64,000 nt of DNA, from the IMG/VR virus record IMGVR_UViG_3300008952_000004, positions 64,001 through 128,000 of that record, one strand, 5' to 3'. Position numbers and translations under genes: made by a program. The DNA comes from a virus. Below the pieces are notes generated by a model. It was not told the origin of the DNA and ran no database searches. It saw only the letters and a program-made list of their open reading frames with translations. How positions within the stretch are numbered: the first letter of the stretch is position 1; each line of letters begins with the position of its first letter. This document shows, piece after piece, positions 1 through 64,000 of the stretch.

Positions 1-3000
1 GGGCATCATTTCTTAACAAAAGACGGTGATGGATTATACAGCTTCGGCGGCGTCAATCGAATATTTACAACTCACGGCACAGCATCCGTTTGCTTTAACC
101 ATTTTTGTTTAGCTGGCACGACGCACGATCATGCTCTTCAGGGTTCAAATATAAACCGTCGTCCGAACGAACCAAACCACATTATGCAATGGCACACAAA
201 CCAATATGCTGGAAGAAATCCGTGGTTTGATTCATATGAAGAATATTCTGAGGACATTCGAGTGATGGGGAAAAACTATACAGTCATTCCGGAATTTAGA
301 ATATCAGAACATATGGAACATTATCTTGACAATGGATTTTTCACAGAACCAAATTATAAATTTTTGTCACTCCTCGGCGCCGCCAACAGTTCCAGCGCCG
401 ATCAATATGATAAAGATTATGTAGAACCGTTTTGGAAAGAGTATTGCCATTCAGATTTTTTGAAACACTTTACTCAAATTCAGGAAGACCACAAGGATAT
501 AGCGCCTGTAACCAGTATAAGTTTTAAGTGCAATGCAATCAAAAAGCTTTTACCATATAATGGATTCTATCCTGTGCAAAGAAGCTTGCAGTTAGCTAGT
601 CTCTTTTCTCAGTCCTATGGACCATACATTGAAGGCTCTTCCAAAGCCGAGTATGGCGGCGCAGGCAAATACCAAGCTGAGAGATTACAATCTCTTCTTC
701 AGCCATTTTATGCGCCGGGTATTATGTATAATACTTTAAAATCTTGTGTAGCAGTTGATTATCCAGTTTGGACCGGCTCAGCCGCAGAAGTTGCAGATAT
801 GCGCGGTTCTTATACAAATCAATCGACGATGACACTTCAAGATTCGGGCTCCCGACGCACTGTTTTGGATGACCCAAATTACAGAATGCCATTTGAAGCA
901 CTCATTGAACCACATAATTATTTACCACAGTCATCCAGTATAACTCCAACGTCTCCTGCTTATGACGCTTCGGCTGAAAATCAAGGGAAACTATATCTTA
1001 CAGCCCCCTATTATGGATCGGCTTCGTTTTATTGCCAGTGGTCTGGACAGTATAAAGACCATTATTCTCTTGCTGCACATAACTTTTTTGCTGAGGTTCC
1101 GAATTTCTTCTTGGAAAATAAGGTATTCACAACATTTGAGAGTGCTCAAGAATCACAGTTTGGGATGATGCGCTCGGGCTCGACCTACTATATGGATGTA
1201 TACATACACAAGACTAACGATTATGTTGCATATGAGAACTTTGCTTATGATACAAAAACAGATGATGATGACGCCATAACCACTCGTGGCTGGGGCTATG
1301 GTCCTCCATTAGATCCAGGCTTAGGCGTGACTGCTGCTGATCCAGCTTGGGCGCCATTTACTCCTCCATATTTTTATGGGCGTTCTGTGGCACGAATTCA
1401 ATTTTCACCACATAAGCATATATTTCTTGATGAGGGGCACCAAGCCCAATTTGGTTTACAAGAGATTATGGACGGAGCAAAAATTGAAACTGAGTTTGTT
1501 CATGAACAACAAATCAATGCGCCGCCATACGAAAAAGAAGTTTCCGAGATAATGGCAATTGCACAGGATGATACTGATACAAATCCGGCTGTCAAAAACC
1601 GGATGCATGTTTCATCTTCTGTGAGCCTGTTCGGTAAGAGAATGAACCTTGCATACGAATATAACCCGTTCACTGGTGAAGCAATATCAGCGACAGAGAA
1701 CCCCCAAGCAGGGTTGGAGAGTTGGGTAATCAATACTAAATTTGAGTGTCCCTCATTGAACTTTTATGGTTCGCATGGCGGAGCACCTGACCATGACGGG
1801 ACCATACCATCGATCCCCGCTGACCCTGCAAATCCCGATCTCACATCGGGCTCCTTGCAACATAGGATTCGTGGCTTATATAATGGATATGGCGAAGTTA
1901 CAGAAAATAGCTCAGGGATATTTTTAGGCGTGCGAGACTCTTTCCCACAAATAACAAATTCAGCAATAAATCCAGATTTGCAAACCACCGGTTCACTTCT
2001 TAAAGTTTTGGGCTTTAAGCCCGAAGAACGAAAGCTTGGTCAACTGGCTGCATCAAAAGAGATATCGGAGGCTGTGGTAGCAATACCTTTTATCGATATT
2101 GAAGGTGAGCGTAAGTTCTTTGGTCTTGGCATGAGCCCCGCACAATCCAGAACAATATTTCAAGATGCCTTTGCTGGAATAGAAGATATAGGTACTTCAA
2201 TTAAAATGTTGGCACAACGAATGCCTAGATATGTCATTCCTCCACATTTTGACTTTCTTAGGGATGAATCAATAGAACCATTTGTAATGTACATATTTGA
2301 ATTTTCTCACAAGCTAACTCGCACGGATTTGAAAAATATTTGGCAAAATGTTATGCCCGATATTGCAGTGACAGCACAGAAAGCCCAGGATATAATAACT
2401 CATTTGGCTGGACCAAACGAATTTTTTAGAGGCAATCCGATTCCAGAACACACTCGGTGGATGGTTTTTAAGGTTAAACAGCGAGCACAAAAAAATTATA
2501 ATAGCTTAACTGCTGATGATTTAGACAACCCGCCGCATACTATAACTGCACAACCATATAGTTATAACTGGCCGTATGATTATTTTTCATTAGTTGAGCT
2601 TGTGAAAGTGGATGCTGCACTTCGAATAGGACAACCAGAAATGCCAATAAAAGCACTAGAAATAGAAAAAATAGACTATACACCGGGTACTGGTACTGAC
2701 ATTGGGCTTGGAGCAAACCTACAGATAGAACAAAACGCTACAAATCTCGGCACCACCATTGCACAGGCAAATCTCGATATGACGGCAATGCCGAGTAATT
2801 TTAACCCTCCAATTATGAACGCTATAGGGGGTACAGTTAAAACTGTTTCACCGGGGCTTCTTATTGAAAAAGCACTTGAACTAGAAAACCCAAAATGGGT
2901 AGGCGGATTTGCTGGTGGACCAATCGCTGGTGATGGTCTGCAAAAAGCTGCTGCCGCCGCGACCACCGGAATGAACCCTGGTAAACAGTCACCGGCTGGT

Positions 3001-3081
3001 GGGTCCAAGTCTGGCGCAGGCGCCAAGGGCTTTGGTTTCGGAAAACCGGGAGGATTTGGAAAACCGGGAGGATTTGATTAA
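1..3081 (+). CDS. Large putative virion/baseplate-associated protein, 5'-truncated
   Basis: Frame of the 184..3081 ORF has no stop from position 1 (GHHFLTKDGDG...), so it starts upstream of the window. It lies in the structural cluster; no catalytic motif recognised; Gly/Phe-rich C-terminus. Confidence 0.6.
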   Translation, partial: GHHFLTKDGDGLYSFGGVNRIFTTHGTASVCFNHFCLAGTTHDHALQGSNINRRPNEPNHIMQWHTNQYAGRNPWFDSYEEYSEDIRVMGKNYTVIPEFRISEHMEHYLDNGFFTEPNYKFLSLLGAANSSSADQYDKDYVEPFWKEYCHSDFLKHFTQIQEDHKDIAPVTSISFKCNAIKKLLPYNGFYPVQRSLQLASLFSQSYGPYIEGSSKAEYGGAGKYQAERLQSLLQPFYAPGIMYNTLKSCVAVDYPVWTGSAAEVADMRGSYTNQSTMTLQDSGSRRTVLDDPNYRMPFEALIEPHNYLPQSSSITPTSPAYDASAENQGKLYLTAPYYGSASFYCQWSGQYKDHYSLAAHNFFAEVPNFFLENKVFTTFESAQESQFGMMRSGSTYYMDVYIHKTNDYVAYENFAYDTKTDDDDAITTRGWGYGPPLDPGLGVTAADPAWAPFTPPYFYGRSVARIQFSPHKHIFLDEGHQAQFGLQEIMDGAKIETEFVHEQQINAPPYEKEVSEIMAIAQDDTDTNPAVKNRMHVSSSVSLFGKRMNLAYEYNPFTGEAISATENPQAGLESWVINTKFECPSLNFYGSHGGAPDHDGTIPSIPADPANPDLTSGSLQHRIRGLYNGYGEVTENSSGIFLGVRDSFPQITNSAINPDLQTTGSLLKVLGFKPEERKLGQLAASKEISEAVVAIPFIDIEGERKFFGLGMSPAQSRTIFQDAFAGIEDIGTSIKMLAQRMPRYVIPPHFDFLRDESIEPFVMYIFEFSHKLTRTDLKNIWQNVMPDIAVTAQKAQDIITHLAGPNEFFRGNPIPEHTRWMVFKVKQRAQKNYNSLTADDLDNPPHTITAQPYSYNWPYDYFSLVELVKVDAALRIGQPEMPIKALEIEKIDYTPGTGTDIGLGANLQIEQNATNLGTTIAQANLDMTAMPSNFNPPIMNAIGGTVKTVSPGLLIEKALELENPKWVGGFAGGPIAGDGLQKAAAAATTGMNPGKQSPAGGSKSGAGAKGFGFGKPGGFGKPGGFD
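3040..3075 (+). repeat. Exact 18-nt tandem repeat x2 (GGAAAACCGGGAGGATTT) encoding GKPGGF
   Basis: Read directly from the sequence at the 3' end of the first ORF. Confidence 0.9.
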
Positions 3082-4193
3082 TGGCTAAATTTTTTAACCC
3101 TAAAGAGGACATAATTGATCTTCAGGTTACATCTTATGGGAAACATGCCCTTTCAAAAGGTGCTTTCGTTCCAAAGTATTATGCTTTTTTTGATGATGAC
3201 ATTTTATATGATTCTCAATGGGCATCTGCTTCTTATGGCGAACAACAAAATGAGATTAAAGAACGTTTAATAAACGAAACTCCCAGAATAAAAGTTGCAC
3301 CAGCGCTATCTGGAGTTGAAACAAATATTAAGAAGGCGGTGGAGATGGTTAAACATAATCTTGCCCACATCGGCGCCCAACAAATACAGCCCGCCAAGGA
3401 TAAACACTTTGCATTGCCAATGCCGCTTGGTAATAGCTCTTTAGGGAGTATCTCATTACCGGCTTGGGATTTATATTTTTTAAAGGGTGAAATATCGGAC
3501 TCGGCATATCACTATTCAGGATCCGCTCAGGCACCACATATAAGAACTCCTCAAATTAATGCAGAGATAACTTATAGAGTTACGCCGTTTACAAGTGCTC
3601 AGAAGATTCCATTAAGTGAAGCCGAGGCTAAAGTTAACGCAACAGGGATCGATGGTTCGACACTGAGTTCAGATGCTGACACTATTGGAGTTTGGGGTGG
3701 CTTATTTGACGACTTTATCGATGGCTCCAGGCTGAAGATTTATAAGGATTCGTTAATCATAGAATTGAATGAGGAAAATACAGATTACCTTGCAGATAAT
3801 TTTGACATCGAAGTATATGAAACCAGACAGGTCACAGGATCTGCCTATCCCGGCGACAAAGGTCTTCAGGTTGTTGAGGAATTAATCCCGTTGTATTTCG
3901 CTCGCGGTCGCCGCCCTGACACGGGTGTTTCATATCTTTCTGACGAACATTTCGATCTCGACGAATCAATAATAGACGCAGATTCTAATTATGTTGAATA
4001 TTTTTTCGAGATTAATGTGGATAAGGAAATTGAGACTTCCGAGCTATGCGCGCACTTACCTCATGAGAAGTCAAGAAGAAAGAATTTACTTAGAGAGGTA
4101 GACTGCGGACGAACCCAGGGCAAGACAATTAAAGATGCTGCTTACGGCGCATATGCTGATTCCATCACTGTTGATCCGGAGGATTGTGAATAA
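3081..4193 (+). CDS. Hypothetical virion protein; N-terminus paralogous to 10744..11658
   Basis: EDIIDLQVTSYGKHALSKGAFVPKYYAFFDDDILY aligns with GDIILDAVLTDTGRFRLAKGDGSFKIAKFALADDEINY; coupled to upstream stop (TAATG). Confidence 0.65.
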   Translation: MAKFFNPKEDIIDLQVTSYGKHALSKGAFVPKYYAFFDDDILYDSQWASASYGEQQNEIKERLINETPRIKVAPALSGVETNIKKAVEMVKHNLAHIGAQQIQPAKDKHFALPMPLGNSSLGSISLPAWDLYFLKGEISDSAYHYSGSAQAPHIRTPQINAEITYRVTPFTSAQKIPLSEAEAKVNATGIDGSTLSSDADTIGVWGGLFDDFIDGSRLKIYKDSLIIELNEENTDYLADNFDIEVYETRQVTGSAYPGDKGLQVVEELIPLYFARGRRPDTGVSYLSDEHFDLDESIIDADSNYVEYFFEINVDKEIETSELCAHLPHEKSRRKNLLREVDCGRTQGKTIKDAAYGAYADSITVDPEDCE

Positions 4194-7100
4194 TGCCAGC
4201 AATAGGACAACAACAAATTCTGGGCGCCTTGGTGCCGGATATAAGTATCGATAAAATAACATTGGAGTCTGCACCTACAGTGCAAAAAAGGCGCCGAAGT
4301 GATCGCATTTCAGCGCACGTGCAAGAGAACAAGGTCGACGGGACTTCTTTAGAGTTTATTGAAGGATACCAGAACATCCACGCCGACCCTGAAAAAAATC
4401 TTACTGTCACATTGAGTATGAGCATTAAAGACCGTCTAGATAATGGCTCCATCACTACGTGGTTTAATAATCAAAACATTCATGAATTCTTACATGTGAC
4501 AGTCGTACAGTCGATCGATCCCTTTACCAGCAAGCTGTTATCAGCATCAAACAACGCCATTCAAATAGCTAATTTCAGTTCAGGACAAGATCAAGGCTGG
4601 GAACAACCTGGCGGCATGAAAGAAAAAATAATGTCTATGCTAATAGATATATCTGGAGATCCCGAATTTAAGGATTTTCAGAACAAATTCGGCATCGATG
4701 CAAGCTTAAACGGCGCACAATCTGAAGCAGTCTTTGAGTGGATGAATTCATTTATGACCACGAAAGGGATGACATTCTCTCAGATTGCCGCCCAAAACGA
4801 CATTGGCGATCTTATGGATAGTCAATATAGCGATGAAAATACCAATTCATTTGACGTGCCTTTCCAGCTTCAATTCGAATTACAGGGGACACCTCAACAT
4901 TTATCATACTTTGCCGTGGTTGCGTTTTCACCATCGGCAATTCAAAATAAATATGGCGTTCATATGGATGATCCATTCTTTATTGATATGATGACTGGTA
5001 ATACCGTAGGGGAGCTTGTTATTAACGGGAGTCGGGTGATTGACCAATCATATATTTATAGGATGATTGACGGTACGATTTATACAGGACCGGTTGAACA
5101 TATTAATGATTCTTGGTGGTGGGTTGGAGCAAACACAGCGACTGATGAGCCGCTTACGAGAGATCTGTACCCACATAGTAAAGTGCAAGATTTTCGAGTG
5201 CTTGAAAGATTGAAAGACATGAGGTTTGCTTTTACTGAAGCGCAGGCAAATTTGATGGACTCTGTTGGCAAATATAAAACACCACATTCAGAAAAAATAT
5301 CTTGGGATTTACAAAAAATATATTTTTCTAATTTTGCTATAACGACCACCCCTAATCATAATCTTAAATTCGCTTTCAGTATGGACTACGGTTCACTAGT
5401 GAGAGATAATACAAAATTTTCAAAACTTTTTAAGATTCCGAAGTCCGGATGGACAGCAGATACTCTAAAAGAATTGATGTCTGCTGTTGAGATAGCAAAC
5501 ATGACGATCCTTCGTCGCCGAGTATCAAATGAATATCAGGGCTTGAACGCTTTAGGCTCACCAGCCGATCTCCGAAATATATTTAATGAGGCAGAACAGG
5601 TGCCGGTGGTTATTGCTTCCGGTCGAGATGTTTCAGGAAAGCTGGAGGAAGTACCCTCTCCCATAGGGTTAATTAAAGAGTCTAAGATTCAAACCGCAGG
5701 TGACACGCCGCTGCATGCGATTCGGCATTTCGAAGCTGCTGACAACACAATGAGCACAGTCACTGACGGACATTATCAATATGGTGTAGAGCTTGAGATT
5801 AAAGATAACACTCATAAAAAAATAGCTAATCTGTTGCAGGATTTGCTTGTGCATAAAGCCGAGTTTGATAAATACGCCTTAGCTGCAAGTGTACCAACTA
5901 CTGGTACCAAAGGCAGTGATGCGTCTAGCGTGACCACCAGATCTGGTTACGGTCTGTCTGCTTCGCAAACACTGGAAAAAAGAACACTGGGTGTATTTGA
6001 TCCGGTCAGAAATCGCTTTACTGATAAATTTATAAAAGAACAAGAAGCATTATATAAAACTCCTACAGTGTTTATCTCAGACAAGCCATGGGAAATGGCA
6101 CCTTTTGCTTATTTTGTATTTCTCAGTTTAATATCTGGAGGCACAGATCTGGATATCAGCGGCAATACAATAGAACAGCTTGTGAAATCGATTGCCCCTG
6201 ATACTGGAACACCACAAGGTATAAGCCTCTTTCAAAAGCTTATGGACGATCTAGTTTCCAAAGTCGAGGGTTATATAAAATCACAGATGGCAGAGTCTAG
6301 CAATAAAACTGGCGCCACTAAAGCGGCTATGCCTTTGGCACCAAGTCACCGCACTTTTAAAATAGCACACTGGTTTGGTGAAACATGGGATAGCAATTTA
6401 CCAAAAGTGGGTTATGATTATTTGTCGGAAGGTACAATTGATGTGACGGATCCGACACAGGGTTTAAAAAATATTCCACTGAATCAATACGAAAATGTGG
6501 TTAATGCTGAAACCACAAAACATTGGAAATCTTTAGGTGAACAGTTGGAGGTTACTAAGGGCGGCAAATCTATCAACACGGGCGATAATCTTGATGCAAC
6601 AAAATGGGAATATTTAACGCCATCTAATGTGGACCTCGGTGATAACGGCGGCTGCTTCCAAACAGATCCGGTCAGTTCCGAAAAGAACGCTATGATGAAG
6701 TCTGCAATTCAAAAATTAAATCAAACCAAGCAAAGTCCATTTTTACCTATTATGCCCTTCCTTGATATAAAACCAATTTTAAAGAGTGTTGGCAAAAGAG
6801 CAGAGACAAGAGAAACCGCGACCGGAAACCACTCCGCTGCAAACTTATTAATGACCAAGGTAAACGTGGCAGACATATTAGCCAACACCGTAAACCTCAC
6901 GGTCCATGTTCCAGATATTATCGCGACTGGGACAGGCGCCAAGTCTTTGCTTGAGGGCATCACAAATAGAGCAGCCGACGATCCTTGGGTTGATGCCACT
7001 AAGAACTTGGGGGATGCTTACGATTTTGTCGATCCAATTGATCCGACCAAGGTCCGGAAACAAAGTCCAGTAATATACGAAGAAGACGCTATAGTTTTAT

Positions 7101-7891
7101 TAGAAGAACTTGTGTCTGATACTCTTGATCTTGCTGATGTGGGTCTGAAAAACAAACCTCAAGCTGTTGTTAACAAAGATATCCTTGAGAAAAAATTTAG
7201 ATTTTATGATCACTCGTTTTACAATTTAAATAATGGGTTTAATGCGATAAATAAGAAAGTCTCGGAAATATTGACAAAGGGTTCTGTTATCCCAGCGTCA
7301 GATGGAGGCTTACCACCGCAAATACAAAATGAGTTCATCAAGATGCCAAATCAAATTAAATCACTGTTTATCGGAAGTTTGAAACCGGACGTGGTAAATT
7401 ATGACATGTCTGCAAATAACGGCGCATACTTCAGCAATCCAATTAACCACGCAACTATTATTTTTAACTATAAGATGATTCGAAAAGTAGAAGTCCTCAC
7501 AGGATATAAAGTGGATGAAACAGGCGCACCAATGCTTAAACAGCCAATATGGACCGCGCTGGGCGATGCGGTATTACAAAAAATGAAAGGTAAGGACATT
7601 CTTTGTAGACATACAAAATATACAGATCGAAGTTTGGGTATCGAAATGCCTTCCTCGATGAAGTTGCCCGTCTATGACAGGTACTTTACTATTTCAGTTC
7701 CTGCTGGCGATAAAAAGAAGAAAAAACCAGCAGCTTCCACCCAACAAGTTATTAAAAAAGCGATTCAAAATATCTTAACTCAAAATAAAAATATACCGGT
7801 AAAACATCTACATACAATAGATGTGAGCATGAAAAACGTTGAACAAAGTCTTGAACATAAGGCTATAATACAAGAGCACAAATGGAAATAA
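4193..7891 (+). CDS. Large hypothetical protein (1232 aa), probably virion-associated
   Basis: Long ORF, TAATG coupling, within structural cluster; no recognised motif. Confidence 0.6.
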   Translation: MPAIGQQQILGALVPDISIDKITLESAPTVQKRRRSDRISAHVQENKVDGTSLEFIEGYQNIHADPEKNLTVTLSMSIKDRLDNGSITTWFNNQNIHEFLHVTVVQSIDPFTSKLLSASNNAIQIANFSSGQDQGWEQPGGMKEKIMSMLIDISGDPEFKDFQNKFGIDASLNGAQSEAVFEWMNSFMTTKGMTFSQIAAQNDIGDLMDSQYSDENTNSFDVPFQLQFELQGTPQHLSYFAVVAFSPSAIQNKYGVHMDDPFFIDMMTGNTVGELVINGSRVIDQSYIYRMIDGTIYTGPVEHINDSWWWVGANTATDEPLTRDLYPHSKVQDFRVLERLKDMRFAFTEAQANLMDSVGKYKTPHSEKISWDLQKIYFSNFAITTTPNHNLKFAFSMDYGSLVRDNTKFSKLFKIPKSGWTADTLKELMSAVEIANMTILRRRVSNEYQGLNALGSPADLRNIFNEAEQVPVVIASGRDVSGKLEEVPSPIGLIKESKIQTAGDTPLHAIRHFEAADNTMSTVTDGHYQYGVELEIKDNTHKKIANLLQDLLVHKAEFDKYALAASVPTTGTKGSDASSVTTRSGYGLSASQTLEKRTLGVFDPVRNRFTDKFIKEQEALYKTPTVFISDKPWEMAPFAYFVFLSLISGGTDLDISGNTIEQLVKSIAPDTGTPQGISLFQKLMDDLVSKVEGYIKSQMAESSNKTGATKAAMPLAPSHRTFKIAHWFGETWDSNLPKVGYDYLSEGTIDVTDPTQGLKNIPLNQYENVVNAETTKHWKSLGEQLEVTKGGKSINTGDNLDATKWEYLTPSNVDLGDNGGCFQTDPVSSEKNAMMKSAIQKLNQTKQSPFLPIMPFLDIKPILKSVGKRAETRETATGNHSAANLLMTKVNVADILANTVNLTVHVPDIIATGTGAKSLLEGITNRAADDPWVDATKNLGDAYDFVDPIDPTKVRKQSPVIYEEDAIVLLEELVSDTLDLADVGLKNKPQAVVNKDILEKKFRFYDHSFYNLNNGFNAINKKVSEILTKGSVIPASDGGLPPQIQNEFIKMPNQIKSLFIGSLKPDVVNYDMSANNGAYFSNPINHATIIFNYKMIRKVEVLTGYKVDETGAPMLKQPIWTALGDAVLQKMKGKDILCRHTKYTDRSLGIEMPSSMKLPVYDRYFTISVPAGDKKKKKPAASTQQVIKKAIQNILTQNKNIPVKHLHTIDVSMKNVEQSLEHKAIIQEHKWK

Positions 7892-7897
7892 AAAAAT

Positions 7898-10678
7898 ATG
7901 ACTAATGGATTTGGCAAAGATTTTGGAAATAAGTTCGCAGATTTAGATGTTAAACTCGACCCGAACAGTAAGGTTCCAAAAATAGATTTCGGAAAAGAAC
8001 ATTTCACCACAGGCGGATTTCTTGGATTTACTACCGACGGTTGGACTAAACCTCAGCCCTTTCAAACAGACATAAATCTGCAAGGCACTAGCGCAAATAG
8101 AAAGTTTGTTGTATGTGAAAAAAATTGGTATACACACGTTGCAGCGTTTGCATCGGGTCAAAGACTTTCCGGTCGACCACTCAATGACTATGACACCTTC
8201 TTGGAATTAGCTCGAAAATATTGGACCATAAACCCCAAAGCCGTCGAACCTTCACTCATTTTCTTGAACCCGAGCATGATTCCGGACGAAGCGTTAGGTG
8301 TTCCATTTTTGATGAAGTTTAGTCAACCACAATATAATCCAGCACCCCCGCACGCTGGTCTTCCAGATCATATTAACCTATGGTTTGAAATTTATCAACA
8401 AATGGTGCTCTATCCAGATAAAAGTCAAATATATGATACTCAAATCATCCCAACTGCGATCCCGAATGTAAACATAACACAAAAAAATTATTCACCCGCG
8501 AAGTGGAAACAATTACTCGTGGGTGCAGAAGCCACTGTGGCTCCCGGTGAATTTGGAGTCTTGAACGAGAATGTAAAATATGAATATTTAGCGTTTCAGT
8601 TATCCTTGCCGTACAGTAAGGAGCAGTCAGATAACTCTACATTACCTAAGCAATCATATGTCGAGGTAATTCCAGAGTATAATTTTGATGCACAAAAATA
8701 TGAGCACGCAATTTCAGTAGAAACCGTACCAGAAACCATTCTACCAAACTTGTATAGTCTTCAAATTGTTTCAAATACACAACCAGATGAAATACTGGGC
8801 GTTAACGGACACATTATAAACCATGTTTCCCTACTTGCAAGGCTTAAAGTGGTTATGAACTGGGCAAACGCCACGAAAATCGTAAAAAACAATACTAACT
8901 ATTTTACAACTTACGCTGATAAGATATCTGAATTTGCAGCGATGCCTGGAGGCGTCAGCGCAGACGAAGACCTTATGTCGGTTGCGAATAAATATAAAAA
9001 TATAATTATCCCATCTCAAGAAATATCCAATTTAAAGGACATGGCAGAGAGAAAAGAACTGTATCCAATTCACACAACAATAAATATTTCGACTGAAAAA
9101 TTATCTCAATTTACCGACATATTGAGAGAGACTAATTTGCTTGATCGATTTACTATGGAGATAGTCAAGACCTATATTAACAAAGGGCACGATGTAAAAA
9201 GATTTCGGGAAGTTAATGAGTTACTTATTACCGGTGAAACTCCACTCGGCGAGCCCATAATTAAAAAATCTTCCAAAGAGGCTCTAAGAGATCAGCGCGT
9301 GTGGGATATTACAAAGACTCTGGAAGCAATTTCTTTGCTTAGTTTTGACACAGGAAAACCAGAGGTAACAGAAACACTAGAGCAACATCTGGACGCAGTT
9401 TCAGATTTAATTGTTTTGGATCCAACTGGAGACATAGAAACGCAGGAAGCAGTTCCTTCTGAGCATAAATTCTATAACAATTTGATGACTCTTATAGCAG
9501 TACAAAAATTAAAAAAGTTCTTTAAAACACGTATACGAACATATGAAGACTTGATGAAGGGCAAGTTGAATTACTCTGAGACTGTGTTATACAGAATAGC
9601 AAAAATCCCCACCGACGAGGGCGTTGCCATTGGTGATAGTGAGATCCAAAACATATGGCTAGCTAACATTAGTGAGCAGGATGTTATAACATATGTCGAT
9701 ACACAATTGAAATATGGCGAAGAATATCGCTATTCTATATATGCATATCAAATGGTACTAGAATCTGTTTATCGCTATCAAGATGTTCACGTCAATGGAA
9801 GCGAGACAGCAGCAGGTTACGATCCCGACATGCCAGCAATTGCAACTGTGGTATTACAACCACAGGTTTTGTTGGTGGAGCAAGAGGTCCATCGTTATAG
9901 CTTTATGATACTAGATAGTCCTCCTCCACCACCACAAGTTGATATTGTGCCGTATAAAGATAACCCAAGACAAATTCTTATTAATTTCAGTCCGTCTGTT
10001 GATGATTATTTAGCAGACCCGATCATTATAGAGATGGCTGACCAAACTGTGTTTGACGAAATCAGGAAGGCACAAAAAAAACCAGCGCCAGAAAAAATCC
10101 GGTTCAACGCTGACGATACAACTGGGGCTAATGGGTATTATGAGGTCTATAGAATGAACCGGAAACCGAGCCGGTGGACCGACTTTGCTGGTCATCGGAG
10201 GGCGATAATCGCGAACAGTTATGAACAAGGTTCTAACATAAACGCATCCACGGCATCATTGCGAGATAGTATAACTTCTAACACGAAATATTATTATATG
10301 TTCAGGATGGTTGATACTCACAGTCATATTTCGAATCCGACAGTTATTTATGAGATTGAAATGATTGAGGATCGCGGCGCGCATTATTTTACAAAAAAGA
10401 TTGTAGAACTCAAGCCCCGAGAACCCCGCCTGCCCTCAAAACCATGTCGGCGATTAATCGAGATCAAGCCCGCCTTGGATCAACAGTTTATGGATATGGA
10501 AAGCTTTGGGGATATGGAATCTGCTTTCAATGTTGATGCCCCTCGATTGGGTAATGCTATTTCCCCTTGGGACAAAAAATTTAAAATTAGATTTGTTTCA
10601 AGAAAAACAGGCAAAAAATTGGATCTTAATTTGACTTGCAAGGTCAAACTGGAAAAGGGCAATCCAGATAATGAATAA
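7898..10678 (+). CDS. Hypothetical virion protein with possible FN3/Ig-like domains
   Basis: Segments TYVDTQLKYGEEYRYSIYAY and LRDSITSNTKYYYMFRMVD resemble FN3 strand patterns (D-x-x-L/I...Y-x-Y). Confidence 0.5.
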   Translation: MTNGFGKDFGNKFADLDVKLDPNSKVPKIDFGKEHFTTGGFLGFTTDGWTKPQPFQTDINLQGTSANRKFVVCEKNWYTHVAAFASGQRLSGRPLNDYDTFLELARKYWTINPKAVEPSLIFLNPSMIPDEALGVPFLMKFSQPQYNPAPPHAGLPDHINLWFEIYQQMVLYPDKSQIYDTQIIPTAIPNVNITQKNYSPAKWKQLLVGAEATVAPGEFGVLNENVKYEYLAFQLSLPYSKEQSDNSTLPKQSYVEVIPEYNFDAQKYEHAISVETVPETILPNLYSLQIVSNTQPDEILGVNGHIINHVSLLARLKVVMNWANATKIVKNNTNYFTTYADKISEFAAMPGGVSADEDLMSVANKYKNIIIPSQEISNLKDMAERKELYPIHTTINISTEKLSQFTDILRETNLLDRFTMEIVKTYINKGHDVKRFREVNELLITGETPLGEPIIKKSSKEALRDQRVWDITKTLEAISLLSFDTGKPEVTETLEQHLDAVSDLIVLDPTGDIETQEAVPSEHKFYNNLMTLIAVQKLKKFFKTRIRTYEDLMKGKLNYSETVLYRIAKIPTDEGVAIGDSEIQNIWLANISEQDVITYVDTQLKYGEEYRYSIYAYQMVLESVYRYQDVHVNGSETAAGYDPDMPAIATVVLQPQVLLVEQEVHRYSFMILDSPPPPPQVDIVPYKDNPRQILINFSPSVDDYLADPIIIEMADQTVFDEIRKAQKKPAPEKIRFNADDTTGANGYYEVYRMNRKPSRWTDFAGHRRAIIANSYEQGSNINASTASLRDSITSNTKYYYMFRMVDTHSHISNPTVIYEIEMIEDRGAHYFTKKIVELKPREPRLPSKPCRRLIEIKPALDQQFMDMESFGDMESAFNVDAPRLGNAISPWDKKFKIRFVSRKTGKKLDLNLTCKVKLEKGNPDNE

Positions 10679-10698
10679 AGCGTTTTTGTTACTAGAGA

Positions 10699-10707
10699 AC
10701 TATTTAT
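10699..10707 (+). promoter_or_regulatory. Putative late promoter motif ACTATTTAT
   Basis: Intergenic, 45 nt before ATG 10744; recurs before many structural genes. Confidence 0.6.
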
Positions 10708-10743
10708 TCCGTAAGCCTATATACTATTAACAGGAGAAAACAA

Positions 10744-11658
10744 ATGGCATTTCTTGACAACTCCGGCGACATTATTCTTGACGCTGTTTTAACTGATACC
10801 GGAAGGTTTAGACTAGCAAAGGGGGATGGCAGTTTTAAGATTGCTAAATTTGCCCTTGCGGATGACGAAATAAATTACGAACTTTATAATAAAAGCCATT
10901 CCAGCGGAAGTGCCTACTACGATTTAGAGATTCTGCAAACACCATGCCTTGAAGCTTTTACGAACAATACGTCTTCGGTTAAATATAGACTTATGTCGAT
11001 AGCACGAACAAACTTGCTATATTTGCCTGTACTTAAATTGAACGACAAAAAATTTCCAGGCAGAACGGATACTGCCAGCACACACGTTGTGGCAGTTGAC
11101 AAAGAAACTGAAAATATTATGAATGTTCAAGACGCTGGTAGTATGTACGGTGAACGACCGAAAGATTCGCCATGGCAAATTCAGCTCGACCAAGGGTTGG
11201 ACACGAATGAGCTTCCACCGAGTATGAATATCGATGCAGATTTGGTTGAAACACAATACATTGTTCAAATTGATAATCGTTTTGGAAGTATTGTATCCAA
11301 AAACGGACACCCCGCTGCTGTTTCGTTTATCGACGACGACAGCGTTGCAACATATTACTTTTCTTCGAACACTGATGATCAGTTTGTTACAAACAACTCC
11401 AATGATGACGCCGACGCAGAGAGTGAAGTTATTGCGGGACCACGCGGCACAAATTTTGCTTTTAAGATCGCATCTTCGATAGAACTTAACAGCAGTACGT
11501 ACTTGTTTGAAAAACTGGGAAGCACCGCTGCATCAGCCGGGGCAAAGCCCTCTCTTGGTTCGGACATATATTATATTGACAGCATTGTGCGGGTTACTGG
11601 AGCAACTACGGGATATAGTGTTGATATTCCAGTCCGCTTTGTTAAGAAGAAAGCGTAA
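10744..11658 (+). CDS. Hypothetical virion/baseplate protein
   Basis: AGGAG SD, late motif upstream, N-terminal paralogy with 3081..4193. Confidence 0.6.
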   Translation: MAFLDNSGDIILDAVLTDTGRFRLAKGDGSFKIAKFALADDEINYELYNKSHSSGSAYYDLEILQTPCLEAFTNNTSSVKYRLMSIARTNLLYLPVLKLNDKKFPGRTDTASTHVVAVDKETENIMNVQDAGSMYGERPKDSPWQIQLDQGLDTNELPPSMNIDADLVETQYIVQIDNRFGSIVSKNGHPAAVSFIDDDSVATYYFSSNTDDQFVTNNSNDDADAESEVIAGPRGTNFAFKIASSIELNSSTYLFEKLGSTAASAGAKPSLGSDIYYIDSIVRVTGATTGYSVDIPVRFVKKKA

Positions 11659-11677
11659 ACAATAAAAGGAAAAATCT

Positions 11678-12865
11678 ATGGCAACCACATTTAAAACATT
11701 TTTGAGCAACGACATTGCAGCATCTCGCACGATGCTCCATGAAGCAATTCCAATCACTGGGTCGCTGGTTTCGGGGACGTATGGTACCGGACCTGTTGAT
11801 CTTGGCTCTGAACCACATATAAAGAGCTATTCTCACGGAATGTTCCAGTCAGTATATGATTATCCATACCTGAGTTCTTCCGCAAATCACATTTTTGATA
11901 TTACGATCGGGCTATCTCCAAGTGGAAGCCTTTATTCTTCAACCACGAGCCAGAAAAGCAAAAAAGCGAATATTTATAACCAAATGGCGCAAATCCTGAT
12001 GGGTCATGACGCAACTGGTTCTATTCGAGAGTTTGACGAAGATGGAAACATTGTTGCCGGTGGAAATAAACTTCAAGAGGTTTTCTTTCTAAACTTTTCT
12101 CGCCTCCTCACAAAAGACGAAATTAAAAAAGGGTCCTTTGAATTAGAACTTGGCGTAAACAGTGATTACTCCGAGGATACCAAAGTAGCTCAAAAGCGAA
12201 TTAAAATCACTGATGCTAGCGGCTCCGACGGATTTCACGTCAATTCGCCCGCTGGCGAGTACGGCATCTTGTATGCTCAAACTGCTGCTGGTACTACACC
12301 ATTGTTACATAGCGAGGGTGTCAATTTACCGAATGCGAATTCTTCCAGAATTGGCAATGCTAGTTATCATCCCCCTTGTGGTTTAATATTCTATCAGGCA
12401 GGCATCATTGTTGTGTCTGGTTCAGTTTTTAATGACGCAACGGGCTCTGCTACCGCATTGGGCACAGGCATCTTGCACACAAACAACGTTGACTCTATGG
12501 AGATGCTGAACGGGAAAGGTTATACAGGATTCGGGTTTGTGACCGGATCTGCTATCGGTGTTTGTGCTGACCGAATTAGAAATCGAATTTATAATATTCA
12601 ATTCAACAACACAACAGAATTGAATTCTTCAATTTATTTCTGTCGTGTTAATCACAATGATTTCAATTATAGTTCAAACCCAACTTATTTGTCTGGTAGT
12701 AAAATTCGAATGAAAAATGCGACAACAGACAATCCAGCTACATATATCACTACGGTTGGTTTATATTCAGCAGATAATGAGTTGTTGGCAGTAGCAAAGC
12801 TCAGTGAGCCTTTGAAGAAGGACCCGTCAACTGAAATGACTTTGCGAGTACGTTTAGACTACTAA
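11678..12865 (+). CDS. Putative baseplate/tail-fibre attachment protein
   Basis: C-terminal YITTVGLYSADNELLAVAKLSEPLKK resembles tail-collar/fibre-attachment motifs; paralogous to next ORF. Confidence 0.5.
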   Translation: MATTFKTFLSNDIAASRTMLHEAIPITGSLVSGTYGTGPVDLGSEPHIKSYSHGMFQSVYDYPYLSSSANHIFDITIGLSPSGSLYSSTTSQKSKKANIYNQMAQILMGHDATGSIREFDEDGNIVAGGNKLQEVFFLNFSRLLTKDEIKKGSFELELGVNSDYSEDTKVAQKRIKITDASGSDGFHVNSPAGEYGILYAQTAAGTTPLLHSEGVNLPNANSSRIGNASYHPPCGLIFYQAGIIVVSGSVFNDATGSATALGTGILHTNNVDSMEMLNGKGYTGFGFVTGSAIGVCADRIRNRIYNIQFNNTTELNSSIYFCRVNHNDFNYSSNPTYLSGSKIRMKNATTDNPATYITTVGLYSADNELLAVAKLSEPLKKDPSTEMTLRVRLDY

Positions 12866-12877
12866 ATCGATATAAAG

Positions 12878-12886
12878 ACTAATTAA
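12878..12886 (+). promoter_or_regulatory. Putative late promoter motif variant ACTAATTAA
   Basis: Intergenic, 16 nt before ATG 12894. Confidence 0.45.
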
Positions 12887-12893
12887 TAATGTT

Positions 12894-14144
12894 ATGCCAC
12901 TGTACCCATTTGAACCAAACGATGTTTTTTATAATCGTGTAGAAACTCGCCCAAAGGTGGAGTTCTTTATATACGATACAAAAGTATATTATAATAACAA
13001 TGGAAATGATATAGGACAGCACAGTGATCAGGCGACACATGTACCGTCTGGGCACATATCTCTATACGAAATGAATGTTGATAGAGACACAGATGCTGAT
13101 AATCAACTAATACACCCATTTATCACAAAAGAGAGTGGGATTACTGCTTTTAAGACTGTTAGTACTTCTAATTTTAATTCTGGGTTTCTTTATGGAGAGG
13201 AAATAGAAGGTAGCTATCCGTTGTCGGCTTCACTGGCTTTTTATCTTTATCGAAGCGAGATAGCTCCGGATATCTCCGGCGGCAAAGTAAATCGCCCCCA
13301 TCTACTGGCTTTGAAAAATACGCTCAATCATTACAAATTTCTAAGTAATCATCATGCATATTCTAGTAGTCTAGGAGACAAGGGCACCGACGATGTTCGT
13401 CTGATAAGCATCCCGTCTATTTTTTATGGCTCTAGCATAGAGAAAGGGAGCGTGAGTTTAAGGTTCTATGTCACCGGTACACTTGTTGGAGAACTTCAAG
13501 ACATTCACAAAAATGGTGAACTAATACAGGTCAGCGGCGCCGCCAACGATCTAGGTGCTGATTTCGGTTCCGGATCAGTAGCCGGAGTTGTCTTGTACAA
13601 TGAGGGGTTTGTTGTCTTGACCGGTAGTTGGTCTTTAGACCCTGTTCACACAGGATACTATACTGCTTCGGCTAATGGAATACCTCAGTGGCTAGGATTT
13701 GGTCAATCTGTCGGAAGGGATCAGTCAGATTCGAATTTGAGTTTGCCGAATTCTTCTTGGGGGGTAACCTTTAGAGGTATAAATTATGTTCCAACACTGA
13801 CGATGATGGCAAATGCTCCGAAGGGCATGTATAACCATTCAAACAATCCAACATATAAAGACTTCGGTCAAGTTGAAAAACTACCAGCTTCAGGATCAAA
13901 GATGTTTAAAGAATTTACTGAATTTAAAATAAAAAATACTGTAAGTTCTAGTTGGGATGTGCTAACATCAAGTAATATACCGAGCTATTCTACGAATTCT
14001 GCTTCTTTTGAGAAGCATACATATATTTCAAAGATTGGTATATACGATGAGCAGAAAAATCTTATTGCAATTGCAAAGCTGGCAAAACCGATAAAGAAGG
14101 CAGAACAAGATGCTTACACTTTTAAACTTAAACTAGATTTTTAA
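12894..14144 (+). CDS. Putative baseplate/tail-fibre attachment protein, paralogue of 11678..12865
   Basis: Shared NPTY, KGS(V/F)xL, (V/I)(L/F)Yx(E/A)G and C-terminal YISKIGIYDEQKNLIAIAKLAKPIKK motifs. Confidence 0.5.
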   Translation: MPLYPFEPNDVFYNRVETRPKVEFFIYDTKVYYNNNGNDIGQHSDQATHVPSGHISLYEMNVDRDTDADNQLIHPFITKESGITAFKTVSTSNFNSGFLYGEEIEGSYPLSASLAFYLYRSEIAPDISGGKVNRPHLLALKNTLNHYKFLSNHHAYSSSLGDKGTDDVRLISIPSIFYGSSIEKGSVSLRFYVTGTLVGELQDIHKNGELIQVSGAANDLGADFGSGSVAGVVLYNEGFVVLTGSWSLDPVHTGYYTASANGIPQWLGFGQSVGRDQSDSNLSLPNSSWGVTFRGINYVPTLTMMANAPKGMYNHSNNPTYKDFGQVEKLPASGSKMFKEFTEFKIKNTVSSSWDVLTSSNIPSYSTNSASFEKHTYISKIGIYDEQKNLIAIAKLAKPIKKAEQDAYTFKLKLDF

Positions 14145-14147
14145 AAA

Positions 14148-14678
14148 ATGATTTTAGGAATGGATATTTCCACGAGCATTACAGGTATAACCGTGCTAAA
14201 TAATAATGGCGAGGTGGTGGTGTGCGATGTTTGGGATCTTCGTAAAAATAAAAACTTTTTTCAAAAGGTGGAGAACGCGAAGAGCCATCTTGAAAGAATT
14301 AAAAAGAATCAGAAAATTGAAAGGATCTTTATTGAACAGAGCCTCCAGTCGTTCAGAACCGGTTTCTCGTCGGCGCAAACGCTCTCGACGCTAGCACGAT
14401 TTAATGGAACCCTTAGTTGGTTATGTTATGAATTGTTTGATATTGAGCCTGAATTTATTAACGCGGCAACGGCTCGCAAATTATATGGTGTTAAAGTCCC
14501 ACGCGGTCAAAAAGCAAAAGAAGTTGTTTTAAAAAAAGTTCTTGACACGGAAGAGGGTTTTGTAGTAGACTATACAAGATACGGGAACCCCAAACCGGGT
14601 ACCTATGACAGAGCAGACAGCTTGGTTATTGCGAAAGCCGGATATAGAATTTGCACAGAGAAAAATATAAAATCTTAG
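14148..14678 (+). CDS. RuvC-like Holliday junction resolvase
   Basis: ILGMDISTSITG (catalytic D), FIEQ (E), DRADS (D-x-x-D): RNase H-fold resolvase pattern. Confidence 0.75.
   Translation: MILGMDISTSITGITVLNNNGEVVVCDVWDLRKNKNFFQKVENAKSHLERIKKNQKIERIFIEQSLQSFRTGFSSAQTLSTLARFNGTLSWLCYELFDIEPEFINAATARKLYGVKVPRGQKAKEVVLKKVLDTEEGFVVDYTRYGNPKPGTYDRADSLVIAKAGYRICTEKNIKS
14542..14571 (+). promoter_or_regulatory. Putative sigma70-type promoter inside the resolvase gene
   Basis: A-tract, then TTGACA-N18-TAGACT, about 80 nt before the primase start. Confidence 0.5.
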
Positions 14679-15601
14679 CAAGAGCACTGGGTACCTCATA
14701 TAAGTCTGGCGATGAGCGTCTGTACTTGTGCCCCAAGTGTAAACATCATAAAAAGAAATTATCAGTTAATATAGAATTAGATAAATTTAAATGCTGGATA
14801 TGTGAATACGCTGGACACTCTTTGAAGAAACTCATAAGAGACTTCGGCAGTCACGACTGCAACCAAAAGTGGGATTTAATTGACAGCGAGAATATTGACC
14901 TTTCAGCGTTTAAAAACATTTTTAAAGATGAGGCACAGGAATCGCCACAGCACAGAGTAGAACTCCCTCAAGAGTTTCAGACTTTGACTGGCAAGACATC
15001 GCTTCTGTCATCACCCGCAAAGAAATATCTTCAAAATCGCGGCATTTCTAAAAGGGACATCATCAGGTGGAAGGTCGGGTTTTGTCCTACAGGCGAATAT
15101 AAGGGGCGTATAATAATACCGTCTTTTTCTTTGGAAGGGGACCTTAACTATTTTGTCGCAAGGAGTTATAATGGTAATTGGAAGAAGTACATGAATCCTC
15201 CTGCGTCTAGAGATATTATATTTAATGACTTGATGATAAATTGGGATTCTGATATTGTTTTAGTTGAGGGAGTCTTTGACGCCTTGGTAGCAGGAACAAA
15301 TTCGATCCCCTTGTTGGGATCCCAGATTAAAGAAGGTTCAGTATTGTTTCAAAAGATTATTGATAAAAAACCAAAAGTTTATCTGGCTTTAGATCCAGAT
15401 ATTGAAAAAAAATCAGCAAAAATAATCAAAAAAATGTTGACATATGGCGTCGAACTTGCTAAAGTAGAGATTAAACCATATTCAGACGTCGGAGAGATGT
15501 CAAGGGAAGAGTTTCAGCGTCGGAAGTCCTCCGCAGTATCTCTTTCTACCTCATTTGTGGATTATTTTTCTTATTTGTTAGGACACACGGTTAAAATATG
15601 A
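14651..15601 (+). CDS. dnaG: DNA primase (Zn finger + TOPRIM)
   Basis: CPKC...CWIC zinc site, GRIIIP, VLVEGVFDA, LALDPD; TTG start. Confidence 0.85.
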   Translation: MHREKYKILARALGTSYKSGDERLYLCPKCKHHKKKLSVNIELDKFKCWICEYAGHSLKKLIRDFGSHDCNQKWDLIDSENIDLSAFKNIFKDEAQESPQHRVELPQEFQTLTGKTSLLSSPAKKYLQNRGISKRDIIRWKVGFCPTGEYKGRIIIPSFSLEGDLNYFVARSYNGNWKKYMNPPASRDIIFNDLMINWDSDIVLVEGVFDALVAGTNSIPLLGSQIKEGSVLFQKIIDKKPKVYLALDPDIEKKSAKIIKKMLTYGVELAKVEIKPYSDVGEMSREEFQRRKSSAVSLSTSFVDYFSYLLGHTVKI

Positions 15602-18600
15602 AGTTTGCACACATAGCTGATACACATATCAGAAATTTGAAATATCATTACGAGTATAGGGCAGTGTTTGAGAAACTCTACGAACACCTCCGCGCCGAAA
15701 AGGTAGACTATATTATTCATTGTGGCGACATTGCACACACTAAGACGCAGATTTCTCCGGAATTTGTCGAGATGTGTGCCAAATTCCTTGGGAACCTGGC
15801 TGATATCGCCCCAACCTATGTAATTTTGGGTAATCACGACGGAAATCTGAAGAATTCCAGCCGTCAGGACGCACTTTCACCGATTGCAGAGGCTTTGGAC
15901 CATAAAAACCTCCATTTGTTGAAGAATTCGGGCGAAACTGAGCTAAAAGACGGGTTTACTCTCAATGTTTTGTCTGTTTTTGACACAGACAACTGGGTAA
16001 AGCCCACTCCCGGTGGAGATCGGGTCAATATTGCTCTATACCATGGCTCAGTAAGCGGTTGCCAGACGGATACGGGCTGGACAATGGATTATGGCGAGAA
16101 TGACATCAGTATCTTCGACAATCACGACTATGCTTTCTTGGGAGACATCCATAAAACAGACCAGTCATTGGACAAGGAAGGTCGCATTCGGTATCCGGGC
16201 TCCACGGTCCAACAAAACCACGGAGAAACCAACGACAAGGGGTTTTTAATTTGGGATATTAAAAATCGCGATGATTATATTTGCAAACACATTGTTTTGG
16301 AGAACCCCAAGCCGTTTGTTACGATTGAAATGACCCCAAAAGGTCGCGTACCCAAAGGGACAGAGGTACCAGAAGGTGCGCGCATTAGATTGGTGTCCAA
16401 CAACAACCTTCCTCTTGATAGGATGCGCCGAGCAGTCGATGTAGTTAAAACGAGATTTAAACCGGAATCAATTACTTTTTTAAATCGTGCCGCTGGCGAG
16501 CGAGGTTCCGTTGAGGACCTTACAGACGGACTACAGCAGGAGGACTTGCGAGATATTGCAGTGCAAGAAGAACTTATCGCTGAATACCTGAAGGACTATC
16601 AAGTAGAGGATGAAACGCTGCAACGGGTGTTTGCAATGAACGAGAAATATAATTCTAAGGCAGAAGAAAATGAAGAAGTAGCTCGCAATGTGAATTGGAA
16701 ACTAACCTCTTTGGAATGGGACAATCTTTTTAACTATGGAGAGGGCAACCGAATTGATTTTACAAATTTAAGTGGCATTGTTGGGATATTTGGTAAGAAC
16801 TTCTCTGGGAAATCAAGTATCATTGATAGTTTTTTATATACCTTATTTAATTCAACTTCGAAGAACGTTAGAAAGAATTTAAACATTATCAACCAAACAA
16901 AAGAGTTTGGTAGTGGTAAGGTTACGATTGAAATTGGCAATAAAGAATATGTTGTTGAGAGAGACTCCGAAAAATATACCAAAAGACTTAAAGGGGAAGA
17001 AACAACAGAAGCAAAGACAAATACCAATTTTATAAGTAAGGATCATGTTCTACAAGAAGAGGTTAGTTTAAATGGATTGACAAGGGCAGATACCGACAAG
17101 GCTATTCGCAGGGTCTTTGGTGGTTTAGATGATTTTCTTTTAACCGCAATGTCTTCTCAGTTGGGTTCTTTGGCATTTATTAGTGAAGGTTCGACAAGAC
17201 GTAAGGAGATTCTTGCAAAGTTTCTCGACTTGGAAATATTTGATAAAAAATATAAATTGGCACACAATGACGCTGCTGATTTGAGAGGGGCACTGAAGCG
17301 CCTGGAGGAAAGAAACTTTGATGAGGAACTAGTCGAGGCTCGCCAACTATTATTTGAAAACGAAGCCAAGAGCCTGGGTCACAAGAACGCTTGCAAGAAT
17401 ATTAAGAGGAAGATAACCAAAGCACAGAAGCTTGTAACCAACCTTCAAGAGTCGATTGACGCGGTACCAGGGGAGCCAATAAATATCAAGAATGTGGAAA
17501 GGCTCCGAGAGGAGTTGATTAACTCTTTAAAAAAATACGAACAAAAAAATACAACAAATCAAAAAAATATTGAAAAAAATAATATTTTTATTGAAAAGGC
17601 AAAGAGTTTTCTTAGGGATTTCGATATAGAAAAATTAGAAGAAAAACAGCAAATTGAAAAATCCAAGAAGCAGGAACTGGATCAAATAAACAAGTCCTTG
17701 ACAGAAGAGTCTAGAACCCACGAACTGTATTGTAATCGTGCTAAAACCCTTGAAGGGGTTCCTTGTGGGAATCAGTTTGTTACTACTTGCAAGTTTATAA
17801 AAGATGCCTATAGTGCATCAAAACTGATTGATTCTGTCGCAGATAACATTGCTGAACTAGAGGGTAATACCAAGAAGATAGAACAAGAGGTCGTCGAACT
17901 TGACATGGATTCAGTTCGAACTTATATAAAAAAACATAAGGAGTTGCTTGACAAGAAAACCAAAGTAGAGAATGATAATGTCAAGCTTCGACTTGGCATA
18001 GAAAGAAGTAACAACCAAATCTTACAGGATACCAGTAGTTTAGAGAATTGTCAAGAAAAAATAGATTATTATTATGAAAACAAGACAGCAATTGAAAACT
18101 ATAATGTTCTTTTGAATCAAAAGGAAGATGCACTTATAAGTATTCGAGAATTGGAATGTTCGCTAGAAGAATGTGAAAATGAAGTGCTTGAACTTTATAA
18201 GATTCATGGTTCATACGAACAAAATATAATTAACCTTGAACAGTTGAAAGAAGAGCTTCAGCAACATAGGCAGTCCTATGAGGCATATGATCTATATTTG
18301 AAGTGTATGAATAGCAATGGAATCGCTTATGACATTATTAAAAAAAGGCTGCCTGTTATTAATAATGAGATCGCTAAAGTTCTAACCAATATAGTTAACT
18401 TTGACGTTTTCTTGGAAAATGATGGAAGAAAGCTGGACATATATATAAAGCACCCAAGATTTGAGCCAAGACCGCTGGAGTTGGGATCCGGCGCCGAGAA
18501 AACTATTTCGGCTATGGCTATCCGCCTAGCCTTACTCAGTGTATCGTCTTTGCCAAAGGGGAATGTCTTTATTCTTGATGAGCCGGGTACGGCATTGGAT

Positions 18601-18756
18601 GAAGACAATATGGAAGGGTTTGTTCGTATTTTAGATATGGTCAAAGATTATTATAAGACTGTGTTACTTATTAGTCATTTGGACAGTCTTAAAGATTGTG
18701 TCGACACTCAAATAGTTATCGATAAAAAAGATGGATTTGCTTTTATTAACCAGTGA
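15598..18756 (+). CDS. Mre11/SbcD nuclease fused to Rad50/SbcC ATPase (gp47-gp46-like)
   Basis: ADTH, GD, GNHD, HG and GDIH phosphoesterase motifs; Walker A GKNFSGKSS, long coiled coil, signature LGSGAE, Walker B ILDEP, H-loop LISH, all in one ORF. Confidence 0.9.
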   Translation: MKFAHIADTHIRNLKYHYEYRAVFEKLYEHLRAEKVDYIIHCGDIAHTKTQISPEFVEMCAKFLGNLADIAPTYVILGNHDGNLKNSSRQDALSPIAEALDHKNLHLLKNSGETELKDGFTLNVLSVFDTDNWVKPTPGGDRVNIALYHGSVSGCQTDTGWTMDYGENDISIFDNHDYAFLGDIHKTDQSLDKEGRIRYPGSTVQQNHGETNDKGFLIWDIKNRDDYICKHIVLENPKPFVTIEMTPKGRVPKGTEVPEGARIRLVSNNNLPLDRMRRAVDVVKTRFKPESITFLNRAAGERGSVEDLTDGLQQEDLRDIAVQEELIAEYLKDYQVEDETLQRVFAMNEKYNSKAEENEEVARNVNWKLTSLEWDNLFNYGEGNRIDFTNLSGIVGIFGKNFSGKSSIIDSFLYTLFNSTSKNVRKNLNIINQTKEFGSGKVTIEIGNKEYVVERDSEKYTKRLKGEETTEAKTNTNFISKDHVLQEEVSLNGLTRADTDKAIRRVFGGLDDFLLTAMSSQLGSLAFISEGSTRRKEILAKFLDLEIFDKKYKLAHNDAADLRGALKRLEERNFDEELVEARQLLFENEAKSLGHKNACKNIKRKITKAQKLVTNLQESIDAVPGEPINIKNVERLREELINSLKKYEQKNTTNQKNIEKNNIFIEKAKSFLRDFDIEKLEEKQQIEKSKKQELDQINKSLTEESRTHELYCNRAKTLEGVPCGNQFVTTCKFIKDAYSASKLIDSVADNIAELEGNTKKIEQEVVELDMDSVRTYIKKHKELLDKKTKVENDNVKLRLGIERSNNQILQDTSSLENCQEKIDYYYENKTAIENYNVLLNQKEDALISIRELECSLEECENEVLELYKIHGSYEQNIINLEQLKEELQQHRQSYEAYDLYLKCMNSNGIAYDIIKKRLPVINNEIAKVLTNIVNFDVFLENDGRKLDIYIKHPRFEPRPLELGSGAEKTISAMAIRLALLSVSSLPKGNVFILDEPGTALDEDNMEGFVRILDMVKDYYKTVLLISHLDSLKDCVDTQIVIDKKDGFAFINQ

Positions 18757-18759
18757 ACA

Positions 18760-18768
18760 ACTATTTAT
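18760..18768 (+). promoter_or_regulatory. Putative late promoter motif ACTATTTAT
   Basis: Intergenic, 45 nt before ATG 18805. Confidence 0.6.
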
Positions 18769-18804
18769 AAGTGTTAATTGAATGTTTTTTTATAGGAGAA
18801 AATT

Positions 18805-18990
18805 ATGAGAGAATTAGCTGATAAATTACTTGATAAGTTGATTTCGAGAAAACTAATGGTCTGGATGACTGCCACGGGGCTCCTGGCTTATTCCGATTTA
18901 TCCTCAAGCGATTGGGTCGCAATTTCGCTGGTGTATATCGGCTCTGAGGGTCTTGCTGATATAGCTTCCCGCTGGAAACACGGAAGATAA
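18805..18990 (+). CDS. Small membrane protein, holin-like
   Basis: 61 aa, two hydrophobic segments (LMVWMTATGLLAY; WVAISLVYIG), basic C-terminus, AGGAG SD. Confidence 0.5.
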   Translation: MRELADKLLDKLISRKLMVWMTATGLLAYSDLSSSDWVAISLVYIGSEGLADIASRWKHGR

Positions 18991-19004
18991 TATTGGGATG
19001 GGTT

Positions 19005-19433
19005 ATGACAAATATGTCGTGGAGTGCTACAAAAGTATTTCTAAAGAAGTCTTGGGTCTGGATTAAAACTCACTGGTACGTGCCGCTTGTTTTAATTTAT
19101 ACTGTTATACTGTGGTTTATGTTTCGTCGAAATGATGCCGCAACCAGAAAGGTATTGGAAGCTTCTAGAGAAAGTTATGAATCGCAAATAAAAAGTATTA
19201 ATGAGACACATGCCAAGGAGATTGCTGGAAGGGATAGGGCACTCCAAAATTATGAGGCGATCGTTAGTGCCCTAGAAGAAGAATATGCACTGAAGAGAGA
19301 AGAGTTAGACGAAGCAAAAAAAGAAAAAATAAAAGAATATGTGGAAAAATATGAAGAAGACCCCGAAGAGTTGGCGCGTATTATTGAAGAGCGATTCGGG
19401 ATAAGGTATAAACCAAATGAAGAAAACGAATAA
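19005..19433 (+). CDS. N-terminal TM + coiled-coil protein, i-spanin-like
   Basis: TM WYVPLVLIYTVILWFMF followed by a charged coiled coil; overlaps next gene. Start uncertain (18993, 19005 or 19014). Confidence 0.45.
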   Translation: MTNMSWSATKVFLKKSWVWIKTHWYVPLVLIYTVILWFMFRRNDAATRKVLEASRESYESQIKSINETHAKEIAGRDRALQNYEAIVSALEEEYALKREELDEAKKEKIKEYVEKYEEDPEELARIIEERFGIRYKPNEENE

Positions 19434-19908
19434 ACTTGTATCTTTAATATTGTGCTTTTTGTTGGCTTTTCCAGCGAGCGTATATGCCGAACCTGAACAA
19501 CCCCCAGAATCGTCGACTGAATTGAGTTTGGGTACTTTTACCCTCTTGAAAAAGCAAGATAAAGCCCCCTTTACTGGCTTTTTAATTGATCAAACCGGGA
19601 TGGCAAAACTGCTCGCTGAAACAGAGTTCAAAATTCAACAGCTAGTATTGGAACACAAATTTTCACTCCAGAGTAGCGAAGCTCTTTGGAAGTTAAAGCT
19701 AGAAAACAGTCAGACATCGTTAACATCACTGCAAGAAAAGCATAGTTCTTTACTAGCTATTAAAGATAACGAGATTAAAAGGTTGTCAGACATAGCAATG
19801 GAGAGTCCGAACGATTATAATGCGTGGTGGTTTGTCGGCGGTATTGTGTTAGGTGTGGGACTTACCATTGGTGTAGTATACGGAGTGGCAGAAACGCTAG
19901 AAAACTAA
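19417..19908 (+). CDS. Signal peptide + coiled coil + C-terminal TM protein (spanin-like partner?)
   Basis: MKKTNKLVSLILCFLLAFPASVYA signal; C-terminal AWWFVGGIVLGVGLTIGVVYGVA. Confidence 0.45.
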   Translation: MKKTNKLVSLILCFLLAFPASVYAEPEQPPESSTELSLGTFTLLKKQDKAPFTGFLIDQTGMAKLLAETEFKIQQLVLEHKFSLQSSEALWKLKLENSQTSLTSLQEKHSSLLAIKDNEIKRLSDIAMESPNDYNAWWFVGGIVLGVGLTIGVVYGVAETLEN

Positions 19909-21680
19909 TGCCTATTATTACTCAAAAAAGGAGAAGTACCACTGTCGGCAACATGAGTCGCGCCCAATTAAAAGGGTTTGTAAGCGGCTCCGGCGGTGTC
20001 GGCGACACTGGCGCTGATGGCGCTGATGCCTTTACACTTTTTGCCACTAGTGGCGGCGTTATTATGGCAGCAGTTGTAAACTCGTCTGGCGCAGTGACTG
20101 ATAACGCATCAGACTTTGTTTTAATTAAGGGTCTGCGTGCAAATACTACCATTGTAAATAATGGAAACACGGCAGGTGCCGAGGGCACAACCAATGATCG
20201 CTTTGCTTTAGATGTTGAGACTAACGACAAAGTTACTGGGCACAGTTATGACACTAGTGGTAACGAACGAGATGTACATTCAACTTGGAACAGTGGTAAA
20301 ATAGAATTGCGAGATAATAGTGTCAGTGGGGCGATTATCGCCAAACTTACAGTAAGCGACACGGGAAATGATGCAAAACTATTATTAACTGATTTCGCGA
20401 CGGATCAACGAGGAGCTTCCAGCAACACCCTTCAAAAGATTGTGGTCGACGTTCCTGTAGATGTAAGGGTTAATGGTGCCTCAGTTACTGGGTATCCAGT
20501 CACTATAACCATTGTCAAGAACATTCCCGGCGCTAACGGCTCTAATGGTTCAAACGGTTCTGATGGCTCTGATGGGTCGGATGGAGCAGCCGCCCATCGA
20601 ATTTGGTTAACAGGAGGGCATCAGATTACAGCAACACATGTAACCTCTGCCGGGGCAGTAACAAATAGTTCTGCCGATTACGTTGAAGCCAAAGGCTTAT
20701 TATATCCGTCGACATCCATCCTCTACAACGGCAACACTGCTGGGGCAGAAGGGGGCACTAATAATCGGTTTGCATTAGATGTTGAAACAACTGATAAAGT
20801 TACTGGACATAGTTATGACATTGATGGCAACGAGAGAGACGTACATTCAACTTGGAACAGTTCATACATAGAATTAAGGGACAACTCCACTGGTGGTTCG
20901 ATCATAGCCAAGTTGACTCCTACAGACACTGGAGATAATGCTAAATTGTTGCTGACCGATTTTGCAACAGATCAACGTGGCGGTTCCAGCAACACACTAC
21001 AACAAATAAAAGTTGATATTCCTGTTGATGCCCGAGTCAACAGCACCTCAACCGATGAAACGGTTTCTTTGGATATAATTAAAAATATTCCCGGTGCGTC
21101 CGGAACTAACGCACCTTCGTTTATTTCTATTTCCGGTTCCGTATCAAGCGGACTTATAAGTGCCAGATCTACTGGTCACTGGTTGGTCCATGGCGGCTCT
21201 TCCGCTCCTGGCAGCGGCTGGAACCTTACCAGTGGGATAGAGATTGGTCGTGACAATGATAATGCAGGCTCCCCGTCGTCGACACTTACTCTGGATTCTG
21301 GTGTTGGAGAACCTAAAGAAACATTAATCGCAATGGTTCCGGCAGGTAAAACTTGGACATTTAAAAGTGTTTCAGGCACTATTGAGACGACAGCAAGTGG
21401 AGCGGCTTCTCCTCTTGTTGAGGGGGTTTTATGGATTGCCAAAACATCCGCTGCTGTTTCAGGTATGAGTGGCGATGAGGACGTGGTTTTGATGGATGAC
21501 TCTGCCGCTCTTGACATTGATCATTCTGGTGCTGGCACCATGGCTACGTCAGTATACTACACATTAGATGAAGCAGTTTCTGCGGGTTATGGCATCACGC
21601 TAGTCTTGTTTGTTGAAACCCTCGCCGACAGAACTGTTAATATCGGCTTTAATCTTACTTTGGAATTTGAAATTACATAA
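19908..21680 (+). CDS. Putative fibre/spike protein with tandem domain duplication and collagen-like linkers
   Basis: Start reassigned to ATG 19908 (TAATG coupling); two ~165-aa near-identical domains; GANGSNGSNGSDGSDGSDG linker. Confidence 0.6.
   Translation: MPIITQKRRSTTVGNMSRAQLKGFVSGSGGVGDTGADGADAFTLFATSGGVIMAAVVNSSGAVTDNASDFVLIKGLRANTTIVNNGNTAGAEGTTNDRFALDVETNDKVTGHSYDTSGNERDVHSTWNSGKIELRDNSVSGAIIAKLTVSDTGNDAKLLLTDFATDQRGASSNTLQKIVVDVPVDVRVNGASVTGYPVTITIVKNIPGANGSNGSNGSDGSDGSDGAAAHRIWLTGGHQITATHVTSAGAVTNSSADYVEAKGLLYPSTSILYNGNTAGAEGGTNNRFALDVETTDKVTGHSYDIDGNERDVHSTWNSSYIELRDNSTGGSIIAKLTPTDTGDNAKLLLTDFATDQRGGSSNTLQQIKVDIPVDARVNSTSTDETVSLDIIKNIPGASGTNAPSFISISGSVSSGLISARSTGHWLVHGGSSAPGSGWNLTSGIEIGRDNDNAGSPSSTLTLDSGVGEPKETLIAMVPAGKTWTFKSVSGTIETTASGAASPLVEGVLWIAKTSAAVSGMSGDEDVVLMDDSAALDIDHSGAGTMATSVYYTLDEAVSAGYGITLVLFVETLADRTVNIGFNLTLEFEIT
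20028..21095 (+). repeat. Intragenic duplication (about 20028-20531 and 20587-21095)
   Basis: Shared peptides NGNTAGAEG, RFALDVET, DKVTGHSYD, GNERDVHSTWNS, AKLLLTDFATDQRG, KNIPG. Confidence 0.9.
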
Positions 21681-22069
21681 TGGCGGATAATAGAGACAGA
21701 ATTGCTGGCATCGAGAAAGTCATCAAAGAAAAATATGGCGAGGAAGCAATTGTTAACCCTCGCTCTCTTTGGGATGACGAAAAAGAAAGAAATTATCTTG
21801 AACAGTTGAGGAAAGTGACCGCACAGCATTACCAAAAAACTGAAAAGCCAGATAAGGTCGATAATGACGGTTTTTTCATTTCAAAGAAACTACTTAATAG
21901 AGAATCAGAACGAGAGTGCCCTGTATGTGAAATATATTCTTTTGATGTTCGAGATGATGTTTATATGAGTAAATATGAATGTTGTTTCAAATGTTATGTT
22001 CAATATGTTGAAGACAGGGAGGAAAGATGGCTAAACGGATGGAGGCCCAATAATGGCAACAACACTTGA
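21680..22069 (+). CDS. Hypothetical protein with Cys cluster (putative Zn finger)
   Basis: CPVC and CCFKC motifs; TAATG coupling. Confidence 0.55.
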   Translation: MADNRDRIAGIEKVIKEKYGEEAIVNPRSLWDDEKERNYLEQLRKVTAQHYQKTEKPDKVDNDGFFISKKLLNRESERECPVCEIYSFDVRDDVYMSKYECCFKCYVQYVEDREERWLNGWRPNNGNNT

Positions 22070-22613
22070 AATCGCGAGAGGAATTTCGCAAGTAATGGCA
22101 AATGTGCACGACGGTGCGCTTGACGAGAAGGGAGATCCAATCAGTATTGGTCTTCGAAGAGAAGAGGATGTGTGTATACACGACCGACGATTAATGGATG
22201 GGTTTAAAGTGGCTCTTTATGGAGATCATCTTTGTTTGAAGTACCATGGAGAGGTGTTCCTTAAAGAAGTTCACGCCAACGGCTTTGAAGATGATATTGC
22301 TAAAATGATTAAGACGTGTTTGAAATATCTTAAAAAGGAATATAAAAACGTTACAGGTGGCGCCCTCTCCCTTAAAGCTGTCGATGAGCCGGATATTATG
22401 GTGCAAAACACTTCTCGTGTTCGTTCGTGGGTCCAAGCTCAACAGCATTTTCAGATTAGTGGCATGGATGGCACTGAAACTGTTAAGCAGGAGAGTGAAG
22501 ATCGGTTGGACGATGCTATTAAAAACTGGCTAGCTATTGGAAAAGATAAATTTCCTAAGACAAAAAAACCGGAAAATGTATCCGGTAAAAGAGATGAGGA
22601 ACCAAGATCATGA
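22053..22613 (+). CDS. Hypothetical protein
   Basis: 186-aa ORF overlapping neighbours in operon fashion. Confidence 0.55.
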   Translation: MATTLEIARGISQVMANVHDGALDEKGDPISIGLRREEDVCIHDRRLMDGFKVALYGDHLCLKYHGEVFLKEVHANGFEDDIAKMIKTCLKYLKKEYKNVTGGALSLKAVDEPDIMVQNTSRVRSWVQAQQHFQISGMDGTETVKQESEDRLDDAIKNWLAIGKDKFPKTKKPENVSGKRDEEPRS

Positions 22614-22927
22614 AAATGTCAAAAACAAGATTATTAGATATTATTAGAGAAGAAATCGAAAATATTTCTTTATTTGAAGCAGAGCCCGAAGGAGGTGATG
22701 TCGGGGCACCTGCCGGTGAAGAAACTAAAAGGGACGTTCAACGAGTGGGCGATAAAATGGATAAGACGGCAGGCTTGGATAGGTTGCTTGCTGCCATTAA
22801 TACTCCGGAAGAATTCCACCAATTGATGGTTATGTTCTTGCAAAAAGCCTCTCAACACCCTTCGATTAAACCAACCCAGGTCAAGAGATCTCTACTACAA
22901 TTATCAAGAGAAGCTGCGAAACAATAA
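22610..22927 (+). CDS. Hypothetical protein
   Basis: ATGA overlap with the upstream stop; directly before terminase. Confidence 0.55.
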   Translation: MKMSKTRLLDIIREEIENISLFEAEPEGGDVGAPAGEETKRDVQRVGDKMDKTAGLDRLLAAINTPEEFHQLMVMFLQKASQHPSIKPTQVKRSLLQLSREAAKQ

Positions 22928-22939
22928 AACGAGTAATGG

Positions 22940-24517
22940 ATGGGGTATCAACTAACCAAGAGTGAAATTGTGCGAGAGGTTGTTAAGTGTGGCAAAGACC
23001 CAGCATATTTTATTAATAGTTATGCAAAGATTTCCCATCCTATGAGGGGGCTTATACCTTTTCGCACATATGATTTTCAAGACGATCTCTTGAGAGATTT
23101 CAATGATTATCGCTTTAATGTAATATTAAAAGCTCGTCAGCTTGGTATTTCCACGGTGACCGCTGCTTATGTTGCTTGGATGATGATGTTTCATCGTGAC
23201 AAAAACATTCTTGTTATCGCCACGAAGTTTTCGACAGCAGGAAACTTAGTCAAAAAGGTCAAGCACCTCATTCGAAACCTACCGGATTGGATGATGGTGG
23301 CTAGTATTTCCGTTGACAACCGAACGTCGTTTGAGCTTTCAAACGGATCCCAAATTAAAGCTTCTTCAACATCGGGCGATGCTGGACGTTCAGAAGCGTT
23401 ATCTCTCCTTGTTATTGACGAGGCAGCACACGTTGAGGGCTTGGAAGAACTGTGGACAGGTTTGTATCCCACACTGTCGACTGGTGGTCGCTGCATCGCC
23501 CTGTCGACACCAAATGGTGTTGGCAATTGGTTTCATCAAACTTTTATCGACGCTGATATAGCTGCAAACGATTTCCATCCGACAACACTCCCATGGGACG
23601 TCCACCCTGATCGAAATCAAGAATGGTTTGAAAAAGAAACAAAGAATATGTCGCGACGTCAAATTGCACAAGAGCTTGAGTGCAATTTTAATATGTCCGG
23701 TGAGACAGTCCTTCACCCAGCAGATTTGGAAAAGTTGGAGAGCGAACATTTATGTGAACCCAAATATAAAACGGGCTTCGATAGAAATCTTTGGATATGG
23801 GAGACACATAATCCGGAACATGGGTACTTGCTTGTTGCTGACGTCGCTCGCGGCGACGGCAAAGACTATTCAGCATTTCACGTTATCGACTTGGTGACTT
23901 TGGAACAGGTTGCAGAATATCAAGGTCGACCGAACCTTGAGTCATATGCACAATTGCTTTTTGAGACTGCTAAAGAATATGGTGAATGTATGTTAGTAGT
24001 TGAAAATAACAATATCGGATTTGCTATTTTGGAAAAATTGATTGAAGCTGGGTACCCAAACATTTATTTTTCTGTTAAGTCGACTCACGAGTATATTGAA
24101 CCGCACCTAGCCGAATATGCTAGTAATTCGGTGCCGGGATTTACTACGACTATGAAGACTAGACCGTTGATCATTGCTAAACTTGAAGAATTTATACGCA
24201 ATCAACTAATTATTCTGCGTTCACCGAGGACAATAAACGAAATGAAAACTTTTATTTGGAATAACGGAAAACCAGAAGCGATGAGGGGATACCACGATGA
24301 CTTGGTGATGAGTTTGGCAATTGCCTGCTGGGTGCGAGATACAGCACTAATAACCAATCAAAAAGATTTAGAATATAAAAAATCTTTCTTAAATTCTATG
24401 ACAAAATCGAATAGTATATTAGATACGACTATACCGGGCATGACCGGACACAAGCACAGCGAAGCAACAGATGCGATCAAGAAGCGAAAAGAATTTATCT
24501 GGCTTCTTAAAGGTTAA
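22940..24517 (+). CDS. Terminase large subunit (T4 gp17-like)
   Basis: LKARQLGIST (Walker A), LLVIDEAAH (Walker B), STPNG, ADVARG and DDLVMSLAIA nuclease motifs. Confidence 0.93.
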   Translation: MGYQLTKSEIVREVVKCGKDPAYFINSYAKISHPMRGLIPFRTYDFQDDLLRDFNDYRFNVILKARQLGISTVTAAYVAWMMMFHRDKNILVIATKFSTAGNLVKKVKHLIRNLPDWMMVASISVDNRTSFELSNGSQIKASSTSGDAGRSEALSLLVIDEAAHVEGLEELWTGLYPTLSTGGRCIALSTPNGVGNWFHQTFIDADIAANDFHPTTLPWDVHPDRNQEWFEKETKNMSRRQIAQELECNFNMSGETVLHPADLEKLESEHLCEPKYKTGFDRNLWIWETHNPEHGYLLVADVARGDGKDYSAFHVIDLVTLEQVAEYQGRPNLESYAQLLFETAKEYGECMLVVENNNIGFAILEKLIEAGYPNIYFSVKSTHEYIEPHLAEYASNSVPGFTTTMKTRPLIIAKLEEFIRNQLIILRSPRTINEMKTFIWNNGKPEAMRGYHDDLVMSLAIACWVRDTALITNQKDLEYKKSFLNSMTKSNSILDTTIPGMTGHKHSEATDAIKKRKEFIWLLKG

Positions 24518-24536
24518 ATAAAAGAGGGACAATTAT

Positions 24537-26429
24537 ATGGCTGATAATACAAATAATCCAAGAAATTCAGAATCAACACTTTTTAAAAGATTAACGCGCT
24601 TGTTCTCTGGACCCATCGTGAATCATAGAGCACAAACACCGAGATCCTCGCGCCGCCGACAACTTGATAAATATAAATTTACCTCTACGACCGGACAACA
24701 ATTTAAAAAGACCCAATATAATCCGTTTGAAAGTCTTTCTAGTGCCTATATGTCAAATCAAAATCGTGGCGATCGTTACGCGGACTTTGATCAAATGGAA
24801 TATACCCCAGAAATTGCATCTGCTCTGGACGTATATGCTGATGAAATGACCACATCCACATCTTTGCAACCGTTAATGACAATCGATTGTCCAAACGGCG
24901 AAATCAAAGATGTGTTAAATTCGCTTTATCACAATATATTAAATGTTGAATTTAACTTGTTTGGATGGTGTAGGACGATGTGCAAATACGGAGACTTTTT
25001 CCTATATGTCGACATCGATGAAAGAGAAGGTGTTAAAAATGCCATTGGCTTGCCGCCACACGAAGTAGAACGTCTAGAGGGAGAAGACAAAACTAATCCA
25101 AACTATGTACAATTCCAGTGGAACTCAGGCGGTTTGACATTTGAAAACTGGCAAATTGCACATTTGAGAATTTTGGGTAATGATAAATATTCTCCATATG
25201 GCACATCTGTTCTAGAACCCGCTCGCCGGATTTGGCGCCAGCTTACTTTGCTTGAGGATGCCATGATGGCTTATCGTATTGTCCGATCACCTGAGCGTCG
25301 TGTTTTCTACATCGATGTTGGTAATATTGCTCCGAATGACATTGAGCAGTACATGCAACGGGTAATGTCCCAGATGAAACGATCGCAAATTGTTGATCCG
25401 GATACCGGAAGGGTTGATCTTCGCTATAACCCAATGAGTGTTGATGAGGACTATTTTATTCCTCAACGCGGTGGGCAGTCTTCTAGAGTAGAAAGCCTTC
25501 CCGGTGGAACCTATACGGGTGACATTGATGACGTCAAATATTTGCGTGATAAGTTATTCTCCGCGCTTAAAGTGCCGATGTCGTACCTTTCCAGGGGCGA
25601 AGGCGCTGATGAAGACAAAGCGACGTTGGCTCAAAAAGACATTCGATTCGCTCGAACGATCCAGAGACTCCAGAGAGCAATCATTTCTGAGCTTGAAAAG
25701 GTGGGTATTATACACTTATATACACTTGGCTATCGCGAGGAAGATTTAGTTTCTTTTAAATTGAAGCTTAATAATCCCTCTCGAATTGCAGAACTTCAAG
25801 AACTAGAACATTGGAGGACAAAGTTTGATGTTGCTGGGTCTGCAACTGACGGATTTTTTAGCAAGCGATGGATTGCAAAGAACGTTTTCAGTCTTTCGGA
25901 TGAGGAACATCTTCAGAACCTGCGGGAAATGTTCTTTGATAAGAAACACGAAGCGGCGCTAGAAGCTGCCGCCGCAGGCGATGTAGAAGCAGGCGGCGAT
26001 GATCTTGGCGGTGGAGGAGACTTTGGTGGTGACGAGGATGATTTAGATCTTGGCGGAGACGATGAAGGCGCCGAGGAAGCGGAAGAAGGACCACTCCTTG
26101 CCGCACCAGCCCGCCGAGCCGATGACGGCTCATACATTACTCCCGGCGCCAAGGGAAAATATTATACCCCGGTTAATTCTGATAAAAGATCTCTAGGTGC
26201 AAAAAATAGAAGCTTGAGATCAGATTATTCTGATGAATCTGGGCGTAATACAGTACGGAATACCTTTAAGGGCATGACAGATATTAGGACCCTTGTTAAA
26301 ACCACTGGGCTTTCGGAAAATAAAGATTCTAATTACCAAATAGAAGAAAAGATGTTAAGTGTCGATAGCGACGTTAAATCATTGATTAAAGAGTTGGAGA
26401 CAAAAACAAATGAAATTAAAGCACAATAA
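24537..26429 (+). CDS. Portal protein (T4 gp20-like) with acidic Gly-rich C-terminal extension
   Basis: PEIASALDVYADE, YGTSVLEPARRIWRQLTLLEDAMMAYRIVRSPERRVFYIDVG, EDYFIP, DDVKYLRDKLFSALKVP. Confidence 0.93.
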   Translation: MADNTNNPRNSESTLFKRLTRLFSGPIVNHRAQTPRSSRRRQLDKYKFTSTTGQQFKKTQYNPFESLSSAYMSNQNRGDRYADFDQMEYTPEIASALDVYADEMTTSTSLQPLMTIDCPNGEIKDVLNSLYHNILNVEFNLFGWCRTMCKYGDFFLYVDIDEREGVKNAIGLPPHEVERLEGEDKTNPNYVQFQWNSGGLTFENWQIAHLRILGNDKYSPYGTSVLEPARRIWRQLTLLEDAMMAYRIVRSPERRVFYIDVGNIAPNDIEQYMQRVMSQMKRSQIVDPDTGRVDLRYNPMSVDEDYFIPQRGGQSSRVESLPGGTYTGDIDDVKYLRDKLFSALKVPMSYLSRGEGADEDKATLAQKDIRFARTIQRLQRAIISELEKVGIIHLYTLGYREEDLVSFKLKLNNPSRIAELQELEHWRTKFDVAGSATDGFFSKRWIAKNVFSLSDEEHLQNLREMFFDKKHEAALEAAAAGDVEAGGDDLGGGGDFGGDEDDLDLGGDDEGAEEAEEGPLLAAPARRADDGSYITPGAKGKYYTPVNSDKRSLGAKNRSLRSDYSDESGRNTVRNTFKGMTDIRTLVKTTGLSENKDSNYQIEEKMLSVDSDVKSLIKELETKTNEIKAQ

Positions 26430-27249
26430 AAAAAGAAATACAGCTTTTTTATTTGAGGCGCTTGTACGAGAATACACGAGAGCCGCAATTAGAAAAGATG
26501 AAAGAGTCATGACTGAATGTCGGGTTATTCTAAAAAATTATTTTTCTGTTAACACGATCTTGGGGAAGGAACTGTCCTTATATCGCTCTTTGTATGAGAC
26601 AGTGGGATTATCAAAATCCGCCGCCGAAAAACTGATACTGGAAGTCCGTAGGGCTTATAAAGATATTATTTCTGAAAGTCAAAATGAGATCTTTGCCGAA
26701 CAAAGCGCTGTAATTAATAAGATTAATAAGAATGTTTCTACAAATGTTTTTTCTAATTTTGTGCCACAATATAAGAACCTTGCAACCGTCTATCAAATAT
26801 TTAATGGCGGATTGCCTCCTGAAAAAAGAATTCTTCTAGAGGAATATATAAGCGGCGCAATTTCCAGCCCCCCGGTTGAAAAAATACCGAAAGCTAAAGA
26901 TCCCGTAGATAATTTAGTGCTTAAAAACTTTTTAAAAAAGTTTAATAATAAGTATGGAAACTCTCTTCTTGAAGAGCAGAATAAACTTCTGAACCGATAT
27001 GTGCTTTCTTTTTCGGACAATGGGTTGGCTTTCCGGGCATACCTCAACGAAGAACTTGGGCGACTTAAATTAGCTGTGTCACATGGTTTAAAATCGGAAG
27101 AGATCGCAAACGACAAGGATATGGTTGAAAAAACAGAGAAAGTTACAACCATATTAGACAATTTTGCTACTAAAAAAATGACAAACGAAGGCTTGCACCA
27201 AATTTTAAAAATTCAATCGCTAGTCAAGGAGATAAACACTAATGGCTGA
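26410..27249 (+). CDS. Hypothetical helical protein in the head cluster
   Basis: 279-aa ORF overlapping the portal end. Confidence 0.6.
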   Translation: MKLKHNKKRNTAFLFEALVREYTRAAIRKDERVMTECRVILKNYFSVNTILGKELSLYRSLYETVGLSKSAAEKLILEVRRAYKDIISESQNEIFAEQSAVINKINKNVSTNVFSNFVPQYKNLATVYQIFNGGLPPEKRILLEEYISGAISSPPVEKIPKAKDPVDNLVLKNFLKKFNNKYGNSLLEEQNKLLNRYVLSFSDNGLAFRAYLNEELGRLKLAVSHGLKSEEIANDKDMVEKTEKVTTILDNFATKKMTNEGLHQILKIQSLVKEINTNG

Positions 27250-27799
27250 TATTACAATAAAGGTTAATGCTCCGGAAAGTGAACCTGCTCCACAAACAAC
27301 CGTGGAACTTATAGCTAGGAAAACCCTTGATGGCAACATTCTGATTATGGATCATGAGGAAATCGATATTGTTGTATATCCAGAAAATAAAAAAATACTG
27401 GCTTTAGCCAAGGAAAGTTTCCGACATACAGTATACGAAACACAGGAACGTTTTTTTAAATTTTTGTGGAAAACCGGAGTTATTGATATGTCTTCTATAC
27501 AAGCGGGCAATATATTTGCTTCTATGGAGGGGGCAATTCTTGAATCTTCCTCTGAAGGCGTTGATTCAATCCAGATGGCAATGCTCTCTATAGATAAGTT
27601 TATGAACGAAGAAAGACCATATTTTATGGTCAGCAAAGCATACGAGAAAGCTGAACTGGAGCGTTTGACAGAACCGGACGCCGATGAGAGCACTGAAATG
27701 GGAGAAGTCCCTAGCGCCGAAGAAAAGGGAGCGCTGGGCACCGCCTTGGCATATGGAACGGGCGGCGCACATCAGCAACGCGGCAGGCGCTACGTTTAA
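27242..27799 (+). CDS. Hypothetical acidic protein in the head cluster
   Basis: 185-aa ORF overlapping the upstream gene. Confidence 0.55.
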   Translation: MADITIKVNAPESEPAPQTTVELIARKTLDGNILIMDHEEIDIVVYPENKKILALAKESFRHTVYETQERFFKFLWKTGVIDMSSIQAGNIFASMEGAILESSSEGVDSIQMAMLSIDKFMNEERPYFMVSKAYEKAELERLTEPDADESTEMGEVPSAEEKGALGTALAYGTGGAHQQRGRRYV

Positions 27800-27808
27800 G
27801 AGGTACAT

Positions 27809-28117
27809 TTGAGTTTAATATATTTTATTTTATGTGCGTTCGGAATGACGCAAATTATAACTTATGGAAAGCTATTTGATGCCATTAGACCCGGCTGTGA
27901 CAAATACTTGGGTTTTTTTCATTGTCCGATGTGTATCGGGTTTTGGGTCGGTGCTTTTCTGTGCGGAATAAACACTTATACCGAACTATTTATTTTTGAA
28001 ATAAATGTTACGAACATTTTTTTGTTAGGGTGCTTGAGTTCTGGAACTTCATATATTTTAAGCACCCTTTTTGATGATTGGGGTATAAGAAGTGAACATT
28101 TTACAAGAAGAGAATAA
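27809..28117 (+). CDS. Small membrane protein with CPMC motif (DUF1360-like)
   Basis: Three hydrophobic segments; FHCPMCIGFWVG resembles the DUF1360 CPxCxxxW pattern; TTG start after GAGGT. Confidence 0.55.
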   Translation: MSLIYFILCAFGMTQIITYGKLFDAIRPGCDKYLGFFHCPMCIGFWVGAFLCGINTYTELFIFEINVTNIFLLGCLSSGTSYILSTLFDDWGIRSEHFTRRE

Positions 28118-28124
28118 AACAATT

Positions 28125-28175
28125 ATGAAACGTTGGGGGTTACAACCAGTACGGCGATGCTGTAAAGGTTCGTGA
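28125..28175 (+). CDS. Possible 16-aa micro-ORF MKRWGLQPVRRCCKGS
   Basis: ATG..TGA fills the gap before the protease gene; weak purine-rich RBS; below the ORF-track cutoff. Confidence 0.35.
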   Translation: MKRWGLQPVRRCCKGS

Positions 28176-28209
28176 CTCGCGCAGGTAATGCCTGCAAAAA
28201 GGAGTAAGG

Positions 28210-28815
28210 ATGTCTAAATTAGTTTTACGAGAATATTTTGAACTTTGTGAAGGTGGCGTGTGCCAAGATTTTTTAACCGAGGCAGAAAAAGCTGAAGTCA
28301 AAAACGGTACGCTGTACTTGACTGGGATAATGCAGAAATCTAATACACCTAACGGCAATGGTCGGGTTTATCCTGACAAGGTTCTCCGTCGCGAGGTTGA
28401 AAATTATAAAAAACTTGTTAAAGAGCGCCGCGCACTTGGTGAGTTGGATCACCCAGAAGATTCGGTCATCAACTTGAAGAACGCTTCCCACATGGTTACC
28501 GATATTTGGTGGGACGGTCAGAGTGTAATGGGAAAAGTAAAGGTTCTCAATACCCCTTCTGGTAGAATTCTTCAAGACCTAGTGAGTTCAGGAGTTACAC
28601 TTGGAATATCTTCACGTGGACTAGGTTCCGTGCACGAATCTAACAATGGCGCAGCTATTGTAGAAGATGACTTCCAGTTAATTTGTTTTGATTTTGTGTC
28701 AGAACCATCGACCCCCGGCGCCTATATGATGAAAGAACATAAGGAGCCTAATATTTTTACAAAGGCAGATCGAATCAATCGAGCTTTGAACGACATTATA
28801 ACGAGCGTGGAATGA
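28210..28815 (+). CDS. Prohead core protease (T4 gp21-like)
   Basis: NGRVYP, GELDHP, GISSRGLGS, DFVSEPS. Confidence 0.92.
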   Translation: MSKLVLREYFELCEGGVCQDFLTEAEKAEVKNGTLYLTGIMQKSNTPNGNGRVYPDKVLRREVENYKKLVKERRALGELDHPEDSVINLKNASHMVTDIWWDGQSVMGKVKVLNTPSGRILQDLVSSGVTLGISSRGLGSVHESNNGAAIVEDDFQLICFDFVSEPSTPGAYMMKEHKEPNIFTKADRINRALNDIITSVE

Positions 28816-29234
28816 AAAAAGAACAAATTAAAGAAACCTTAAAGCCTATAATCAAGCAGTGTATTAAGGAGGTACTCTTCGAGGAAGGGGTACTTTCAGG
28901 CATTGTGTCAGAGGTTGTTCAGGGCTTGGGACGTCCCGCAGAGGTTATTCGAGAGGATAACAATAATGTGACAGAATCCTCAGCACACCGAGAAAGAGAG
29001 TTGTACATACAACAAGCCAGAGAAGAACACAGGAAAGAAATAGAAGCTCAACGGAAATCGTTGAATGAGTCTATATCTTCTCGCTTTGGTGGTGTTGATT
29101 TATTTGAAGGGACAGCGCCTATTTCTAAGGCTGGTTCCCCAGACGGTACCGTCACGCCAACCGGAGCCCTCCAAGGGGTGGACCCGAGCGATTCCGGTGT
29201 GGATATATCACGCTTGGGAATATTTGGAAAATAA
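28812..29234 (+). CDS. Hypothetical protein
   Basis: ATGA overlap with the protease stop. Confidence 0.55.
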   Translation: MKKEQIKETLKPIIKQCIKEVLFEEGVLSGIVSEVVQGLGRPAEVIREDNNNVTESSAHRERELYIQQAREEHRKEIEAQRKSLNESISSRFGGVDLFEGTAPISKAGSPDGTVTPTGALQGVDPSDSGVDISRLGIFGK

Positions 29235-29244
29235 AGGAAGACCA

Positions 29245-29460
29245 ATGGCAAAACGCCCTATCAACGTAGAAATTAAACCTAAACACAACGAACATCCGGA
29301 TCGGCTTATCCGCCGCTTTACCAGAAAGGTAAAAAAAGAAGGTATTTTGGATGAAGTTCGGGAAAGAAGATATTATGAAAAACCTTCTACCCGTAAACGA
29401 AAAGAAAAAATTAGAAGAAAGCGTCTTGCTAAGCGAGAACAAGAGAAGAACAGTAAATAA
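29245..29460 (+). CDS. rpsU: Ribosomal protein bS21 (phage-encoded)
   Basis: Start reassigned to ATG 29245 (AAGGA upstream); 71 aa; DRLIRRFTRKVKKEGILDEVRERRYYEKPSTRKRKEK fits the bS21 pattern. Confidence 0.9.
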   Translation: MAKRPINVEIKPKHNEHPDRLIRRFTRKVKKEGILDEVRERRYYEKPSTRKRKEKIRRKRLAKREQEKNSK

Positions 29461-29463
29461 TAG

Positions 29464-29472
29464 ACTATTTAT
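29464..29472 (+). promoter_or_regulatory. Putative late promoter motif ACTATTTAT
   Basis: Intergenic, 26 nt before ATG 29490. Confidence 0.6.
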
Positions 29473-29489
29473 AGTACGAGGAGAACACA

Positions 29490-29897
29490 ATGGCAACAGG
29501 AAGATCAACATGGCAAAGCTATGGACGCACACGGTGTCCCAAAAATATAGCAGGGGCACACGGCACCGCAGTTACGGTTCTTGCCCACGACGCCGTTCCA
29601 TCAGGTATAACAGCGACCAATGGCTCTGGAGGTTATTCGACTGAAAATCAAAGATATTTACACGTGACGGTTGATAACGCTGGAACAGATGATCCCGGTG
29701 AGGATATTGAGGTCTGGGCGTATTCACATTTTTCTGGCGTGTGGTCAATTTTTACTACTATTAATTGCGATGCCATAACTCAAAATACAACATATGTAAT
29801 TGAGATTTACGGCGCCGACCGCGTTGCTTTTGTTACAGGCGGATCCGGCGCATTTGATCACGCTCCTGCCGTTTACGCAGCTTGCAGCACATTTTAG
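29490..29897 (+). CDS. Hypothetical beta-rich protein, probably virion-associated
   Basis: GAGGAG SD; late motif upstream. Confidence 0.55.
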   Translation: MATGRSTWQSYGRTRCPKNIAGAHGTAVTVLAHDAVPSGITATNGSGGYSTENQRYLHVTVDNAGTDDPGEDIEVWAYSHFSGVWSIFTTINCDAITQNTTYVIEIYGADRVAFVTGGSGAFDHAPAVYAACSTF

Positions 29898-29907
29898 GAG
29901 GTAGTTT

Positions 29908-30636
29908 ATGGGAGGCTTCGCTAAATTTAGTAAGAATTTTGGTCGTGGATCCGTCGGAGGCGGCGCCGTAACCCTTCAGGACCTTACTGATGTGGGCTGG
30001 ACTCTTCCGACGGAGGCAGAAAACCGCGAAGTGTTAACCTATAACGGCAGCAAATGGACACCCTCAGATACCCCTCCTTTTTTGGAGGGTGGAGACACAG
30101 GTGGTGGTGATCGCACCATTGGTAACAAGGACTCATATGCTCTAAATCTATCTACCAACAACTCCACTCGAATGCAAATCAAAAATGATGGTTATATCGG
30201 TATCGGTTCGACTGGGGCAGACGTCACGCACAAACTTACACTTCCAAATGATTCGAATGGAAATAACGGTAAAGCAAAAGCCTTTGCTTGGGCAACTTAT
30301 TCATCTAGACGATATAAGGAAAATATTGAGCCTATTAAAAATCCGCTTGGGATCATCAATAATATTGAAGGGGTGACATATAACTGGAAAGATTCTGGAT
30401 ATAGCGATATTGGATTTGTTGCAGAAGAAGTTGGTAAAGTTGTACCTTGTGTGGTTGACTATGAAGAGAACGGCACAGACGCTATAGCGATGGATTATAC
30501 ACGCCTTAATGCAATACTGGTTGAAGCCGTGAAAGCACAAGACCAAAAAATAAAAAAATTAATTAATTTAATCGATTCAGTCCATGAAATCCAGCGCAGC
30601 AAAATAAACTCAATCTGTACTATTCTGAAGCCATAA
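29908..30636 (+). CDS. Short fibre-like protein with C-terminal intramolecular chaperone (peptidase S74)
   Basis: YSSRRYKENIEPI...GVTYNWK...GFVAEEV...DYTRLNAILVEAVK followed by a coiled coil. Confidence 0.8.
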   Translation: MGGFAKFSKNFGRGSVGGGAVTLQDLTDVGWTLPTEAENREVLTYNGSKWTPSDTPPFLEGGDTGGGDRTIGNKDSYALNLSTNNSTRMQIKNDGYIGIGSTGADVTHKLTLPNDSNGNNGKAKAFAWATYSSRRYKENIEPIKNPLGIINNIEGVTYNWKDSGYSDIGFVAEEVGKVVPCVVDYEENGTDAIAMDYTRLNAILVEAVKAQDQKIKKLINLIDSVHEIQRSKINSICTILKP

Positions 30637-30642
30637 AATTCG

Positions 30643-30651
30643 ACTAATTAG
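30643..30651 (+). promoter_or_regulatory. Putative late promoter motif variant ACTAATTAG
   Basis: Intergenic; part of the palindrome ACTAATTAGT; 74 nt before ATG 30717. Confidence 0.45.
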
Positions 30652-30716
30652 TAGGAACATTTGCAAAGGGCACTGGACCCAGCGCATTTGTTTTTTATTT
30701 TGGGAGGAATAAATTT

Positions 30717-33686
30717 ATGGCTACAGAATATGGAAGATATTCAATCGGGGTTGAAACAAATCACAGTGATACAAACACTGACCCCAGCGGGGCGTCCGGA
30801 GAGGCGTCCATTTTTGTCTCAGGCTCAGGCACTGCGGCAAAATTTTATCAGGTTAACGGTAATGGAGACAAGGGTACGGTTTTGACAACCGACATCGTTT
30901 CCGGTGACGCAACCATGAGTGCCGCAGGCGCACTCACAATTGCAGCAGGCGCTGTTGAAAACAGTATGCTTGCAGATGATGCTGTTGACAGCGACGAAAT
31001 CGCCGCAGGGGCAATTGACACTGCACACATTGCAGATAATCAAGTAACTCTTGCTAAGATGGCGGGATTGGCTCGCGGTAAGCTTATTTACGGTGATGCT
31101 TCTGGTGACCCTGCGGCTCTTGCTGCTGGCGGAAACGGGAAGCTTCTCGTTGCTGACGCAAACGGCGACCTTTCGTGGACTACTTTGAGTGGCGATGCCA
31201 CTTTAAGCGCAGGCGCTCTTACAATTGCTGCTACATCGGTTGAAGGCTCTATGCTTAACAACAACGTGGTTAGTGGATTGACAGACATTGGCGCTGATTT
31301 CGCAACAACTGACGAGATCCTCGTTAGTGACAATGGTACGATTCGTCGTGCCGATCTTTCGCGATTTTCGCCACTGTTGGCTGGCACTGTCACAACGAGT
31401 GGTCTTGCAGACAACTCTGGAGTACTTCAAGTTGACATTAATAATTTGACTGCCGAGACAGCCGTAACAGATGCAGATCTTGTTATGGTTTATGACGCAA
31501 CGGCTAGCGCCCTTCGCAAGATGACTCGCGCAAACTTTATTGAGAGTGTTGCTCTCGATTCCATCAATATTGACGGTGGAGCAATTGACGGCACTCCAAT
31601 CGGTGCAAACTCTGCTGCGGCAGGTACATTTGCTGCACTTAAATGGTCTTCGCTTAGTGGTTCCGGTAATGCTGAAGTTGTAGGTACAATCGCTTCGACT
31701 GGTGCAATTGCATCTAGTGGCTCGATCACCGCTGGTTCAAGCTTTATTATTGGTTCTGCTGACATGAACGAGGCTGACTTGGAGAAGCTTGATGGTATTA
31801 CCAACGGTACTGCCGCTGCAAGCAAAGCAGTTGTTCTTGATGCTAGCAAAAATATTGCAACCCTCGGTACCGTTGGTTGTGGTGCTATCACCTCAACTGG
31901 CGCTTCGTCCATGGGTTCGTTGAACATTGGCGGCACGCTAGCGTGTGACACGAGCTTCACTATTGATGCCGTGGTTTTAAACGCTACCGAGCTTGGATAC
32001 CTTGACTCAACTACCGCTGGTACTTCTGCTGCATCCAAGGCGATGGTAACAGATGCTAGTGGTGACATCCTTATGCCAGACAGCGACAAGTTTGAGCTTG
32101 GCGCTAGCAGTGATATGCAGTTATATCACGACGGTACCAACTCTTTTATTGCTAACAAGACTGGTGCATTAAAGATTGCCACAGAAACTTCTGGTATCGC
32201 TGTAACGATCGGTCACAGCACTTCTGAGGTGACTGTTGCTGACAACCTGACTGTTTCTGGTAACTTGACTGTTACTGGTACAACGATCACGGACTCGGTA
32301 GAAGTTATTTCTACATCGAGCGGTGTTCTGTTCGAGGGTGGCACTGACGACGGTCACGAGGGTACTTTGATTTCTGCTGTTGCAGGAGCCGATGTAACTT
32401 ACACGTTGCCGAACTTGACTGGTCACATTCCTTTGTTGGCTGGCGCAGCCTCAAATGCCAATGTAACTGCTGCTGAATTCCATCTTCTTGATGGTGGCTC
32501 AACCGTTGATAACAGTGTTACTGTTGCCGACGGCGACGGCGTACTCTTCAATGACGGTGGTACGATGAAGCAGGTCGACGTGCGTGCACTTGCAGGCTAC
32601 TTTGATGACGAAATCACTGCAATGCCCAACTTGGTAACAGTTGGAACTATTGGTAGCGGTGTGTGGAACGCAGGCGCGGTTACTTCCTCTGGAAGAATCG
32701 TATCTGACGACGCAACCGAGGCTACCTCAACAACTGACGGTTCTTTACAGACCGATGGTGGTTTGAGTGTTGCTAAGAGCGCGGTCATCGGTGATGACTT
32801 GGATCTCTTGTCTGACGGCGCAATCTTGAATTTCGGCGCAGATAAAGAAGTTACACTGACTCACGTTCATAACGAGGGGCTCCTCTTAGCAGGTGGTAAC
32901 CATGAACTTCAGTTCAGAGATTCCGATCTATACATTAGTGGTGAAAACGATGGTGTTTTGGAATTAGCTGCTGATACAAGCATTATGTTTGATACCGATA
33001 ACGTTCTCTTCACGAGTTCGACAAGTGATGCTCCAACGGTTGCAATCAAAAACACCAATGCTGATGCCAATCCCGGCACCTTGCTTTTCCAACACGACAG
33101 TGCTTCGCCTGCCGATGATGATGAGCTTGGCGAGGTTGTTTTCAATGGTGATGACGACGGTGGTAACGACACCATGTTCGCCAAGATTGTTGGTGTGTCC
33201 ACGGACGTATCCAATGGTTCCGAAGATGGAATGCTTGAGTTTAAATATCAGGGTGCCGGTGCCGTCAAAGAATGGCAGCTTGGTGGTGGAGCAGGACTTG
33301 TTGGTCCTAACGACAGCACCTACGGTACTGTTAAGGCTCACTCCTTCGTTACCTACTCCGATGAGAGCTTGAAGACCAACTTCAAAGCCCTTGACAATCC
33401 TCTTGAGATGGTCAAGAAGCTGAATGGTCTTAACTACACTTGGAAGTCTGATGGCTCCAAGGATATTGGTTTCATCGCTCAGGAAGTTGAGAAGGTTGTA
33501 CCCGAGGTTGTTTACAGTAACGGTGGCGAAGCCGGTAGTTATGGTATGGATTACTCCAGCTTGACTGCTCTTCTTACCGAGGCTATCAAACAACAAGACA
33601 GCGAAATTACTGCTCTTAAAGCCACTCTTTCTAAGGTTCTTTCTTCTCAGGAAGAGCTTCTCAAGAAACTTGGCGTTAAGTCCTAA
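30717..33686 (+). CDS. Long fibre/spike protein with C-terminal S74 chaperone
   Basis: Ala/Gly/Thr/Ser-rich repeats (SGDATxSAxGALTIAA twice); YSDESLKTNF...YTWK...GFIAQEVEKVVPEVV...DYSSL. Confidence 0.85.
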   Translation: MATEYGRYSIGVETNHSDTNTDPSGASGEASIFVSGSGTAAKFYQVNGNGDKGTVLTTDIVSGDATMSAAGALTIAAGAVENSMLADDAVDSDEIAAGAIDTAHIADNQVTLAKMAGLARGKLIYGDASGDPAALAAGGNGKLLVADANGDLSWTTLSGDATLSAGALTIAATSVEGSMLNNNVVSGLTDIGADFATTDEILVSDNGTIRRADLSRFSPLLAGTVTTSGLADNSGVLQVDINNLTAETAVTDADLVMVYDATASALRKMTRANFIESVALDSINIDGGAIDGTPIGANSAAAGTFAALKWSSLSGSGNAEVVGTIASTGAIASSGSITAGSSFIIGSADMNEADLEKLDGITNGTAAASKAVVLDASKNIATLGTVGCGAITSTGASSMGSLNIGGTLACDTSFTIDAVVLNATELGYLDSTTAGTSAASKAMVTDASGDILMPDSDKFELGASSDMQLYHDGTNSFIANKTGALKIATETSGIAVTIGHSTSEVTVADNLTVSGNLTVTGTTITDSVEVISTSSGVLFEGGTDDGHEGTLISAVAGADVTYTLPNLTGHIPLLAGAASNANVTAAEFHLLDGGSTVDNSVTVADGDGVLFNDGGTMKQVDVRALAGYFDDEITAMPNLVTVGTIGSGVWNAGAVTSSGRIVSDDATEATSTTDGSLQTDGGLSVAKSAVIGDDLDLLSDGAILNFGADKEVTLTHVHNEGLLLAGGNHELQFRDSDLYISGENDGVLELAADTSIMFDTDNVLFTSSTSDAPTVAIKNTNADANPGTLLFQHDSASPADDDELGEVVFNGDDDGGNDTMFAKIVGVSTDVSNGSEDGMLEFKYQGAGAVKEWQLGGGAGLVGPNDSTYGTVKAHSFVTYSDESLKTNFKALDNPLEMVKKLNGLNYTWKSDGSKDIGFIAQEVEKVVPEVVYSNGGEAGSYGMDYSSLTALLTEAIKQQDSEITALKATLSKVLSSQEELLKKLGVKS

Positions 33687-33715
33687 GTTTAATTTTAAAA
33701 GTTATTAAAACTTTT

Positions 33716-33748
33716 GCCCGCTCAGTCTTCGGATTGGGCGGGCTTTTT
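33716..33748 (+). terminator. Rho-independent terminator with C(UUCG)G tetraloop
   Basis: GCCCGCTCAGTC-TTCG-GATTGGGCGGGC followed by TTTTT. Confidence 0.9.
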
Positions 33749-33769
33749 ATTTCTTTTTATGTGAAAATA

Positions 33770-33778
33770 TCTATTTAT
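33770..33778 (+). promoter_or_regulatory. Putative late promoter motif variant TCTATTTAT
   Basis: Directly after the terminator, 38 nt before ATG 33808. Confidence 0.55.
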
Positions 33779-33807
33779 ATAGTGTAAAATGTCTAAGAGG
33801 TGAAAAT

Positions 33808-34311
33808 ATGGCAATTGGCGACACAAGCCCAACAACTTATAGAACAGTATCGGGACTCGGACACGCTCCGGCATATCAAGTTTCCGGTCGACCATGGATG
33901 ACTGGATCACAGATAGAACCATCGGGAACTATTACTATAACTTTTCCGAGTGTTACAAAGAATTTTACTATTGTAAATACGAGGCACCATAGAGGTGTAT
34001 CAAATAATGATACTCATACCGGATCGTTAGCGATTTATTTTGGTCCGACCCCAGGTTCCGATTGGGACGGCTCGAATATAAAACAGATTTATCACAACCA
34101 TTACGTTATGCTAGATGGTCCAGATGATGCTTACACATTTGAAACAAAAGCTGATAAGGTTCATATCACTTGTTTGGGATATGGAAATTATTCTGCTGGA
34201 CTTCCGCAACACTTATCTGGCGTTTCTGGCTCCTTTCGCATCTTGGCAGAACTGACCGGAATCCCTACCGACAGTATGTATCCACTTACTGGTTCAGGAA
34301 TTGACGAATAA
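33808..34311 (+). CDS. Hypothetical virion protein (possible head decoration)
   Basis: GAGGTG SD, own terminator/promoter boundary, just before scaffold and capsid genes. Confidence 0.5.
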   Translation: MAIGDTSPTTYRTVSGLGHAPAYQVSGRPWMTGSQIEPSGTITITFPSVTKNFTIVNTRHHRGVSNNDTHTGSLAIYFGPTPGSDWDGSNIKQIYHNHYVMLDGPDDAYTFETKADKVHITCLGYGNYSAGLPQHLSGVSGSFRILAELTGIPTDSMYPLTGSGIDE

Positions 34312-34333
34312 AGGGTTTTTTGTGATAAAACAT

Positions 34334-34342
34334 ACTATTTAT
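34334..34342 (+). promoter_or_regulatory. Putative late promoter motif ACTATTTAT
   Basis: Intergenic, 48 nt before the scaffold ATG. Confidence 0.6.
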
Positions 34343-34381
34343 TTGTGATAAAAAGTAACTTTTATTTTTAGGAGTAATCAA

Positions 34382-35362
34382 ATGTCGAAAATGTTACAAG
34401 AGGCTATTGTTGATGCAGAGGCACTTCGCGAGGCATCCTTGCGAAACGCAGAACAGGCAGTCATAGAAAAGTATGAGTCCGAAATTAAAGCAGCAGTTAC
34501 CGCATTGCTGGAAGCCCCGGAAGATCTTGCCTTGGATGCAGACCCAATGGGCTTGGGAGATGAAGCTCCCGAAGGTGTGGAGACTCTTTCACAACAATTG
34601 CCAGATGCAGCAACTGACGGTGAAAATCTTTGCCCTTGCCCCGAAGAAGAAGAAGCAGTTGAATTAGACTTGGACGCACTTGTTGCCGCCGCTTCCGCCG
34701 AAGAGGAGCCTCCTGCGGGTCTTCCCGGCGATTTAGCTTTGGAAGAGGAGAAAGTGGATTTGAGCGAGGACCTTCTTTCTAAGCTTGTAGCTGATTTATC
34801 TGAAGAGCTAACTGTTGATGTTTCCCCTAAATCTGATGGTTGGGCAGGTGCCACAGCCGGTCAGGTGGAAGAGGCTGAAGAACAAGCAGTAGCAGAAGAA
34901 CAAGATACAGAGATTTCCGAGGAAAACGAGGAACTCAGAAAGAACATCAAAGACCTTGAAGAAAAGTTGGCAAGATCCAGCAAAAGATTCAAGGTTCTTA
35001 AAGAAGAAAAGAACAAAATTAAAAATATCACTCTGAAAATGCGTAATCATGTTGATAGCGTAAACCTTCAGAATGCCAAACTACTCTACACTAATCGTGT
35101 TTTGTCTAGCGCCTCCCTGAATGAGCGGCAAAAAATTAAAATTGCTGAAGCTATTTCAATTGCGAAATCCGTAGATGAAGCGAAGACCATCTTTGAGACT
35201 CTTCAAAACGCAGTGGGGACTTCTTCTAAAAAGAATCCTAAATCACTGAGTGAAGTAGTGGAACGACGGACTTCAACTCTGCCTCGGGCGACCAAGGTAG
35301 AAAAAGCATCCGATCCGGCAGCGGAGAGGATGAGAATTCTAGCAGGAATTTCTAAGAAATAA
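34382..35362 (+). CDS. Prohead scaffolding protein (gp22-like)
   Basis: Very acidic N-half plus coiled coil, directly upstream of the major capsid gene; ends RMRILAGI. Confidence 0.7.
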   Translation: MSKMLQEAIVDAEALREASLRNAEQAVIEKYESEIKAAVTALLEAPEDLALDADPMGLGDEAPEGVETLSQQLPDAATDGENLCPCPEEEEAVELDLDALVAAASAEEEPPAGLPGDLALEEEKVDLSEDLLSKLVADLSEELTVDVSPKSDGWAGATAGQVEEAEEQAVAEEQDTEISEENEELRKNIKDLEEKLARSSKRFKVLKEEKNKIKNITLKMRNHVDSVNLQNAKLLYTNRVLSSASLNERQKIKIAEAISIAKSVDEAKTIFETLQNAVGTSSKKNPKSLSEVVERRTSTLPRATKVEKASDPAAERMRILAGISKK

Positions 35363-35388
35363 AACAATTAATAAGGGAGGACAATAAA

Positions 35389-37221
35389 ATGTCTGTTTTA
35401 GAAAAACTCACAGAAGGTATTGTTAACCGTTCCCTCGCCAAAGATGGTCAGGCACTTCTCAATAAATGGGAAAATACTGGTCTTTTGGAGGGGTTAGGTA
35501 ACGACACTACCAAGAATAGTATGGCTTGTCTCCTAGAGAATCAAGCCAAGGAGCTTCTCCGAGAAGCTTCAGCCATGTCACAGGGTGACGTGGAAGGGTT
35601 CGCAGCAGTTGCGTTCCCAATCGTCCGTCGCGTATTCGGTGGACTTATTGCTAACGACCTCGTTAGCGTTCAGCCTATGAGCTTACCCTCTGGTCTGATC
35701 TTTTTCCTTGACTTCCAACACACTGATAGCCGGTTGCAGTTCTCTGCTGGGGACTCTATCTATGGTGGTGGAAAGGTAGCCAAGGGTATTGTCGATGGTG
35801 TTAGCACCACTGGCGGGTTCTATGATCTGTCTAACGGCTATGCTTCTCCGACTGGTTCTGTGCTGCTGGCCATCGCTGGTGGTGGTTCTGGTGACCCCGA
35901 CCCGGCAGATATGGCTGACAACGAGATCAATGATGGTGCGACTGCGGCGAACGCTTGCTTCACACAGGCGACTGGTCACACCATTGCTGCCCTCAACAAC
36001 GCTCAGAAGAAAGCGATTCGCTGGGATCCTGACGTGCTCGGCGATTCGGACACTACGAAGGAGGTTACCTCTGTAATTGTTAAGCTTGGAACGTCTGAAA
36101 TGGCAGAGCTAAACGCGGACCAGTTGACTTCTTGCGTGCTTCGCACCACGGCTGAAGGCTCAACCGTATCGGTTAATGGTCTTAGTGGCGATTCGTATTT
36201 GCGTCGACTGACCCATCTCGGTTATTACGACGTCAATGGCGATCTCGTCGCCGGTTCTAAGGATCAGTTCCTTTCGATGTACATTCTTTCGACGGCTGGT
36301 TCACTGGCGCTCTCGGGCGATCAGTTCCTGCACTTCGCTCGTAAGGATGCGTTTGCGGCTGGCGGCGCCACTGGTGCGGTCGTGGGCGCTGACGGTTGGG
36401 GTCTTGAGGGTCGCACCAACTCTCCGGCTTCTGATCTTTCCAGCGCCGATTTGAACACTCGTATCCCTGAGATCGACATCAAGGTAGACAGCATCGCTGT
36501 GACTGCCGTGACGAAGAAGCTCAAGGCTAAGTGGACTCCGGAGTTGGGACAGGATCTCAACGCCTATCACAACCTTGACGCTGAGGTTGAGTTGACTGGT
36601 ATTCTCTCCGAGCAGATTGCTCTTGAGATTGATCAGGAGATTCTCAACGATCTCGTTCAGGGAGCCACGGCTGGCACACTCTATTGGAGTCGCCGCCCCG
36701 GTCAGTTTGTAGATCCTGAGACTGGCGCAAGCATCACAAGTGCAACCGCACCTCCGGACTTCACCGGAACGGTTTCCGAGTGGTATGAGACGCTTGTTGA
36801 GACAATCAACGACGTTTCCGCTCGTATTCACCGCAAGACTCTTCGTGGTGGTGCCAACTTCCTTGTTTGTGGACCCGAGGTCGCAAACATCCTTGAGTTC
36901 ACCAGTGGTTTCCGCGCAAGCATTACCGCTGACGACGACAAAGGGACAGTTGGCGCTGTTAACGCTGGTTCAATCAGCAAGAAGTGGGATGTATGGGTTG
37001 ACCCTTACTTCCCGCGCAATGTGGTCCTTGTTGGACGTAAGGGTGGTAGCTTCCTTGAGAGTGGCTATGTGTATGCTCCTTATGTTCCTCTTCAGGTCAC
37101 ACCAACCATCTTTGGTGACGAAGATTTCCTTCCTCGTAAGGGAGTAATGACTCGTTATGCTAAGAAGATGGTTCGCCCCGACATGTATGGTCTTGTCGTG
37201 GTACGCGATCTGATTGGTTAA
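35389..37221 (+). CDS. Major capsid protein (T4 gp23-like)
   Basis: LLNKW, VQPMSLPSGLIF, KKLKAKWTPELGQDL, LDAEVELTGILSEQIALEIDQEIL, YAPYVPL, GVMTRYAKK. Confidence 0.95.
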   Translation: MSVLEKLTEGIVNRSLAKDGQALLNKWENTGLLEGLGNDTTKNSMACLLENQAKELLREASAMSQGDVEGFAAVAFPIVRRVFGGLIANDLVSVQPMSLPSGLIFFLDFQHTDSRLQFSAGDSIYGGGKVAKGIVDGVSTTGGFYDLSNGYASPTGSVLLAIAGGGSGDPDPADMADNEINDGATAANACFTQATGHTIAALNNAQKKAIRWDPDVLGDSDTTKEVTSVIVKLGTSEMAELNADQLTSCVLRTTAEGSTVSVNGLSGDSYLRRLTHLGYYDVNGDLVAGSKDQFLSMYILSTAGSLALSGDQFLHFARKDAFAAGGATGAVVGADGWGLEGRTNSPASDLSSADLNTRIPEIDIKVDSIAVTAVTKKLKAKWTPELGQDLNAYHNLDAEVELTGILSEQIALEIDQEILNDLVQGATAGTLYWSRRPGQFVDPETGASITSATAPPDFTGTVSEWYETLVETINDVSARIHRKTLRGGANFLVCGPEVANILEFTSGFRASITADDDKGTVGAVNAGSISKKWDVWVDPYFPRNVVLVGRKGGSFLESGYVYAPYVPLQVTPTIFGDEDFLPRKGVMTRYAKKMVRPDMYGLVVVRDLIG

Positions 37222-37248
37222 TAGCCTAAAGATAACGTTTTAGTTATG

Positions 37249-37283
37249 AAGCCCCGTGTTAGTTTTGCTGATGCGGGGCTTTT
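37249..37283 (+). terminator. Rho-independent terminator after the capsid gene
   Basis: GCCCCGTGTTAG/CTGATGCGGGGC stem followed by TTTT. Confidence 0.85.
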
Positions 37284-37296
37284 CTTTTGTCCAAAA

Positions 37297-37305
37297 ACTA
37301 ATTAC
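37297..37305 (+). promoter_or_regulatory. Putative late promoter motif variant ACTAATTAC
   Basis: Directly after the terminator, 28 nt before ATG 37325. Confidence 0.5.
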
Positions 37306-37324
37306 ACGTGGAGGAACTTAGCTT

Positions 37325-38599
37325 ATGGCAACACCCACTTTGACACCTGCTTCTACGGTTAGCGTTTCAAGATTATCTGTGACCGGCAGCACCGATGACG
37401 TCGCTGCGGAGTTACCACTTGGGATCTACGCCGCGTCGGCACCATTTATATCAGGCGCCTCTGATCAGGTCGCTTATGTATATAAAAAGCTAGGAGGCGA
37501 TGTACTCGATATTGAAATCACTAATGGTCAAGTATATTCAGCCTATGAAGAAGCCACATTAGAATATTCTTATCTGGTAAATATACATCAAGCAAAGAAC
37601 ATCCTTGGTAATGTCCTCGGAGGTACAACAGGTTCGTTTGATGAAGACGGTCAATTGACCAATGGTCATGCACTGGAAGGAAAAAATGTAAATTTGCGAC
37701 TCCCACGATTTGATTTCGCATATGCCCGCCGCGTTGCTGAAGGGATTTCTGCTGAAAAAGGCATGGGGGTTGCGACGATATATTCTGCCTCTTTCCCGTT
37801 AGAAGGCGGCGTGCAAGATTATGATTTACAACAGATTATTTATAGTGCCTCGGTGGATGCTGGCAACTCAGATTTTCCTTATTATAATAAGGTTGGGCTT
37901 AATAAGATATCAATTTCAAAAGTATATTTTAAAACGAATTCGGCTCATTGGAGATTTTTTGGATATTACGGTGGACTAAACACTGTTGGAAATTTAGGCA
38001 CATATGGTCAATATGCCGATGACTCGACATTTCAAGTGGTGCCCGCGTGGCAAAATAAAGCTCAAGCAATTGCATATGAGGATGCTCTTTACACACGAAA
38101 TTCTCACTGGTCATATGAATTGAGAAATAATAAGGTTCGAGTTTACCCAATTCCCCCCACTTCTGGAGGATACCCAGAGAAACTATGGATTGAGTTTTCC
38201 CCAACCGGCACGAACACTTGGGAAGAACAAGCCGATCGAAAAGAGGGAGTTGAGGGCATTAACAATATGAACACACTGCCGTTTGAAAATATACCATATG
38301 GAAGTATTAATGCAATTGGTAAGCAGTGGATTCGCCGGTTTGCGCTGGCTTTAAGCAAAGAGATGCTTGGACATGTCAGATCTAAGTTCGCTTCTATTCC
38401 GATTCCCGGCAACGATGTGTCGCTAAACGGCTCAGATTTAATAAGTCAAGCCAAAGAAGAACAAACAGCTTTACGCGACGAATTGAAGACAGTACTTGAT
38501 GAAACAGCTTATGGTGAGTTGATGAAGGGAGACGCGGATATTGTCGACGCTTCGAACAAGGTCCAACAAAATGTACCGACATTGATTTATAGTGGATAA
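37325..38599 (+). CDS. Neck/head-tail adaptor protein (gp13-like)
   Basis: Position after the capsid gene; YVYKKLGGDVLDIEI and WIRRFALALSKEMLGHVRSKF...IPIPG...SLNGSDL patterns. Confidence 0.7.
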   Translation: MATPTLTPASTVSVSRLSVTGSTDDVAAELPLGIYAASAPFISGASDQVAYVYKKLGGDVLDIEITNGQVYSAYEEATLEYSYLVNIHQAKNILGNVLGGTTGSFDEDGQLTNGHALEGKNVNLRLPRFDFAYARRVAEGISAEKGMGVATIYSASFPLEGGVQDYDLQQIIYSASVDAGNSDFPYYNKVGLNKISISKVYFKTNSAHWRFFGYYGGLNTVGNLGTYGQYADDSTFQVVPAWQNKAQAIAYEDALYTRNSHWSYELRNNKVRVYPIPPTSGGYPEKLWIEFSPTGTNTWEEQADRKEGVEGINNMNTLPFENIPYGSINAIGKQWIRRFALALSKEMLGHVRSKFASIPIPGNDVSLNGSDLISQAKEEQTALRDELKTVLDETAYGELMKGDADIVDASNKVQQNVPTLIYSG

Positions 38600-38613
38600 G
38601 GAGGTAATTTAAA

Positions 38614-39102
38614 ATGGCAGACGACAAATGGACACAGCCATCAGCCCCTCCGCCACCCCTGTTTGCAGGAGAAAAAGAGAGGAACTTGGTTAAGCAAGTG
38701 AACGACGAACTTATTGAGCGAGTCATTGGTCAGCAAATTGCTTATTATCCGATAAGCGTCGAGCATACAAATTATCATCCCCTATATGGAGAGGCAATCC
38801 GAAAAACGTTTTTGCCCCCTGTAAGGGTATATGCTTTAGTTGAGTGGGAGGGTAGTGACACCACAACATCCAACTTGGGAATCGACAGGAAGGGTTCTAT
38901 TGTTGTACACTTTCATAAAAAAAGATTGGTTGCCGACCAAAATTTATTCGTCAGAGAGGGCGACTTTGTGGCTTACGGCAGTAAGTTTTATGAAATTGTC
39001 ACGCTTGGCGAACCAAGAGAAATGTTTGGACAACCAGAAAACAAAGTTGAAATAGTTGCTAAATGTATTAGAGCGAGAGAGGGCTTGTTTAATGGCGAAT
39101 AA
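38614..39102 (+). CDS. Head completion/neck protein (gp14-like)
   Basis: Position; GQQIAYYP, PLYGE, REGDFV patterns. Confidence 0.6.
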   Translation: MADDKWTQPSAPPPPLFAGEKERNLVKQVNDELIERVIGQQIAYYPISVEHTNYHPLYGEAIRKTFLPPVRVYALVEWEGSDTTTSNLGIDRKGSIVVHFHKKRLVADQNLFVREGDFVAYGSKFYEIVTLGEPREMFGQPENKVEIVAKCIRAREGLFNGE

Positions 39103-39952
39103 AGATCCAAATACAACAGAAATACCATTTCAACCATCGACCATAGAAACCATTGACTATGCAATAACAAATTGGCTTAAAGACATGAATATTCATGCCA
39201 GTTCTAACAAGGGGTTTAGGTCTATACCAGTTCAATGGGTAACTCCAGAAAGAGCATACTCAGTTAAAAAGAACAAAGACATAAGAGATTCGGGCGGCGC
39301 CCTGATTTTGCCGATTTTATCAATTGAAAGAACGTCGATGGAAAAGAATCTTTCGAAAAAGGGCACTTGGTGGGCAAACATTCCCCCACACGGCGACTAT
39401 AAAGGTGGCTCTATAGTTATTGCACGAAACATAAATCAAAAAAAGACGTCAGAATTCGCTAGCGCAGATGCAAAATATAATAAAAAGCAATTCAACTATC
39501 CACGTAAAAATTCGAAAGTGGTGTATGAGACAATAACAATTCCAATGCCGGTATACGTTGATGTCACTTATAAAATTACTGCTCGTACAGAATATCAGCA
39601 GCAGATGAATGAAGTGATTCAGCCGTTTATAACAAAGTTTGGTAGCATTAATCATTTCACCGTCAAGCATGATGGGCACAAGTTTGAATCTTTTATGCAA
39701 GCAGACTTTGCTCAAGAGAGTAATATAGCGGAGATTGGAGAGGAAGAACAATATTATCAAACAGCGTTTGAAGTAAACGTTTTGGGTTATTTGGTTGGTG
39801 GAGGCACAAATCAGGACAGCCCAAAAATGGTTGTTAGAGAAAATGCAGTAGAAGTAAAAATCAGCAGGGAACGCACTTTACTTGGCGATGAACTTGAGGG
39901 TGCCGGTAGAAATAAAAATAAAGCCGGGATTGACGGGAAGTATCGTTCTTAA
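39092..39952 (+). CDS. Tail completion/sheath terminator protein (gp15-like)
   Basis: Start reassigned to ATG 39092; position before sheath; LPILSIERTS, PMPVYVDVTYKI, QQMNEVIQPF. Confidence 0.6.
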   Translation: MANKDPNTTEIPFQPSTIETIDYAITNWLKDMNIHASSNKGFRSIPVQWVTPERAYSVKKNKDIRDSGGALILPILSIERTSMEKNLSKKGTWWANIPPHGDYKGGSIVIARNINQKKTSEFASADAKYNKKQFNYPRKNSKVVYETITIPMPVYVDVTYKITARTEYQQQMNEVIQPFITKFGSINHFTVKHDGHKFESFMQADFAQESNIAEIGEEEQYYQTAFEVNVLGYLVGGGTNQDSPKMVVRENAVEVKISRERTLLGDELEGAGRNKNKAGIDGKYRS

Positions 39953-39977
39953 AATAAGGTATTTGAGTTTCTATGCA

Positions 39978-39986
39978 ACTATTTAT
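39978..39986 (+). promoter_or_regulatory. Putative late promoter motif ACTATTTAT
   Basis: Intergenic, 43 nt before the sheath ATG. Confidence 0.6.
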
Positions 39987-40020
39987 TAGAGAAAATCTTT
40001 AGTTTAAGGAGATCATAAAC

Positions 40021-42891
40021 ATGTCAGTAAAGAGATTTAAATTTGTTTCGCCCGGAGTGTTTATTAATGAAATTGATAACTCTCAACTCCCGCGAACCCA
40101 AAACAAGTTAGGACCAGTTATTATTGGACGCACATTACGAGGACCAGCAATGCGTCCCGTAACAGTTGAGTCCCAGTCAGAATTCGTAGAGATGTTTGGA
40201 CAACCCCAGCCCGGTGGTGTTGCTAACGATGTTTGGCGTGAAGGTAATCTTCAATCACCAATGTACGCGACTTATGCTGCGATGTCATACCTAAGAAACA
40301 ATGGTCCTGTTACTATGGTCCGCTTGTTGGGTAACAACCATGAAGATGCGACCGGCGCAGGCGAAGCAGGTTGGTCAGTCGCGAAAGAGGCTTACGGACT
40401 CTTTCTTTGGGATTCCGGCGCCGCACACAATCCAGCGACTCCAGTAACTGGTACATTGGCGGCTGTTTTCTACAGCAAGCTAGGTGCGCCGGTACTTAAA
40501 GGTCCTGCGCGAAGTGGCTCCGCAGACAATATGACTCACGTTAGCGGTACCGGTGGTGCTATTAAAAGTGTTGGCGACGACCGAGAGTTTATGATGACGA
40601 TTTGGAATACAGCCGCAGGTTCTACTGCCGCTGTTAGTAAAGATATTACGACTTCATTCAACTTTAATAAAAGATCAAGCAAATTCATTAGAAAGGTGTT
40701 TAATACAAATCCGGCTCTTTTAGACGCAACTAGTATTGCAGCAGAGAACCGAAAAGATTATTTCTTGGGTCAAACCTTTGAGAATACCCTTGTTGATTAC
40801 CTAGGTAATTCAGATGCAGGCTCTGTTCTTGGAATAGTTGCTCCACTACGCGAAAAGTCTGGTGGCTCCAATAGAGCAGGTAATGATTTCCGTATGGCTG
40901 CAACTGCTGGAACCACTGGCTGGATCTTTTCTCAAGACTTGACCGCTGATTCTGGCTCTTTTGCGCCTGCCTTATCAGATGCCGGAGCCGTAACTGGTGG
41001 TGTAGATAAACTATTTAAAATTCATGCATTGAACAGCGGCGAGTGGGAATCTAAAAATCTTAAAGTTTCTATTCGCGACATCAAGTATGCACGAAACCCA
41101 GAAGAGAATCCGTATGGAACGTTCACCGTTGAGGTGCGTAGAGTACAAGATTCTGATATTTCACGTCAAGTTGTAGAATCATTTTCGAATTGCAATTTGA
41201 ATCCCTCTTCACCAAATTACATTAAAAGAAAGATTGGTGATCAATCACTAAGCTGGAATGAAACGGAACGCCGTTACACATATCAAGGGGATTACGAGAA
41301 TAATTCTCGTTTTATTCGTATTGAAAGCTCTGAAGATTTGGACGCCGCCGCGTTAGATCCCCAGTGCCTACCGTTCGGCTTCTTTGGTCCGCCGAAGTTG
41401 TCGTCTGTCAACCTTGCAGGTAACAACGACGTCACTTGTCCAGCGAATGTACTGTTCAATGTAACAACTTCTGATGTCGATTCACTGGCTCCAGCAGGAA
41501 ACAAGTTCAAAGCCTATGATGAAATCGAGTTGCAGCTTGATTTTCCTGAGTGCCCAATTCGAAAGAATAGTGCTTCTGGCTCCCTTTCTAACAGAAAGCA
41601 AGCCTATTGGGGAGCATATACACAAGAGCCAAGCAACGATAAGACAACTAACGCTTCTTGGGGCGACCACATGTATCCTCTCCCTGATTCACTTGGTACA
41701 GATAGTGATCTAGTAGAGGCATCCTGTTGGGCATTTTCGCTTGATGATATTAAGTTGAGCGGATCGAATAATGCCGATGCTCTCTGGGCAGCAGGTAACC
41801 GCAAGGCGAACGATTCTATCAGTGTGACCTCCAGTTGGAGCGGCACATTGGACCAGGGTTGTGATAAATTTACAATGCCGCTGTGGGGTGGTTTTGACGG
41901 TCATAACATTAATGTACTTGATCCGTATGCTCCAGATGTTGTAATGGCATCAGACTCCACAGACAAGACCGATTCTTCGTTCTACTCCATCAAGAAAGCA
42001 ATTGATGCTTGTTCTTCGCAGGAAGAGGTTGAATTTAATTTGATGGCAATGCCAGGAATCACACACCGAGTACTCAATCGCCACATGGTAGACGTTTGTG
42101 AATCCCGTGGTGATGCACTGGCAGTGTTGGACATCGCAGGGGGCTATAAACCCCGCGCTAACCGCTCTGCGGGTGACGCTTTTAGCTCATATGGCGGTAC
42201 GGTTGATGCTACTCTTGACGAGATTGATGAGCTACAAATTAATTCAAGTTATGCTTGTACTTATTATCCTTGGGTGCAAATTAAGGATTCCGCCACCGAC
42301 GCTGTTCTGTGGTCACCTCCTTCGGTTGTTGCACTTGGTACTTTCGCTAGTTCCGAGAGGAAATCAGATGTTTGGTTTGCCCCAGCCGGTTTCACTAGGG
42401 GTGGACTGACAGAAGGTTCAGCGGGCATGCCAGTACTTGGTGTTCGAGATCGCCTCACTGCAAAAGATCGTGACGATCTATATGCAGCTAGGGTCAATCC
42501 GATTGCCAGCTTCCCGGCAGAGGGTATTGTAATCTTTGGTCAAAAGACAATGCAGGTAACAGCTTCCGCTCTCGATAGGATTAATGTCCGTCGCTTGATG
42601 ATTTACGTCAAGAAAGAGATTTCGCGAATGGCTGCAACCACACTTTTCGAGCCGAACGTCCAAAGAACTTGGTTTAACTTTACTTCAAGAGTTGAGCCTT
42701 TCCTTCAGGGCGTCAAGGCAGGTCTAGGACTGGAAGACTTTAAGGTTGTGTTGGATGAAACCACAACCACACCAGACTTGGTTGATCGTAACATTATGTA
42801 TGCTAAGATCCTCCTGAAACCAACAAAAGCTATTGAATATATTGCGATTGACTTCGTGATTACAAATAGTGGAGCTTCTTTCGAAGATTAA
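40021..42891 (+). CDS. Contractile tail sheath protein (gp18-like)
   Basis: FVSPGVFINEID, YYPWVQI, WFAPAGFTRG, RVNPIASFP, IFGQKT, LDRINVRRL, LKPTKAIEYI. Confidence 0.95.
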   Translation: MSVKRFKFVSPGVFINEIDNSQLPRTQNKLGPVIIGRTLRGPAMRPVTVESQSEFVEMFGQPQPGGVANDVWREGNLQSPMYATYAAMSYLRNNGPVTMVRLLGNNHEDATGAGEAGWSVAKEAYGLFLWDSGAAHNPATPVTGTLAAVFYSKLGAPVLKGPARSGSADNMTHVSGTGGAIKSVGDDREFMMTIWNTAAGSTAAVSKDITTSFNFNKRSSKFIRKVFNTNPALLDATSIAAENRKDYFLGQTFENTLVDYLGNSDAGSVLGIVAPLREKSGGSNRAGNDFRMAATAGTTGWIFSQDLTADSGSFAPALSDAGAVTGGVDKLFKIHALNSGEWESKNLKVSIRDIKYARNPEENPYGTFTVEVRRVQDSDISRQVVESFSNCNLNPSSPNYIKRKIGDQSLSWNETERRYTYQGDYENNSRFIRIESSEDLDAAALDPQCLPFGFFGPPKLSSVNLAGNNDVTCPANVLFNVTTSDVDSLAPAGNKFKAYDEIELQLDFPECPIRKNSASGSLSNRKQAYWGAYTQEPSNDKTTNASWGDHMYPLPDSLGTDSDLVEASCWAFSLDDIKLSGSNNADALWAAGNRKANDSISVTSSWSGTLDQGCDKFTMPLWGGFDGHNINVLDPYAPDVVMASDSTDKTDSSFYSIKKAIDACSSQEEVEFNLMAMPGITHRVLNRHMVDVCESRGDALAVLDIAGGYKPRANRSAGDAFSSYGGTVDATLDEIDELQINSSYACTYYPWVQIKDSATDAVLWSPPSVVALGTFASSERKSDVWFAPAGFTRGGLTEGSAGMPVLGVRDRLTAKDRDDLYAARVNPIASFPAEGIVIFGQKTMQVTASALDRINVRRLMIYVKKEISRMAATTLFEPNVQRTWFNFTSRVEPFLQGVKAGLGLEDFKVVLDETTTTPDLVDRNIMYAKILLKPTKAIEYIAIDFVITNSGASFED

Positions 42892-42924
42892 TAATAAAGG
42901 TTAAGGTGATATTAAGTCGCCTTA

Positions 42925-42933
42925 ACTATTTAT
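42925..42933 (+). promoter_or_regulatory. Putative late promoter motif ACTATTTAT
   Basis: Intergenic, 45 nt before the tube ATG. Confidence 0.6.
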
Positions 42934-42969
42934 TAATAACAAAACTGTTTATATAGGAGAAAAAAATAA

Positions 42970-43482
42970 ATGGCTGAAAAATTTTGGACAGACTCAACCG
43001 CCGAGCCAAAAAGAGCGTATCGATGGACAGTTCTTCTGGGAACGGATAGAAACAATCTAGCTCACTTTGTGGCGAAGAAGGTTACAAAGCCCAGTTTCAC
43101 GGTGACTGAAACCGCGCATTCATATCTAAATCACAAGTTTTACTATCCCGGTAGATTGGAGTGGAACACTGTTACGCTAACGTTGGCAGATGCGATATTC
43201 CCAAACTCCGCTGAGGTTGTACGAAATATGTTGGAAGATTCCGGTTACCACATTCCAGATCGTGGTAACTATGCTACAATTGGTAAAAACAAGTCCGTAG
43301 GTGCATTGGGAGTTGTACAAATCACCCAGCATGATTCAGACGGAAACCCAATTGAATATTGGAAGCTACATAATGCTTGGATAAAAGATGCTAAGTTTGG
43401 CGATCTCGACTATGAGTCTGATGATATGCTTGAAGTCGAGTTGGAAATTCGTTACGACTACGCTGAACTAGTTCAGGCTTAA
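42970..43482 (+). CDS. Tail tube protein (gp19-like)
   Basis: EPKRAYRW, YYPGRLEW, WKLHNAW, FGDLDYESD, LEIRYDYA; follows sheath. Confidence 0.88.
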   Translation: MAEKFWTDSTAEPKRAYRWTVLLGTDRNNLAHFVAKKVTKPSFTVTETAHSYLNHKFYYPGRLEWNTVTLTLADAIFPNSAEVVRNMLEDSGYHIPDRGNYATIGKNKSVGALGVVQITQHDSDGNPIEYWKLHNAWIKDAKFGDLDYESDDMLEVELEIRYDYAELVQA

Positions 43483-43558
43483 ACTATTTTATTCTTAACA
43501 TTATTTAATAAATCTTCTATTATATAAACAAAGTTATTTCACAAAAAAGAGGTGATAA

Positions 43559-44419
43559 ATGTCAAGGAATAATGAAGCTCGCACTGGGGCAACCCCCGCA
43601 GCGGACACCCCACCAGAGCAAATGCTCTCCACAGCAGCCGAGGAGAGTCCCTCTCCAATGCAATTTACTACTCCAACCGAGTTTGTTGATTTACCGTCAA
43701 GAGGTCGTTTTTACTCCGAGGATAGTACACTCCATGGAAAAGAAAGTATTGAAATTCGCTATATGACGGCGAAGGATGAAGATATTTTAACATCAAAATC
43801 CCTGTTAAAGAAGGGACTAGCAATCGATCGACTCCTCCAGAACATTCTGGTTGACAAAACGATTCGTTTAAGCGATATGTTAATTGGCGATAAGAACGCT
43901 TTAGTGGTCGCTGCCAGAATCTCTGGCTACGGAAGTGAATACAACACTAAAGTAACTTGCCCTGCGTGCTCACTAGTGCAACAATATGAATTTGATCTAG
44001 ACGAGCAGGAGATTATTGAAGGTGGGGATAGTTTGAATGCCACTCCCACTGGCAATGGCACGTGGGTGGTAGACTGTCCTAAATCTGGTGTTAAGGTTGA
44101 AGTGCGACTTTTGACAGGAGCAGACGAGAAATGGTTAACCACAACACAGGCAAATCGAAAGAAGAATAAGCTTCCGGAATCGACCGCAACGGATCAACTT
44201 AAACTGATGATCAAATCAGTGAATGGTGATGAGAAACAGGCATCTATTAATAAATTTATTAATTCAATGCCCGCTCAGGATGCAAGATTTGTGCGATCCG
44301 CATACGAAGAACTAATGCCCGATATTGATCTGTCGCAGCATTTTGACTGTCAAGAGTGTGGATTTGACATGGACATGGAGGTTCCGTTCACAACGGACTT
44401 TTTTTGGCCTAAGCGATAA
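43559..44419 (+). CDS. Tail assembly chaperone / gp26-like hub assembly protein
   Basis: VDLPSRG, RYMTAKDEDIL, IGDKNAL, two CxxC pairs (CPAC, CQEC), ends FFWPKR; between tube and tape measure. Confidence 0.75.
   Translation: MSRNNEARTGATPAADTPPEQMLSTAAEESPSPMQFTTPTEFVDLPSRGRFYSEDSTLHGKESIEIRYMTAKDEDILTSKSLLKKGLAIDRLLQNILVDKTIRLSDMLIGDKNALVVAARISGYGSEYNTKVTCPACSLVQQYEFDLDEQEIIEGGDSLNATPTGNGTWVVDCPKSGVKVEVRLLTGADEKWLTTTQANRKKNKLPESTATDQLKLMIKSVNGDEKQASINKFINSMPAQDARFVRSAYEELMPDIDLSQHFDCQECGFDMDMEVPFTTDFFWPKR
44396..44408 (+). other. Candidate programmed frameshift site GAC UUU UUU UGG (U7 run)
   Basis: Seven U at 44399-44405 link frame 0 (FFWPKR*) to the +1 frame (FFGLSDKY...). Confidence 0.65.
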
Positions 44420-44612
44420 GTACGTTGAAAGCGTATATGAACAGATTTTTCTCTTAAAGCACCACGGCGGCTGGAGCTTTGTTGAAGCATATAGTCTCCC
44501 AATACAGATTCGTCACTGGTTTGTTCGTCGTTTAAGTAAACAATTCGAGCAAGAAAAAGCAGAGATGGATAAGGCTAAAGCGAAAGCCCAGTCCCAAGCA
44601 AAGAGAAAATGA
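44400..44612 (+). CDS. gp51/GT-like chaperone extension, probably reached by frameshift
   Basis: YEQIFLLKHHGGWSFVEAYSLPIQIRHWF looks like a real chaperone domain; no in-frame ATG between the U7 run and the domain; terminator follows. Confidence 0.65.
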   Translation, partial: FFGLSDKYVESVYEQIFLLKHHGGWSFVEAYSLPIQIRHWFVRRLSKQFEQEKAEMDKAKAKAQSQAKRK

Positions 44613-44615
44613 TAT

Positions 44616-44642
44616 AAGGGCGCTATCTGGCGCCCTTTTTTC
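44616..44642 (+). terminator. Rho-independent terminator
   Basis: AAGGGCGC-TATCTG-GCGCCCTT followed by TTTT. Confidence 0.85.
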
Positions 44643-44653
44643 TTTATAAAAGA

Positions 44654-44662
44654 ACTATTTAT
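44654..44662 (+). promoter_or_regulatory. Putative late promoter motif ACTATTTAT
   Basis: Directly after the terminator, 41 nt before GTG 44695. Confidence 0.6.
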
Positions 44663-44694
44663 ATTTGCATTAATATATTATTGGAGGTTCCCTA

Positions 44695-45033
44695 GTGTCA
44701 GAAGAGCAAAAAGATTTAACCCCTATAGTAATTGACTTAAACGCTGCCAAATCTGGCGAGCTAAAAGAATTCAATCCGTTGGCTATGCTTAAACATGGCG
44801 TTGGAGCCCTATTATCTATGATGTTCGGAGGCTCCGCTGTGCCTGTGAAACTTAGAGGGTCAAAAAGCGATGTAAAAGCATTTGCCAAGGCTTTGGGGAA
44901 TGAGAAGAGATATATCGACGCCTATAGAAAGTATGGTCTTAATGACGCAAGAACATATAAAAACAAATATAAACTCAATAATGCTATTAAGGATTTCAAT
45001 AAAAAGACGGGCTTGAAATGGCCATTTAAATAA
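44695..45033 (+). CDS. Small basic hypothetical protein before tape measure
   Basis: GGAGGT SD, GTG start. Confidence 0.6.
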   Translation: MSEEQKDLTPIVIDLNAAKSGELKEFNPLAMLKHGVGALLSMMFGGSAVPVKLRGSKSDVKAFAKALGNEKRYIDAYRKYGLNDARTYKNKYKLNNAIKDFNKKTGLKWPFK

Positions 45034-45051
45034 TTAGGGAAAGCTAAATGA

Positions 45052-47964
45052 ATGGCTGATGATCAAATTAAAAACGCGGAAAGACTCGCTGATTTACAAT
45101 CGCAGGAAGAAATTCGTTTAAAAAATATAACGAAAGCCGAAGAGGCGCGCTCCGTAGTACTTCAGAATCAAGTGGGAATGCTGAAAGAGATGGAGAAAGC
45201 TGTTATGGCGCTCCAAGCAGCGGGGGATGATGCTCTCAAAGCTGAGGAACAAGCAGTCGAAGCAGCCAATGGCAGACTCCAGACACTTTTGCAGATTGGT
45301 ACTGCAAGCAAGGAAGAGATTGAGTACGCACGAACCCTTTTAGGTGAAGCCGAAAATCAATTGACAGCGCGCCAAGAGCTTAGGGATGTTAGCTTAGATG
45401 CCATAACTGAAGAACGTACCGGCAGAGAAAAAATTTTAGAGAAGCATGAGAAAGAGCTTGAATTAAAAGACAAGTTAAATTCCAAGACACAACAGATTTT
45501 GTCGGCAATGACCGGTATCGATGATATGGCTAAGAACACGGTTATAGGACAGTTCTTTGCAACGGCACAGGCAATTGGGTTTGTTGGTGCCTTAGCACAG
45601 GTCGGCGCTGCCATGAAATCGGTCTTCACAATGACTAATATTTTAGGCTCCGCTGGCATCGGGCTTGCCTTTTATTTGATGAAAAACGCATATGCGGCAG
45701 AAGCGGCACGTGCTGAATTCAACGCAACTACTGCTGCTGCCGGAGCGTTCGACGCTCAGATTGTGAACAGCACAGCGCATATGAAGAGTCTTGGTATGGA
45801 TACGAAAGATTATGCCAATGCGCTGGGATCGCTGCGGAATAACATATCCTTTTTTGCCGACTTGCCCGATCACGGTGACGCATTAGCCAAACTAAATGCA
45901 CAAATGGGTAAACTTGGTGTTGATCAAGCTGCGCTAAATTCATTGCAGGAATTTGAGCATACGCTCGGCGGCGGCAATGTCGAAGAGTTCACTCTCAATC
46001 TCCTTGGCGCCTCAAAAGCTATTGGTATGGACTTGAATAAGGTTGTTGCTAATGCCTCGCAGCATATGAATAAATTTGCAGTTTATGGTGATCGAGCGAA
46101 AGAAGTTTTTATAGGAATGCAATCACATGCAAAGAAACTCGGCGCCGAAATCAGTGATTTAACAGACATAACAGATCAATATAACACGGTTAGTGGCTCG
46201 ATTGCTGCTGCCGCAAAATTAAATATGGCACTCGGCGGCGCTTATATCAATGCAAATAAAATGAGAGGTCTTTCGGACGAACAGAGAATTGTAGAAATCA
46301 AAAGGGCAATCGAAGCCTCCGGTCAAAGTATAGAGACAATGAGTGTTGAGTCAAAACGTCGTTTTATTCAACTATCGGGAATTAAAAATGAAGCTTTGGC
46401 ATTAAAAATGCTAGGCAAGACAAAGGCTGAAGAATTAAAAAAAGCGTCTGACGGCGCCATCGCCGCGACGGCATCCCAAGACGAACTAAACAAGGCGACG
46501 GAGAGTTCTCTAACGCCAATGCAAAAGCTGGCAACGTTGTTTTCTGACCTTCTTGCAGTCGTTAAACCAATCATCGATGGTTTGCACTGGGTCGCCGATG
46601 GAATGAAATCAATTTTTGGTGGTGGGTTCTGGGCGGGTCTTGGAACAATGGCTAGTCTATGGGCGGGTTATAAGCTTGCAGTTTGGGCTGTGGTAGCAGC
46701 AAAGACCGCATTTATGACTCGGATAATTGGGTTGTGGCCATGGCAGGTAAAATCCGCTGCCACAACAGCGCTAGACGCAGGAGCACAAAAGGATGGTGCC
46801 GTCTCTACAGAACTAAATAATGCAGCAAAATTGAAGGGTACTCCTATTACACAAGCATTCGGCGCCGCAGCCTCGATGAGCGCGGGACAGATTCTGGCAA
46901 TGGGCGCCGCTCTACTGTTTGCTGCGATCGGCATTGGGATCATTGTTGGTTCTTTAGCATTATTGGCTATGCAAATGAAAGAGATGTCTGTTGGTCAGAT
47001 GGCTATGTTTACAGGAGTCATTATAACTATTGGACTTGTTCTGAAAATGCTGATTCCTGTTTTCGCAGCTAACGCAGCAGCAGCATCAGCAGCAGCCGGT
47101 GCTTTTACACTACTGGCAATTGCTGCATCAATGGCAGCGCCGGGAGTCGTGGCACTGGGACTTGGTATGCTTTTATTCGCTATTGGATTCGCAGTGGTTA
47201 TGATATTAATGCCGATGTTTGCCATTTTTGTTGGACTGGTAGCGTCTTTGACAGTGCTCGCCCCACTCATGGTCGCAGCAGGGTCAATGGTTATGGTCGG
47301 CTTAATGATGATGAGTTTTGGGCTGCTATCCTTGGGGCTGGCACTCAAGTTCGTCTCCTCCAGAGATCTTGAGTCTCTTGGAAATATGATGATGGGACTC
47401 GGGATGGTTGCAGCCAATATGGGCGCAGGCATCAGTTCGGCTGTACCGACAGTTAGAGCGTTGATGAACACATTACGAGATCTAGGCACTGGTACAATAT
47501 ATGGAGCAGGGTTGGGAATGGAAGCTATCACTGACGCATTCCTTATGCTTGGTATGTCAGCATCTATAGCGTCTTGGGGGGTTGAGGAATTAGCTGATGC
47601 GATGGAGGCAATCCCTGAGTCAAAAGTAACAGCATTTACACAAATGTTTGAAACAGTAACAGATAATGCCCCCGCAGTGCAAGCACTAACACCTACCGCT
47701 ATTGGAAATGTAACTAAATTAGTTGACGAAGCGTTCAGATTTAATTCAGCACTTATGATCGGTGGTATGTTTGGCGGAGCTTCGGCGTTTGTTGAGGCTC
47801 TCGGCGCAACAACCGGCACTACGACGCCTACAAAGGGCGGCGGAGCCAGTTCAGCAGAAACCCCACCAGTTATTTTTGAGATTGATGGTCGAGAGATTGG
47901 TAAGGTGGTCGAGAAATATATTAATAAGAAGAATAAGCTGCCCACCAAAGTAAAATCAAAGTAA
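45052..47964 (+). CDS. Tape measure protein
   Basis: Ala-rich helical 970-aa protein with coiled coil and many hydrophobic segments; canonical position. Confidence 0.85.
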   Translation: MADDQIKNAERLADLQSQEEIRLKNITKAEEARSVVLQNQVGMLKEMEKAVMALQAAGDDALKAEEQAVEAANGRLQTLLQIGTASKEEIEYARTLLGEAENQLTARQELRDVSLDAITEERTGREKILEKHEKELELKDKLNSKTQQILSAMTGIDDMAKNTVIGQFFATAQAIGFVGALAQVGAAMKSVFTMTNILGSAGIGLAFYLMKNAYAAEAARAEFNATTAAAGAFDAQIVNSTAHMKSLGMDTKDYANALGSLRNNISFFADLPDHGDALAKLNAQMGKLGVDQAALNSLQEFEHTLGGGNVEEFTLNLLGASKAIGMDLNKVVANASQHMNKFAVYGDRAKEVFIGMQSHAKKLGAEISDLTDITDQYNTVSGSIAAAAKLNMALGGAYINANKMRGLSDEQRIVEIKRAIEASGQSIETMSVESKRRFIQLSGIKNEALALKMLGKTKAEELKKASDGAIAATASQDELNKATESSLTPMQKLATLFSDLLAVVKPIIDGLHWVADGMKSIFGGGFWAGLGTMASLWAGYKLAVWAVVAAKTAFMTRIIGLWPWQVKSAATTALDAGAQKDGAVSTELNNAAKLKGTPITQAFGAAASMSAGQILAMGAALLFAAIGIGIIVGSLALLAMQMKEMSVGQMAMFTGVIITIGLVLKMLIPVFAANAAAASAAAGAFTLLAIAASMAAPGVVALGLGMLLFAIGFAVVMILMPMFAIFVGLVASLTVLAPLMVAAGSMVMVGLMMMSFGLLSLGLALKFVSSRDLESLGNMMMGLGMVAANMGAGISSAVPTVRALMNTLRDLGTGTIYGAGLGMEAITDAFLMLGMSASIASWGVEELADAMEAIPESKVTAFTQMFETVTDNAPAVQALTPTAIGNVTKLVDEAFRFNSALMIGGMFGGASAFVEALGATTGTTTPTKGGGASSAETPPVIFEIDGREIGKVVEKYINKKNKLPTKVKSK

Positions 47965-47998
47965 TAATTTTCTTCTTCGATTAGATTTTTGTTTATAT

Positions 47999-48007
47999 TC
48001 TATTTAC
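47999..48007 (+). promoter_or_regulatory. Putative late promoter motif variant TCTATTTAC
   Basis: Intergenic, 31 nt before ATG 48030. Confidence 0.45.
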
Positions 48008-48029
48008 TGTATAAGGAGACATAAGTATA

Positions 48030-49031
48030 ATGTCCAAAGAACCTAAAGCGGCAGGCACACCTGGGTCCACCTCTACTAAAGCGGTGGATGCCACTAGATT
48101 TTATTCTGGTGCAAAAATACGTTTTTTTAGTATATCTCAGGGCACCAATGTGAGCTTCAAAGCATTTGTTAAAAGCTTTTCTGATAAATATGAATGTAAC
48201 TGGACTGAAACCCGTGCTTTCGGACGGATGGACCCTTTAACAACATATCAAGGTACGGGGAGAAAAATCTCAATTGAGTGGGATATTCCGTCATACAGTT
48301 TAGGAGAAGCAAGAAGAAATTTGAAGAATTGCTCAAAGTTGATTCAAGCGATGTATCCAAAATATTCTTCCACAGACGGCGCAGCTACATTGCAAACCCC
48401 GCCGTATTTTAAGGTCAAGTTTATGAATATGATAACAAATTCACGCTCATCCGGCGGCGGACAAGCTGCTACCAATGGCTTGTTCTGTACTATCGGTGGC
48501 TTTGAGTTTAATCCAGATTTTGAGGCAGGCGTATATGTGAAGGGGGGCAATATATATCCAAAAGTTATTAATGCGAGTGTTGAGATGACAATTCTACATG
48601 ACCACCTCTGTGGAGCCGGTGCGTCCAGCGGCTATAATTTTAGTTCTTTTCCGTATGGCAAGAGTAAAGCACCAATGACGCCAGAAGAGGCTCAGGAATT
48701 AGCATCAGCCACAATGCAGACGATGGCGACACTAGGTGGCGCAGGGGTTGCCGCCGACGCTGTTGCATATTCAGCCGGAACTGGTGGAGAGATCGACCCC
48801 GCCACAGCCAAAATGATGGCAGAAGCAGAGAAGGAATCAGAATCACTAGGCGCTATCGCTGCAAAAGGAGCAACGATGGGGCAGACGGAAGCACCGTTCT
48901 ATCAGAATGCACTCGATGCAATACCACAGACTAACAACGATTCCGTGGCGAAACAGGAACAAACAGCTAGCGCAGTGGAATCAGTTTTTGGTGCTGGCGG
49001 CGGTGGCGGCGCCGCCAAATATTTGGATTAG
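48030..49031 (+). CDS. Tail tube initiator/baseplate protein (gp48/gp54-like)
   Basis: Tube-like fold signature WTETRAFGRMDPLTTYQGTGRKISIEW, PPYFKVKF; follows the tape measure. Confidence 0.65.
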   Translation: MSKEPKAAGTPGSTSTKAVDATRFYSGAKIRFFSISQGTNVSFKAFVKSFSDKYECNWTETRAFGRMDPLTTYQGTGRKISIEWDIPSYSLGEARRNLKNCSKLIQAMYPKYSSTDGAATLQTPPYFKVKFMNMITNSRSSGGGQAATNGLFCTIGGFEFNPDFEAGVYVKGGNIYPKVINASVEMTILHDHLCGAGASSGYNFSSFPYGKSKAPMTPEEAQELASATMQTMATLGGAGVAADAVAYSAGTGGEIDPATAKMMAEAEKESESLGAIAAKGATMGQTEAPFYQNALDAIPQTNNDSVAKQEQTASAVESVFGAGGGGGAAKYLD

Positions 49032-49041
49032 GAGAAAACAG

Positions 49042-49377
49042 ATGCGCTATAGATTAAGAGACATGAACAATTCCTTGCAGCCGTTTTATTACGACTACAG
49101 TCAGAAACACAATAGAAGCCAATATATAACTCATTATACAACACCGGCATTCCACGTACTTGAGAGAGAAATTATCTCCGAGTTTGAGCACGTTCGGCAT
49201 ACTTGGAAGACCGGCGATAGATTATATAAGCTCGCTGAATTGCATTATAGCGATGCTGCATCTTGGTGGTTAATTGCGCTTTATAACAATAAGCCAACAG
49301 AGGCACACATTAATAACGGCGATGTAATTTTAATTCCAAAACCTGTGGGTCAGGTCCTAGCTAGGTACGGGTATTAA
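49042..49377 (+). CDS. LysM-like baseplate protein (gp53/tail X-like)
   Basis: Start reassigned to ATG 49042 (AGGAG); HTWKTGDRLYKLAELHYSDAASWWLIALYN...GDVILIP. Confidence 0.75.
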   Translation: MRYRLRDMNNSLQPFYYDYSQKHNRSQYITHYTTPAFHVLEREIISEFEHVRHTWKTGDRLYKLAELHYSDAASWWLIALYNNKPTEAHINNGDVILIPKPVGQVLARYGY

Positions 49378-49382
49378 AAGTC

Positions 49383-52300
49383 ATGAGTTTTGAAGACGGA
49401 ATGCTCGGCGCCGCCGAAACAGTAGAAGCACAAGCCCGAGAAGCCAAATCAGACGCCGCAGCGGCTGCAAAAGAACCCTCGCCTCTGACTGCCAGTCAGC
49501 AAGCGGTGGCAAACGAAAATACAGTTTACCTTGGCGGCGACGGGAATACCGCCGAGGACGGGCAAAAAATAGCAAGATTCAATCAGCAGTGTTTTTTGAT
49601 TGATTACATGGATATTTTTAAATATCAAGCGCCTAAAGAATATTCTCACCTCACTGTTTTTGCTGACGGCGATCCCAATAAACTCATTCGATATTTGACT
49701 GGTGAATCAGGTTTGAGAACATTTATGCATTTAACTCCAGTTCAAATTGCAGCATTGATACCGACTGTTAAAATCTGGATCGTAAAATCTTCAGGTGCTG
49801 GCAATGAAAACTTGTCAAAAGCTGCCGCCGTACCGTTATATTTTTCGACAAATTACGAAACATCTGGCGTAGAAGCTATATTAAAAGGCACGGCACCACG
49901 AGGCACCGGGGTGGTACTTGAAGAAGTATATTATTCTTTGGACGGGGCAAAGGCTGGCAGCGCAGCGCAAGTCAATGAAGATTATAAGGTCACTTTAAAA
50001 TTTAAGGCAGAATCAATGGCAGCGTTGGATCATAGACCGCAAGGACAAAATGCCACTTTGATGGATCTTTTGGCAGGCGAGCCACTGTCAGCACTTGGCA
50101 GTGCAAAAGCGGTAGGTCAACACACTCGCATTAGGGTTCAGATGGGCTGGGCGACCGGCGAAGCAGGCAAAAATAAATTAACAGGAATACAAAAAAGTGC
50201 CGTTCTCGGCACGTGCATTCGGTTACTTCTGTTCAAGGCAGCTATTCCCCAGATCGATTTGATGGAGGATGGCACTGTACAAGTTGTTCAAGAATTTTTT
50301 GCACAGACAGAGCCAGATCCAGAAAGAGATGCAGATATACTTGGCGGTCACGTTAAGGATCAGGACAATTCTAGGGTTAAAACTCATGTTGAAGAGCAGC
50401 GTGTCCATCGAGCCACTACCAACGCCGCTCTTGGTACTCTGAAGAAAGAACTCGAAGCCAACGGTATCGAGCCAGGAGCGATTTTTCAAAATCAAGGGGA
50501 TGATCTTTTCTCTCAAGCATTTGGCGACAATTCCGAAAAGCTAAATCCGGTTGACTGGCAAAAGAAGATTGCACAAGCTAAGGGGATCAATTACCCCAAG
50601 GACTGGCAGGGGCAGAAGATGGGACTCAGGAGTGCCACAACCGCAGTTGCAGAGCTTCAAGCGAAGTGGGCAGAGGCAAAAGCACAAGAAAATATACAAA
50701 CACAGAGCATACTTCATGCCCGCTACACGAAGATGTTTACGGATCTCTTGGATAACGAGGAGGTTATGTCCGTTCAAGTACCAAAATCGATGCTCGGGGT
50801 TGGTGGTACATCAAGCTCGATTTTAAACGAGAAGGGTCACAGAGTTACCACGGGTATTAAAGAACAGGTGGGCGTTGCTCTCAATAACATAAAAAACTAT
50901 TGGGGTGAAATGCTCACAGGCAAACCCGGCGTCACATTCGAAAACACATCAACACAACAGAAGTATGGCAATCGTGCCGAACTCAGTGCCGTTCATGAAT
51001 ACAGATTGAATAGGCTTAAATTGTTCACTGGCGGCTCCCATTCTGTGAAAGAGCTGGATGACGTGAAAAAGGGTATTTCCAAAATGTCTACCAAAGATGC
51101 AGATACGCAAAAAATCAGTCAAGACAACATCTTGCGATCGCTCGCCTCCAATAGAGATGGCAATAAGGAGCAAGCTGCCAAGGGCAATATCACCATACAG
51201 GGTGGACTCCAAATCAATCCAGGCTTTTTACCAATGGATCCTTCAGGTGAGACGGTGAAAGTACACTATACGTACTTCGGTGCTCTTGTCAATTCGGCTT
51301 TGCGATTAACGGGTCATGACAGTATCCCACCAAAAGCGCGTATTTTGTTGGGAACATATACGTGGTCCCGTCCCGGTTCTAAGAATGCCGAGACTTTTCC
51401 ATTGGCTGACTTTCCTGTTTCTATGGACCTTTTTCGAGCTTGGTTGGTTAAAACTGTGGTGGCACCCGCCAAGTCATCTCTCGCTCTTAAAGACTATTTG
51501 GAATCGATGATTGAAACTTTGGTGCATGGTATGTTACAGCAAGGTAATTCCGGGTGCTTTGGTGGGAACGATCCGGCAAACCGCACACATACAAAATGGG
51601 ATACGTTTGAGGCACCATCGTCTGCCAAGGGAAGAGATAGACTTCCAAGGGGCAGAGTTACTGTTGAAACTGTTTCCGGGCTTATGATGAAACCATTGCC
51701 GGTTGAAGCTGTTCATCATCCTGGCTACGGCTCACGAAATTATATTTTGTTGCATGCAACTAATGAAAAGGCAAGCGAACAGTTTGGTGTAAGCGAAGCG
51801 GCAGATGATAAGAAAGGGTGTTATTGGCTCAGCGTCGGGCTAGCCACTGGTCCAATTAAAGAATTTAAATTTGAAAGATTAGAAGAAACACGCGATGAAT
51901 ATTTCAACTATATGGAGTCTAAAGAAGGCGGTAACGTAAAAGTATCTGACGCAAGAAAAAACCTGCTTCAGCAGAAGGACCTTCAACAAATGTACAAGGC
52001 ACAGGTTCAAATACTAGGGAACTCAGTTCTTAAAATAAATGGCGATGTGTTTGTCAATATTAACGGTATTGGCGCAGCCAAGGATCACTCCATAGCAAGA
52101 GGCTTGGGCTTCGGCGGTACATATAAAGTAATTAAAAAAGAGGGAAAAATAGATTCTACTGGCTGGTGGGAGGACGTTGAGTGTTATCCCACTCCAATGC
52201 ATGAGGCGCATAATAGACAGAACAGACTTGAGTATTGGGGAAAGCGACGAAGCGTCTTTGAGAAAAAACCAGAGGATATGACCCCTGAAGAACTTGCAGC

Positions 52301-52757
52301 ATTTACCAAAGAAGAGATGGCGCGTGAAAAAGAACTAGAAGCAGCACAAAAAGGCGCTGGTGTTGCCAAAAGAGCAGCGGAACAGGCACTGCGAGCCAAT
52401 GAAGTCAAAGCTGCCGAGCTTCGCGATCGCAGAATAAAACTTTTCCATAGTGTATTGGAGATTCAAGGCATCGATATGCAATTGTCGGTATATCAAGAAG
52501 CAGAACAATGGTTTGCACAAGAAGGCAATAAATCGAAGCAGGATTGGGATGCATTTATGGCATATTTGCAGTCCCGAGATGAGAACATGTTCCCTTTCGA
52601 AGGTACCAGCTTGCTGTTGAAAGATGAATTCACCTATGGTGGTAAAATCAGTTTGTCTGCTTATTGGAATGAAACTGACTTGGCAGAAGCAGAAGAATTC
52701 ATGGCGTCAGATGCCATCACCGGCAACAACTGGATCCTCGCGACGCAGACATTTTAA
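49383..52757 (+). CDS. Large baseplate hub-like protein
   Basis: Position after the LysM gene; late segment YKAQVQILGN...GFGGTYKVIK resembles hub C-terminal patterns; extended by long helical regions. Confidence 0.45.
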   Translation: MSFEDGMLGAAETVEAQAREAKSDAAAAAKEPSPLTASQQAVANENTVYLGGDGNTAEDGQKIARFNQQCFLIDYMDIFKYQAPKEYSHLTVFADGDPNKLIRYLTGESGLRTFMHLTPVQIAALIPTVKIWIVKSSGAGNENLSKAAAVPLYFSTNYETSGVEAILKGTAPRGTGVVLEEVYYSLDGAKAGSAAQVNEDYKVTLKFKAESMAALDHRPQGQNATLMDLLAGEPLSALGSAKAVGQHTRIRVQMGWATGEAGKNKLTGIQKSAVLGTCIRLLLFKAAIPQIDLMEDGTVQVVQEFFAQTEPDPERDADILGGHVKDQDNSRVKTHVEEQRVHRATTNAALGTLKKELEANGIEPGAIFQNQGDDLFSQAFGDNSEKLNPVDWQKKIAQAKGINYPKDWQGQKMGLRSATTAVAELQAKWAEAKAQENIQTQSILHARYTKMFTDLLDNEEVMSVQVPKSMLGVGGTSSSILNEKGHRVTTGIKEQVGVALNNIKNYWGEMLTGKPGVTFENTSTQQKYGNRAELSAVHEYRLNRLKLFTGGSHSVKELDDVKKGISKMSTKDADTQKISQDNILRSLASNRDGNKEQAAKGNITIQGGLQINPGFLPMDPSGETVKVHYTYFGALVNSALRLTGHDSIPPKARILLGTYTWSRPGSKNAETFPLADFPVSMDLFRAWLVKTVVAPAKSSLALKDYLESMIETLVHGMLQQGNSGCFGGNDPANRTHTKWDTFEAPSSAKGRDRLPRGRVTVETVSGLMMKPLPVEAVHHPGYGSRNYILLHATNEKASEQFGVSEAADDKKGCYWLSVGLATGPIKEFKFERLEETRDEYFNYMESKEGGNVKVSDARKNLLQQKDLQQMYKAQVQILGNSVLKINGDVFVNINGIGAAKDHSIARGLGFGGTYKVIKKEGKIDSTGWWEDVECYPTPMHEAHNRQNRLEYWGKRRSVFEKKPEDMTPEELAAFTKEEMAREKELEAAQKGAGVAKRAAEQALRANEVKAAELRDRRIKLFHSVLEIQGIDMQLSVYQEAEQWFAQEGNKSKQDWDAFMAYLQSRDENMFPFEGTSLLLKDEFTYGGKISLSAYWNETDLAEAEEFMASDAITGNNWILATQTF

Positions 52758-52784
52758 AGAGATATCACTTGAAAGGAGTAAGAA

Positions 52785-53996
52785 ATGTCAGATATCGGTG
52801 ATTTAATAAAACAATATGCAACAGCAACCAACGCGGGTAATCATAACACTCTTGAAACATTTCTCAAGCGCGATTTTTGGGCAGCAGTTGTACCCCAATT
52901 GGGCGCACCCCTAGAACAGACTATAAATTATTGGACCCAAACCGGTGCCCTTCACGGCAAAACCTCTCCAATTGGGGATTTGTGTTATTTGTCAGAAACG
53001 AACCTGAAGCAGTTTTCCTCTCCACTCCACAAATCACAGGAAGTTGTTATGGGGGTCGATTTTGTCGTCGATGCTTTTTTAGAACTTCAGACACATTTTA
53101 TGAAAGCCCATGGACTTAAAAAGCTTAACCCCAAAGGTATATCAGCGATTCGCAATCTGGTGCCCAAAGTGGGGTGGACAAGTTTCATTAAGGGACACAA
53201 CGAACATTTAGTCTCTTTATATGATATATTTGTTACAAAACGACTCAAGGTCGATCGAAGGCATCATAAAATAAAAAATTTAGATACCTACATAAAAGAA
53301 CTCTTAGAATTTTTAATACGTTCAAGAGGATTATCTTTTATGACTATGAGTGCATATGCAACATCAAAAATTTGCCCAAACGATGTTGGCGGGTTAAAGG
53401 TGGAAATAGCAAAACTTCCAAAATATGCCGACGCTATAAAGGTAGAATGGCTACAGGATCCAAATTATAATTTTTATAAGTCTTCAGCTCAAAATCATGG
53501 GTTTATGATAGATTATAACGCTCCCTGGAGTTTAACAGCAGACATTAGGCACCCTGTAATGAGAAAACATATGGAAACTTATGGAATCATTCCGGAAACT
53601 CTTTTTGAAGAATATTACCACAACACTTCTGGATTTAATGACTTTGCAAATCTGAAAGAGTTTATTATGAGTTCATATAATGTTTATATAGAATCTTACC
53701 CAACATACCAAGAATATGAGTTATGTGCCCGTGGTGAAAATCAGAAAAGAACGATAGTAAAAAATACGTACCGCCAGCGTTTAGATCTTTTTCACCCCAA
53801 TCAGATGTATGATGACGCATACTGGTTAGAATTATATTATTTTGTGAGGCTAACTGAGATGCAGGTTAAAAAAAGCAATGCGACGTTTAATAACGATGTA
53901 AAGAAAATAATGCAAATTTATAACTATAAAGGGCTTGACAATGCTTTAAAATATGTTACTATGATACTAAAGAACACTAGAACAAAGACGTTATAG
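52785..53996 (+). CDS. Hypothetical protein
   Basis: 403 aa, AAGGAG SD. Confidence 0.6.
   Translation: MSDIGDLIKQYATATNAGNHNTLETFLKRDFWAAVVPQLGAPLEQTINYWTQTGALHGKTSPIGDLCYLSETNLKQFSSPLHKSQEVVMGVDFVVDAFLELQTHFMKAHGLKKLNPKGISAIRNLVPKVGWTSFIKGHNEHLVSLYDIFVTKRLKVDRRHHKIKNLDTYIKELLEFLIRSRGLSFMTMSAYATSKICPNDVGGLKVEIAKLPKYADAIKVEWLQDPNYNFYKSSAQNHGFMIDYNAPWSLTADIRHPVMRKHMETYGIIPETLFEEYYHNTSGFNDFANLKEFIMSSYNVYIESYPTYQEYELCARGENQKRTIVKNTYRQRLDLFHPNQMYDDAYWLELYYFVRLTEMQVKKSNATFNNDVKKIMQIYNYKGLDNALKYVTMILKNTRTKTL
53935..53962 (+). promoter_or_regulatory. Putative sigma70-type promoter with extended -10
   Basis: TTGACA-N16-TACTAT with TG before the -10; about 40 nt before the PolA-like start. Confidence 0.6.
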
Positions 53997-54003
53997 AGGT
54001 AAT

Positions 54004-55197
54004 TTGTTTTTTCAACCGTTAGATACTAAAAAAGAGTGCGCTGGTATATATGCCGATGGTAAAATACACAATGACAGCATACCTGTAGGCTTGACCGCAA
54101 CGTGGAAATATAGTTCTCATCTCGATTTGCCTTCTGTGGAGTATGCCAACTTGTATTGCGGCGGCAAATCAATAGCAGAAGTAGTACCAGATTCAAAGAG
54201 GGACAATTGGGAGCTTTTGAACAATAAGTTGCAGGCATACCTCCGAGCTTGCAATACCGCAAAGGTTGATTTAGAAGAAAACTGTTTTTTTGACATTGTG
54301 CCTGAAAAATTCTTATTGCAATATTGTGAAATGAGGAATGACGTTACTAAACACGTTATATTGAACAACAAGAAGCCCGCGAATTATGATTTCTTGTTAG
54401 AGTTAGTTAAGTTTTTATCAAAACTTAGGCACCAACACCTTAAACTTGATCTTACACCGCTCTCAAAGCTCGTGGCGCTGCCCCGTACACGCATTTTATA
54501 TAAGCGCCTTATGAAAAGATCGAGTCACTATATTGAATACGACCCGTTCAAATCTAAGACCGGTCGACTTACAACAACAAAATTAAGTTTTCCTATATTG
54601 ACATTAGATAGGAATTATCGCTCTATAATAAAACCACAGAATGATTTTTTTGTTGAGTTGGATTTTAATGCCGCAGAGCTTCGCACACTGCTGGCGCTCT
54701 CTGGCAGAGAACAACCAAAAACGGATATTCATGATTGGAACGCAAAAAATATATACCGTTCAAGCGTCCTGTCACGTGACGCTGCCAAGAAAAGAATATT
54801 TGCTTGGTTATACAATCCAAACTCTAAGGATTTCCTTCCTTCAGACGTATATGATCGAGAGAAAGTCTTGGTAAAATACTTTGACGGTAGTACAGTGACC
54901 ACTGTATTTGATAGAAACATTCCAGCCGACAATCATCATGCCTTAAATTATATTATTCAGAGTACTACAAGCGATTTGTTCTTAAAAAGAGCGCTAGAAA
55001 TTGATAAAATACTATGTAGTCAAAGCTCAAATATAGCTTTTTTACTGCACGACTCGTTGGTAATTGATTTTGCAAAGAAAGATATGGGTTTATTGAACAA
55101 CATTATAAACACGTTTAGTGACACGGATTTAGGCTCATATGTTACAAATGTTTCAGTGGGTCGCGATTATGGGAATATGAAGAGGTATAATAAATGA
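54004..55197 (+). CDS. Minimal family A DNA polymerase-like protein (polymerase domain only)
   Basis: TGRL, motif A LDFNAAELR, DIH, motif B RDAAKKRIFAWLY, ALNYIIQS, motif C LHDSL, VGRDYG; TTG start after GAGGT. Confidence 0.8.
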   Translation: MFFQPLDTKKECAGIYADGKIHNDSIPVGLTATWKYSSHLDLPSVEYANLYCGGKSIAEVVPDSKRDNWELLNNKLQAYLRACNTAKVDLEENCFFDIVPEKFLLQYCEMRNDVTKHVILNNKKPANYDFLLELVKFLSKLRHQHLKLDLTPLSKLVALPRTRILYKRLMKRSSHYIEYDPFKSKTGRLTTTKLSFPILTLDRNYRSIIKPQNDFFVELDFNAAELRTLLALSGREQPKTDIHDWNAKNIYRSSVLSRDAAKKRIFAWLYNPNSKDFLPSDVYDREKVLVKYFDGSTVTTVFDRNIPADNHHALNYIIQSTTSDLFLKRALEIDKILCSQSSNIAFLLHDSLVIDFAKKDMGLLNNIINTFSDTDLGSYVTNVSVGRDYGNMKRYNK

Positions 55198-56030
55198 GCG
55201 GTGTCATAGGCTTAGGATCATTTGCTTGTGAATTAGCGAATGAGTTTAAAAAATATCCCCAATATGAGGTATATAATATCTTGGTTGGAACAAAAAAAAT
55301 ATATAGAAAGCGGGCACATATCCCTCCACAGTCAACACCGGAAAAATATGAAGAAAATTGCCCGTCTTTTAAAAAACTTTTTAAAACAAATCTTCCGGAA
55401 GAAGTATTGTTTGTTGTCGACGGCACCGAGCTTGTTTCGGCAGCATCTTTAAGAATCTTATCGGAAATCAAAGACCATAAAATAACTGTTTTATATCTCA
55501 ATTCGGCATCGCGAGCACTTTCAGAAGAACAAATTTTGAATGCCCGCGCTATTCGTGGGATACTTCAAGAGTATGCAAGGTCAGGGGTTTTTGAAAAAAT
55601 AATATTTGTTGACCTTGAACTGGTTGGTACCATATTACCAGAGACAACAATTAAAAGTTATTATTCTAAGATTCGTGAAATGGTTGTATCGACGTTGCAC
55701 ATGATCGAGGTGCTTTCGAGATCAAAAAGTGTGTTGGGAAATTTATCACCACCTCACGAGACATCTCGGGTGGTGACGATAGGAATAAAAGATTTCGAAA
55801 CTGGCAAAGAAAATATGTTTTTTCCGCTTGACTTTCCGAGAGAAAAGTGTTATTTTTATGCAATCGGGAAAGAAAAGATAGAAACCGACACAACGCTTAT
55901 GAAGAAGATTAAGGAACAAGCAGAGCAAGAAAAGACCACTCAGGTGAAACGCTCATATGGTGTCTATTCTACAGACTATGAAGATGATTACGTTTATGTT
56001 GTATATCGAGCTTCGGCTATACAAAAATAA
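55194..56030 (+). CDS. Divergent tubulin/FtsZ-like protein
   Basis: N-terminal VIGLGSFACELA Rossmann-type loop; strand/helix order and spacing fit the FtsZ/TubZ/PhuZ GTPase domain, but GGGTG(S/T)G is replaced by DGTELVSA. Confidence 0.45.
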   Translation: MSGVIGLGSFACELANEFKKYPQYEVYNILVGTKKIYRKRAHIPPQSTPEKYEENCPSFKKLFKTNLPEEVLFVVDGTELVSAASLRILSEIKDHKITVLYLNSASRALSEEQILNARAIRGILQEYARSGVFEKIIFVDLELVGTILPETTIKSYYSKIREMVVSTLHMIEVLSRSKSVLGNLSPPHETSRVVTIGIKDFETGKENMFFPLDFPREKCYFYAIGKEKIETDTTLMKKIKEQAEQEKTTQVKRSYGVYSTDYEDDYVYVVYRASAIQK

Positions 56031-56038
56031 AAAAAAGC

Positions 56039-56067
56039 TTGACAAAGAGAATTTACTGTGTTACAGT
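56039..56067 (+). promoter_or_regulatory. Putative sigma70-type promoter
   Basis: A-tract, then TTGACA-N17-TACAGT with TG extended -10; upstream of SSB. Confidence 0.75.
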
Positions 56068-56125
56068 ATGGATTAGAAACTTAGAAGATTAGCTGAGTTT
56101 ACTTTAACAATTAGGAGAAAAGTTA

Positions 56126-56896
56126 ATGGCAATTGATTTAAAAAAGATTCAAGAAAGAAAGTTCGCTCTTGAAAATCGAGGCGGCTCAAAACAAAAAAAT
56201 GGGTTTTGGAAGCCGCAAGATGGCGAACAAACAATTCGGATTATTCCGACGGCAGACGGGGATCCGTTTAAGGATTATTGGTTCCACTATAACGTGGGCA
56301 AGAATTCTGGTTTCCTTTGTCCGAAAAAAAACTACGGAGAGGACTGTCCTGTCTGTGAATTTGCTAGCAATCTATGGCGTGAAGGCGACGATGGAAGCAA
56401 GAAGATGGCTAAATCCCTCTTTGCGCGACAACGTTTCTTCTCTCCTGTGATGGTCCGAGGAGAAGAAGCTCAGGGGGTCCGAGTCTGGGGCTATGGAAAG
56501 ATGGCGTATGAGACGCTGCTTAACCTAGTGTTAAACCCGGAGTATGGGGATATTACCGATACTGAAGCTGGGACAGATTTGGTCATGACATATGGCAAAC
56601 CTCCCGGTGGGCAATTTCCATTAACAAAGCTCACACCAAAGCGCTCAACTTCGCAATTTTGCGAGGATGTGACACCTGAACGTTGCAAAGAAATTTTGGA
56701 TGCTATTCCAAACTTTGAAGACTTGTTTGATCGCAAGACTACTTCAGACGTTCAGGCTCTATTGGATGAATTCCTGCTTTCTGATGACGATGCCGAGTCG
56801 GCATCAACTGAGACAGTAAAATATTCTTCCACAAGCGATACAGCTTCGGAAGCGAACACTGTTTCGGATGCTTTTGATGAGCTATTAGGTAGCTAG
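56126..56896 (+). CDS. Single-stranded DNA-binding protein (T4 gp32-like)
   Basis: FWKP...IRIIP, H...C...CPVC Zn site, acidic C-terminal tail. Confidence 0.82.
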   Translation: MAIDLKKIQERKFALENRGGSKQKNGFWKPQDGEQTIRIIPTADGDPFKDYWFHYNVGKNSGFLCPKKNYGEDCPVCEFASNLWREGDDGSKKMAKSLFARQRFFSPVMVRGEEAQGVRVWGYGKMAYETLLNLVLNPEYGDITDTEAGTDLVMTYGKPPGGQFPLTKLTPKRSTSQFCEDVTPERCKEILDAIPNFEDLFDRKTTSDVQALLDEFLLSDDDAESASTETVKYSSTSDTASEANTVSDAFDELLGS

Positions 56897-56900
56897 TTTA

Positions 56901-56937
56901 TTATCCCACAGGGGGGCACAGGGTTATCAGGTGTCTC
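56901..56937 (+). ncRNA. Structured intergenic RNA element, copy A
   Basis: TTATCCC-ACAGG-GGGGCAC-A-GGGTTA-TCAG-GTGTCTC; homologous to copy B with compensatory changes. Confidence 0.6.
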
Positions 56938-56965
56938 GAACCAATTTTATTTAAAGAGGAAAAAA

Positions 56966-57391
56966 ATGAGCAAAGCTAAAAATGGAAATAATGTCAAAGT
57001 ACATTATAAAGGAACTCTTAATGATGGTACTGTGTTCGATAGCAGTCATGACCGGGGGCAAACCTTGGATTTTGAATTGGGTTCAAAAACCCTTTTGCCT
57101 GACTTTGAGAAAGCTGTCGTAGGTATGACAGTAGGTGCCAAGAAATCTTTTAAGATTACAGAAGGTTACGGAGTATATGATCCAACAGCAGTTGTGAAAG
57201 TATCTAAAGAGGTTTTTCCGTCTGACTTCGTTTTCGAAGTTGGCACATCTGTGCAGGGAACTAGCCCAAATGGTCAAGTAGCAGTTGCTAAAATCAACTC
57301 AGTTACAGACACCGAGGTCGAATTGGATCATAACCATCCACTCGCAGGGCAAGACCTTAATTTTGAAGTTGAGTTAGTCGACATCGGTTAA
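56966..57391 (+). CDS. FKBP-type peptidyl-prolyl isomerase (SlyD/SlpA-like with IF domain)
   Basis: VKVHYKGTLNDGTVFDSS, FEKAVVGM, YG, DHNHPLAGQDLNFEVELV. Confidence 0.92.
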   Translation: MSKAKNGNNVKVHYKGTLNDGTVFDSSHDRGQTLDFELGSKTLLPDFEKAVVGMTVGAKKSFKITEGYGVYDPTAVVKVSKEVFPSDFVFEVGTSVQGTSPNGQVAVAKINSVTDTEVELDHNHPLAGQDLNFEVELVDIG

Positions 57392-57394
57392 CTT

Positions 57395-57430
57395 TAATCC
57401 CGCAGGGAGGCATGGGTTTATAGATGCCTC
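57395..57430 (+). ncRNA. Structured intergenic RNA element, copy B
   Basis: TAATCCC-GCAGG-GAGGCAT-GGGTTTA-TAG-ATGCCTC; perfect 7-bp stem. Confidence 0.6.
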
Positions 57431-57454
57431 AATTTACATTCATGGGAGAAGAAT

Positions 57455-58582
57455 ATGGCAAGACCGAAGTCAGGAAAAAAAACAAAAGTTGGTAAGCTGA
57501 GCATCGCTGATATGCGCTCTCTTATTAATAAGAAGGCGGGAATTAACGTTGCACACAACCTAGCAGAGAAGAACCCGACAGAGGTGAGCGATTGGATCCC
57601 TACAGGATCTCGATGGCTAGATTCTATTATTTGTCGTGGTCATCTGGCAGGGATACCAGTAGGCAAAATCACAGAAATCGCCGGATTAGAGTCGACAGGA
57701 AAATCTTTTTTAGCAGCACAGGTTGCCGCGAACGCTCAAAAAATGGGAATCGACGTAATATATTTCGATTCAGAATCAGCGATTGATCCAGAGTTTTTGG
57801 CTCGTGGTGGCTGTGATGTTGATCGAGTATTATACGTTCAGGCTCAATCAGTGGAGTTTGTATTAGAAACCATTGAAGATCTTTTGGAGACAAATGAGAA
57901 CCGGATGCTCTTTATATGGGACTCTTTAGCGCTTACACCATCCACAACAGATGTAGAGGGGGACTTCAACCCTTTGTCATCGATGGCAGTAAAGCCAAGA
58001 ATCTTATCAAAGGGAATGTCAAAGTTGACTGTTCCAATCGCGAACAGCCAATCAACATTTCTGGTTCTTAATCAGCTTAAAACAAATATCACAAGCAACA
58101 TTGCGGAAGCGCTTACGACGCCATATTTTACGCCCGGTGGAAAGGCAATGCATTATGCGTATTCACTTCGCATTTGGCTCACGGGGCGCAAGGCGAAAAA
58201 TGCATTTGTCACGGATGAGCGCGGCTTCCGTATCGGATCTGAAGTTAAAGCCAAGATTCAAAAGTCGCGCTTTGGGACGCAAGGTCGCCAAAGTGCTTTT
58301 AAAATCCTTTGGGGTGAAGAGGTCGGAGTCCAAGACGAAGAAAGTTGGCTCGAAGCAATCAAGGGATCGGATAATTTAAAAAATGCTGGTGCTTGGTATC
58401 AGTTGGTTTATGAAGACGGCTCTGTGGATAAATTTCAAAGTGCTCATTGGCTTGATAAGCTTAAAAATGAAAAATTTAAAAATAGGGTCTTACAAATAAT
58501 GGACGAAGAAGTTATACTCAAGTTTGATAAACGCACAGGAGATGCCACAGACTTTTATGGAGATGATGAAGATGAAAAATAA
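57455..58582 (+). CDS. recA: RecA/UvsX recombinase
   Basis: IPTGS, Walker A GLESTGKS, YFDSE, IWDS, NQLK, TPGGKAMHYAYSLRI. Confidence 0.92.
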   Translation: MARPKSGKKTKVGKLSIADMRSLINKKAGINVAHNLAEKNPTEVSDWIPTGSRWLDSIICRGHLAGIPVGKITEIAGLESTGKSFLAAQVAANAQKMGIDVIYFDSESAIDPEFLARGGCDVDRVLYVQAQSVEFVLETIEDLLETNENRMLFIWDSLALTPSTTDVEGDFNPLSSMAVKPRILSKGMSKLTVPIANSQSTFLVLNQLKTNITSNIAEALTTPYFTPGGKAMHYAYSLRIWLTGRKAKNAFVTDERGFRIGSEVKAKIQKSRFGTQGRQSAFKILWGEEVGVQDEESWLEAIKGSDNLKNAGAWYQLVYEDGSVDKFQSAHWLDKLKNEKFKNRVLQIMDEEVILKFDKRTGDATDFYGDDEDEK

Positions 58583-59240
58583 AATTGTTTTATTATTAGG
58601 TGGTATCCTTTTAACAATGGCAAGCTTTTCGCAAGCACATGCCAGACGATGCGTTCGAACACCAGATCCTATTGTTTTGCAGAAAAGTTCGGCTGGAGAA
58701 TACGTGGCTGTCTGGGATACATTTGATCGCAATCCGAGAATTTATTATAGTGACATTGCTCAGTACTATAATTCACCGAATGTACAGTTTTTTGATGTTG
58801 GATATGTGATAGCCGAATTCGATTCAGAATCAAATATTTGGTTATTTTATGGATGGGTTGGTGATAATTTAATCAAGCGCACGCATCGCCACTGGCGCAA
58901 ACATCGACGCTCTTATCGGCGATGTTTGGGCTATGCTGGACATTATCATTATAAGCCATATTATCCACATTATACATATGATTGGTTTTCCTCAAGTCTT
59001 CAATATCACCACCGACTATATCGGAAGCGATATTATGGAGACGGCACGAAACGCCGACTCCATCGTTATTACAAGCCTAGGCATGGTTATCGAAGTCATA
59101 ATCACACCCGTCGCCCTCGTCATTATCAGCCACGGAGAAAATACAGAAGACCGCAGGTTACGCAGCCGCATAAGCAACGCAGAAAACCACACCATAAAAA
59201 AAGAAACAAGAAACAAAAACGTCGCAATCAACGCCGATAA
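58572..59240 (+). CDS. Secreted protein with His/Arg/Tyr/Lys-rich basic tail
   Basis: Start reassigned to ATG 58572 (GGAG upstream); signal peptide MKNKIVLLLGGILLTMASFSQAHA. Confidence 0.6.
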   Translation: MKNKIVLLLGGILLTMASFSQAHARRCVRTPDPIVLQKSSAGEYVAVWDTFDRNPRIYYSDIAQYYNSPNVQFFDVGYVIAEFDSESNIWLFYGWVGDNLIKRTHRHWRKHRRSYRRCLGYAGHYHYKPYYPHYTYDWFSSSLQYHHRLYRKRYYGDGTKRRLHRYYKPRHGYRSHNHTRRPRHYQPRRKYRRPQVTQPHKQRRKPHHKKRNKKQKRRNQRR

Positions 59241-59254
59241 GATTAGGTGCTTTA

Positions 59255-60229
59255 ATGACTCCAAGAATATTAATCATCGATGCTCTTAATATGTATTTCA
59301 GAGCATATATTGTAGATCCGAGCCTATCGACCAACGGTCAGCCAATCGGCGGCACTAAGGGTTTCTTGAAAATTTTGCAAAAACTGGTGCGTGAGACGAA
59401 GCCGGATCAGGTTGTTATTGCTTGGGATGGCGCTGGTGGTTCCCAAAAACGAAAGAGTATTGATAAAAATTATAAAGAGGGGCGCAAGCCCATTCGTCTC
59501 AATCGCGAGATTCGTAATCTCTCCGAGAACGAAGAGATGGAAAATAAGATTTGGCAGCAGACTCGACTGGTAGAATATTTAAATTGCATGCCAGTATGCC
59601 AGATAATGCTGCCAGCAATTGAGGCGGATGATGTGATTGCTTATGTTGTGAGTATGTCATCTTTAAAGGGCTGGCAAAAGGTTATTGTGTCAAGTGACAA
59701 AGATTTTTATCAACTGTGCGATGGCGAAACTGTGCTGCACCGACCCATTCAAAAGGCAACTTTGAACAAACATCGTATTATAGAAGAACATGGAATTCAT
59801 CCTTTAAACTTTGCTCTCGCACGCGCCGTCTGTGGCGACAAAAGTGATAATCTTAAAGGTGTTGGGGGCGTGGGCTTGGCTACGATGTCCAAGCGGTTTC
59901 CGTTTTTGGCAGAAGAGAAGTCCTATACAATTGACGAGCTAGTTGATTATTGCGACGATTGTGAAAACAAATTAAAAGTACACCATAACATTCTCGACGG
60001 ACGTGGTATAATAGAAAAGAACTATAGATTAATGCAACTTTACTCACCGAGTATTTCACCTCAATCTAAAAAGATTATTAAACACACGGTTGAGGAGACG
60101 ACTCTGGAGTTTAATAAGACAGAGGTACTGAAGATGATGAACACAGATGGGTTTGGAGTGTTTGACTGGACAAGTCTATTTCAGACGATGCGGCGAATTG
60201 TGGCTGCGGAGGTAGCGAATGGCACTTAA
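59255..60229 (+). CDS. 5'-3' exonuclease/flap endonuclease (T4 RNase H / Pol I N-domain-like)
   Basis: IIDALN, AWDG, YKEGRK, EADD, SSDKDF, GDKSDN, GVGGVG (H3TH). Confidence 0.92.
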   Translation: MTPRILIIDALNMYFRAYIVDPSLSTNGQPIGGTKGFLKILQKLVRETKPDQVVIAWDGAGGSQKRKSIDKNYKEGRKPIRLNREIRNLSENEEMENKIWQQTRLVEYLNCMPVCQIMLPAIEADDVIAYVVSMSSLKGWQKVIVSSDKDFYQLCDGETVLHRPIQKATLNKHRIIEEHGIHPLNFALARAVCGDKSDNLKGVGGVGLATMSKRFPFLAEEKSYTIDELVDYCDDCENKLKVHHNILDGRGIIEKNYRLMQLYSPSISPQSKKIIKHTVEETTLEFNKTEVLKMMNTDGFGVFDWTSLFQTMRRIVAAEVANGT

Positions 60230-61586
60230 CAGAAACGTAGATTTTTCAAAATTTGGAAAAGCCTTTCAAGAGGGGCTAGCCCAACTTATCATGGAGGACC
60301 GCCCCTTCGCAGATCAAATTCAGGAGGTTCTGTCAATAGACTTTTTTGAATTAAAATATTTGCAAGCCTTTACCAAAAAGGTTTTTGATTTTAAGATCAA
60401 GTACGATGTGCACCCATCAAAGGATGCCATGCTGTCAGTGCTCCGTGCAGAGCTTGATGACGAAAGCCCAGCTACCCAAAAACAAACCCGAGATTTCTTT
60501 GCAAGAATTTATAAATCTGAGATAGAAGTTGGCGGCGAAGAATATATTAAAGAGACAGCCCTTGACTTCTGCCGAAAGCAGAAACTAAAAGAGGCTATGA
60601 TCAAGTCTGTTGGGTTACTTGAGGCGTCATCGTTTGATGAGATCAGTTCGCTGATCAATGATGCTCTGAAGCTTGGCTCTAATACTGACTTTGGTTATGA
60701 CTACATGGCGGACTTTGAAGAGCGATTTAAAATCAAAGCGCGTAACCCTATCAGTACAGGCTGGCAGATTATCGATAGTCACTGCAAGGGCGGTCTTGGT
60801 GTTGGAGAACTGGGTGTTGTTATCGCTCCAACTGGCGCCGGAAAATCAATGGTGCTGGTACATCTGGGAGCAGAAGCGTTAAAGCAGGGTAAGACGGTTG
60901 TGCATTATACTTTGGAATTAGCACCAACCGTAATTGCGGGTCGCTACGATAGTTGTATTACTGGTATACCTCTTCCACAACTTTTCGGTTGCAAGGAGGG
61001 CATTTATGAGACGGTAAAAGACTTAGAGGGTCAATTAATAATCAAAGAATACCCAACCAAGACAGCCTCTCCAAACGTTATTCGTAATCATATGGAAAGA
61101 CTTCGGCAGCGGGATATCAAGCCGGATTTAATCATTGTGGATTATGCAGATTTATTGCGACCAAATGTGGTTCGAAAAGAAAAAAGACACGAACTGGAGA
61201 CTATTTACGAAGATCTTCGCGGCATAGCGCAGGAGCATAAATGCCCGTGTTATACCGCATCGCAAACTAATAGGTCTGGATTGAACGCAGAAGTAATCAC
61301 AATGGAATCCATTTCCGAAGCCTTTAACAAGTGTTTTGTGGCAGATTTTATATTTTCCGTGTCTAGAACAGTTGAAGATAAAAATACAAATGGCGGACGA
61401 GTGTTTTTAGCAAAAAATAGGAATGGACCTGATGGAATCATTTATCCTATTTTTATGGACACTGCGCGGGTTAAAATAAAAGTTCTCCCACAAGATGGTA
61501 CTACCGTTGAACAGATCGTTGCACAATCGACAGCCCAACAAGGTAAACAGTTGCGTGAGAAATACAAAGAATACAGAAAAAAATAA
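60219..61586 (+). CDS. dnaB: Replicative DnaB-like helicase (gp41-like)
   Basis: APTGAGKS, TLEL, IIVDYADL, ASQTNR, KNRNGP. Confidence 0.9.
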   Translation: MALNRNVDFSKFGKAFQEGLAQLIMEDRPFADQIQEVLSIDFFELKYLQAFTKKVFDFKIKYDVHPSKDAMLSVLRAELDDESPATQKQTRDFFARIYKSEIEVGGEEYIKETALDFCRKQKLKEAMIKSVGLLEASSFDEISSLINDALKLGSNTDFGYDYMADFEERFKIKARNPISTGWQIIDSHCKGGLGVGELGVVIAPTGAGKSMVLVHLGAEALKQGKTVVHYTLELAPTVIAGRYDSCITGIPLPQLFGCKEGIYETVKDLEGQLIIKEYPTKTASPNVIRNHMERLRQRDIKPDLIIVDYADLLRPNVVRKEKRHELETIYEDLRGIAQEHKCPCYTASQTNRSGLNAEVITMESISEAFNKCFVADFIFSVSRTVEDKNTNGGRVFLAKNRNGPDGIIYPIFMDTARVKIKVLPQDGTTVEQIVAQSTAQQGKQLREKYKEYRKK

Positions 61587-61596
61587 GGGGATAAAC

Positions 61597-64000
61597 ATGA
61601 CACTCGACACAGCACGAGAAAAGAGCTTAAAATATTTTAATGGAGACGAGTTGGCGGCAAACGTGTTTCTGACCAAATATGCTCTTAAAGATAAAGCGGG
61701 AAAAATATTAGAAGACACGCCAAGCGCGATGCACGACCGCCTAGCAGAAGAATTTTCAAGAATTGAGGAGAAGTTCGGCGGCAAGCGACAGCTTTCTTAT
61801 GATGAGATTCGCGATTCATTTGAAAATTTTCAATATATTGTGCCGCAAGGTTCGGTTATGTTTGGTTGTGGGAACGCCCATGTACATGCCTCTCTTTCGA
61901 ATTGTGTTGTTGTATCACCTCCGGAAGACAATATGTCCTCTATTATAGAGTCGGGTAAAGATTTAGCTAACCTGTTCAAGCGACGTTGTGGAGTAGGAAT
62001 CGACATCTCAGGGCTTCGTCCGGAAAACACGCCGGTTAATAATTCTGCTGGCACGACTACCGGTGCGTGGTCTTTCGCAGATTTTTATTCTTATGTGTGT
62101 CGAATGGTTGGTCAGAATGGTCGACGCGGGGCTTTGATGATCTCGATGGATGTTAGACATCCTGATATTGAGCAATTTGTTACAATGAAACAAGATCTGT
62201 CAAAGGTGACCGGCGCGAATGTATCGATAAAATTGAGCGATGATTTTATGCATGCAGTTGATTCAGACGCTGATTTTCTTTTACGGTATCCGGTAGACTC
62301 AGAACCTGATGAGGCAGTGAGTTATACGAAGACAATTCGCGCACGAGATTTGTGGACAAAGATCGTTGAGAGTGCAGCAAAGACGGCAGAGCCAGGGCTG
62401 CTGATGTGGGATAATATTAGAAAAAATCTTCCAGCGGAGTGTTATGCTGATGTCGGATTTCAGACTGTTTCAACCAATCCTTGTGCAGAAATTCCCCTGT
62501 CTTCTCATGATAGTTGTCGTTTGATTTCTGTTAATTTAAAAAACTTTGTAAAGAAACCATTTACTAAAGACGCCTACTTTGATTATGAACATTTCGGTAA
62601 GACAATTACTATGGCTATGCGACTGTCTGATGACTTGGTTGAGCTTGAAGCAGAGCAACTCTCAAAAATAATTAAAATTGCTGATACTAAAGATGAAAAG
62701 AAGTTGTGGACAAAATTACGAAAGGCTTGTCTTCAAGGACGCCGAACGGGATTAGGAACTCACGGTCTGGCAGACGCTATAGCACGCATGTGCCTGCGAT
62801 ATGATTCAACCCAAAGTGTTTCTGAAATCGATAAAATTTATAGCACTCTGAGAGACAAGGCATATGAGGAAAGCGCTCGCTTGGCTCAAGAAAGAGGCTC
62901 CTTTCCGGTGTTTGATTGGGCGAAGGAAAAAGATAATTTATTTATTAAGCGACTCCCCTCTCGCATTCAAAAAATGATTGCAGATTCCGGTCGACGAAAT
63001 ATATCTATCCTAACTAACGCTCCAACTGGAAGTGTGTCCATCCTCTCTCAAACCAGTTCAGGGCTGGAGCCTGTCTTTCGAAATTCTTATGTTCGGCGCC
63101 GGAAGATAAATCACAATGAGCAGAACATTGAGCCGGATTTCGTCGACGACTTAGGTGATCGCTGGGTGGAATATACGGTGTTTCATCACAACGTCAATGA
63201 CTGGATTAAACTTAACGCGAAGAAACCGGATTGTGAGTTGCCTGGGTTTTTCGTAGAAAGCAACCAGATCGATTGGTTGCGTCGTGTTGAAATACAGGCA
63301 ACTATTCAAGAGAATATCGATCACGCTATTAGTTCCACCATTAATCTTCCGGAAAATACTTCACCTTCGGTTGTTGGTGAACTTTATATGAAGGGTTGGA
63401 AAGATGGTCTGAAAGGGATCACTGTTTATGTGGATGGCAGTCGAACTGGGGTGTTGATAACGAAACAGGACGAGGGAAAGGGAGAACCATTTCCTCAAAA
63501 CGGCGCCCCACTCAGACCGGAAGTGGTTGACTGTGATATCCACCACACAACCATTAAAGGTGAAAAGTGGACCATCCTTGTTGGTCTGTATGAGGGTCGA
63601 CCTTATGAGGTGCTTGGCGGGTTATCTAATTTAATTGAAATTCCCAAGCGGCACACTAAAGGGCGCCTTACCAAGCACCGCTTTAAAACAAAAGCTAATA
63701 GGTATGACTTAACGTTTGGCGTTGATGATGACACAACGGTTGTGAGAGATATTGTGCGAGTGTTCGACAATCCGAACGAATCGGCTTTCACTCGAATGAT
63801 CTCTCTAACCCTGCGCCATGGCGCTCCACCTCGCCTCTTGGTAGAACAGCTACAAAAAGATAAGGATAGCGATATGTTTAGTTTCGCTAGGTGTATCGCC
63901 AGAATCCTCAAAAATTATATTCAAGATGGCGAGCCAGCAGGGGATAAATCTTGTCCTGAATGTGGTGCCGAAGAAGGGCTAGTGTATCAGGATGGTTGCC
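61597..64000 (+). CDS. nrdJ: Class II (adenosylcobalamin-dependent) ribonucleotide reductase, 3'-truncated
   Basis: Hand translation: GDELAANVFLTKYALKD, IVPQGS, SLSNC, TNPCAEIPL, NAPTGSVS, C-terminal CPECG; frame spot-checked at several points to the window end. Confidence 0.85.
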   Translation, partial: MTLDTAREKSLKYFNGDELAANVFLTKYALKDKAGKILEDTPSAMHDRLAEEFSRIEEKFGGKRQLSYDEIRDSFENFQYIVPQGSVMFGCGNAHVHASLSNCVVVSPPEDNMSSIIESGKDLANLFKRRCGVGIDISGLRPENTPVNNSAGTTTGAWSFADFYSYVCRMVGQNGRRGALMISMDVRHPDIEQFVTMKQDLSKVTGANVSIKLSDDFMHAVDSDADFLLRYPVDSEPDEAVSYTKTIRARDLWTKIVESAAKTAEPGLLMWDNIRKNLPAECYADVGFQTVSTNPCAEIPLSSHDSCRLISVNLKNFVKKPFTKDAYFDYEHFGKTITMAMRLSDDLVELEAEQLSKIIKIADTKDEKKLWTKLRKACLQGRRTGLGTHGLADAIARMCLRYDSTQSVSEIDKIYSTLRDKAYEESARLAQERGSFPVFDWAKEKDNLFIKRLPSRIQKMIADSGRRNISILTNAPTGSVSILSQTSSGLEPVFRNSYVRRRKINHNEQNIEPDFVDDLGDRWVEYTVFHHNVNDWIKLNAKKPDCELPGFFVESNQIDWLRRVEIQATIQENIDHAISSTINLPENTSPSVVGELYMKGWKDGLKGITVYVDGSRTGVLITKQDEGKGEPFPQNGAPLRPEVVDCDIHHTTIKGEKWTILVGLYEGRPYEVLGGLSNLIEIPKRHTKGRLTKHRFKTKANRYDLTFGVDDDTTVVRDIVRVFDNPNESAFTRMISLTLRHGAPPRLLVEQLQKDKDSDMFSFARCIARILKNYIQDGEPAGDKSCPECGAEEGLVYQDGC

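Follow-up and report, generated by a model that had tools for sequence, protein, structure and literature searches.

What could a family A DNA polymerase of 397 residues do in a phage that also encodes a complete DnaE, and is it an enzyme in its own right or a piece of one? The gene lies in a 64,000-nt stretch (the window) of a viral source record of 189,713 bp. The original prediction described a minimal family A polymerase without proofreading and with a reduced thumb and fingers, and proposed that it was not the main replicase but a specialised enzyme of low processivity, possibly primer-making, end-joining or template-independent, or else one half of a split enzyme.

The polymerase gene and its expression signals

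The polymerase gene proposed at 54004-55197 was confirmed by the translation of the open reading frame, by Pfam and by the fold of the model. The gene, its expression signals and its immediate neighbours are as follows:

52785-53996, + strand: upstream gene of 403 aa (p403), the last of a baseplate-like block
53935-53962, + strand: sigma-70-like promoter candidate, TTGACA-16 nt-TG-TACTAT, 10/12 match
53995-53999, + strand: Shine-Dalgarno-like AGAGG, 4 nt 5' of the TTG start, read from the sequence
54004-55197, + strand: family A DNA polymerase gene, very probably of the divPolA1 type, 397 aa, TTG start
55194-56030, + strand: tubulin/TubZ-like gene of 278 aa (p278); its ATG and the stop codon of the polymerase overlap (ATGA)

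The TTG start aligns with a position that is mostly ATG in the relatives. The reading frames of the polymerase and of the upstream gene share 26 nt, and the gap between the end of the upstream gene and the polymerase start varies from -20 to +86 nt among relatives. A frameshift or a fusion with the upstream frame was ruled out, because the polymerase has a start codon of its own, in most cases ATG, at that position in the relatives.

Could the gene nevertheless be a decaying fragment, the outcome that would have undone the original prediction? The protein database holds 3791 homologues, which form 247 clusters (50% identity, E < 1e-30) and include Tara Oceans sequences; among the matches listed, nearly all are ~395 aa long. 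The same gene order surrounds the polymerase in 80 related viral contigs, and a search for a longer, fused form found none, which is weak evidence. A set of 50,697 phage records, searched by megablast and tblastn with the region and its protein, gave no match at 1e-5, and cultured relatives surfaced with a profile search alone. Because thousands of homologues share the ~395-aa length and 80 viral contigs share the gene order, we conclude that the gene, constant in length and strongly conserved among its relatives, is real and is neither a fragment nor a frameshift artefact.

The promoter candidate, which has a TG ahead of its second hexamer, lies within the final codons of the upstream gene, ~40 nt 5' of the polymerase start. 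A single site of this kind is weak, because the region contains 22 promoter-like sites where 11.3 would be expected. In 16 of 42 relatives, a site built in the same way was found at most 90 nt from the polymerase start, and by a rough estimate chance alone would produce one in fewer than 1 of the 42. The suggestion that the polymerase has a sigma70-type promoter of its own thus gains a candidate site with a counterpart in some relatives.

A family A fold with conserved catalytic residues

The Pfam family DNA_pol_A (PF00476) matched the protein at 38.8 bits against a curated cut-off of 34.3, and the AlphaFold2 model reached a pLDDT of 96.5. The best structural matches of the model were the large fragments of the Bst, Taq and M. 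smegmatis Pol I enzymes (Z 24-25; rmsd 3.1-4.0 Å over 355-376 residues); Pol nu was also among the matches. A structure search of BFVD returned ordinary PolAs at a TM of ~0.6 and nothing else, hence no close viral model, and neither phmmer against PDB sequences nor NCBIfam gave a match for the polymerase. Alignment of the family profile with E. coli Pol I by hhalign had a probability of 96%, and the residue equivalences given below are those of the profile alignment. The motif regions are:

54559-54621, + strand: TGRL (R188 = E. coli R668), then the family-specific SFPILxLxKxxR in place of PNLQNIP, residues 186-206
54643-54699, + strand: motif A region (DFFVELDFNAAELR) with catalytic D220 and steric-gate E225, residues 214-232
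54775-54813, + strand: motif B (O-helix) with R258, K262, F266 (762 position) and Y270, residues 258-270
55048-55068, + strand: motif C, HDSLVID, with H349, catalytic D350, S351 in place of Glu and invariant D355, residues 349-355

Both catalytic aspartates have counterparts, D220 matching E. coli D705 in motif A and D350 matching D882 in motif C, and the steric gate E225 corresponds to E710. In the O-helix, R258, K262, F266 and Y270 align with R754, K758, F762 and Y766, and elsewhere Q319 aligns with Q849 and H349 with H881. When conservation was scored over 74 diverse homologues, D220, K262, D350 and D355 were retained in all 74, and R258, Q319 and R188 in 73, with Y270 and H349 nearly invariant. 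The steric-gate residue was Glu in 58 homologues and Asp in 13, and the Phe at the 762 position was kept in 56. The conserved residues that had been picked out from the sequence (both catalytic Asp, the steric-gate Glu and the O-helix R/K/F/Y with Phe at the 762 position) could therefore all be mapped.

The two substitutions that had been noted were likewise seen in the alignment to E. coli Pol I. PNLQNIP is replaced by 'SFPILT', and S351 occupies the position of the motif C Glu, E883; among the 74 homologues, this residue is Ser in 55, Ala in 10, Cys in 5, Asn in 3 and Glu in just 1. These replacements could alter the catalytic properties in unpredictable ways. To judge from its sequence, the protein would be an active, template-dependent family A enzyme that has apparently lost proofreading.

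The exonuclease remnant and the shortened polymerase domain

Where a proofreading domain would be expected, we found only a short N-terminal segment:

54004-54180, + strand: N-terminal ~55-60 residues, a vestige of the exonuclease domain, with three short beta strands in the model

Residue 1 of the model aligns at position 316 of Bst Pol I and 305 of Taq, within the vestigial exonuclease domains of those enzymes. The segment has the consensus MxFQxLDxKxxC, with T33 and W34 nearly invariant, and its 'LDxK' may correspond to the 'DxE' of Exo I. The DEDD exonuclease families PF01612, PF00929 and PF13482 had no match across the whole genome. With no exonuclease family match and ~55 residues ahead of the polymerase domain, the reported lack of 3'-5' exonuclease motifs holds.

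The reduction of the thumb and fingers is supported by length bookkeeping rather than residue by residue. By this count, the polymerase has ~56 residues fewer than E. coli Pol I across E. coli 654-924, and a further ~25-30 fewer in the thumb and the N-terminal palm, between the exonuclease remnant and motif 2. In the model, the long helices 63-85 and 101-121 are linked by just ~15 residues.

How does this architecture compare with that of better-known enzymes? Like Taq, Bst and M. smegmatis Pol1, all bacterial Pol I enzymes whose proofreading domain is dead, the polymerase consists of a vestigial exonuclease domain followed by a polymerase domain with Phe at the 762 position. Unlike them, it keeps ~55 aa of the exonuclease remnant rather than ~130-170 aa, lacks ~85 residues of the polymerase domain, and has PNLQN replaced and Ser in place of the motif C Glu. 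It shares with bacterial Pol I the presence of a Pol I-type 5' nuclease in the genome, but here the nuclease is encoded apart from the polymerase, three genes further downstream, and the one-chain layout of Pol I (TIGR00593 / NF004397: 5' nuclease, exonuclease-like domain and polymerase) is not what we see.

The T7 gene 5 type has in common the family A fold and the catalytic motifs, yet T7 gp5 gave no score against the polymerase family profile. The polymerase described here has no active exonuclease, its residue at the 762-equivalent position is Phe and not Tyr, it shares its genome with another polymerase, and it is far too short for a thioredoxin-binding thumb insertion such as that of T7 gp5. 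The divPolA2 proteins of barbaviruses are also second, divergent, exonuclease-free PolAs that occur beside a regular polymerase, but in them a non-homologous N-terminal domain replaces the thumb, the gene context varies, and there is a resemblance to RNA polymerases (PMC11348598), whereas the present polymerase has a recognisable Pol I-like thumb and the steric-gate Glu.

Relationship to divPolA1

The closest described group is divPolA1, first reported in 2024 (Yutin, Tolstoy, Mutz, Wolf, Krupovic, Koonin, Virol J; PMC11348598) from 14 genomes, with Flavobacterium phage immuto as the type example and with the marine representatives QDP51333 and CAB4155247; the GenBank records of the marine and freshwater examples are MK892584 and LR796625. 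These polymerases keep the catalytic residues of the palm, have an inactivated or lost 3'-5' exonuclease and a truncated thumb, and are carried by immuto-like myoviruses of 155-190 kb that encode an additional 'regular' polymerase (PMC11348598). The regular polymerase belongs to family A, B or C, depending on the phage, and sits among genes for GroEL/GroES chaperonins and nucleotide metabolism (PMC11348598).

In a BLASTP comparison, the polymerase matched the divPolA1 of immuto at E 7e-10, with 26% identity over 174 aa. The family profile scored the immuto divPolA1 at 68.8 bits and a 408-aa ORF of phage Mel-JY01 at 54.1, compared with 44.6 for E. coli Pol I and 17 for the regular PolA of immuto. 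In a quick tree, the immuto divPolA1 and the Mel-JY01 protein grouped with the polymerase family, apart from the canonical PolAs (SH-aLRT 99), in an analysis that had three canonical PolA outgroups only and long branches. The capsid protein likewise has immuto, Mel-JY01 and RM378 as its nearest cultured relatives.

The shared traits extend from the protein to its surroundings: a divergent family A polymerase beside a regular one in myoviruses of 155-190 kb, with the palm catalytic residues kept, the exonuclease lost, the same replication genes downstream and the regular polymerase near chaperonin and nucleotide-metabolism genes; by length count, the thumb of the present protein would be shortened as well. 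Differences are also evident. The polymerase is shorter than that of immuto (397 versus 441 aa), its exonuclease remnant is even smaller, and the steric-gate Glu and motif C His that it retains are His and Tyr in immuto. Furthermore, the 14 genomes of the published set are far fewer than the 3791 database proteins of the marine ~395-aa subgroup. On lineage, synteny, features and the partner-polymerase context, with immuto as the type example compared, we are confident that the polymerase belongs to divPolA1.

Partner replication genes and DnaE

The polymerase heads a module of replication genes, and a primase is encoded elsewhere in the window:

14651-15601, + strand: DnaG-type DNA primase (phrog_47, E 2.2e-39)
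56126-56896, + strand: gp32-like single-strand DNA binding protein (SSB)
57455-58582, + strand: UvsX/RecA-like recombinase
59255-60229, + strand: stand-alone Pol I-type 5'-3' exonuclease / flap endonuclease (FEN), matching the N-terminal portion of NF004397 (bacterial Pol I), positions 2-244 of 889, at 134.5 bits
60219-61586, + strand: DnaB-like replicative helicase

The module thus runs from the polymerase and the tubulin-like gene through the gp32-like SSB, UvsX, the 5' flap nuclease and DnaB to ribonucleotide reductase (RNR). SSB, UvsX, FEN, DnaB and RNR genes lie downstream of the polymerase here, in the 80 contigs and in immuto, where a 441-aa family A polymerase is followed by ssb, recA, a 5'-3' exonuclease, DnaB and RNR. 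The flap endonuclease is likely to be the working partner of the polymerase.

A search of the genome for another full polymerase found a Pol III alpha of the DnaE type, complete at 1141 aa (genome 131181-134606), 12 kb downstream and just past the window. It has PHP, alpha, finger and HhH domains and matches TIGR00594 at 588 bits, and its gene is followed by those for a dUTPase, an IMPDH-like protein and Cpn60; Yutin et al. (2024) give the same surroundings for the regular polymerase. Genome family searches gave no match for PolB, for RNase_H_2 or for the C-terminal domain of DnaN, the clamp for DnaE. Five of five long related contigs checked also encode DnaE. With this complete DnaE in the genome, the proposal that the small polymerase is not the main replicase is supported.

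Proposed role and alternative explanations

What, then, might the small polymerase do? Taken as a whole, the reading that we moderately favour is that of a divPolA1-group polymerase that serves the phage as a counterpart of Pol I, the 5' nuclease having been split off, with DnaE doing the bulk of synthesis. As to its specific role, the polymerase may well perform Pol I-like, short-patch, non-proofreading synthesis together with the flap nuclease, SSB and UvsX, a possibility to which we would give even weight. DnaE would most likely carry out the bulk, processive, proofread synthesis. In this scheme the small polymerase would take the place of Pol I, filling the gaps once the flap nuclease had removed the primers (Okazaki maturation), and perhaps also extending 3' ends in UvsX/gp32 recombination intermediates. 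We infer such a division of labour between the polymerase and DnaE. The notion of a specialised enzyme of low processivity is plausible in that proofreading is lacking and the thumb and fingers appear shortened; the processivity itself is a prediction.

Could the polymerase instead be a core replisome enzyme? It might be the first to extend primers or invading 3' ends before handing off to DnaE, or might even be the main replicase. There are parallels for such a hand-off in B. subtilis (DnaE to PolC) and in eukaryotes (Pol alpha to Pol delta). The polymerase is invariant in the lineage and heads the conserved SSB-UvsX-FEN-DnaB module, whereas the regular polymerase changes family and lies among chaperonin and nucleotide-metabolism genes, and Yutin et al. 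favour a replication role for divPolA1 and deem that of the regular polymerases less obvious (PMC11348598). On the other side, an enzyme without proofreading would have to serve a 190-kb genome, its apparently shortened thumb suggests low processivity, and each of the five long relatives checked has kept a complete DnaE, so that we regard a core replisome role as rather unlikely. We hold the same reservation about a broader form of the idea, in which divPolA1 would be an invariant 'starter' polymerase that extends RNA primers or the ends of UvsX-made D-loops and then hands off to a processive enzyme of family A, B or C. If true, a starter role would explain why the main polymerase swaps families in the lineage while the small one stays constant. 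Less probable still is an enzyme for repair or lesion bypass that would act on phage DNA carrying damage or chemical modifications. Two bypass enzymes of family A, Pol nu and Pol theta, likewise lack an exonuclease and have altered motifs; Pol nu is among the structural matches, the recombination genes for UvsX and SSB lie nearby, 7-deazaguanine DNA modification occurs in related phages (immuto), and queuosine-pathway genes are found in Far-T4 contigs. However, Pfam found no TGT/DpdA-type transglycosylase in the genome, the equivalents of the high-fidelity contacts R668, Q849, H881 and Y766 are kept, and a gene that is universally conserved, always at one place in the replication module, is better suited to a housekeeping role.

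The remaining explanations concern the enzyme's integrity and its chemistry. Half of a split enzyme, with the exonuclease, the thumb or processivity supplied by p403 or p278, might be suspected from the arrangement of the genes, as both neighbours are conserved beside the polymerase in the 80 contigs, the upstream gap is a few bases or an overlap, and the downstream gene overlaps by ATGA. However, p403, which follows baseplate genes, has as its best structural matches LAS/hedgehog-peptidase folds, and these are weak (Z 6-8, a range commonly reached). It had no Foldseek match below E 0.001, lacks the conserved His ligands, and returned no nuclease family match and nothing from phmmer against PDB sequences, NCBIfam or the protein Atlas. 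On the weak peptidase-like matches and the lack of a nuclease match, p403 was rejected as the missing exonuclease. The p278 protein, for its part, is tubulin/TubZ-like, had no NCBIfam match, and has no counterpart that we could find in immuto or Mel-JY01. In addition, the polymerase has its own start codon in all relatives, and the failure to find a fused form points, weakly, the same way. We therefore consider such a half-enzyme very unlikely; what stands of the split-enzyme proposal is that the Pol I-type 5' nuclease has a gene to itself, and neither flanking gene looks like part of a polymerase. The proposed primer-making, end-joining or template-independent activity fared worst, and we judge it highly improbable. 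The sole pointers to it are SFPILxL in place of PNLQNIP and Ser in place of the motif C Glu, whereas every contact by which family A enzymes depend on template and primer is conserved, including the O-helix, the steric gate and the R668/Q849/H881 equivalents. Because the phage encodes a DnaG-type primase, a primer-making role would be unnecessary, and we know of no family A DNA polymerase that starts chains de novo.

Significance

As the family was described in 2024, the polymerase reported here widens its breadth and is not a new kind of enzyme. Its carriers, large T4-like phages that are uncultured, are abundant in marine metagenomes, with thousands of near-full-length copies of the polymerase in the protein database. 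Enzyme engineers might also take an interest in so compact a polymerase (~395 aa), naturally free of exonuclease and with a confident model. The replication machinery of the carrier is a hybrid, in which a T4-like chassis (SSB and UvsX) goes together with DnaE, DnaB and DnaG of bacterial style and with a split Pol I. The function of the small polymerase would reveal how such a replisome divides its labour, and it might explain how the main polymerase has come to be exchanged between families.

A Conserved Gene at the Structural/Replication Boundary

The family A polymerase gene and its surroundings are laid out as follows (window coordinates).

52785–53996, + strand: 403-aa ORF, upstream of the polymerase
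53935–53962, + strand: sigma70-type promoter candidate by sequence match, TTGACA-16 nt-TACTAT with TG before the second hexamer
54004–55197, + strand: ORF with a TTG start, family A DNA polymerase gene, 397 aa
55194–56030, + strand: 278-aa gene, downstream of the polymerase with an ATGA overlap and next to it in relatives

The upstream ORF stops 7 nt before the polymerase start, in a different frame, and the polymerase stop overlaps the ATG of the next gene. In relatives, the upstream gene and the polymerase are separate, with gaps of −20 to +86 nt; therefore, a frameshifted fusion of the two was ruled out. The TTG start is genuine: the homologues in 80 related contigs begin at the same aligned position, mostly with ATG.

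Could the gene be a decaying fragment, without conservation in relatives? This possibility, raised with the original prediction, is contradicted by a word-index search that returned 3791 homologues (nearly all ~395 aa among the matches listed), by an exhaustive search of 50%-identity representatives that gave 247 clusters below 1e-30, and by a gene order shared by the 80 contigs inspected, which runs from baseplate-like genes through the 403-aa gene, the polymerase, and the 278-aa gene to SSB, UvsX, and the flap nuclease. These comparisons indicate a real, well-conserved gene rather than a relic.

The neighboring proteins also argue against the suggestion that the polymerase is half of an enzyme split with one of them, as one reads as structural and the other as tubulin/TubZ-like. 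The 403-aa protein had no family match and no PDB sequence match. Its model (pLDDT 87.8) had no Foldseek match below E 0.001, and its top twelve VIA-align matches were all LAS/hedgehog-type peptidase folds at Z 6–8, a range in which scores are common; no His metal ligands were found among the conserved residues of the family. The protein carries a conserved motif, GFxVDxNAPWRLVADL, and is 376–531 aa long among relatives, where Gly-rich or basic tails occur. Given the weak fold matches and a baseplate wedge subunit gene nearby (48907–49377, two genes further upstream), we rejected it as a polymerase part and read its gene as the last of the structural (baseplate-like) block. The 278-aa protein is predicted to be tubulin/TubZ-like, its modeled structure reaching TM 0.86 to the TubZ/tubulin cluster in an Atlas comparison; it had no significant Pfam family and no counterpart in Flavobacterium phage immuto or Microcystis phage Mel-JY01.

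The polymerase had also been credited with its own sigma70-type promoter. A candidate site does precede the gene, although in such AT-rich DNA a single match of this kind is weak evidence. Of 42 relatives, 16 have a site of this form ≤90 nt from where the polymerase begins, against fewer than one expected by chance on a rough estimate, which makes a promoter at the boundary between the structural and replication modules plausible in part of the family. Other relatives have a strong ribosome-binding site alone at this boundary. The promoter-like TTGAC(A/T)...TAnnnT often coincides with the codons for "LD...YI", a conserved C-terminal motif of the upstream protein (here at 53935–53962, and in related contigs L009, L018, L021, L022, L039, and others), suggesting a dual coding and regulatory constraint. 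In L008, another related contig, the stretch at ~5930–6000 just upstream of the polymerase start resembles a tRNA gene by eye, instead of a promoter-like site.

Fold and Active Site

Pfam DNA_pol_A scores the polymerase at 38.8 bits, barely above the cut-off of 34.3. An AlphaFold2 model of very high confidence, with an alignment of 74 diverse homologues as input (pLDDT 96.5, pTM 0.93), matched bacterial Pol I large fragments over its whole length; against Bst, 376 of the 397 residues aligned at 3.6 Å with Z 25 (model 1–393 corresponding to Bst 316–876). As the alignment begins at Bst residue 316, Taq residue 305, and M. smegmatis Pol1 residue 343, the first ~55 residues lie within the vestigial exonuclease domain of these enzymes, and the remainder is a compacted polymerase domain. 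The reduction of thumb and fingers that had been claimed is suggested by length counts, with ~56 fewer residues in the region equivalent to E. coli 654–924, mainly in the fingers (profile alignment), and roughly 25–30 fewer, by subtraction of lengths, in the thumb and N-terminal palm.

Polymerase residues and their E. coli Pol I equivalents, taken from the profile alignment
R188 = R668, D220 = D705, E225 = E710, R258 = R754, K262 = K758, F266 = F762
Y270 = Y766, Q319 = Q849, H349 = H881, D350 = D882, S351 = E883

The mapped residues are invariant or nearly so in the 74-sequence alignment. PNLQNIP of Pol I is replaced by SFPILT; motif C has Ser, Ala, or Cys as its third residue in 70 of the 74 sequences and Glu in just one, and D355, five residues past the catalytic Asp, is invariant. 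Family searches detected no DEDD exonuclease anywhere in the genome. The original description (family A, its motifs, no exonuclease, Ser in motif C) thus held in each checkable detail, and the sequence shows an intact active site of the template-dependent family A type, without proofreading.

The Virus and the Kinship of Its Polymerase with divPolA1

The IMG/VR virus record (189,713 bp, bases 64001–128000 forming the window) is rated complete by CheckV. It is a T4-like myovirus with genes for a large terminase, a portal, a capsid protein of the gp23 type, and a tail sheath, together with a DnaG-type primase, gp32-like SSB, UvsX, 5′-3′ flap nuclease, DnaB, and ribonucleotide reductase. The closest cultured relatives of the capsid protein are immuto, Mel-JY01, and Rhodothermus phage RM378, the cultured reference for the "Far-T4" neighborhood (Roux et al. 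2015).

Several other genes were observed. The 610-aa major capsid protein (35389–37221) is matched by gp23-type families only at residues 344–593 plus a short N-terminal piece, and its tblastn hits fall into two segments that together cover ~60%; a large insertion or extra domain is therefore probable. The primase gene (14651–15601) overlaps by 4 nt a 1052-aa ORF directly downstream (15598–18756), a predicted fused gp47/gp46-type nuclease in which phage families place the SbcD-like part at residues 1–375 and the SbcC-like part at 312–1047. In other stretches of the record, a 396-aa ORF matching the RuBisCO large-chain catalytic domain (Pfam E 4e-32; L098:13253-14443, genome 33253–34443) sits amid glycosyltransferases, sugar epimerases, and dehydratases, and a phage-encoded ClpX-like ATPase carries a C4 zinc finger (L099:18339-19730, genome 164339–165730).

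Searched with the polymerase-family profile, the immuto genome has a matching 441-aa ORF (E 2.6e-20) right at its start, and Mel-JY01 has one of 408 aa. The ORF in immuto carries a family A polymerase annotation and is followed by ssb, recA, 5′-3′ exonuclease, DnaB, and RNR; a regular PolA of 777 aa, adjoining GroES and GroEL, is also encoded by immuto. Yutin et al. 2024 (PMC11348598) named this protein type divPolA1, with the catalytic palm retained, the thumb truncated, the exonuclease domain inactivated, and conserved replication genes downstream, the regular polymerase lying near chaperonins and nucleotide-metabolism genes. The polymerase here likewise keeps the catalytic residues, lacks an exonuclease, and precedes replication genes, and the regular polymerase (here DnaE) lies near a dUTPase, an IMPDH-like gene, and Cpn60. 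The family profile scores immuto divPolA1 above both E. coli Pol I and immuto's regular PolA, and a quick tree, with few outgroups and long branches, agrees. By comparison with the immuto and Mel-JY01 sequences, our polymerase is a new member of divPolA1, a family published in 2024.

Proposed Division of Labor with DnaE

Is the small polymerase the main replicase? The original prediction held that it is not, and proposed a search for a full PolA or PolB. No family B polymerase or second PolA was found in the genome; instead, a complete DnaE is encoded by a 1141-aa ORF 3.2 kb past the window end (genome 131181–134606; L087:3181-6606 in the adjoining stretch), with PHP, Pol III alpha, finger, and HhH domains (TIGR00594, 588 bits). 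It is followed by the dUTPase, an IMPDH/GMP-reductase-like gene, a zeta-toxin-like kinase, and the Cpn60 chaperonin. A DnaE of ~1150 aa is encoded in all five long related contigs, which supports the claim; a search of the genome for a DnaN C-terminal domain found none. The small polymerase is conserved at the head of an SSB-UvsX-FEN-DnaB module, in genomes that also have a complete DnaE and a primase. DnaE would be expected to carry out bulk DNA synthesis, and the small polymerase would be the phage's Pol I, split from its 5′ nuclease; the nuclease, a separate gene, has its match to bacterial Pol I confined to the N-terminal part. The small polymerase would act in filling the gaps left once primers are removed, and perhaps also in extending recombination intermediates.

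In the main rival reading, the small polymerase would belong to the replication core as a "starter" or lagging-strand enzyme, or would even be the principal replicase. The gene-context argument of Yutin et al. 2024 (PMC11348598) allows this. The enzyme might also serve in repair or bypass. Roles in primer-making, template-independent synthesis, or end-joining, also proposed originally, have the altered motifs as their one point in favor, and the intact family A active site and the presence of a primase speak against them. As the predicted function of this gene, a further member of divPolA1, we favor the split Pol I reading.

Follow-up and report, generated by a model that had tools for sequence, protein, structure and literature searches.

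A covariation-supported pseudoknotted RNA element repeated between the SSB and UvsX genes of uncultured marine myophages

Introduction

Two phage systems stand closest to the locus described here. In T4-type phages, many hyperplastic regions carry the promoter-early stem-loop (PeSL), a strong sigma-70 promoter combined with a GGGG...CCCC stem-loop (PMC2839356, PMC4122927). In T4, T2 and T6, gene 32 is controlled by an autoregulatory pseudoknot in the leader of its own mRNA, 5' of the gene (PMC3014915).

Our locus, from a ~190-kb marine myophage, resembles each in part. As with PeSLs, the small non-essential ORFans of a hyperplastic region are bounded by short conserved intergenic repeats with a terminator- or attenuator-like stem-loop, and units of repeat plus ORF have been inserted, deleted or replaced between close relatives. 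Unlike a PeSL, however, the element comes without a promoter (~28 nt separate it from the next start), has a covarying pseudoknot between loop and flank together with invariant loop nucleotides, and is confined to one site following the gene for the single-stranded-DNA-binding protein (SSB), in phages that are not T4-type, given their family A polymerase and a UvsX protein that is at most 32% identical to that of any cultured phage. By analogy, the element appears to work most like the PeSL motifs, yet it fails their defining feature, the promoter. With the gene 32 leader it shares a small H-type pseudoknot, a 7-bp stem, a link to a gp32-type SSB and an A/U-rich unstructured stretch reaching the ribosome-binding site, but its place is 3' of the SSB gene and ahead of other genes, and it is repeated and differs in sequence and loop layout (stem 1 of 3 bp, loop 1 of 5 nt).

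The family is supported by covariation and belongs to an abundant clade of large marine phages without a cultured member. It could be used to ask what balances SSB against recombinase expression in such a phage, whether an intrinsic terminator can be tuned or gated by a pseudoknot so as to follow translation of the gene before it, and by what route phages other than the T4-type capture and shuffle small early genes (FKBP, lipoproteins, histone-like proteins) at one fixed locus. Its size of 34 nt suits direct structural and mutational work.

Results and Discussion

The phage and the locus

The window, i.e. the whole stretch of 64,000 nucleotides that was analysed, corresponds to positions 64001-128000 of a 189,713-bp IMG/VR virus record rated complete, and its plus strand holds every long ORF. 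Since genes for terminase, portal, major head protein and tail sheath were found, the source is a large contractile-tailed phage. The region of interest encodes a short family A polymerase, a 278-aa protein, a gp32-like SSB, an FKBP-type peptidyl-prolyl isomerase (PPIase), a UvsX/RecA-like recombinase, a 5'-3' exonuclease and a DnaB-like helicase, with identities that hold in Pfam (gp32, FKBP_C, RecA) and PHROG (UvsX-like). BLASTN gave no match to the 4-kb region in cultured phages. All contigs encoding exactly this SSB are metagenomic DNA.

The first-pass annotation of the window had placed the same element in both intergenic gaps, SSB-FKBP and FKBP-UvsX, and there we find it (Table 1), copy A 8 nt past the SSB stop and 28 nt ahead of the FKBP ATG, copy B 7 nt past the FKBP stop and 24 nt ahead of the UvsX ATG. 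In its consensus form a 7-bp hairpin (S2) carries in its loop the triplet G-G-Y, which pairs with an X-C-C placed 5 nt upstream of the hairpin; this second, 3-bp helix (S1) consists of X-Y plus two invariant C-G pairs. Copy A (CCC-ACAGG-GGGGCAC-A-GGG-TTATCAG-GTGTCTC) follows this plan with two G-U pairs in S2. Copy B (CCC-GCAGG-GAGGCAT-G-GGT-TTATAG-ATGCCTC) has seven Watson-Crick pairs in S2, while its S1 is mismatched at X-Y in the family register, the sole C/U case among 149 copies, and forms three C-G pairs if the register is shifted by one.

Table 1. Features of the SSB-UvsX region, with positions counted in the window.
Feature	Position	Strand	Details
Sigma-70-type promoter-like site (TTGACA, 17 nt, TACAGT, with TG)	56039..56067	+	Upstream of SSB; 10/12 matches
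Separate conserved hairpin, SSB 5' leader	56075..56103	+	Stem 56077-56084 with 56093-56100; loop AAGATTAG; outer A-G/C-U pairs
gp32-like single-stranded-DNA-binding protein (SSB) gene, 256 aa	56126..56896	+	Stop TAG 56894-56896
Element copy A, subtype 1 (CC-A-CAGG ... A-GGG-TTATCAG)	56905..56937	+	Covariance model, 50.0 bits, E 1.5e-9
Copy A, S1	56905-56907 (X-C-C) with 56921-56923		
Copy A, S2	56913-56919 with 56931-56937		GGGGCAC with GTGTCTC
Copy A, L1	56908-56912		ACAGG
Copy A, L2	56920		
Copy A, L3	56924-56930		
Copy A, hairpin loop	56920-56930		A-GGG-TTATCAG
FKBP-type peptidyl-prolyl isomerase gene, 141 aa	56966..57391	+	Stop TAA 57389-57391; cassette in some close relatives, absent from others
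Element copy B, subtype 2-like (CC-G-CAGG ... G-GGT-TTATAG)	57399..57430	+	Covariance model, 57.8 bits, E 2e-11
Copy B, CCC	57399-57401		
Copy B, L1	57402-57406		GCAGG
Copy B, S2	57407-57413 with 57424-57430		GAGGCAT with ATGCCTC
Copy B, S1, family register	C57400-G57416, C57401-G57415		C57399/U57417 mismatched
Copy B, S1, register shifted by one	57399-57401 with 57414-57416		Three C-G pairs
UvsX/RecA-like recombinase gene, 375 aa	57455..58582	+	Downstream gene of the array's last element

The two copies are predicted to fold at -10 to -11 kcal/mol. Single-sequence folding gives z values of -0.8 to -1.3 for them, not significant alone, so it is the relatives that carry the case. From the whole 189,713-bp genome, a covariance model made with them retrieves just these two copies (the next match scores 11 bits, E 1.5), and they are likewise the sole sites of a 16-nt degenerate motif in window and genome. 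The number of copies speaks against a genome-wide repeat or a general terminator, an idea that we rejected: there are two copies in this 190-kb genome, none in two complete relatives of 184-186 kb, and two or three in each of three partial relatives.

Collection and extent of the family

UvsX relatives were used as the entry point into IMG/VR, where 593 were confirmed and the best 80 of the 593 were taken. Many of these 80 contigs have the same sequence upstream of UvsX, and a regular-expression search of the 80 loci returned 65 copies, 65/65 on the gene strand. A second scan, of all IMG/VR, used a pattern starting only at CAGG and supplied contigs independent of the first alignment; among the matches listed, CC-R-C precedes the CAGG-anchored match in 83 of 85 matches at new loci, although the pattern did not require it. 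A model search of further contigs added at least 104 matches among those listed. Pooled, the contigs of related marine myophages yield a family of at least 149 distinct copies, every one on the coding strand, with 0-4 copies per contig clustered at the SSB-UvsX locus. Across 185,579 prokaryote genomes, true copies were found only on six MAG contigs resembling the same phage clade, and some 45 other matches were chance hits in GC-rich coding DNA.

As the first-pass annotation had supposed in calling the element unannotated, Rfam 15 gave no match at the gathering threshold for the window and 14 related loci. With E values allowed up to 10, freshwater-2 reached 17.6 bits against a cut-off of 49.9 bits, driven by the Shine-Dalgarno (SD) region, and matches to TPP and snoRNA families were at chance level. 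By this comparison the element is an RNA family without an Rfam entry; it may be among the 8,495 unnamed candidates in a 2023 catalogue of IMG/VR structured RNAs (PMC10690425). Hairpins at two loci, L023 and L064 (ACC-GAU-GGCAGAC...GUCUGCC plus a T-run), are possibly a distant variant of the element and were excluded from the family on account of inconsistent pseudoknot pairing.

Structure and covariation

In an alignment of 56 copies, 99.3% of the S2 cells are paired, far above shuffled and slid controls, and the observed covariation was reached by none of 500 shuffles; in the 104 model matches from other contigs the figure is 99.4%, with the qualification that the regular expressions limited S2 to purine/pyrimidine classes and the model-based set was fitted to S2, both of which favour S2 pairing. 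Four S2 pairs covary (G-C/A-U, A-U/G-C, A-U/C-G and C-G/U-A), one alternates between G-C and G-U, and two are essentially invariant. Among the 104 model matches, for instance, A-U outnumbers C-G at pair 19-35 (87 to 8) and C-G outnumbers U-A at pair 20-34 (64 to 28).

The evidence from X-Y is of a different kind. No search pattern reached as far as X, and the position of Y was left free; since neither was fixed by pattern or model, neither was selected for. Among 149 unique copies the pair is C-G in 67, A-U in 58, U-G in eight, G-C in four, U-A in two and G-U in two, with eight mismatches, i.e. 141/149 (94.6%) are paired as against 48.6% expected under independence. In the same copies the purine following X-C-C goes with the nucleotide preceding G-G-Y (G/G 96, A/A 50, A/G 3), which may reflect two subtypes or a non-canonical contact.

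We therefore regard a conserved pseudoknotted RNA as very probably real. The view of the first-pass annotation that this is a strand-specific structured RNA with an H-type pseudoknot is borne out by covariation in two alignments, the second from independently gathered contigs. Its details fared less well. A 6-bp stem 1 with a shared U-U mismatch shrinks to the three conserved pairs, since the two outer pairs form in only 61% and 39% of 56 copies, and a competing UCCC-RCA-GGGR mini-hairpin, proposed as a switch, shows no covariation and has its third pair unpaired in 23 of 56 copies.

About 20 positions of the 34-nt fold are near-invariant. C-R-G-G in L1 and A-N-A-G at the 3' end of L3 are nearly invariant, and the inner stem pairs (G16, G17, C18) are invariant. 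The hairpin loop measures 9-11 nt, or 20-60 nt in insertion variants: six copies on five contigs carry an extra 10-50 nt in L3, the longer inserts forming an extra hairpin, and the conserved junctions stay intact. At one S2 pair, G-U occurs in 26/56 copies of the first alignment and 25/95 of the second, and such frequent G-U pairs together with the strict strand bias point to RNA rather than duplex DNA.

In overall size the element is like preQ1-I aptamers and the luteovirus frameshift and MuLV readthrough pseudoknots, which also measure ~30-35 nt, with a 3-bp stem, conserved loops and a distance of 6-8 nt from the decoding site; it differs from these small H-type pseudoknots in having no Rfam similarity, no coherent gene set and no conserved extended reading frame. 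The distance from the stop codon to X has its mode at 6-8 nt, is never less than 5, and thus falls in the 5-9 nt spacing of recoding pseudoknots. Stop-codon readthrough, frameshifting or fusion was nevertheless rejected: of ~116 cases, 36 share the frame of the downstream ORF and 10 are open all the way to it, which is the chance level. Whatever the frame, the median extension past the stop is ~20 codons. The window itself has the SSB TAG and FKBP in one frame, joined by 69 stop-free nt.

Gene context and cassettes

The arrays are ordered SSB - element - (small ORF - element)n - UvsX, and a few of them extend past UvsX. SSB is the upstream gene in 72 of 132 non-redundant copies, and in 44 of 74 copies among the matches listed from the scan that was unbiased by UvsX; downstream lies UvsX in 46 of the 132 and FKBP in 12. 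The other flanking ORFs fall into at least 58 clusters of mostly small proteins. The first-pass annotation had supposed that the element coordinates SSB, PPIase and recombinase, but FKBP is only one of these many unrelated cassette families. Their products include lipobox-bearing peptides, an Hc1-like 65-aa protein, a DUF7695 zinc ribbon and unknowns, and one copy of the element has a tRNA gene 8 nt downstream.

This mixture bears on a riboswitch-like sensor, in which a pseudoknot aptamer of 34 nt, about the size of preQ1-I, would sit on its own terminator stem, and a ligand that stabilises S1 would alter termination. Compactness, the ~20 near-invariant positions, the tolerance of a variable-length insertion at a single site and a terminator-like stem and tail within the conserved fold are what such a sensor would have. 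We consider it highly improbable all the same: the downstream genes (FKBP, UvsX, tRNA, lipoproteins, the Hc1-like protein, DUF7695, unknowns) are without a common function, several copies stand in series in one operon, no conserved alternative (anti-terminator) pairing was seen, and none of the Rfam riboswitches is similar.

Relatives whose UvsX is 92-96% identical have zero, one or two cassettes, and element copies equal cassettes plus one. Thus one relative (L005) has SSB-element-UvsX with no FKBP and no cassette, the window and two others (L004, L040) have one FKBP cassette, and a further one (L003) has two cassettes, FKBP included; the suggestion in the first-pass annotation that the copies mark how the PPIase gene was inserted is borne out by this series. 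Copy B also differs in subtype from its L004 counterpart, while the flanking FKBP 3' end and UvsX leader are nearly identical: the element core itself is exchanged between conserved flanks.

Arrays of cassette plus repeat at a single locus beside recombination genes, a strand-specific orientation and the exchange of the core between flanks would also suit an element acting as DNA, i.e. a plus-strand hairpin that folds in single-stranded DNA to form a cassette-capture recombination site (comparable to attC in integrons) or to signal priming or loading, with the RNA incidental. The frequent G-U(T) wobbles at one pair and the covarying loop-flank pair fit RNA better, however, and the distances at which the element stands from stop and start codons follow translation signals. 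No dedicated recombinase or integrase was noticed near the arrays by casual inspection. A purely DNA-level role thus seems very unlikely to us.

Termination signals and the favoured reading

Past the stem the family shows C (83%), A (82%), any base, and then four positions at which T makes up 65-72%, against 32% upstream; a T-run of four or more is present in ~50% of copies. From the end of the stem to the next start the median is 28.5 nt (10th-90th percentile 19-66 nt). The two copies of the window have weak tails (GAACCAAUUUUAUUU after copy A, AAUUUACAUU after copy B), and a simple terminator scan calls neither, the loop exceeding 8 nt and the tail having too few T. The earlier remark that there is no U-tail is therefore roughly right for copies A and B and wrong for the family, which has a U-rich tract after the stem. 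The firm exclusion of a terminator drawn from it finds no support, given the same tract and the plain terminators that replace the element in relatives.

Plain terminators take its place in about a third of relatives. In 59 distinct relatives the site after SSB holds the element in 30, a GC-rich hairpin with a T-run in 19 and something else in 10, and on the SSB tree the state changes at least 15 times, compared with ~25 for shuffled labels; such repeated switches indicate that the element and plain hairpin terminators are interchangeable at this site. Rho-independent terminators are similar, too, in lying just past the stop and on the coding strand and in having a stem and then a U-rich tract, the latter a trait of the family that is weak in the window copies, and S2 lies within their range of G+C-rich stems of 5-14 bp with its 7 bp and 4-6 G-C pairs. 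The element departs from them in its loop of 9-11 nt (up to ~60 with inserts) where they have short ones (3-8 nt), in the 2-3-nt spacer before the tract, in its conserved sequence and pseudoknot, and in that it does not mark the end of a transcription unit but must be read through for UvsX expression. Ordinary terminators occur elsewhere in the window.

The need for readthrough follows from the promoters. The site at 56039..56067 is the best sigma-70-type match in 55000-60500 and the sole good one before UvsX, so SSB, FKBP and UvsX are probably co-transcribed. No promoter was found between SSB and UvsX in the window, nor any -35/-10 match in the 24-28 nt between stem and ATG, and a promoter inside or after the element was accordingly rejected for the window. 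With none between the element and the next start, where the space is also too short for one, the elements must be read through, and UvsX and the tRNA depend on that readthrough.

The reading that we tentatively favour, at somewhat less than even confidence, is that of a leaky attenuator or pause site locked by the pseudoknot, which also serves as an mRNA-end structure in the early SSB operon and whose repeats double as recombination boundaries of the cassettes. The element would be a leaky intrinsic terminator or pause hairpin as well as a 3'-end or intercistronic stabiliser; the SSB message would be abundant, and a fraction of RNA polymerases would continue into the cassettes and UvsX. The pseudoknot would lock the long loop that otherwise weakens the hairpin. 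A ribosome on the upstream stop codon would have X-C-C barely within, or right at the border of, its footprint, so that S1 would form only when that ribosome is absent, and attenuation could depend on translation. As near-identical direct repeats of 30-40 nt, the copies could provide homology for recombination that inserts, deletes or swaps small early genes such as FKBP, for which the PeSL motifs of T4-type phages offer a proposed parallel of repeat-driven cassette swapping.

Several observations sit badly with the attenuator. The tails of the window copies are weak and escape the terminator scan, and a U-rich tract 2-3 nt past the stem might just as well serve the following gene as an S1-type translational enhancer or as an RNase E site. 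Invariant L1 and L3 nucleotides, fixed inner stem pairs (G16, G17, C18) and optional L3 hairpins are all things that a plain terminator can do without; these invariant loops and inner pairs and the L3 inserts suggest recognition of some kind, whether by protein, ligand or tertiary fold, which the attenuator model does not explain. Nor does it explain why a special terminator is needed here when ordinary ones stand elsewhere in the same phage. Because the invariant loop sequence is left unexplained, we give some weight to the operator, processing, single-stranded-DNA and riboswitch readings as well.

A more elaborate version of the attenuator would have S1 forming without a ribosome on the stop, or a protein or ligand in an L1/L3 pocket, decide whether transcripts end after SSB or are read on, with the same fold serving as the dedicated recombination site of a cassette-capture locus. 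We hold this regulated pseudoknot-terminator to be rather improbable.

RNA processing and protein binding

RNase III sites in T7 are used for intercistronic cutting of the early transcript, and the element could likewise be a processing signal, with RNase E acting in the A/U-rich tract, or a phage nuclease, cutting between cistrons so that the upstream message keeps a protective 3' pseudoknot and each cassette its own half-life. In keeping with this, the copies are intercistronic, one after every cistron; C-A-N and then an A/U-rich single strand follow the stem; and one copy stands immediately ahead of the tRNA gene, which must be processed. Against it, a 7-bp stem is too short for RNase III. 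A processing signal overlaps the attenuator reading rather than excluding it, and taken by itself we think it decidedly improbable.

A further reading is a protein-binding operator: the pseudoknot would be where a phage or host RNA-binding protein (the SSB itself, a RegA-like repressor or an antiterminator) nucleates or is recognised, and that protein would control translation of, or readthrough into, the cistron ~28 nt downstream, much as the T4 pseudoknot acts on gene 32. Loop nucleotides and inner stem pairs keep one sequence where pairing alone would not require it, the optional hairpins in L3 leave the conserved junctions intact, the pseudoknot is followed by an A/U-rich stretch holding the SD, and the linkage to the SSB gene is tight. 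But one would not expect a dedicated operator to give way so freely to plain terminators as it does on the SSB tree, the next start lies at a variable distance (the 19-66 nt given above), and the regulated genes would be an arbitrary set of 58 clusters. SD mimicry or sequestration, or a CsrA-type GGA site, was rejected on inspection, as what reads GGAG/GGA belongs to stem positions that covary (GA, AA and GG variants) and is not conserved as such.

The SSB gene, moreover, has its own, different 5' leader hairpin, with compensatory changes at 8/10 predicted pairs in 40 relatives. Being the better candidate for autoregulation, it makes the 3' pseudoknot less likely to be an autoregulatory operator of SSB, and we judge the operator reading as a whole unlikely. 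In the window, ACTTTAAC and the SD come after this leader hairpin, which is separate from the twin element, and the TTGACA/TAnnnT arrangement recurs upstream of SSB in most relatives.

A conserved leader hairpin of the SSB gene

A second conserved RNA element of the locus, besides the pseudoknot, is a hairpin in the leader of the gp32-like SSB gene, a bulged structure of 10 bp closed by an 8-nt loop that reads AAGATTAG in the window and GAGAGTTA or GAAATTTG elsewhere. It is followed on its 3' side by a conserved ACTTTAAC and then by the Shine-Dalgarno site. Comparison of 40 relatives revealed compensatory changes in eight of the ten pairs, and the hairpin is kept whether the SSB gene is followed by the pseudoknot element or by a plain terminator. 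Candidate roles for it are that of an autoregulatory operator or of a structure stabilising the 5' end of the SSB message; the R-A-G of its loop could pair with a C-U-U downstream.

Variants, contexts and cargo of the pseudoknot element

In some variants of the element L3 is enlarged by an insert of 10–50 nt, the longer ones hairpin-forming, with X-C-C, L1, the stem, G-G-Y and the A-U-A-G junctions all retained (X-Y is G-C in two of the six). Hairpins found after SSB at two loci may be distant relatives of the element; they went undetected by its covariance model, and their loop-flank pairing is inconsistent.

Many of the small variable ORFs (cassettes) that element copies bound between SSB and UvsX encode proteins of 70–95 aa in which a signal peptide is combined with a lipobox cysteine, possibly superinfection-exclusion lipoproteins. 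Other products include an Hc1 histone-like protein (PF07432, E 3.5e-16), a DUF7695 zinc ribbon and a 534-aa HATPase_c_3 protein. At one locus the cassette array is separated from UvsX by a tRNA gene, 8 nt upstream of which an element copy ends.

In the window, the SSB stop (TAG) and the FKBP start share a reading frame, with 69 stop-free nt between them, so that readthrough would yield an SSB-FKBP fusion. Since junctions that are in frame and open are no more frequent across the element family than chance would give (10 copies), this arrangement is probably a coincidence.

Copies in MAG records and a putative late promoter

The gene order of the phage module (PolA-like, 278-aa protein, SSB, element, UvsX) recurs in a MAG 'chromosome' of 2.8 Mb, with protein identities of 59% (SSB) and 81% (UvsX); possible readings are a phage fragment placed there by faulty assembly or binning, an integrated copy, or a clue to the host. 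Element copies also occur on two contigs of one Flavobacteriales MAG (L247, L258) and on a Halobacteriovorax MAG contig (L218).

Finally, the motif (A)ACTATTTAT(A/T) was found in at least nine intergenic gaps of the window, 5' of structural genes. It is likely a late-promoter box, and differs from the promoter that serves the SSB operon, which is of the sigma-70 type.

Features of the window and of loci on related contigs (L-numbers)
Feature	Location	Strand	Remarks
SSB leader hairpin	window 56075-56103	+	downstream of promoter-like site 56039-56067
SSB-FKBP junction	window 56894-56968		
L3-insert variants	L142:7509-7574, L167:2302-2367, L128:4418-4482, L165:1751-1815, L258:443-532, L225:1155-1207		
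Element copy and tRNA gene	L070:2967-3078		Rfam tRNA, 67.5 bits
Module in MAG	L229 ~1300-5240		CP070664.1, labelled candidate division WOR-3
Example cassette ORFs	L048:3064-3348, L114:3600-3833, L050:3648-3929, L061:3723-3935, L070:2715-2960, L006:1500-1697, L024:1736-2020, L126:1745-3349		
Post-SSB hairpins	L023 ~3935-3990, L064 ~3735-3790		ACC-GAU-GGCAGAC-C-GGG(U/A)U...GUCUGCC and T-run
Gaps with (A)ACTATTTAT(A/T)	window ~10700, 18760, 29470, 33780, 34340, 39985, 42925, 44650, 48005
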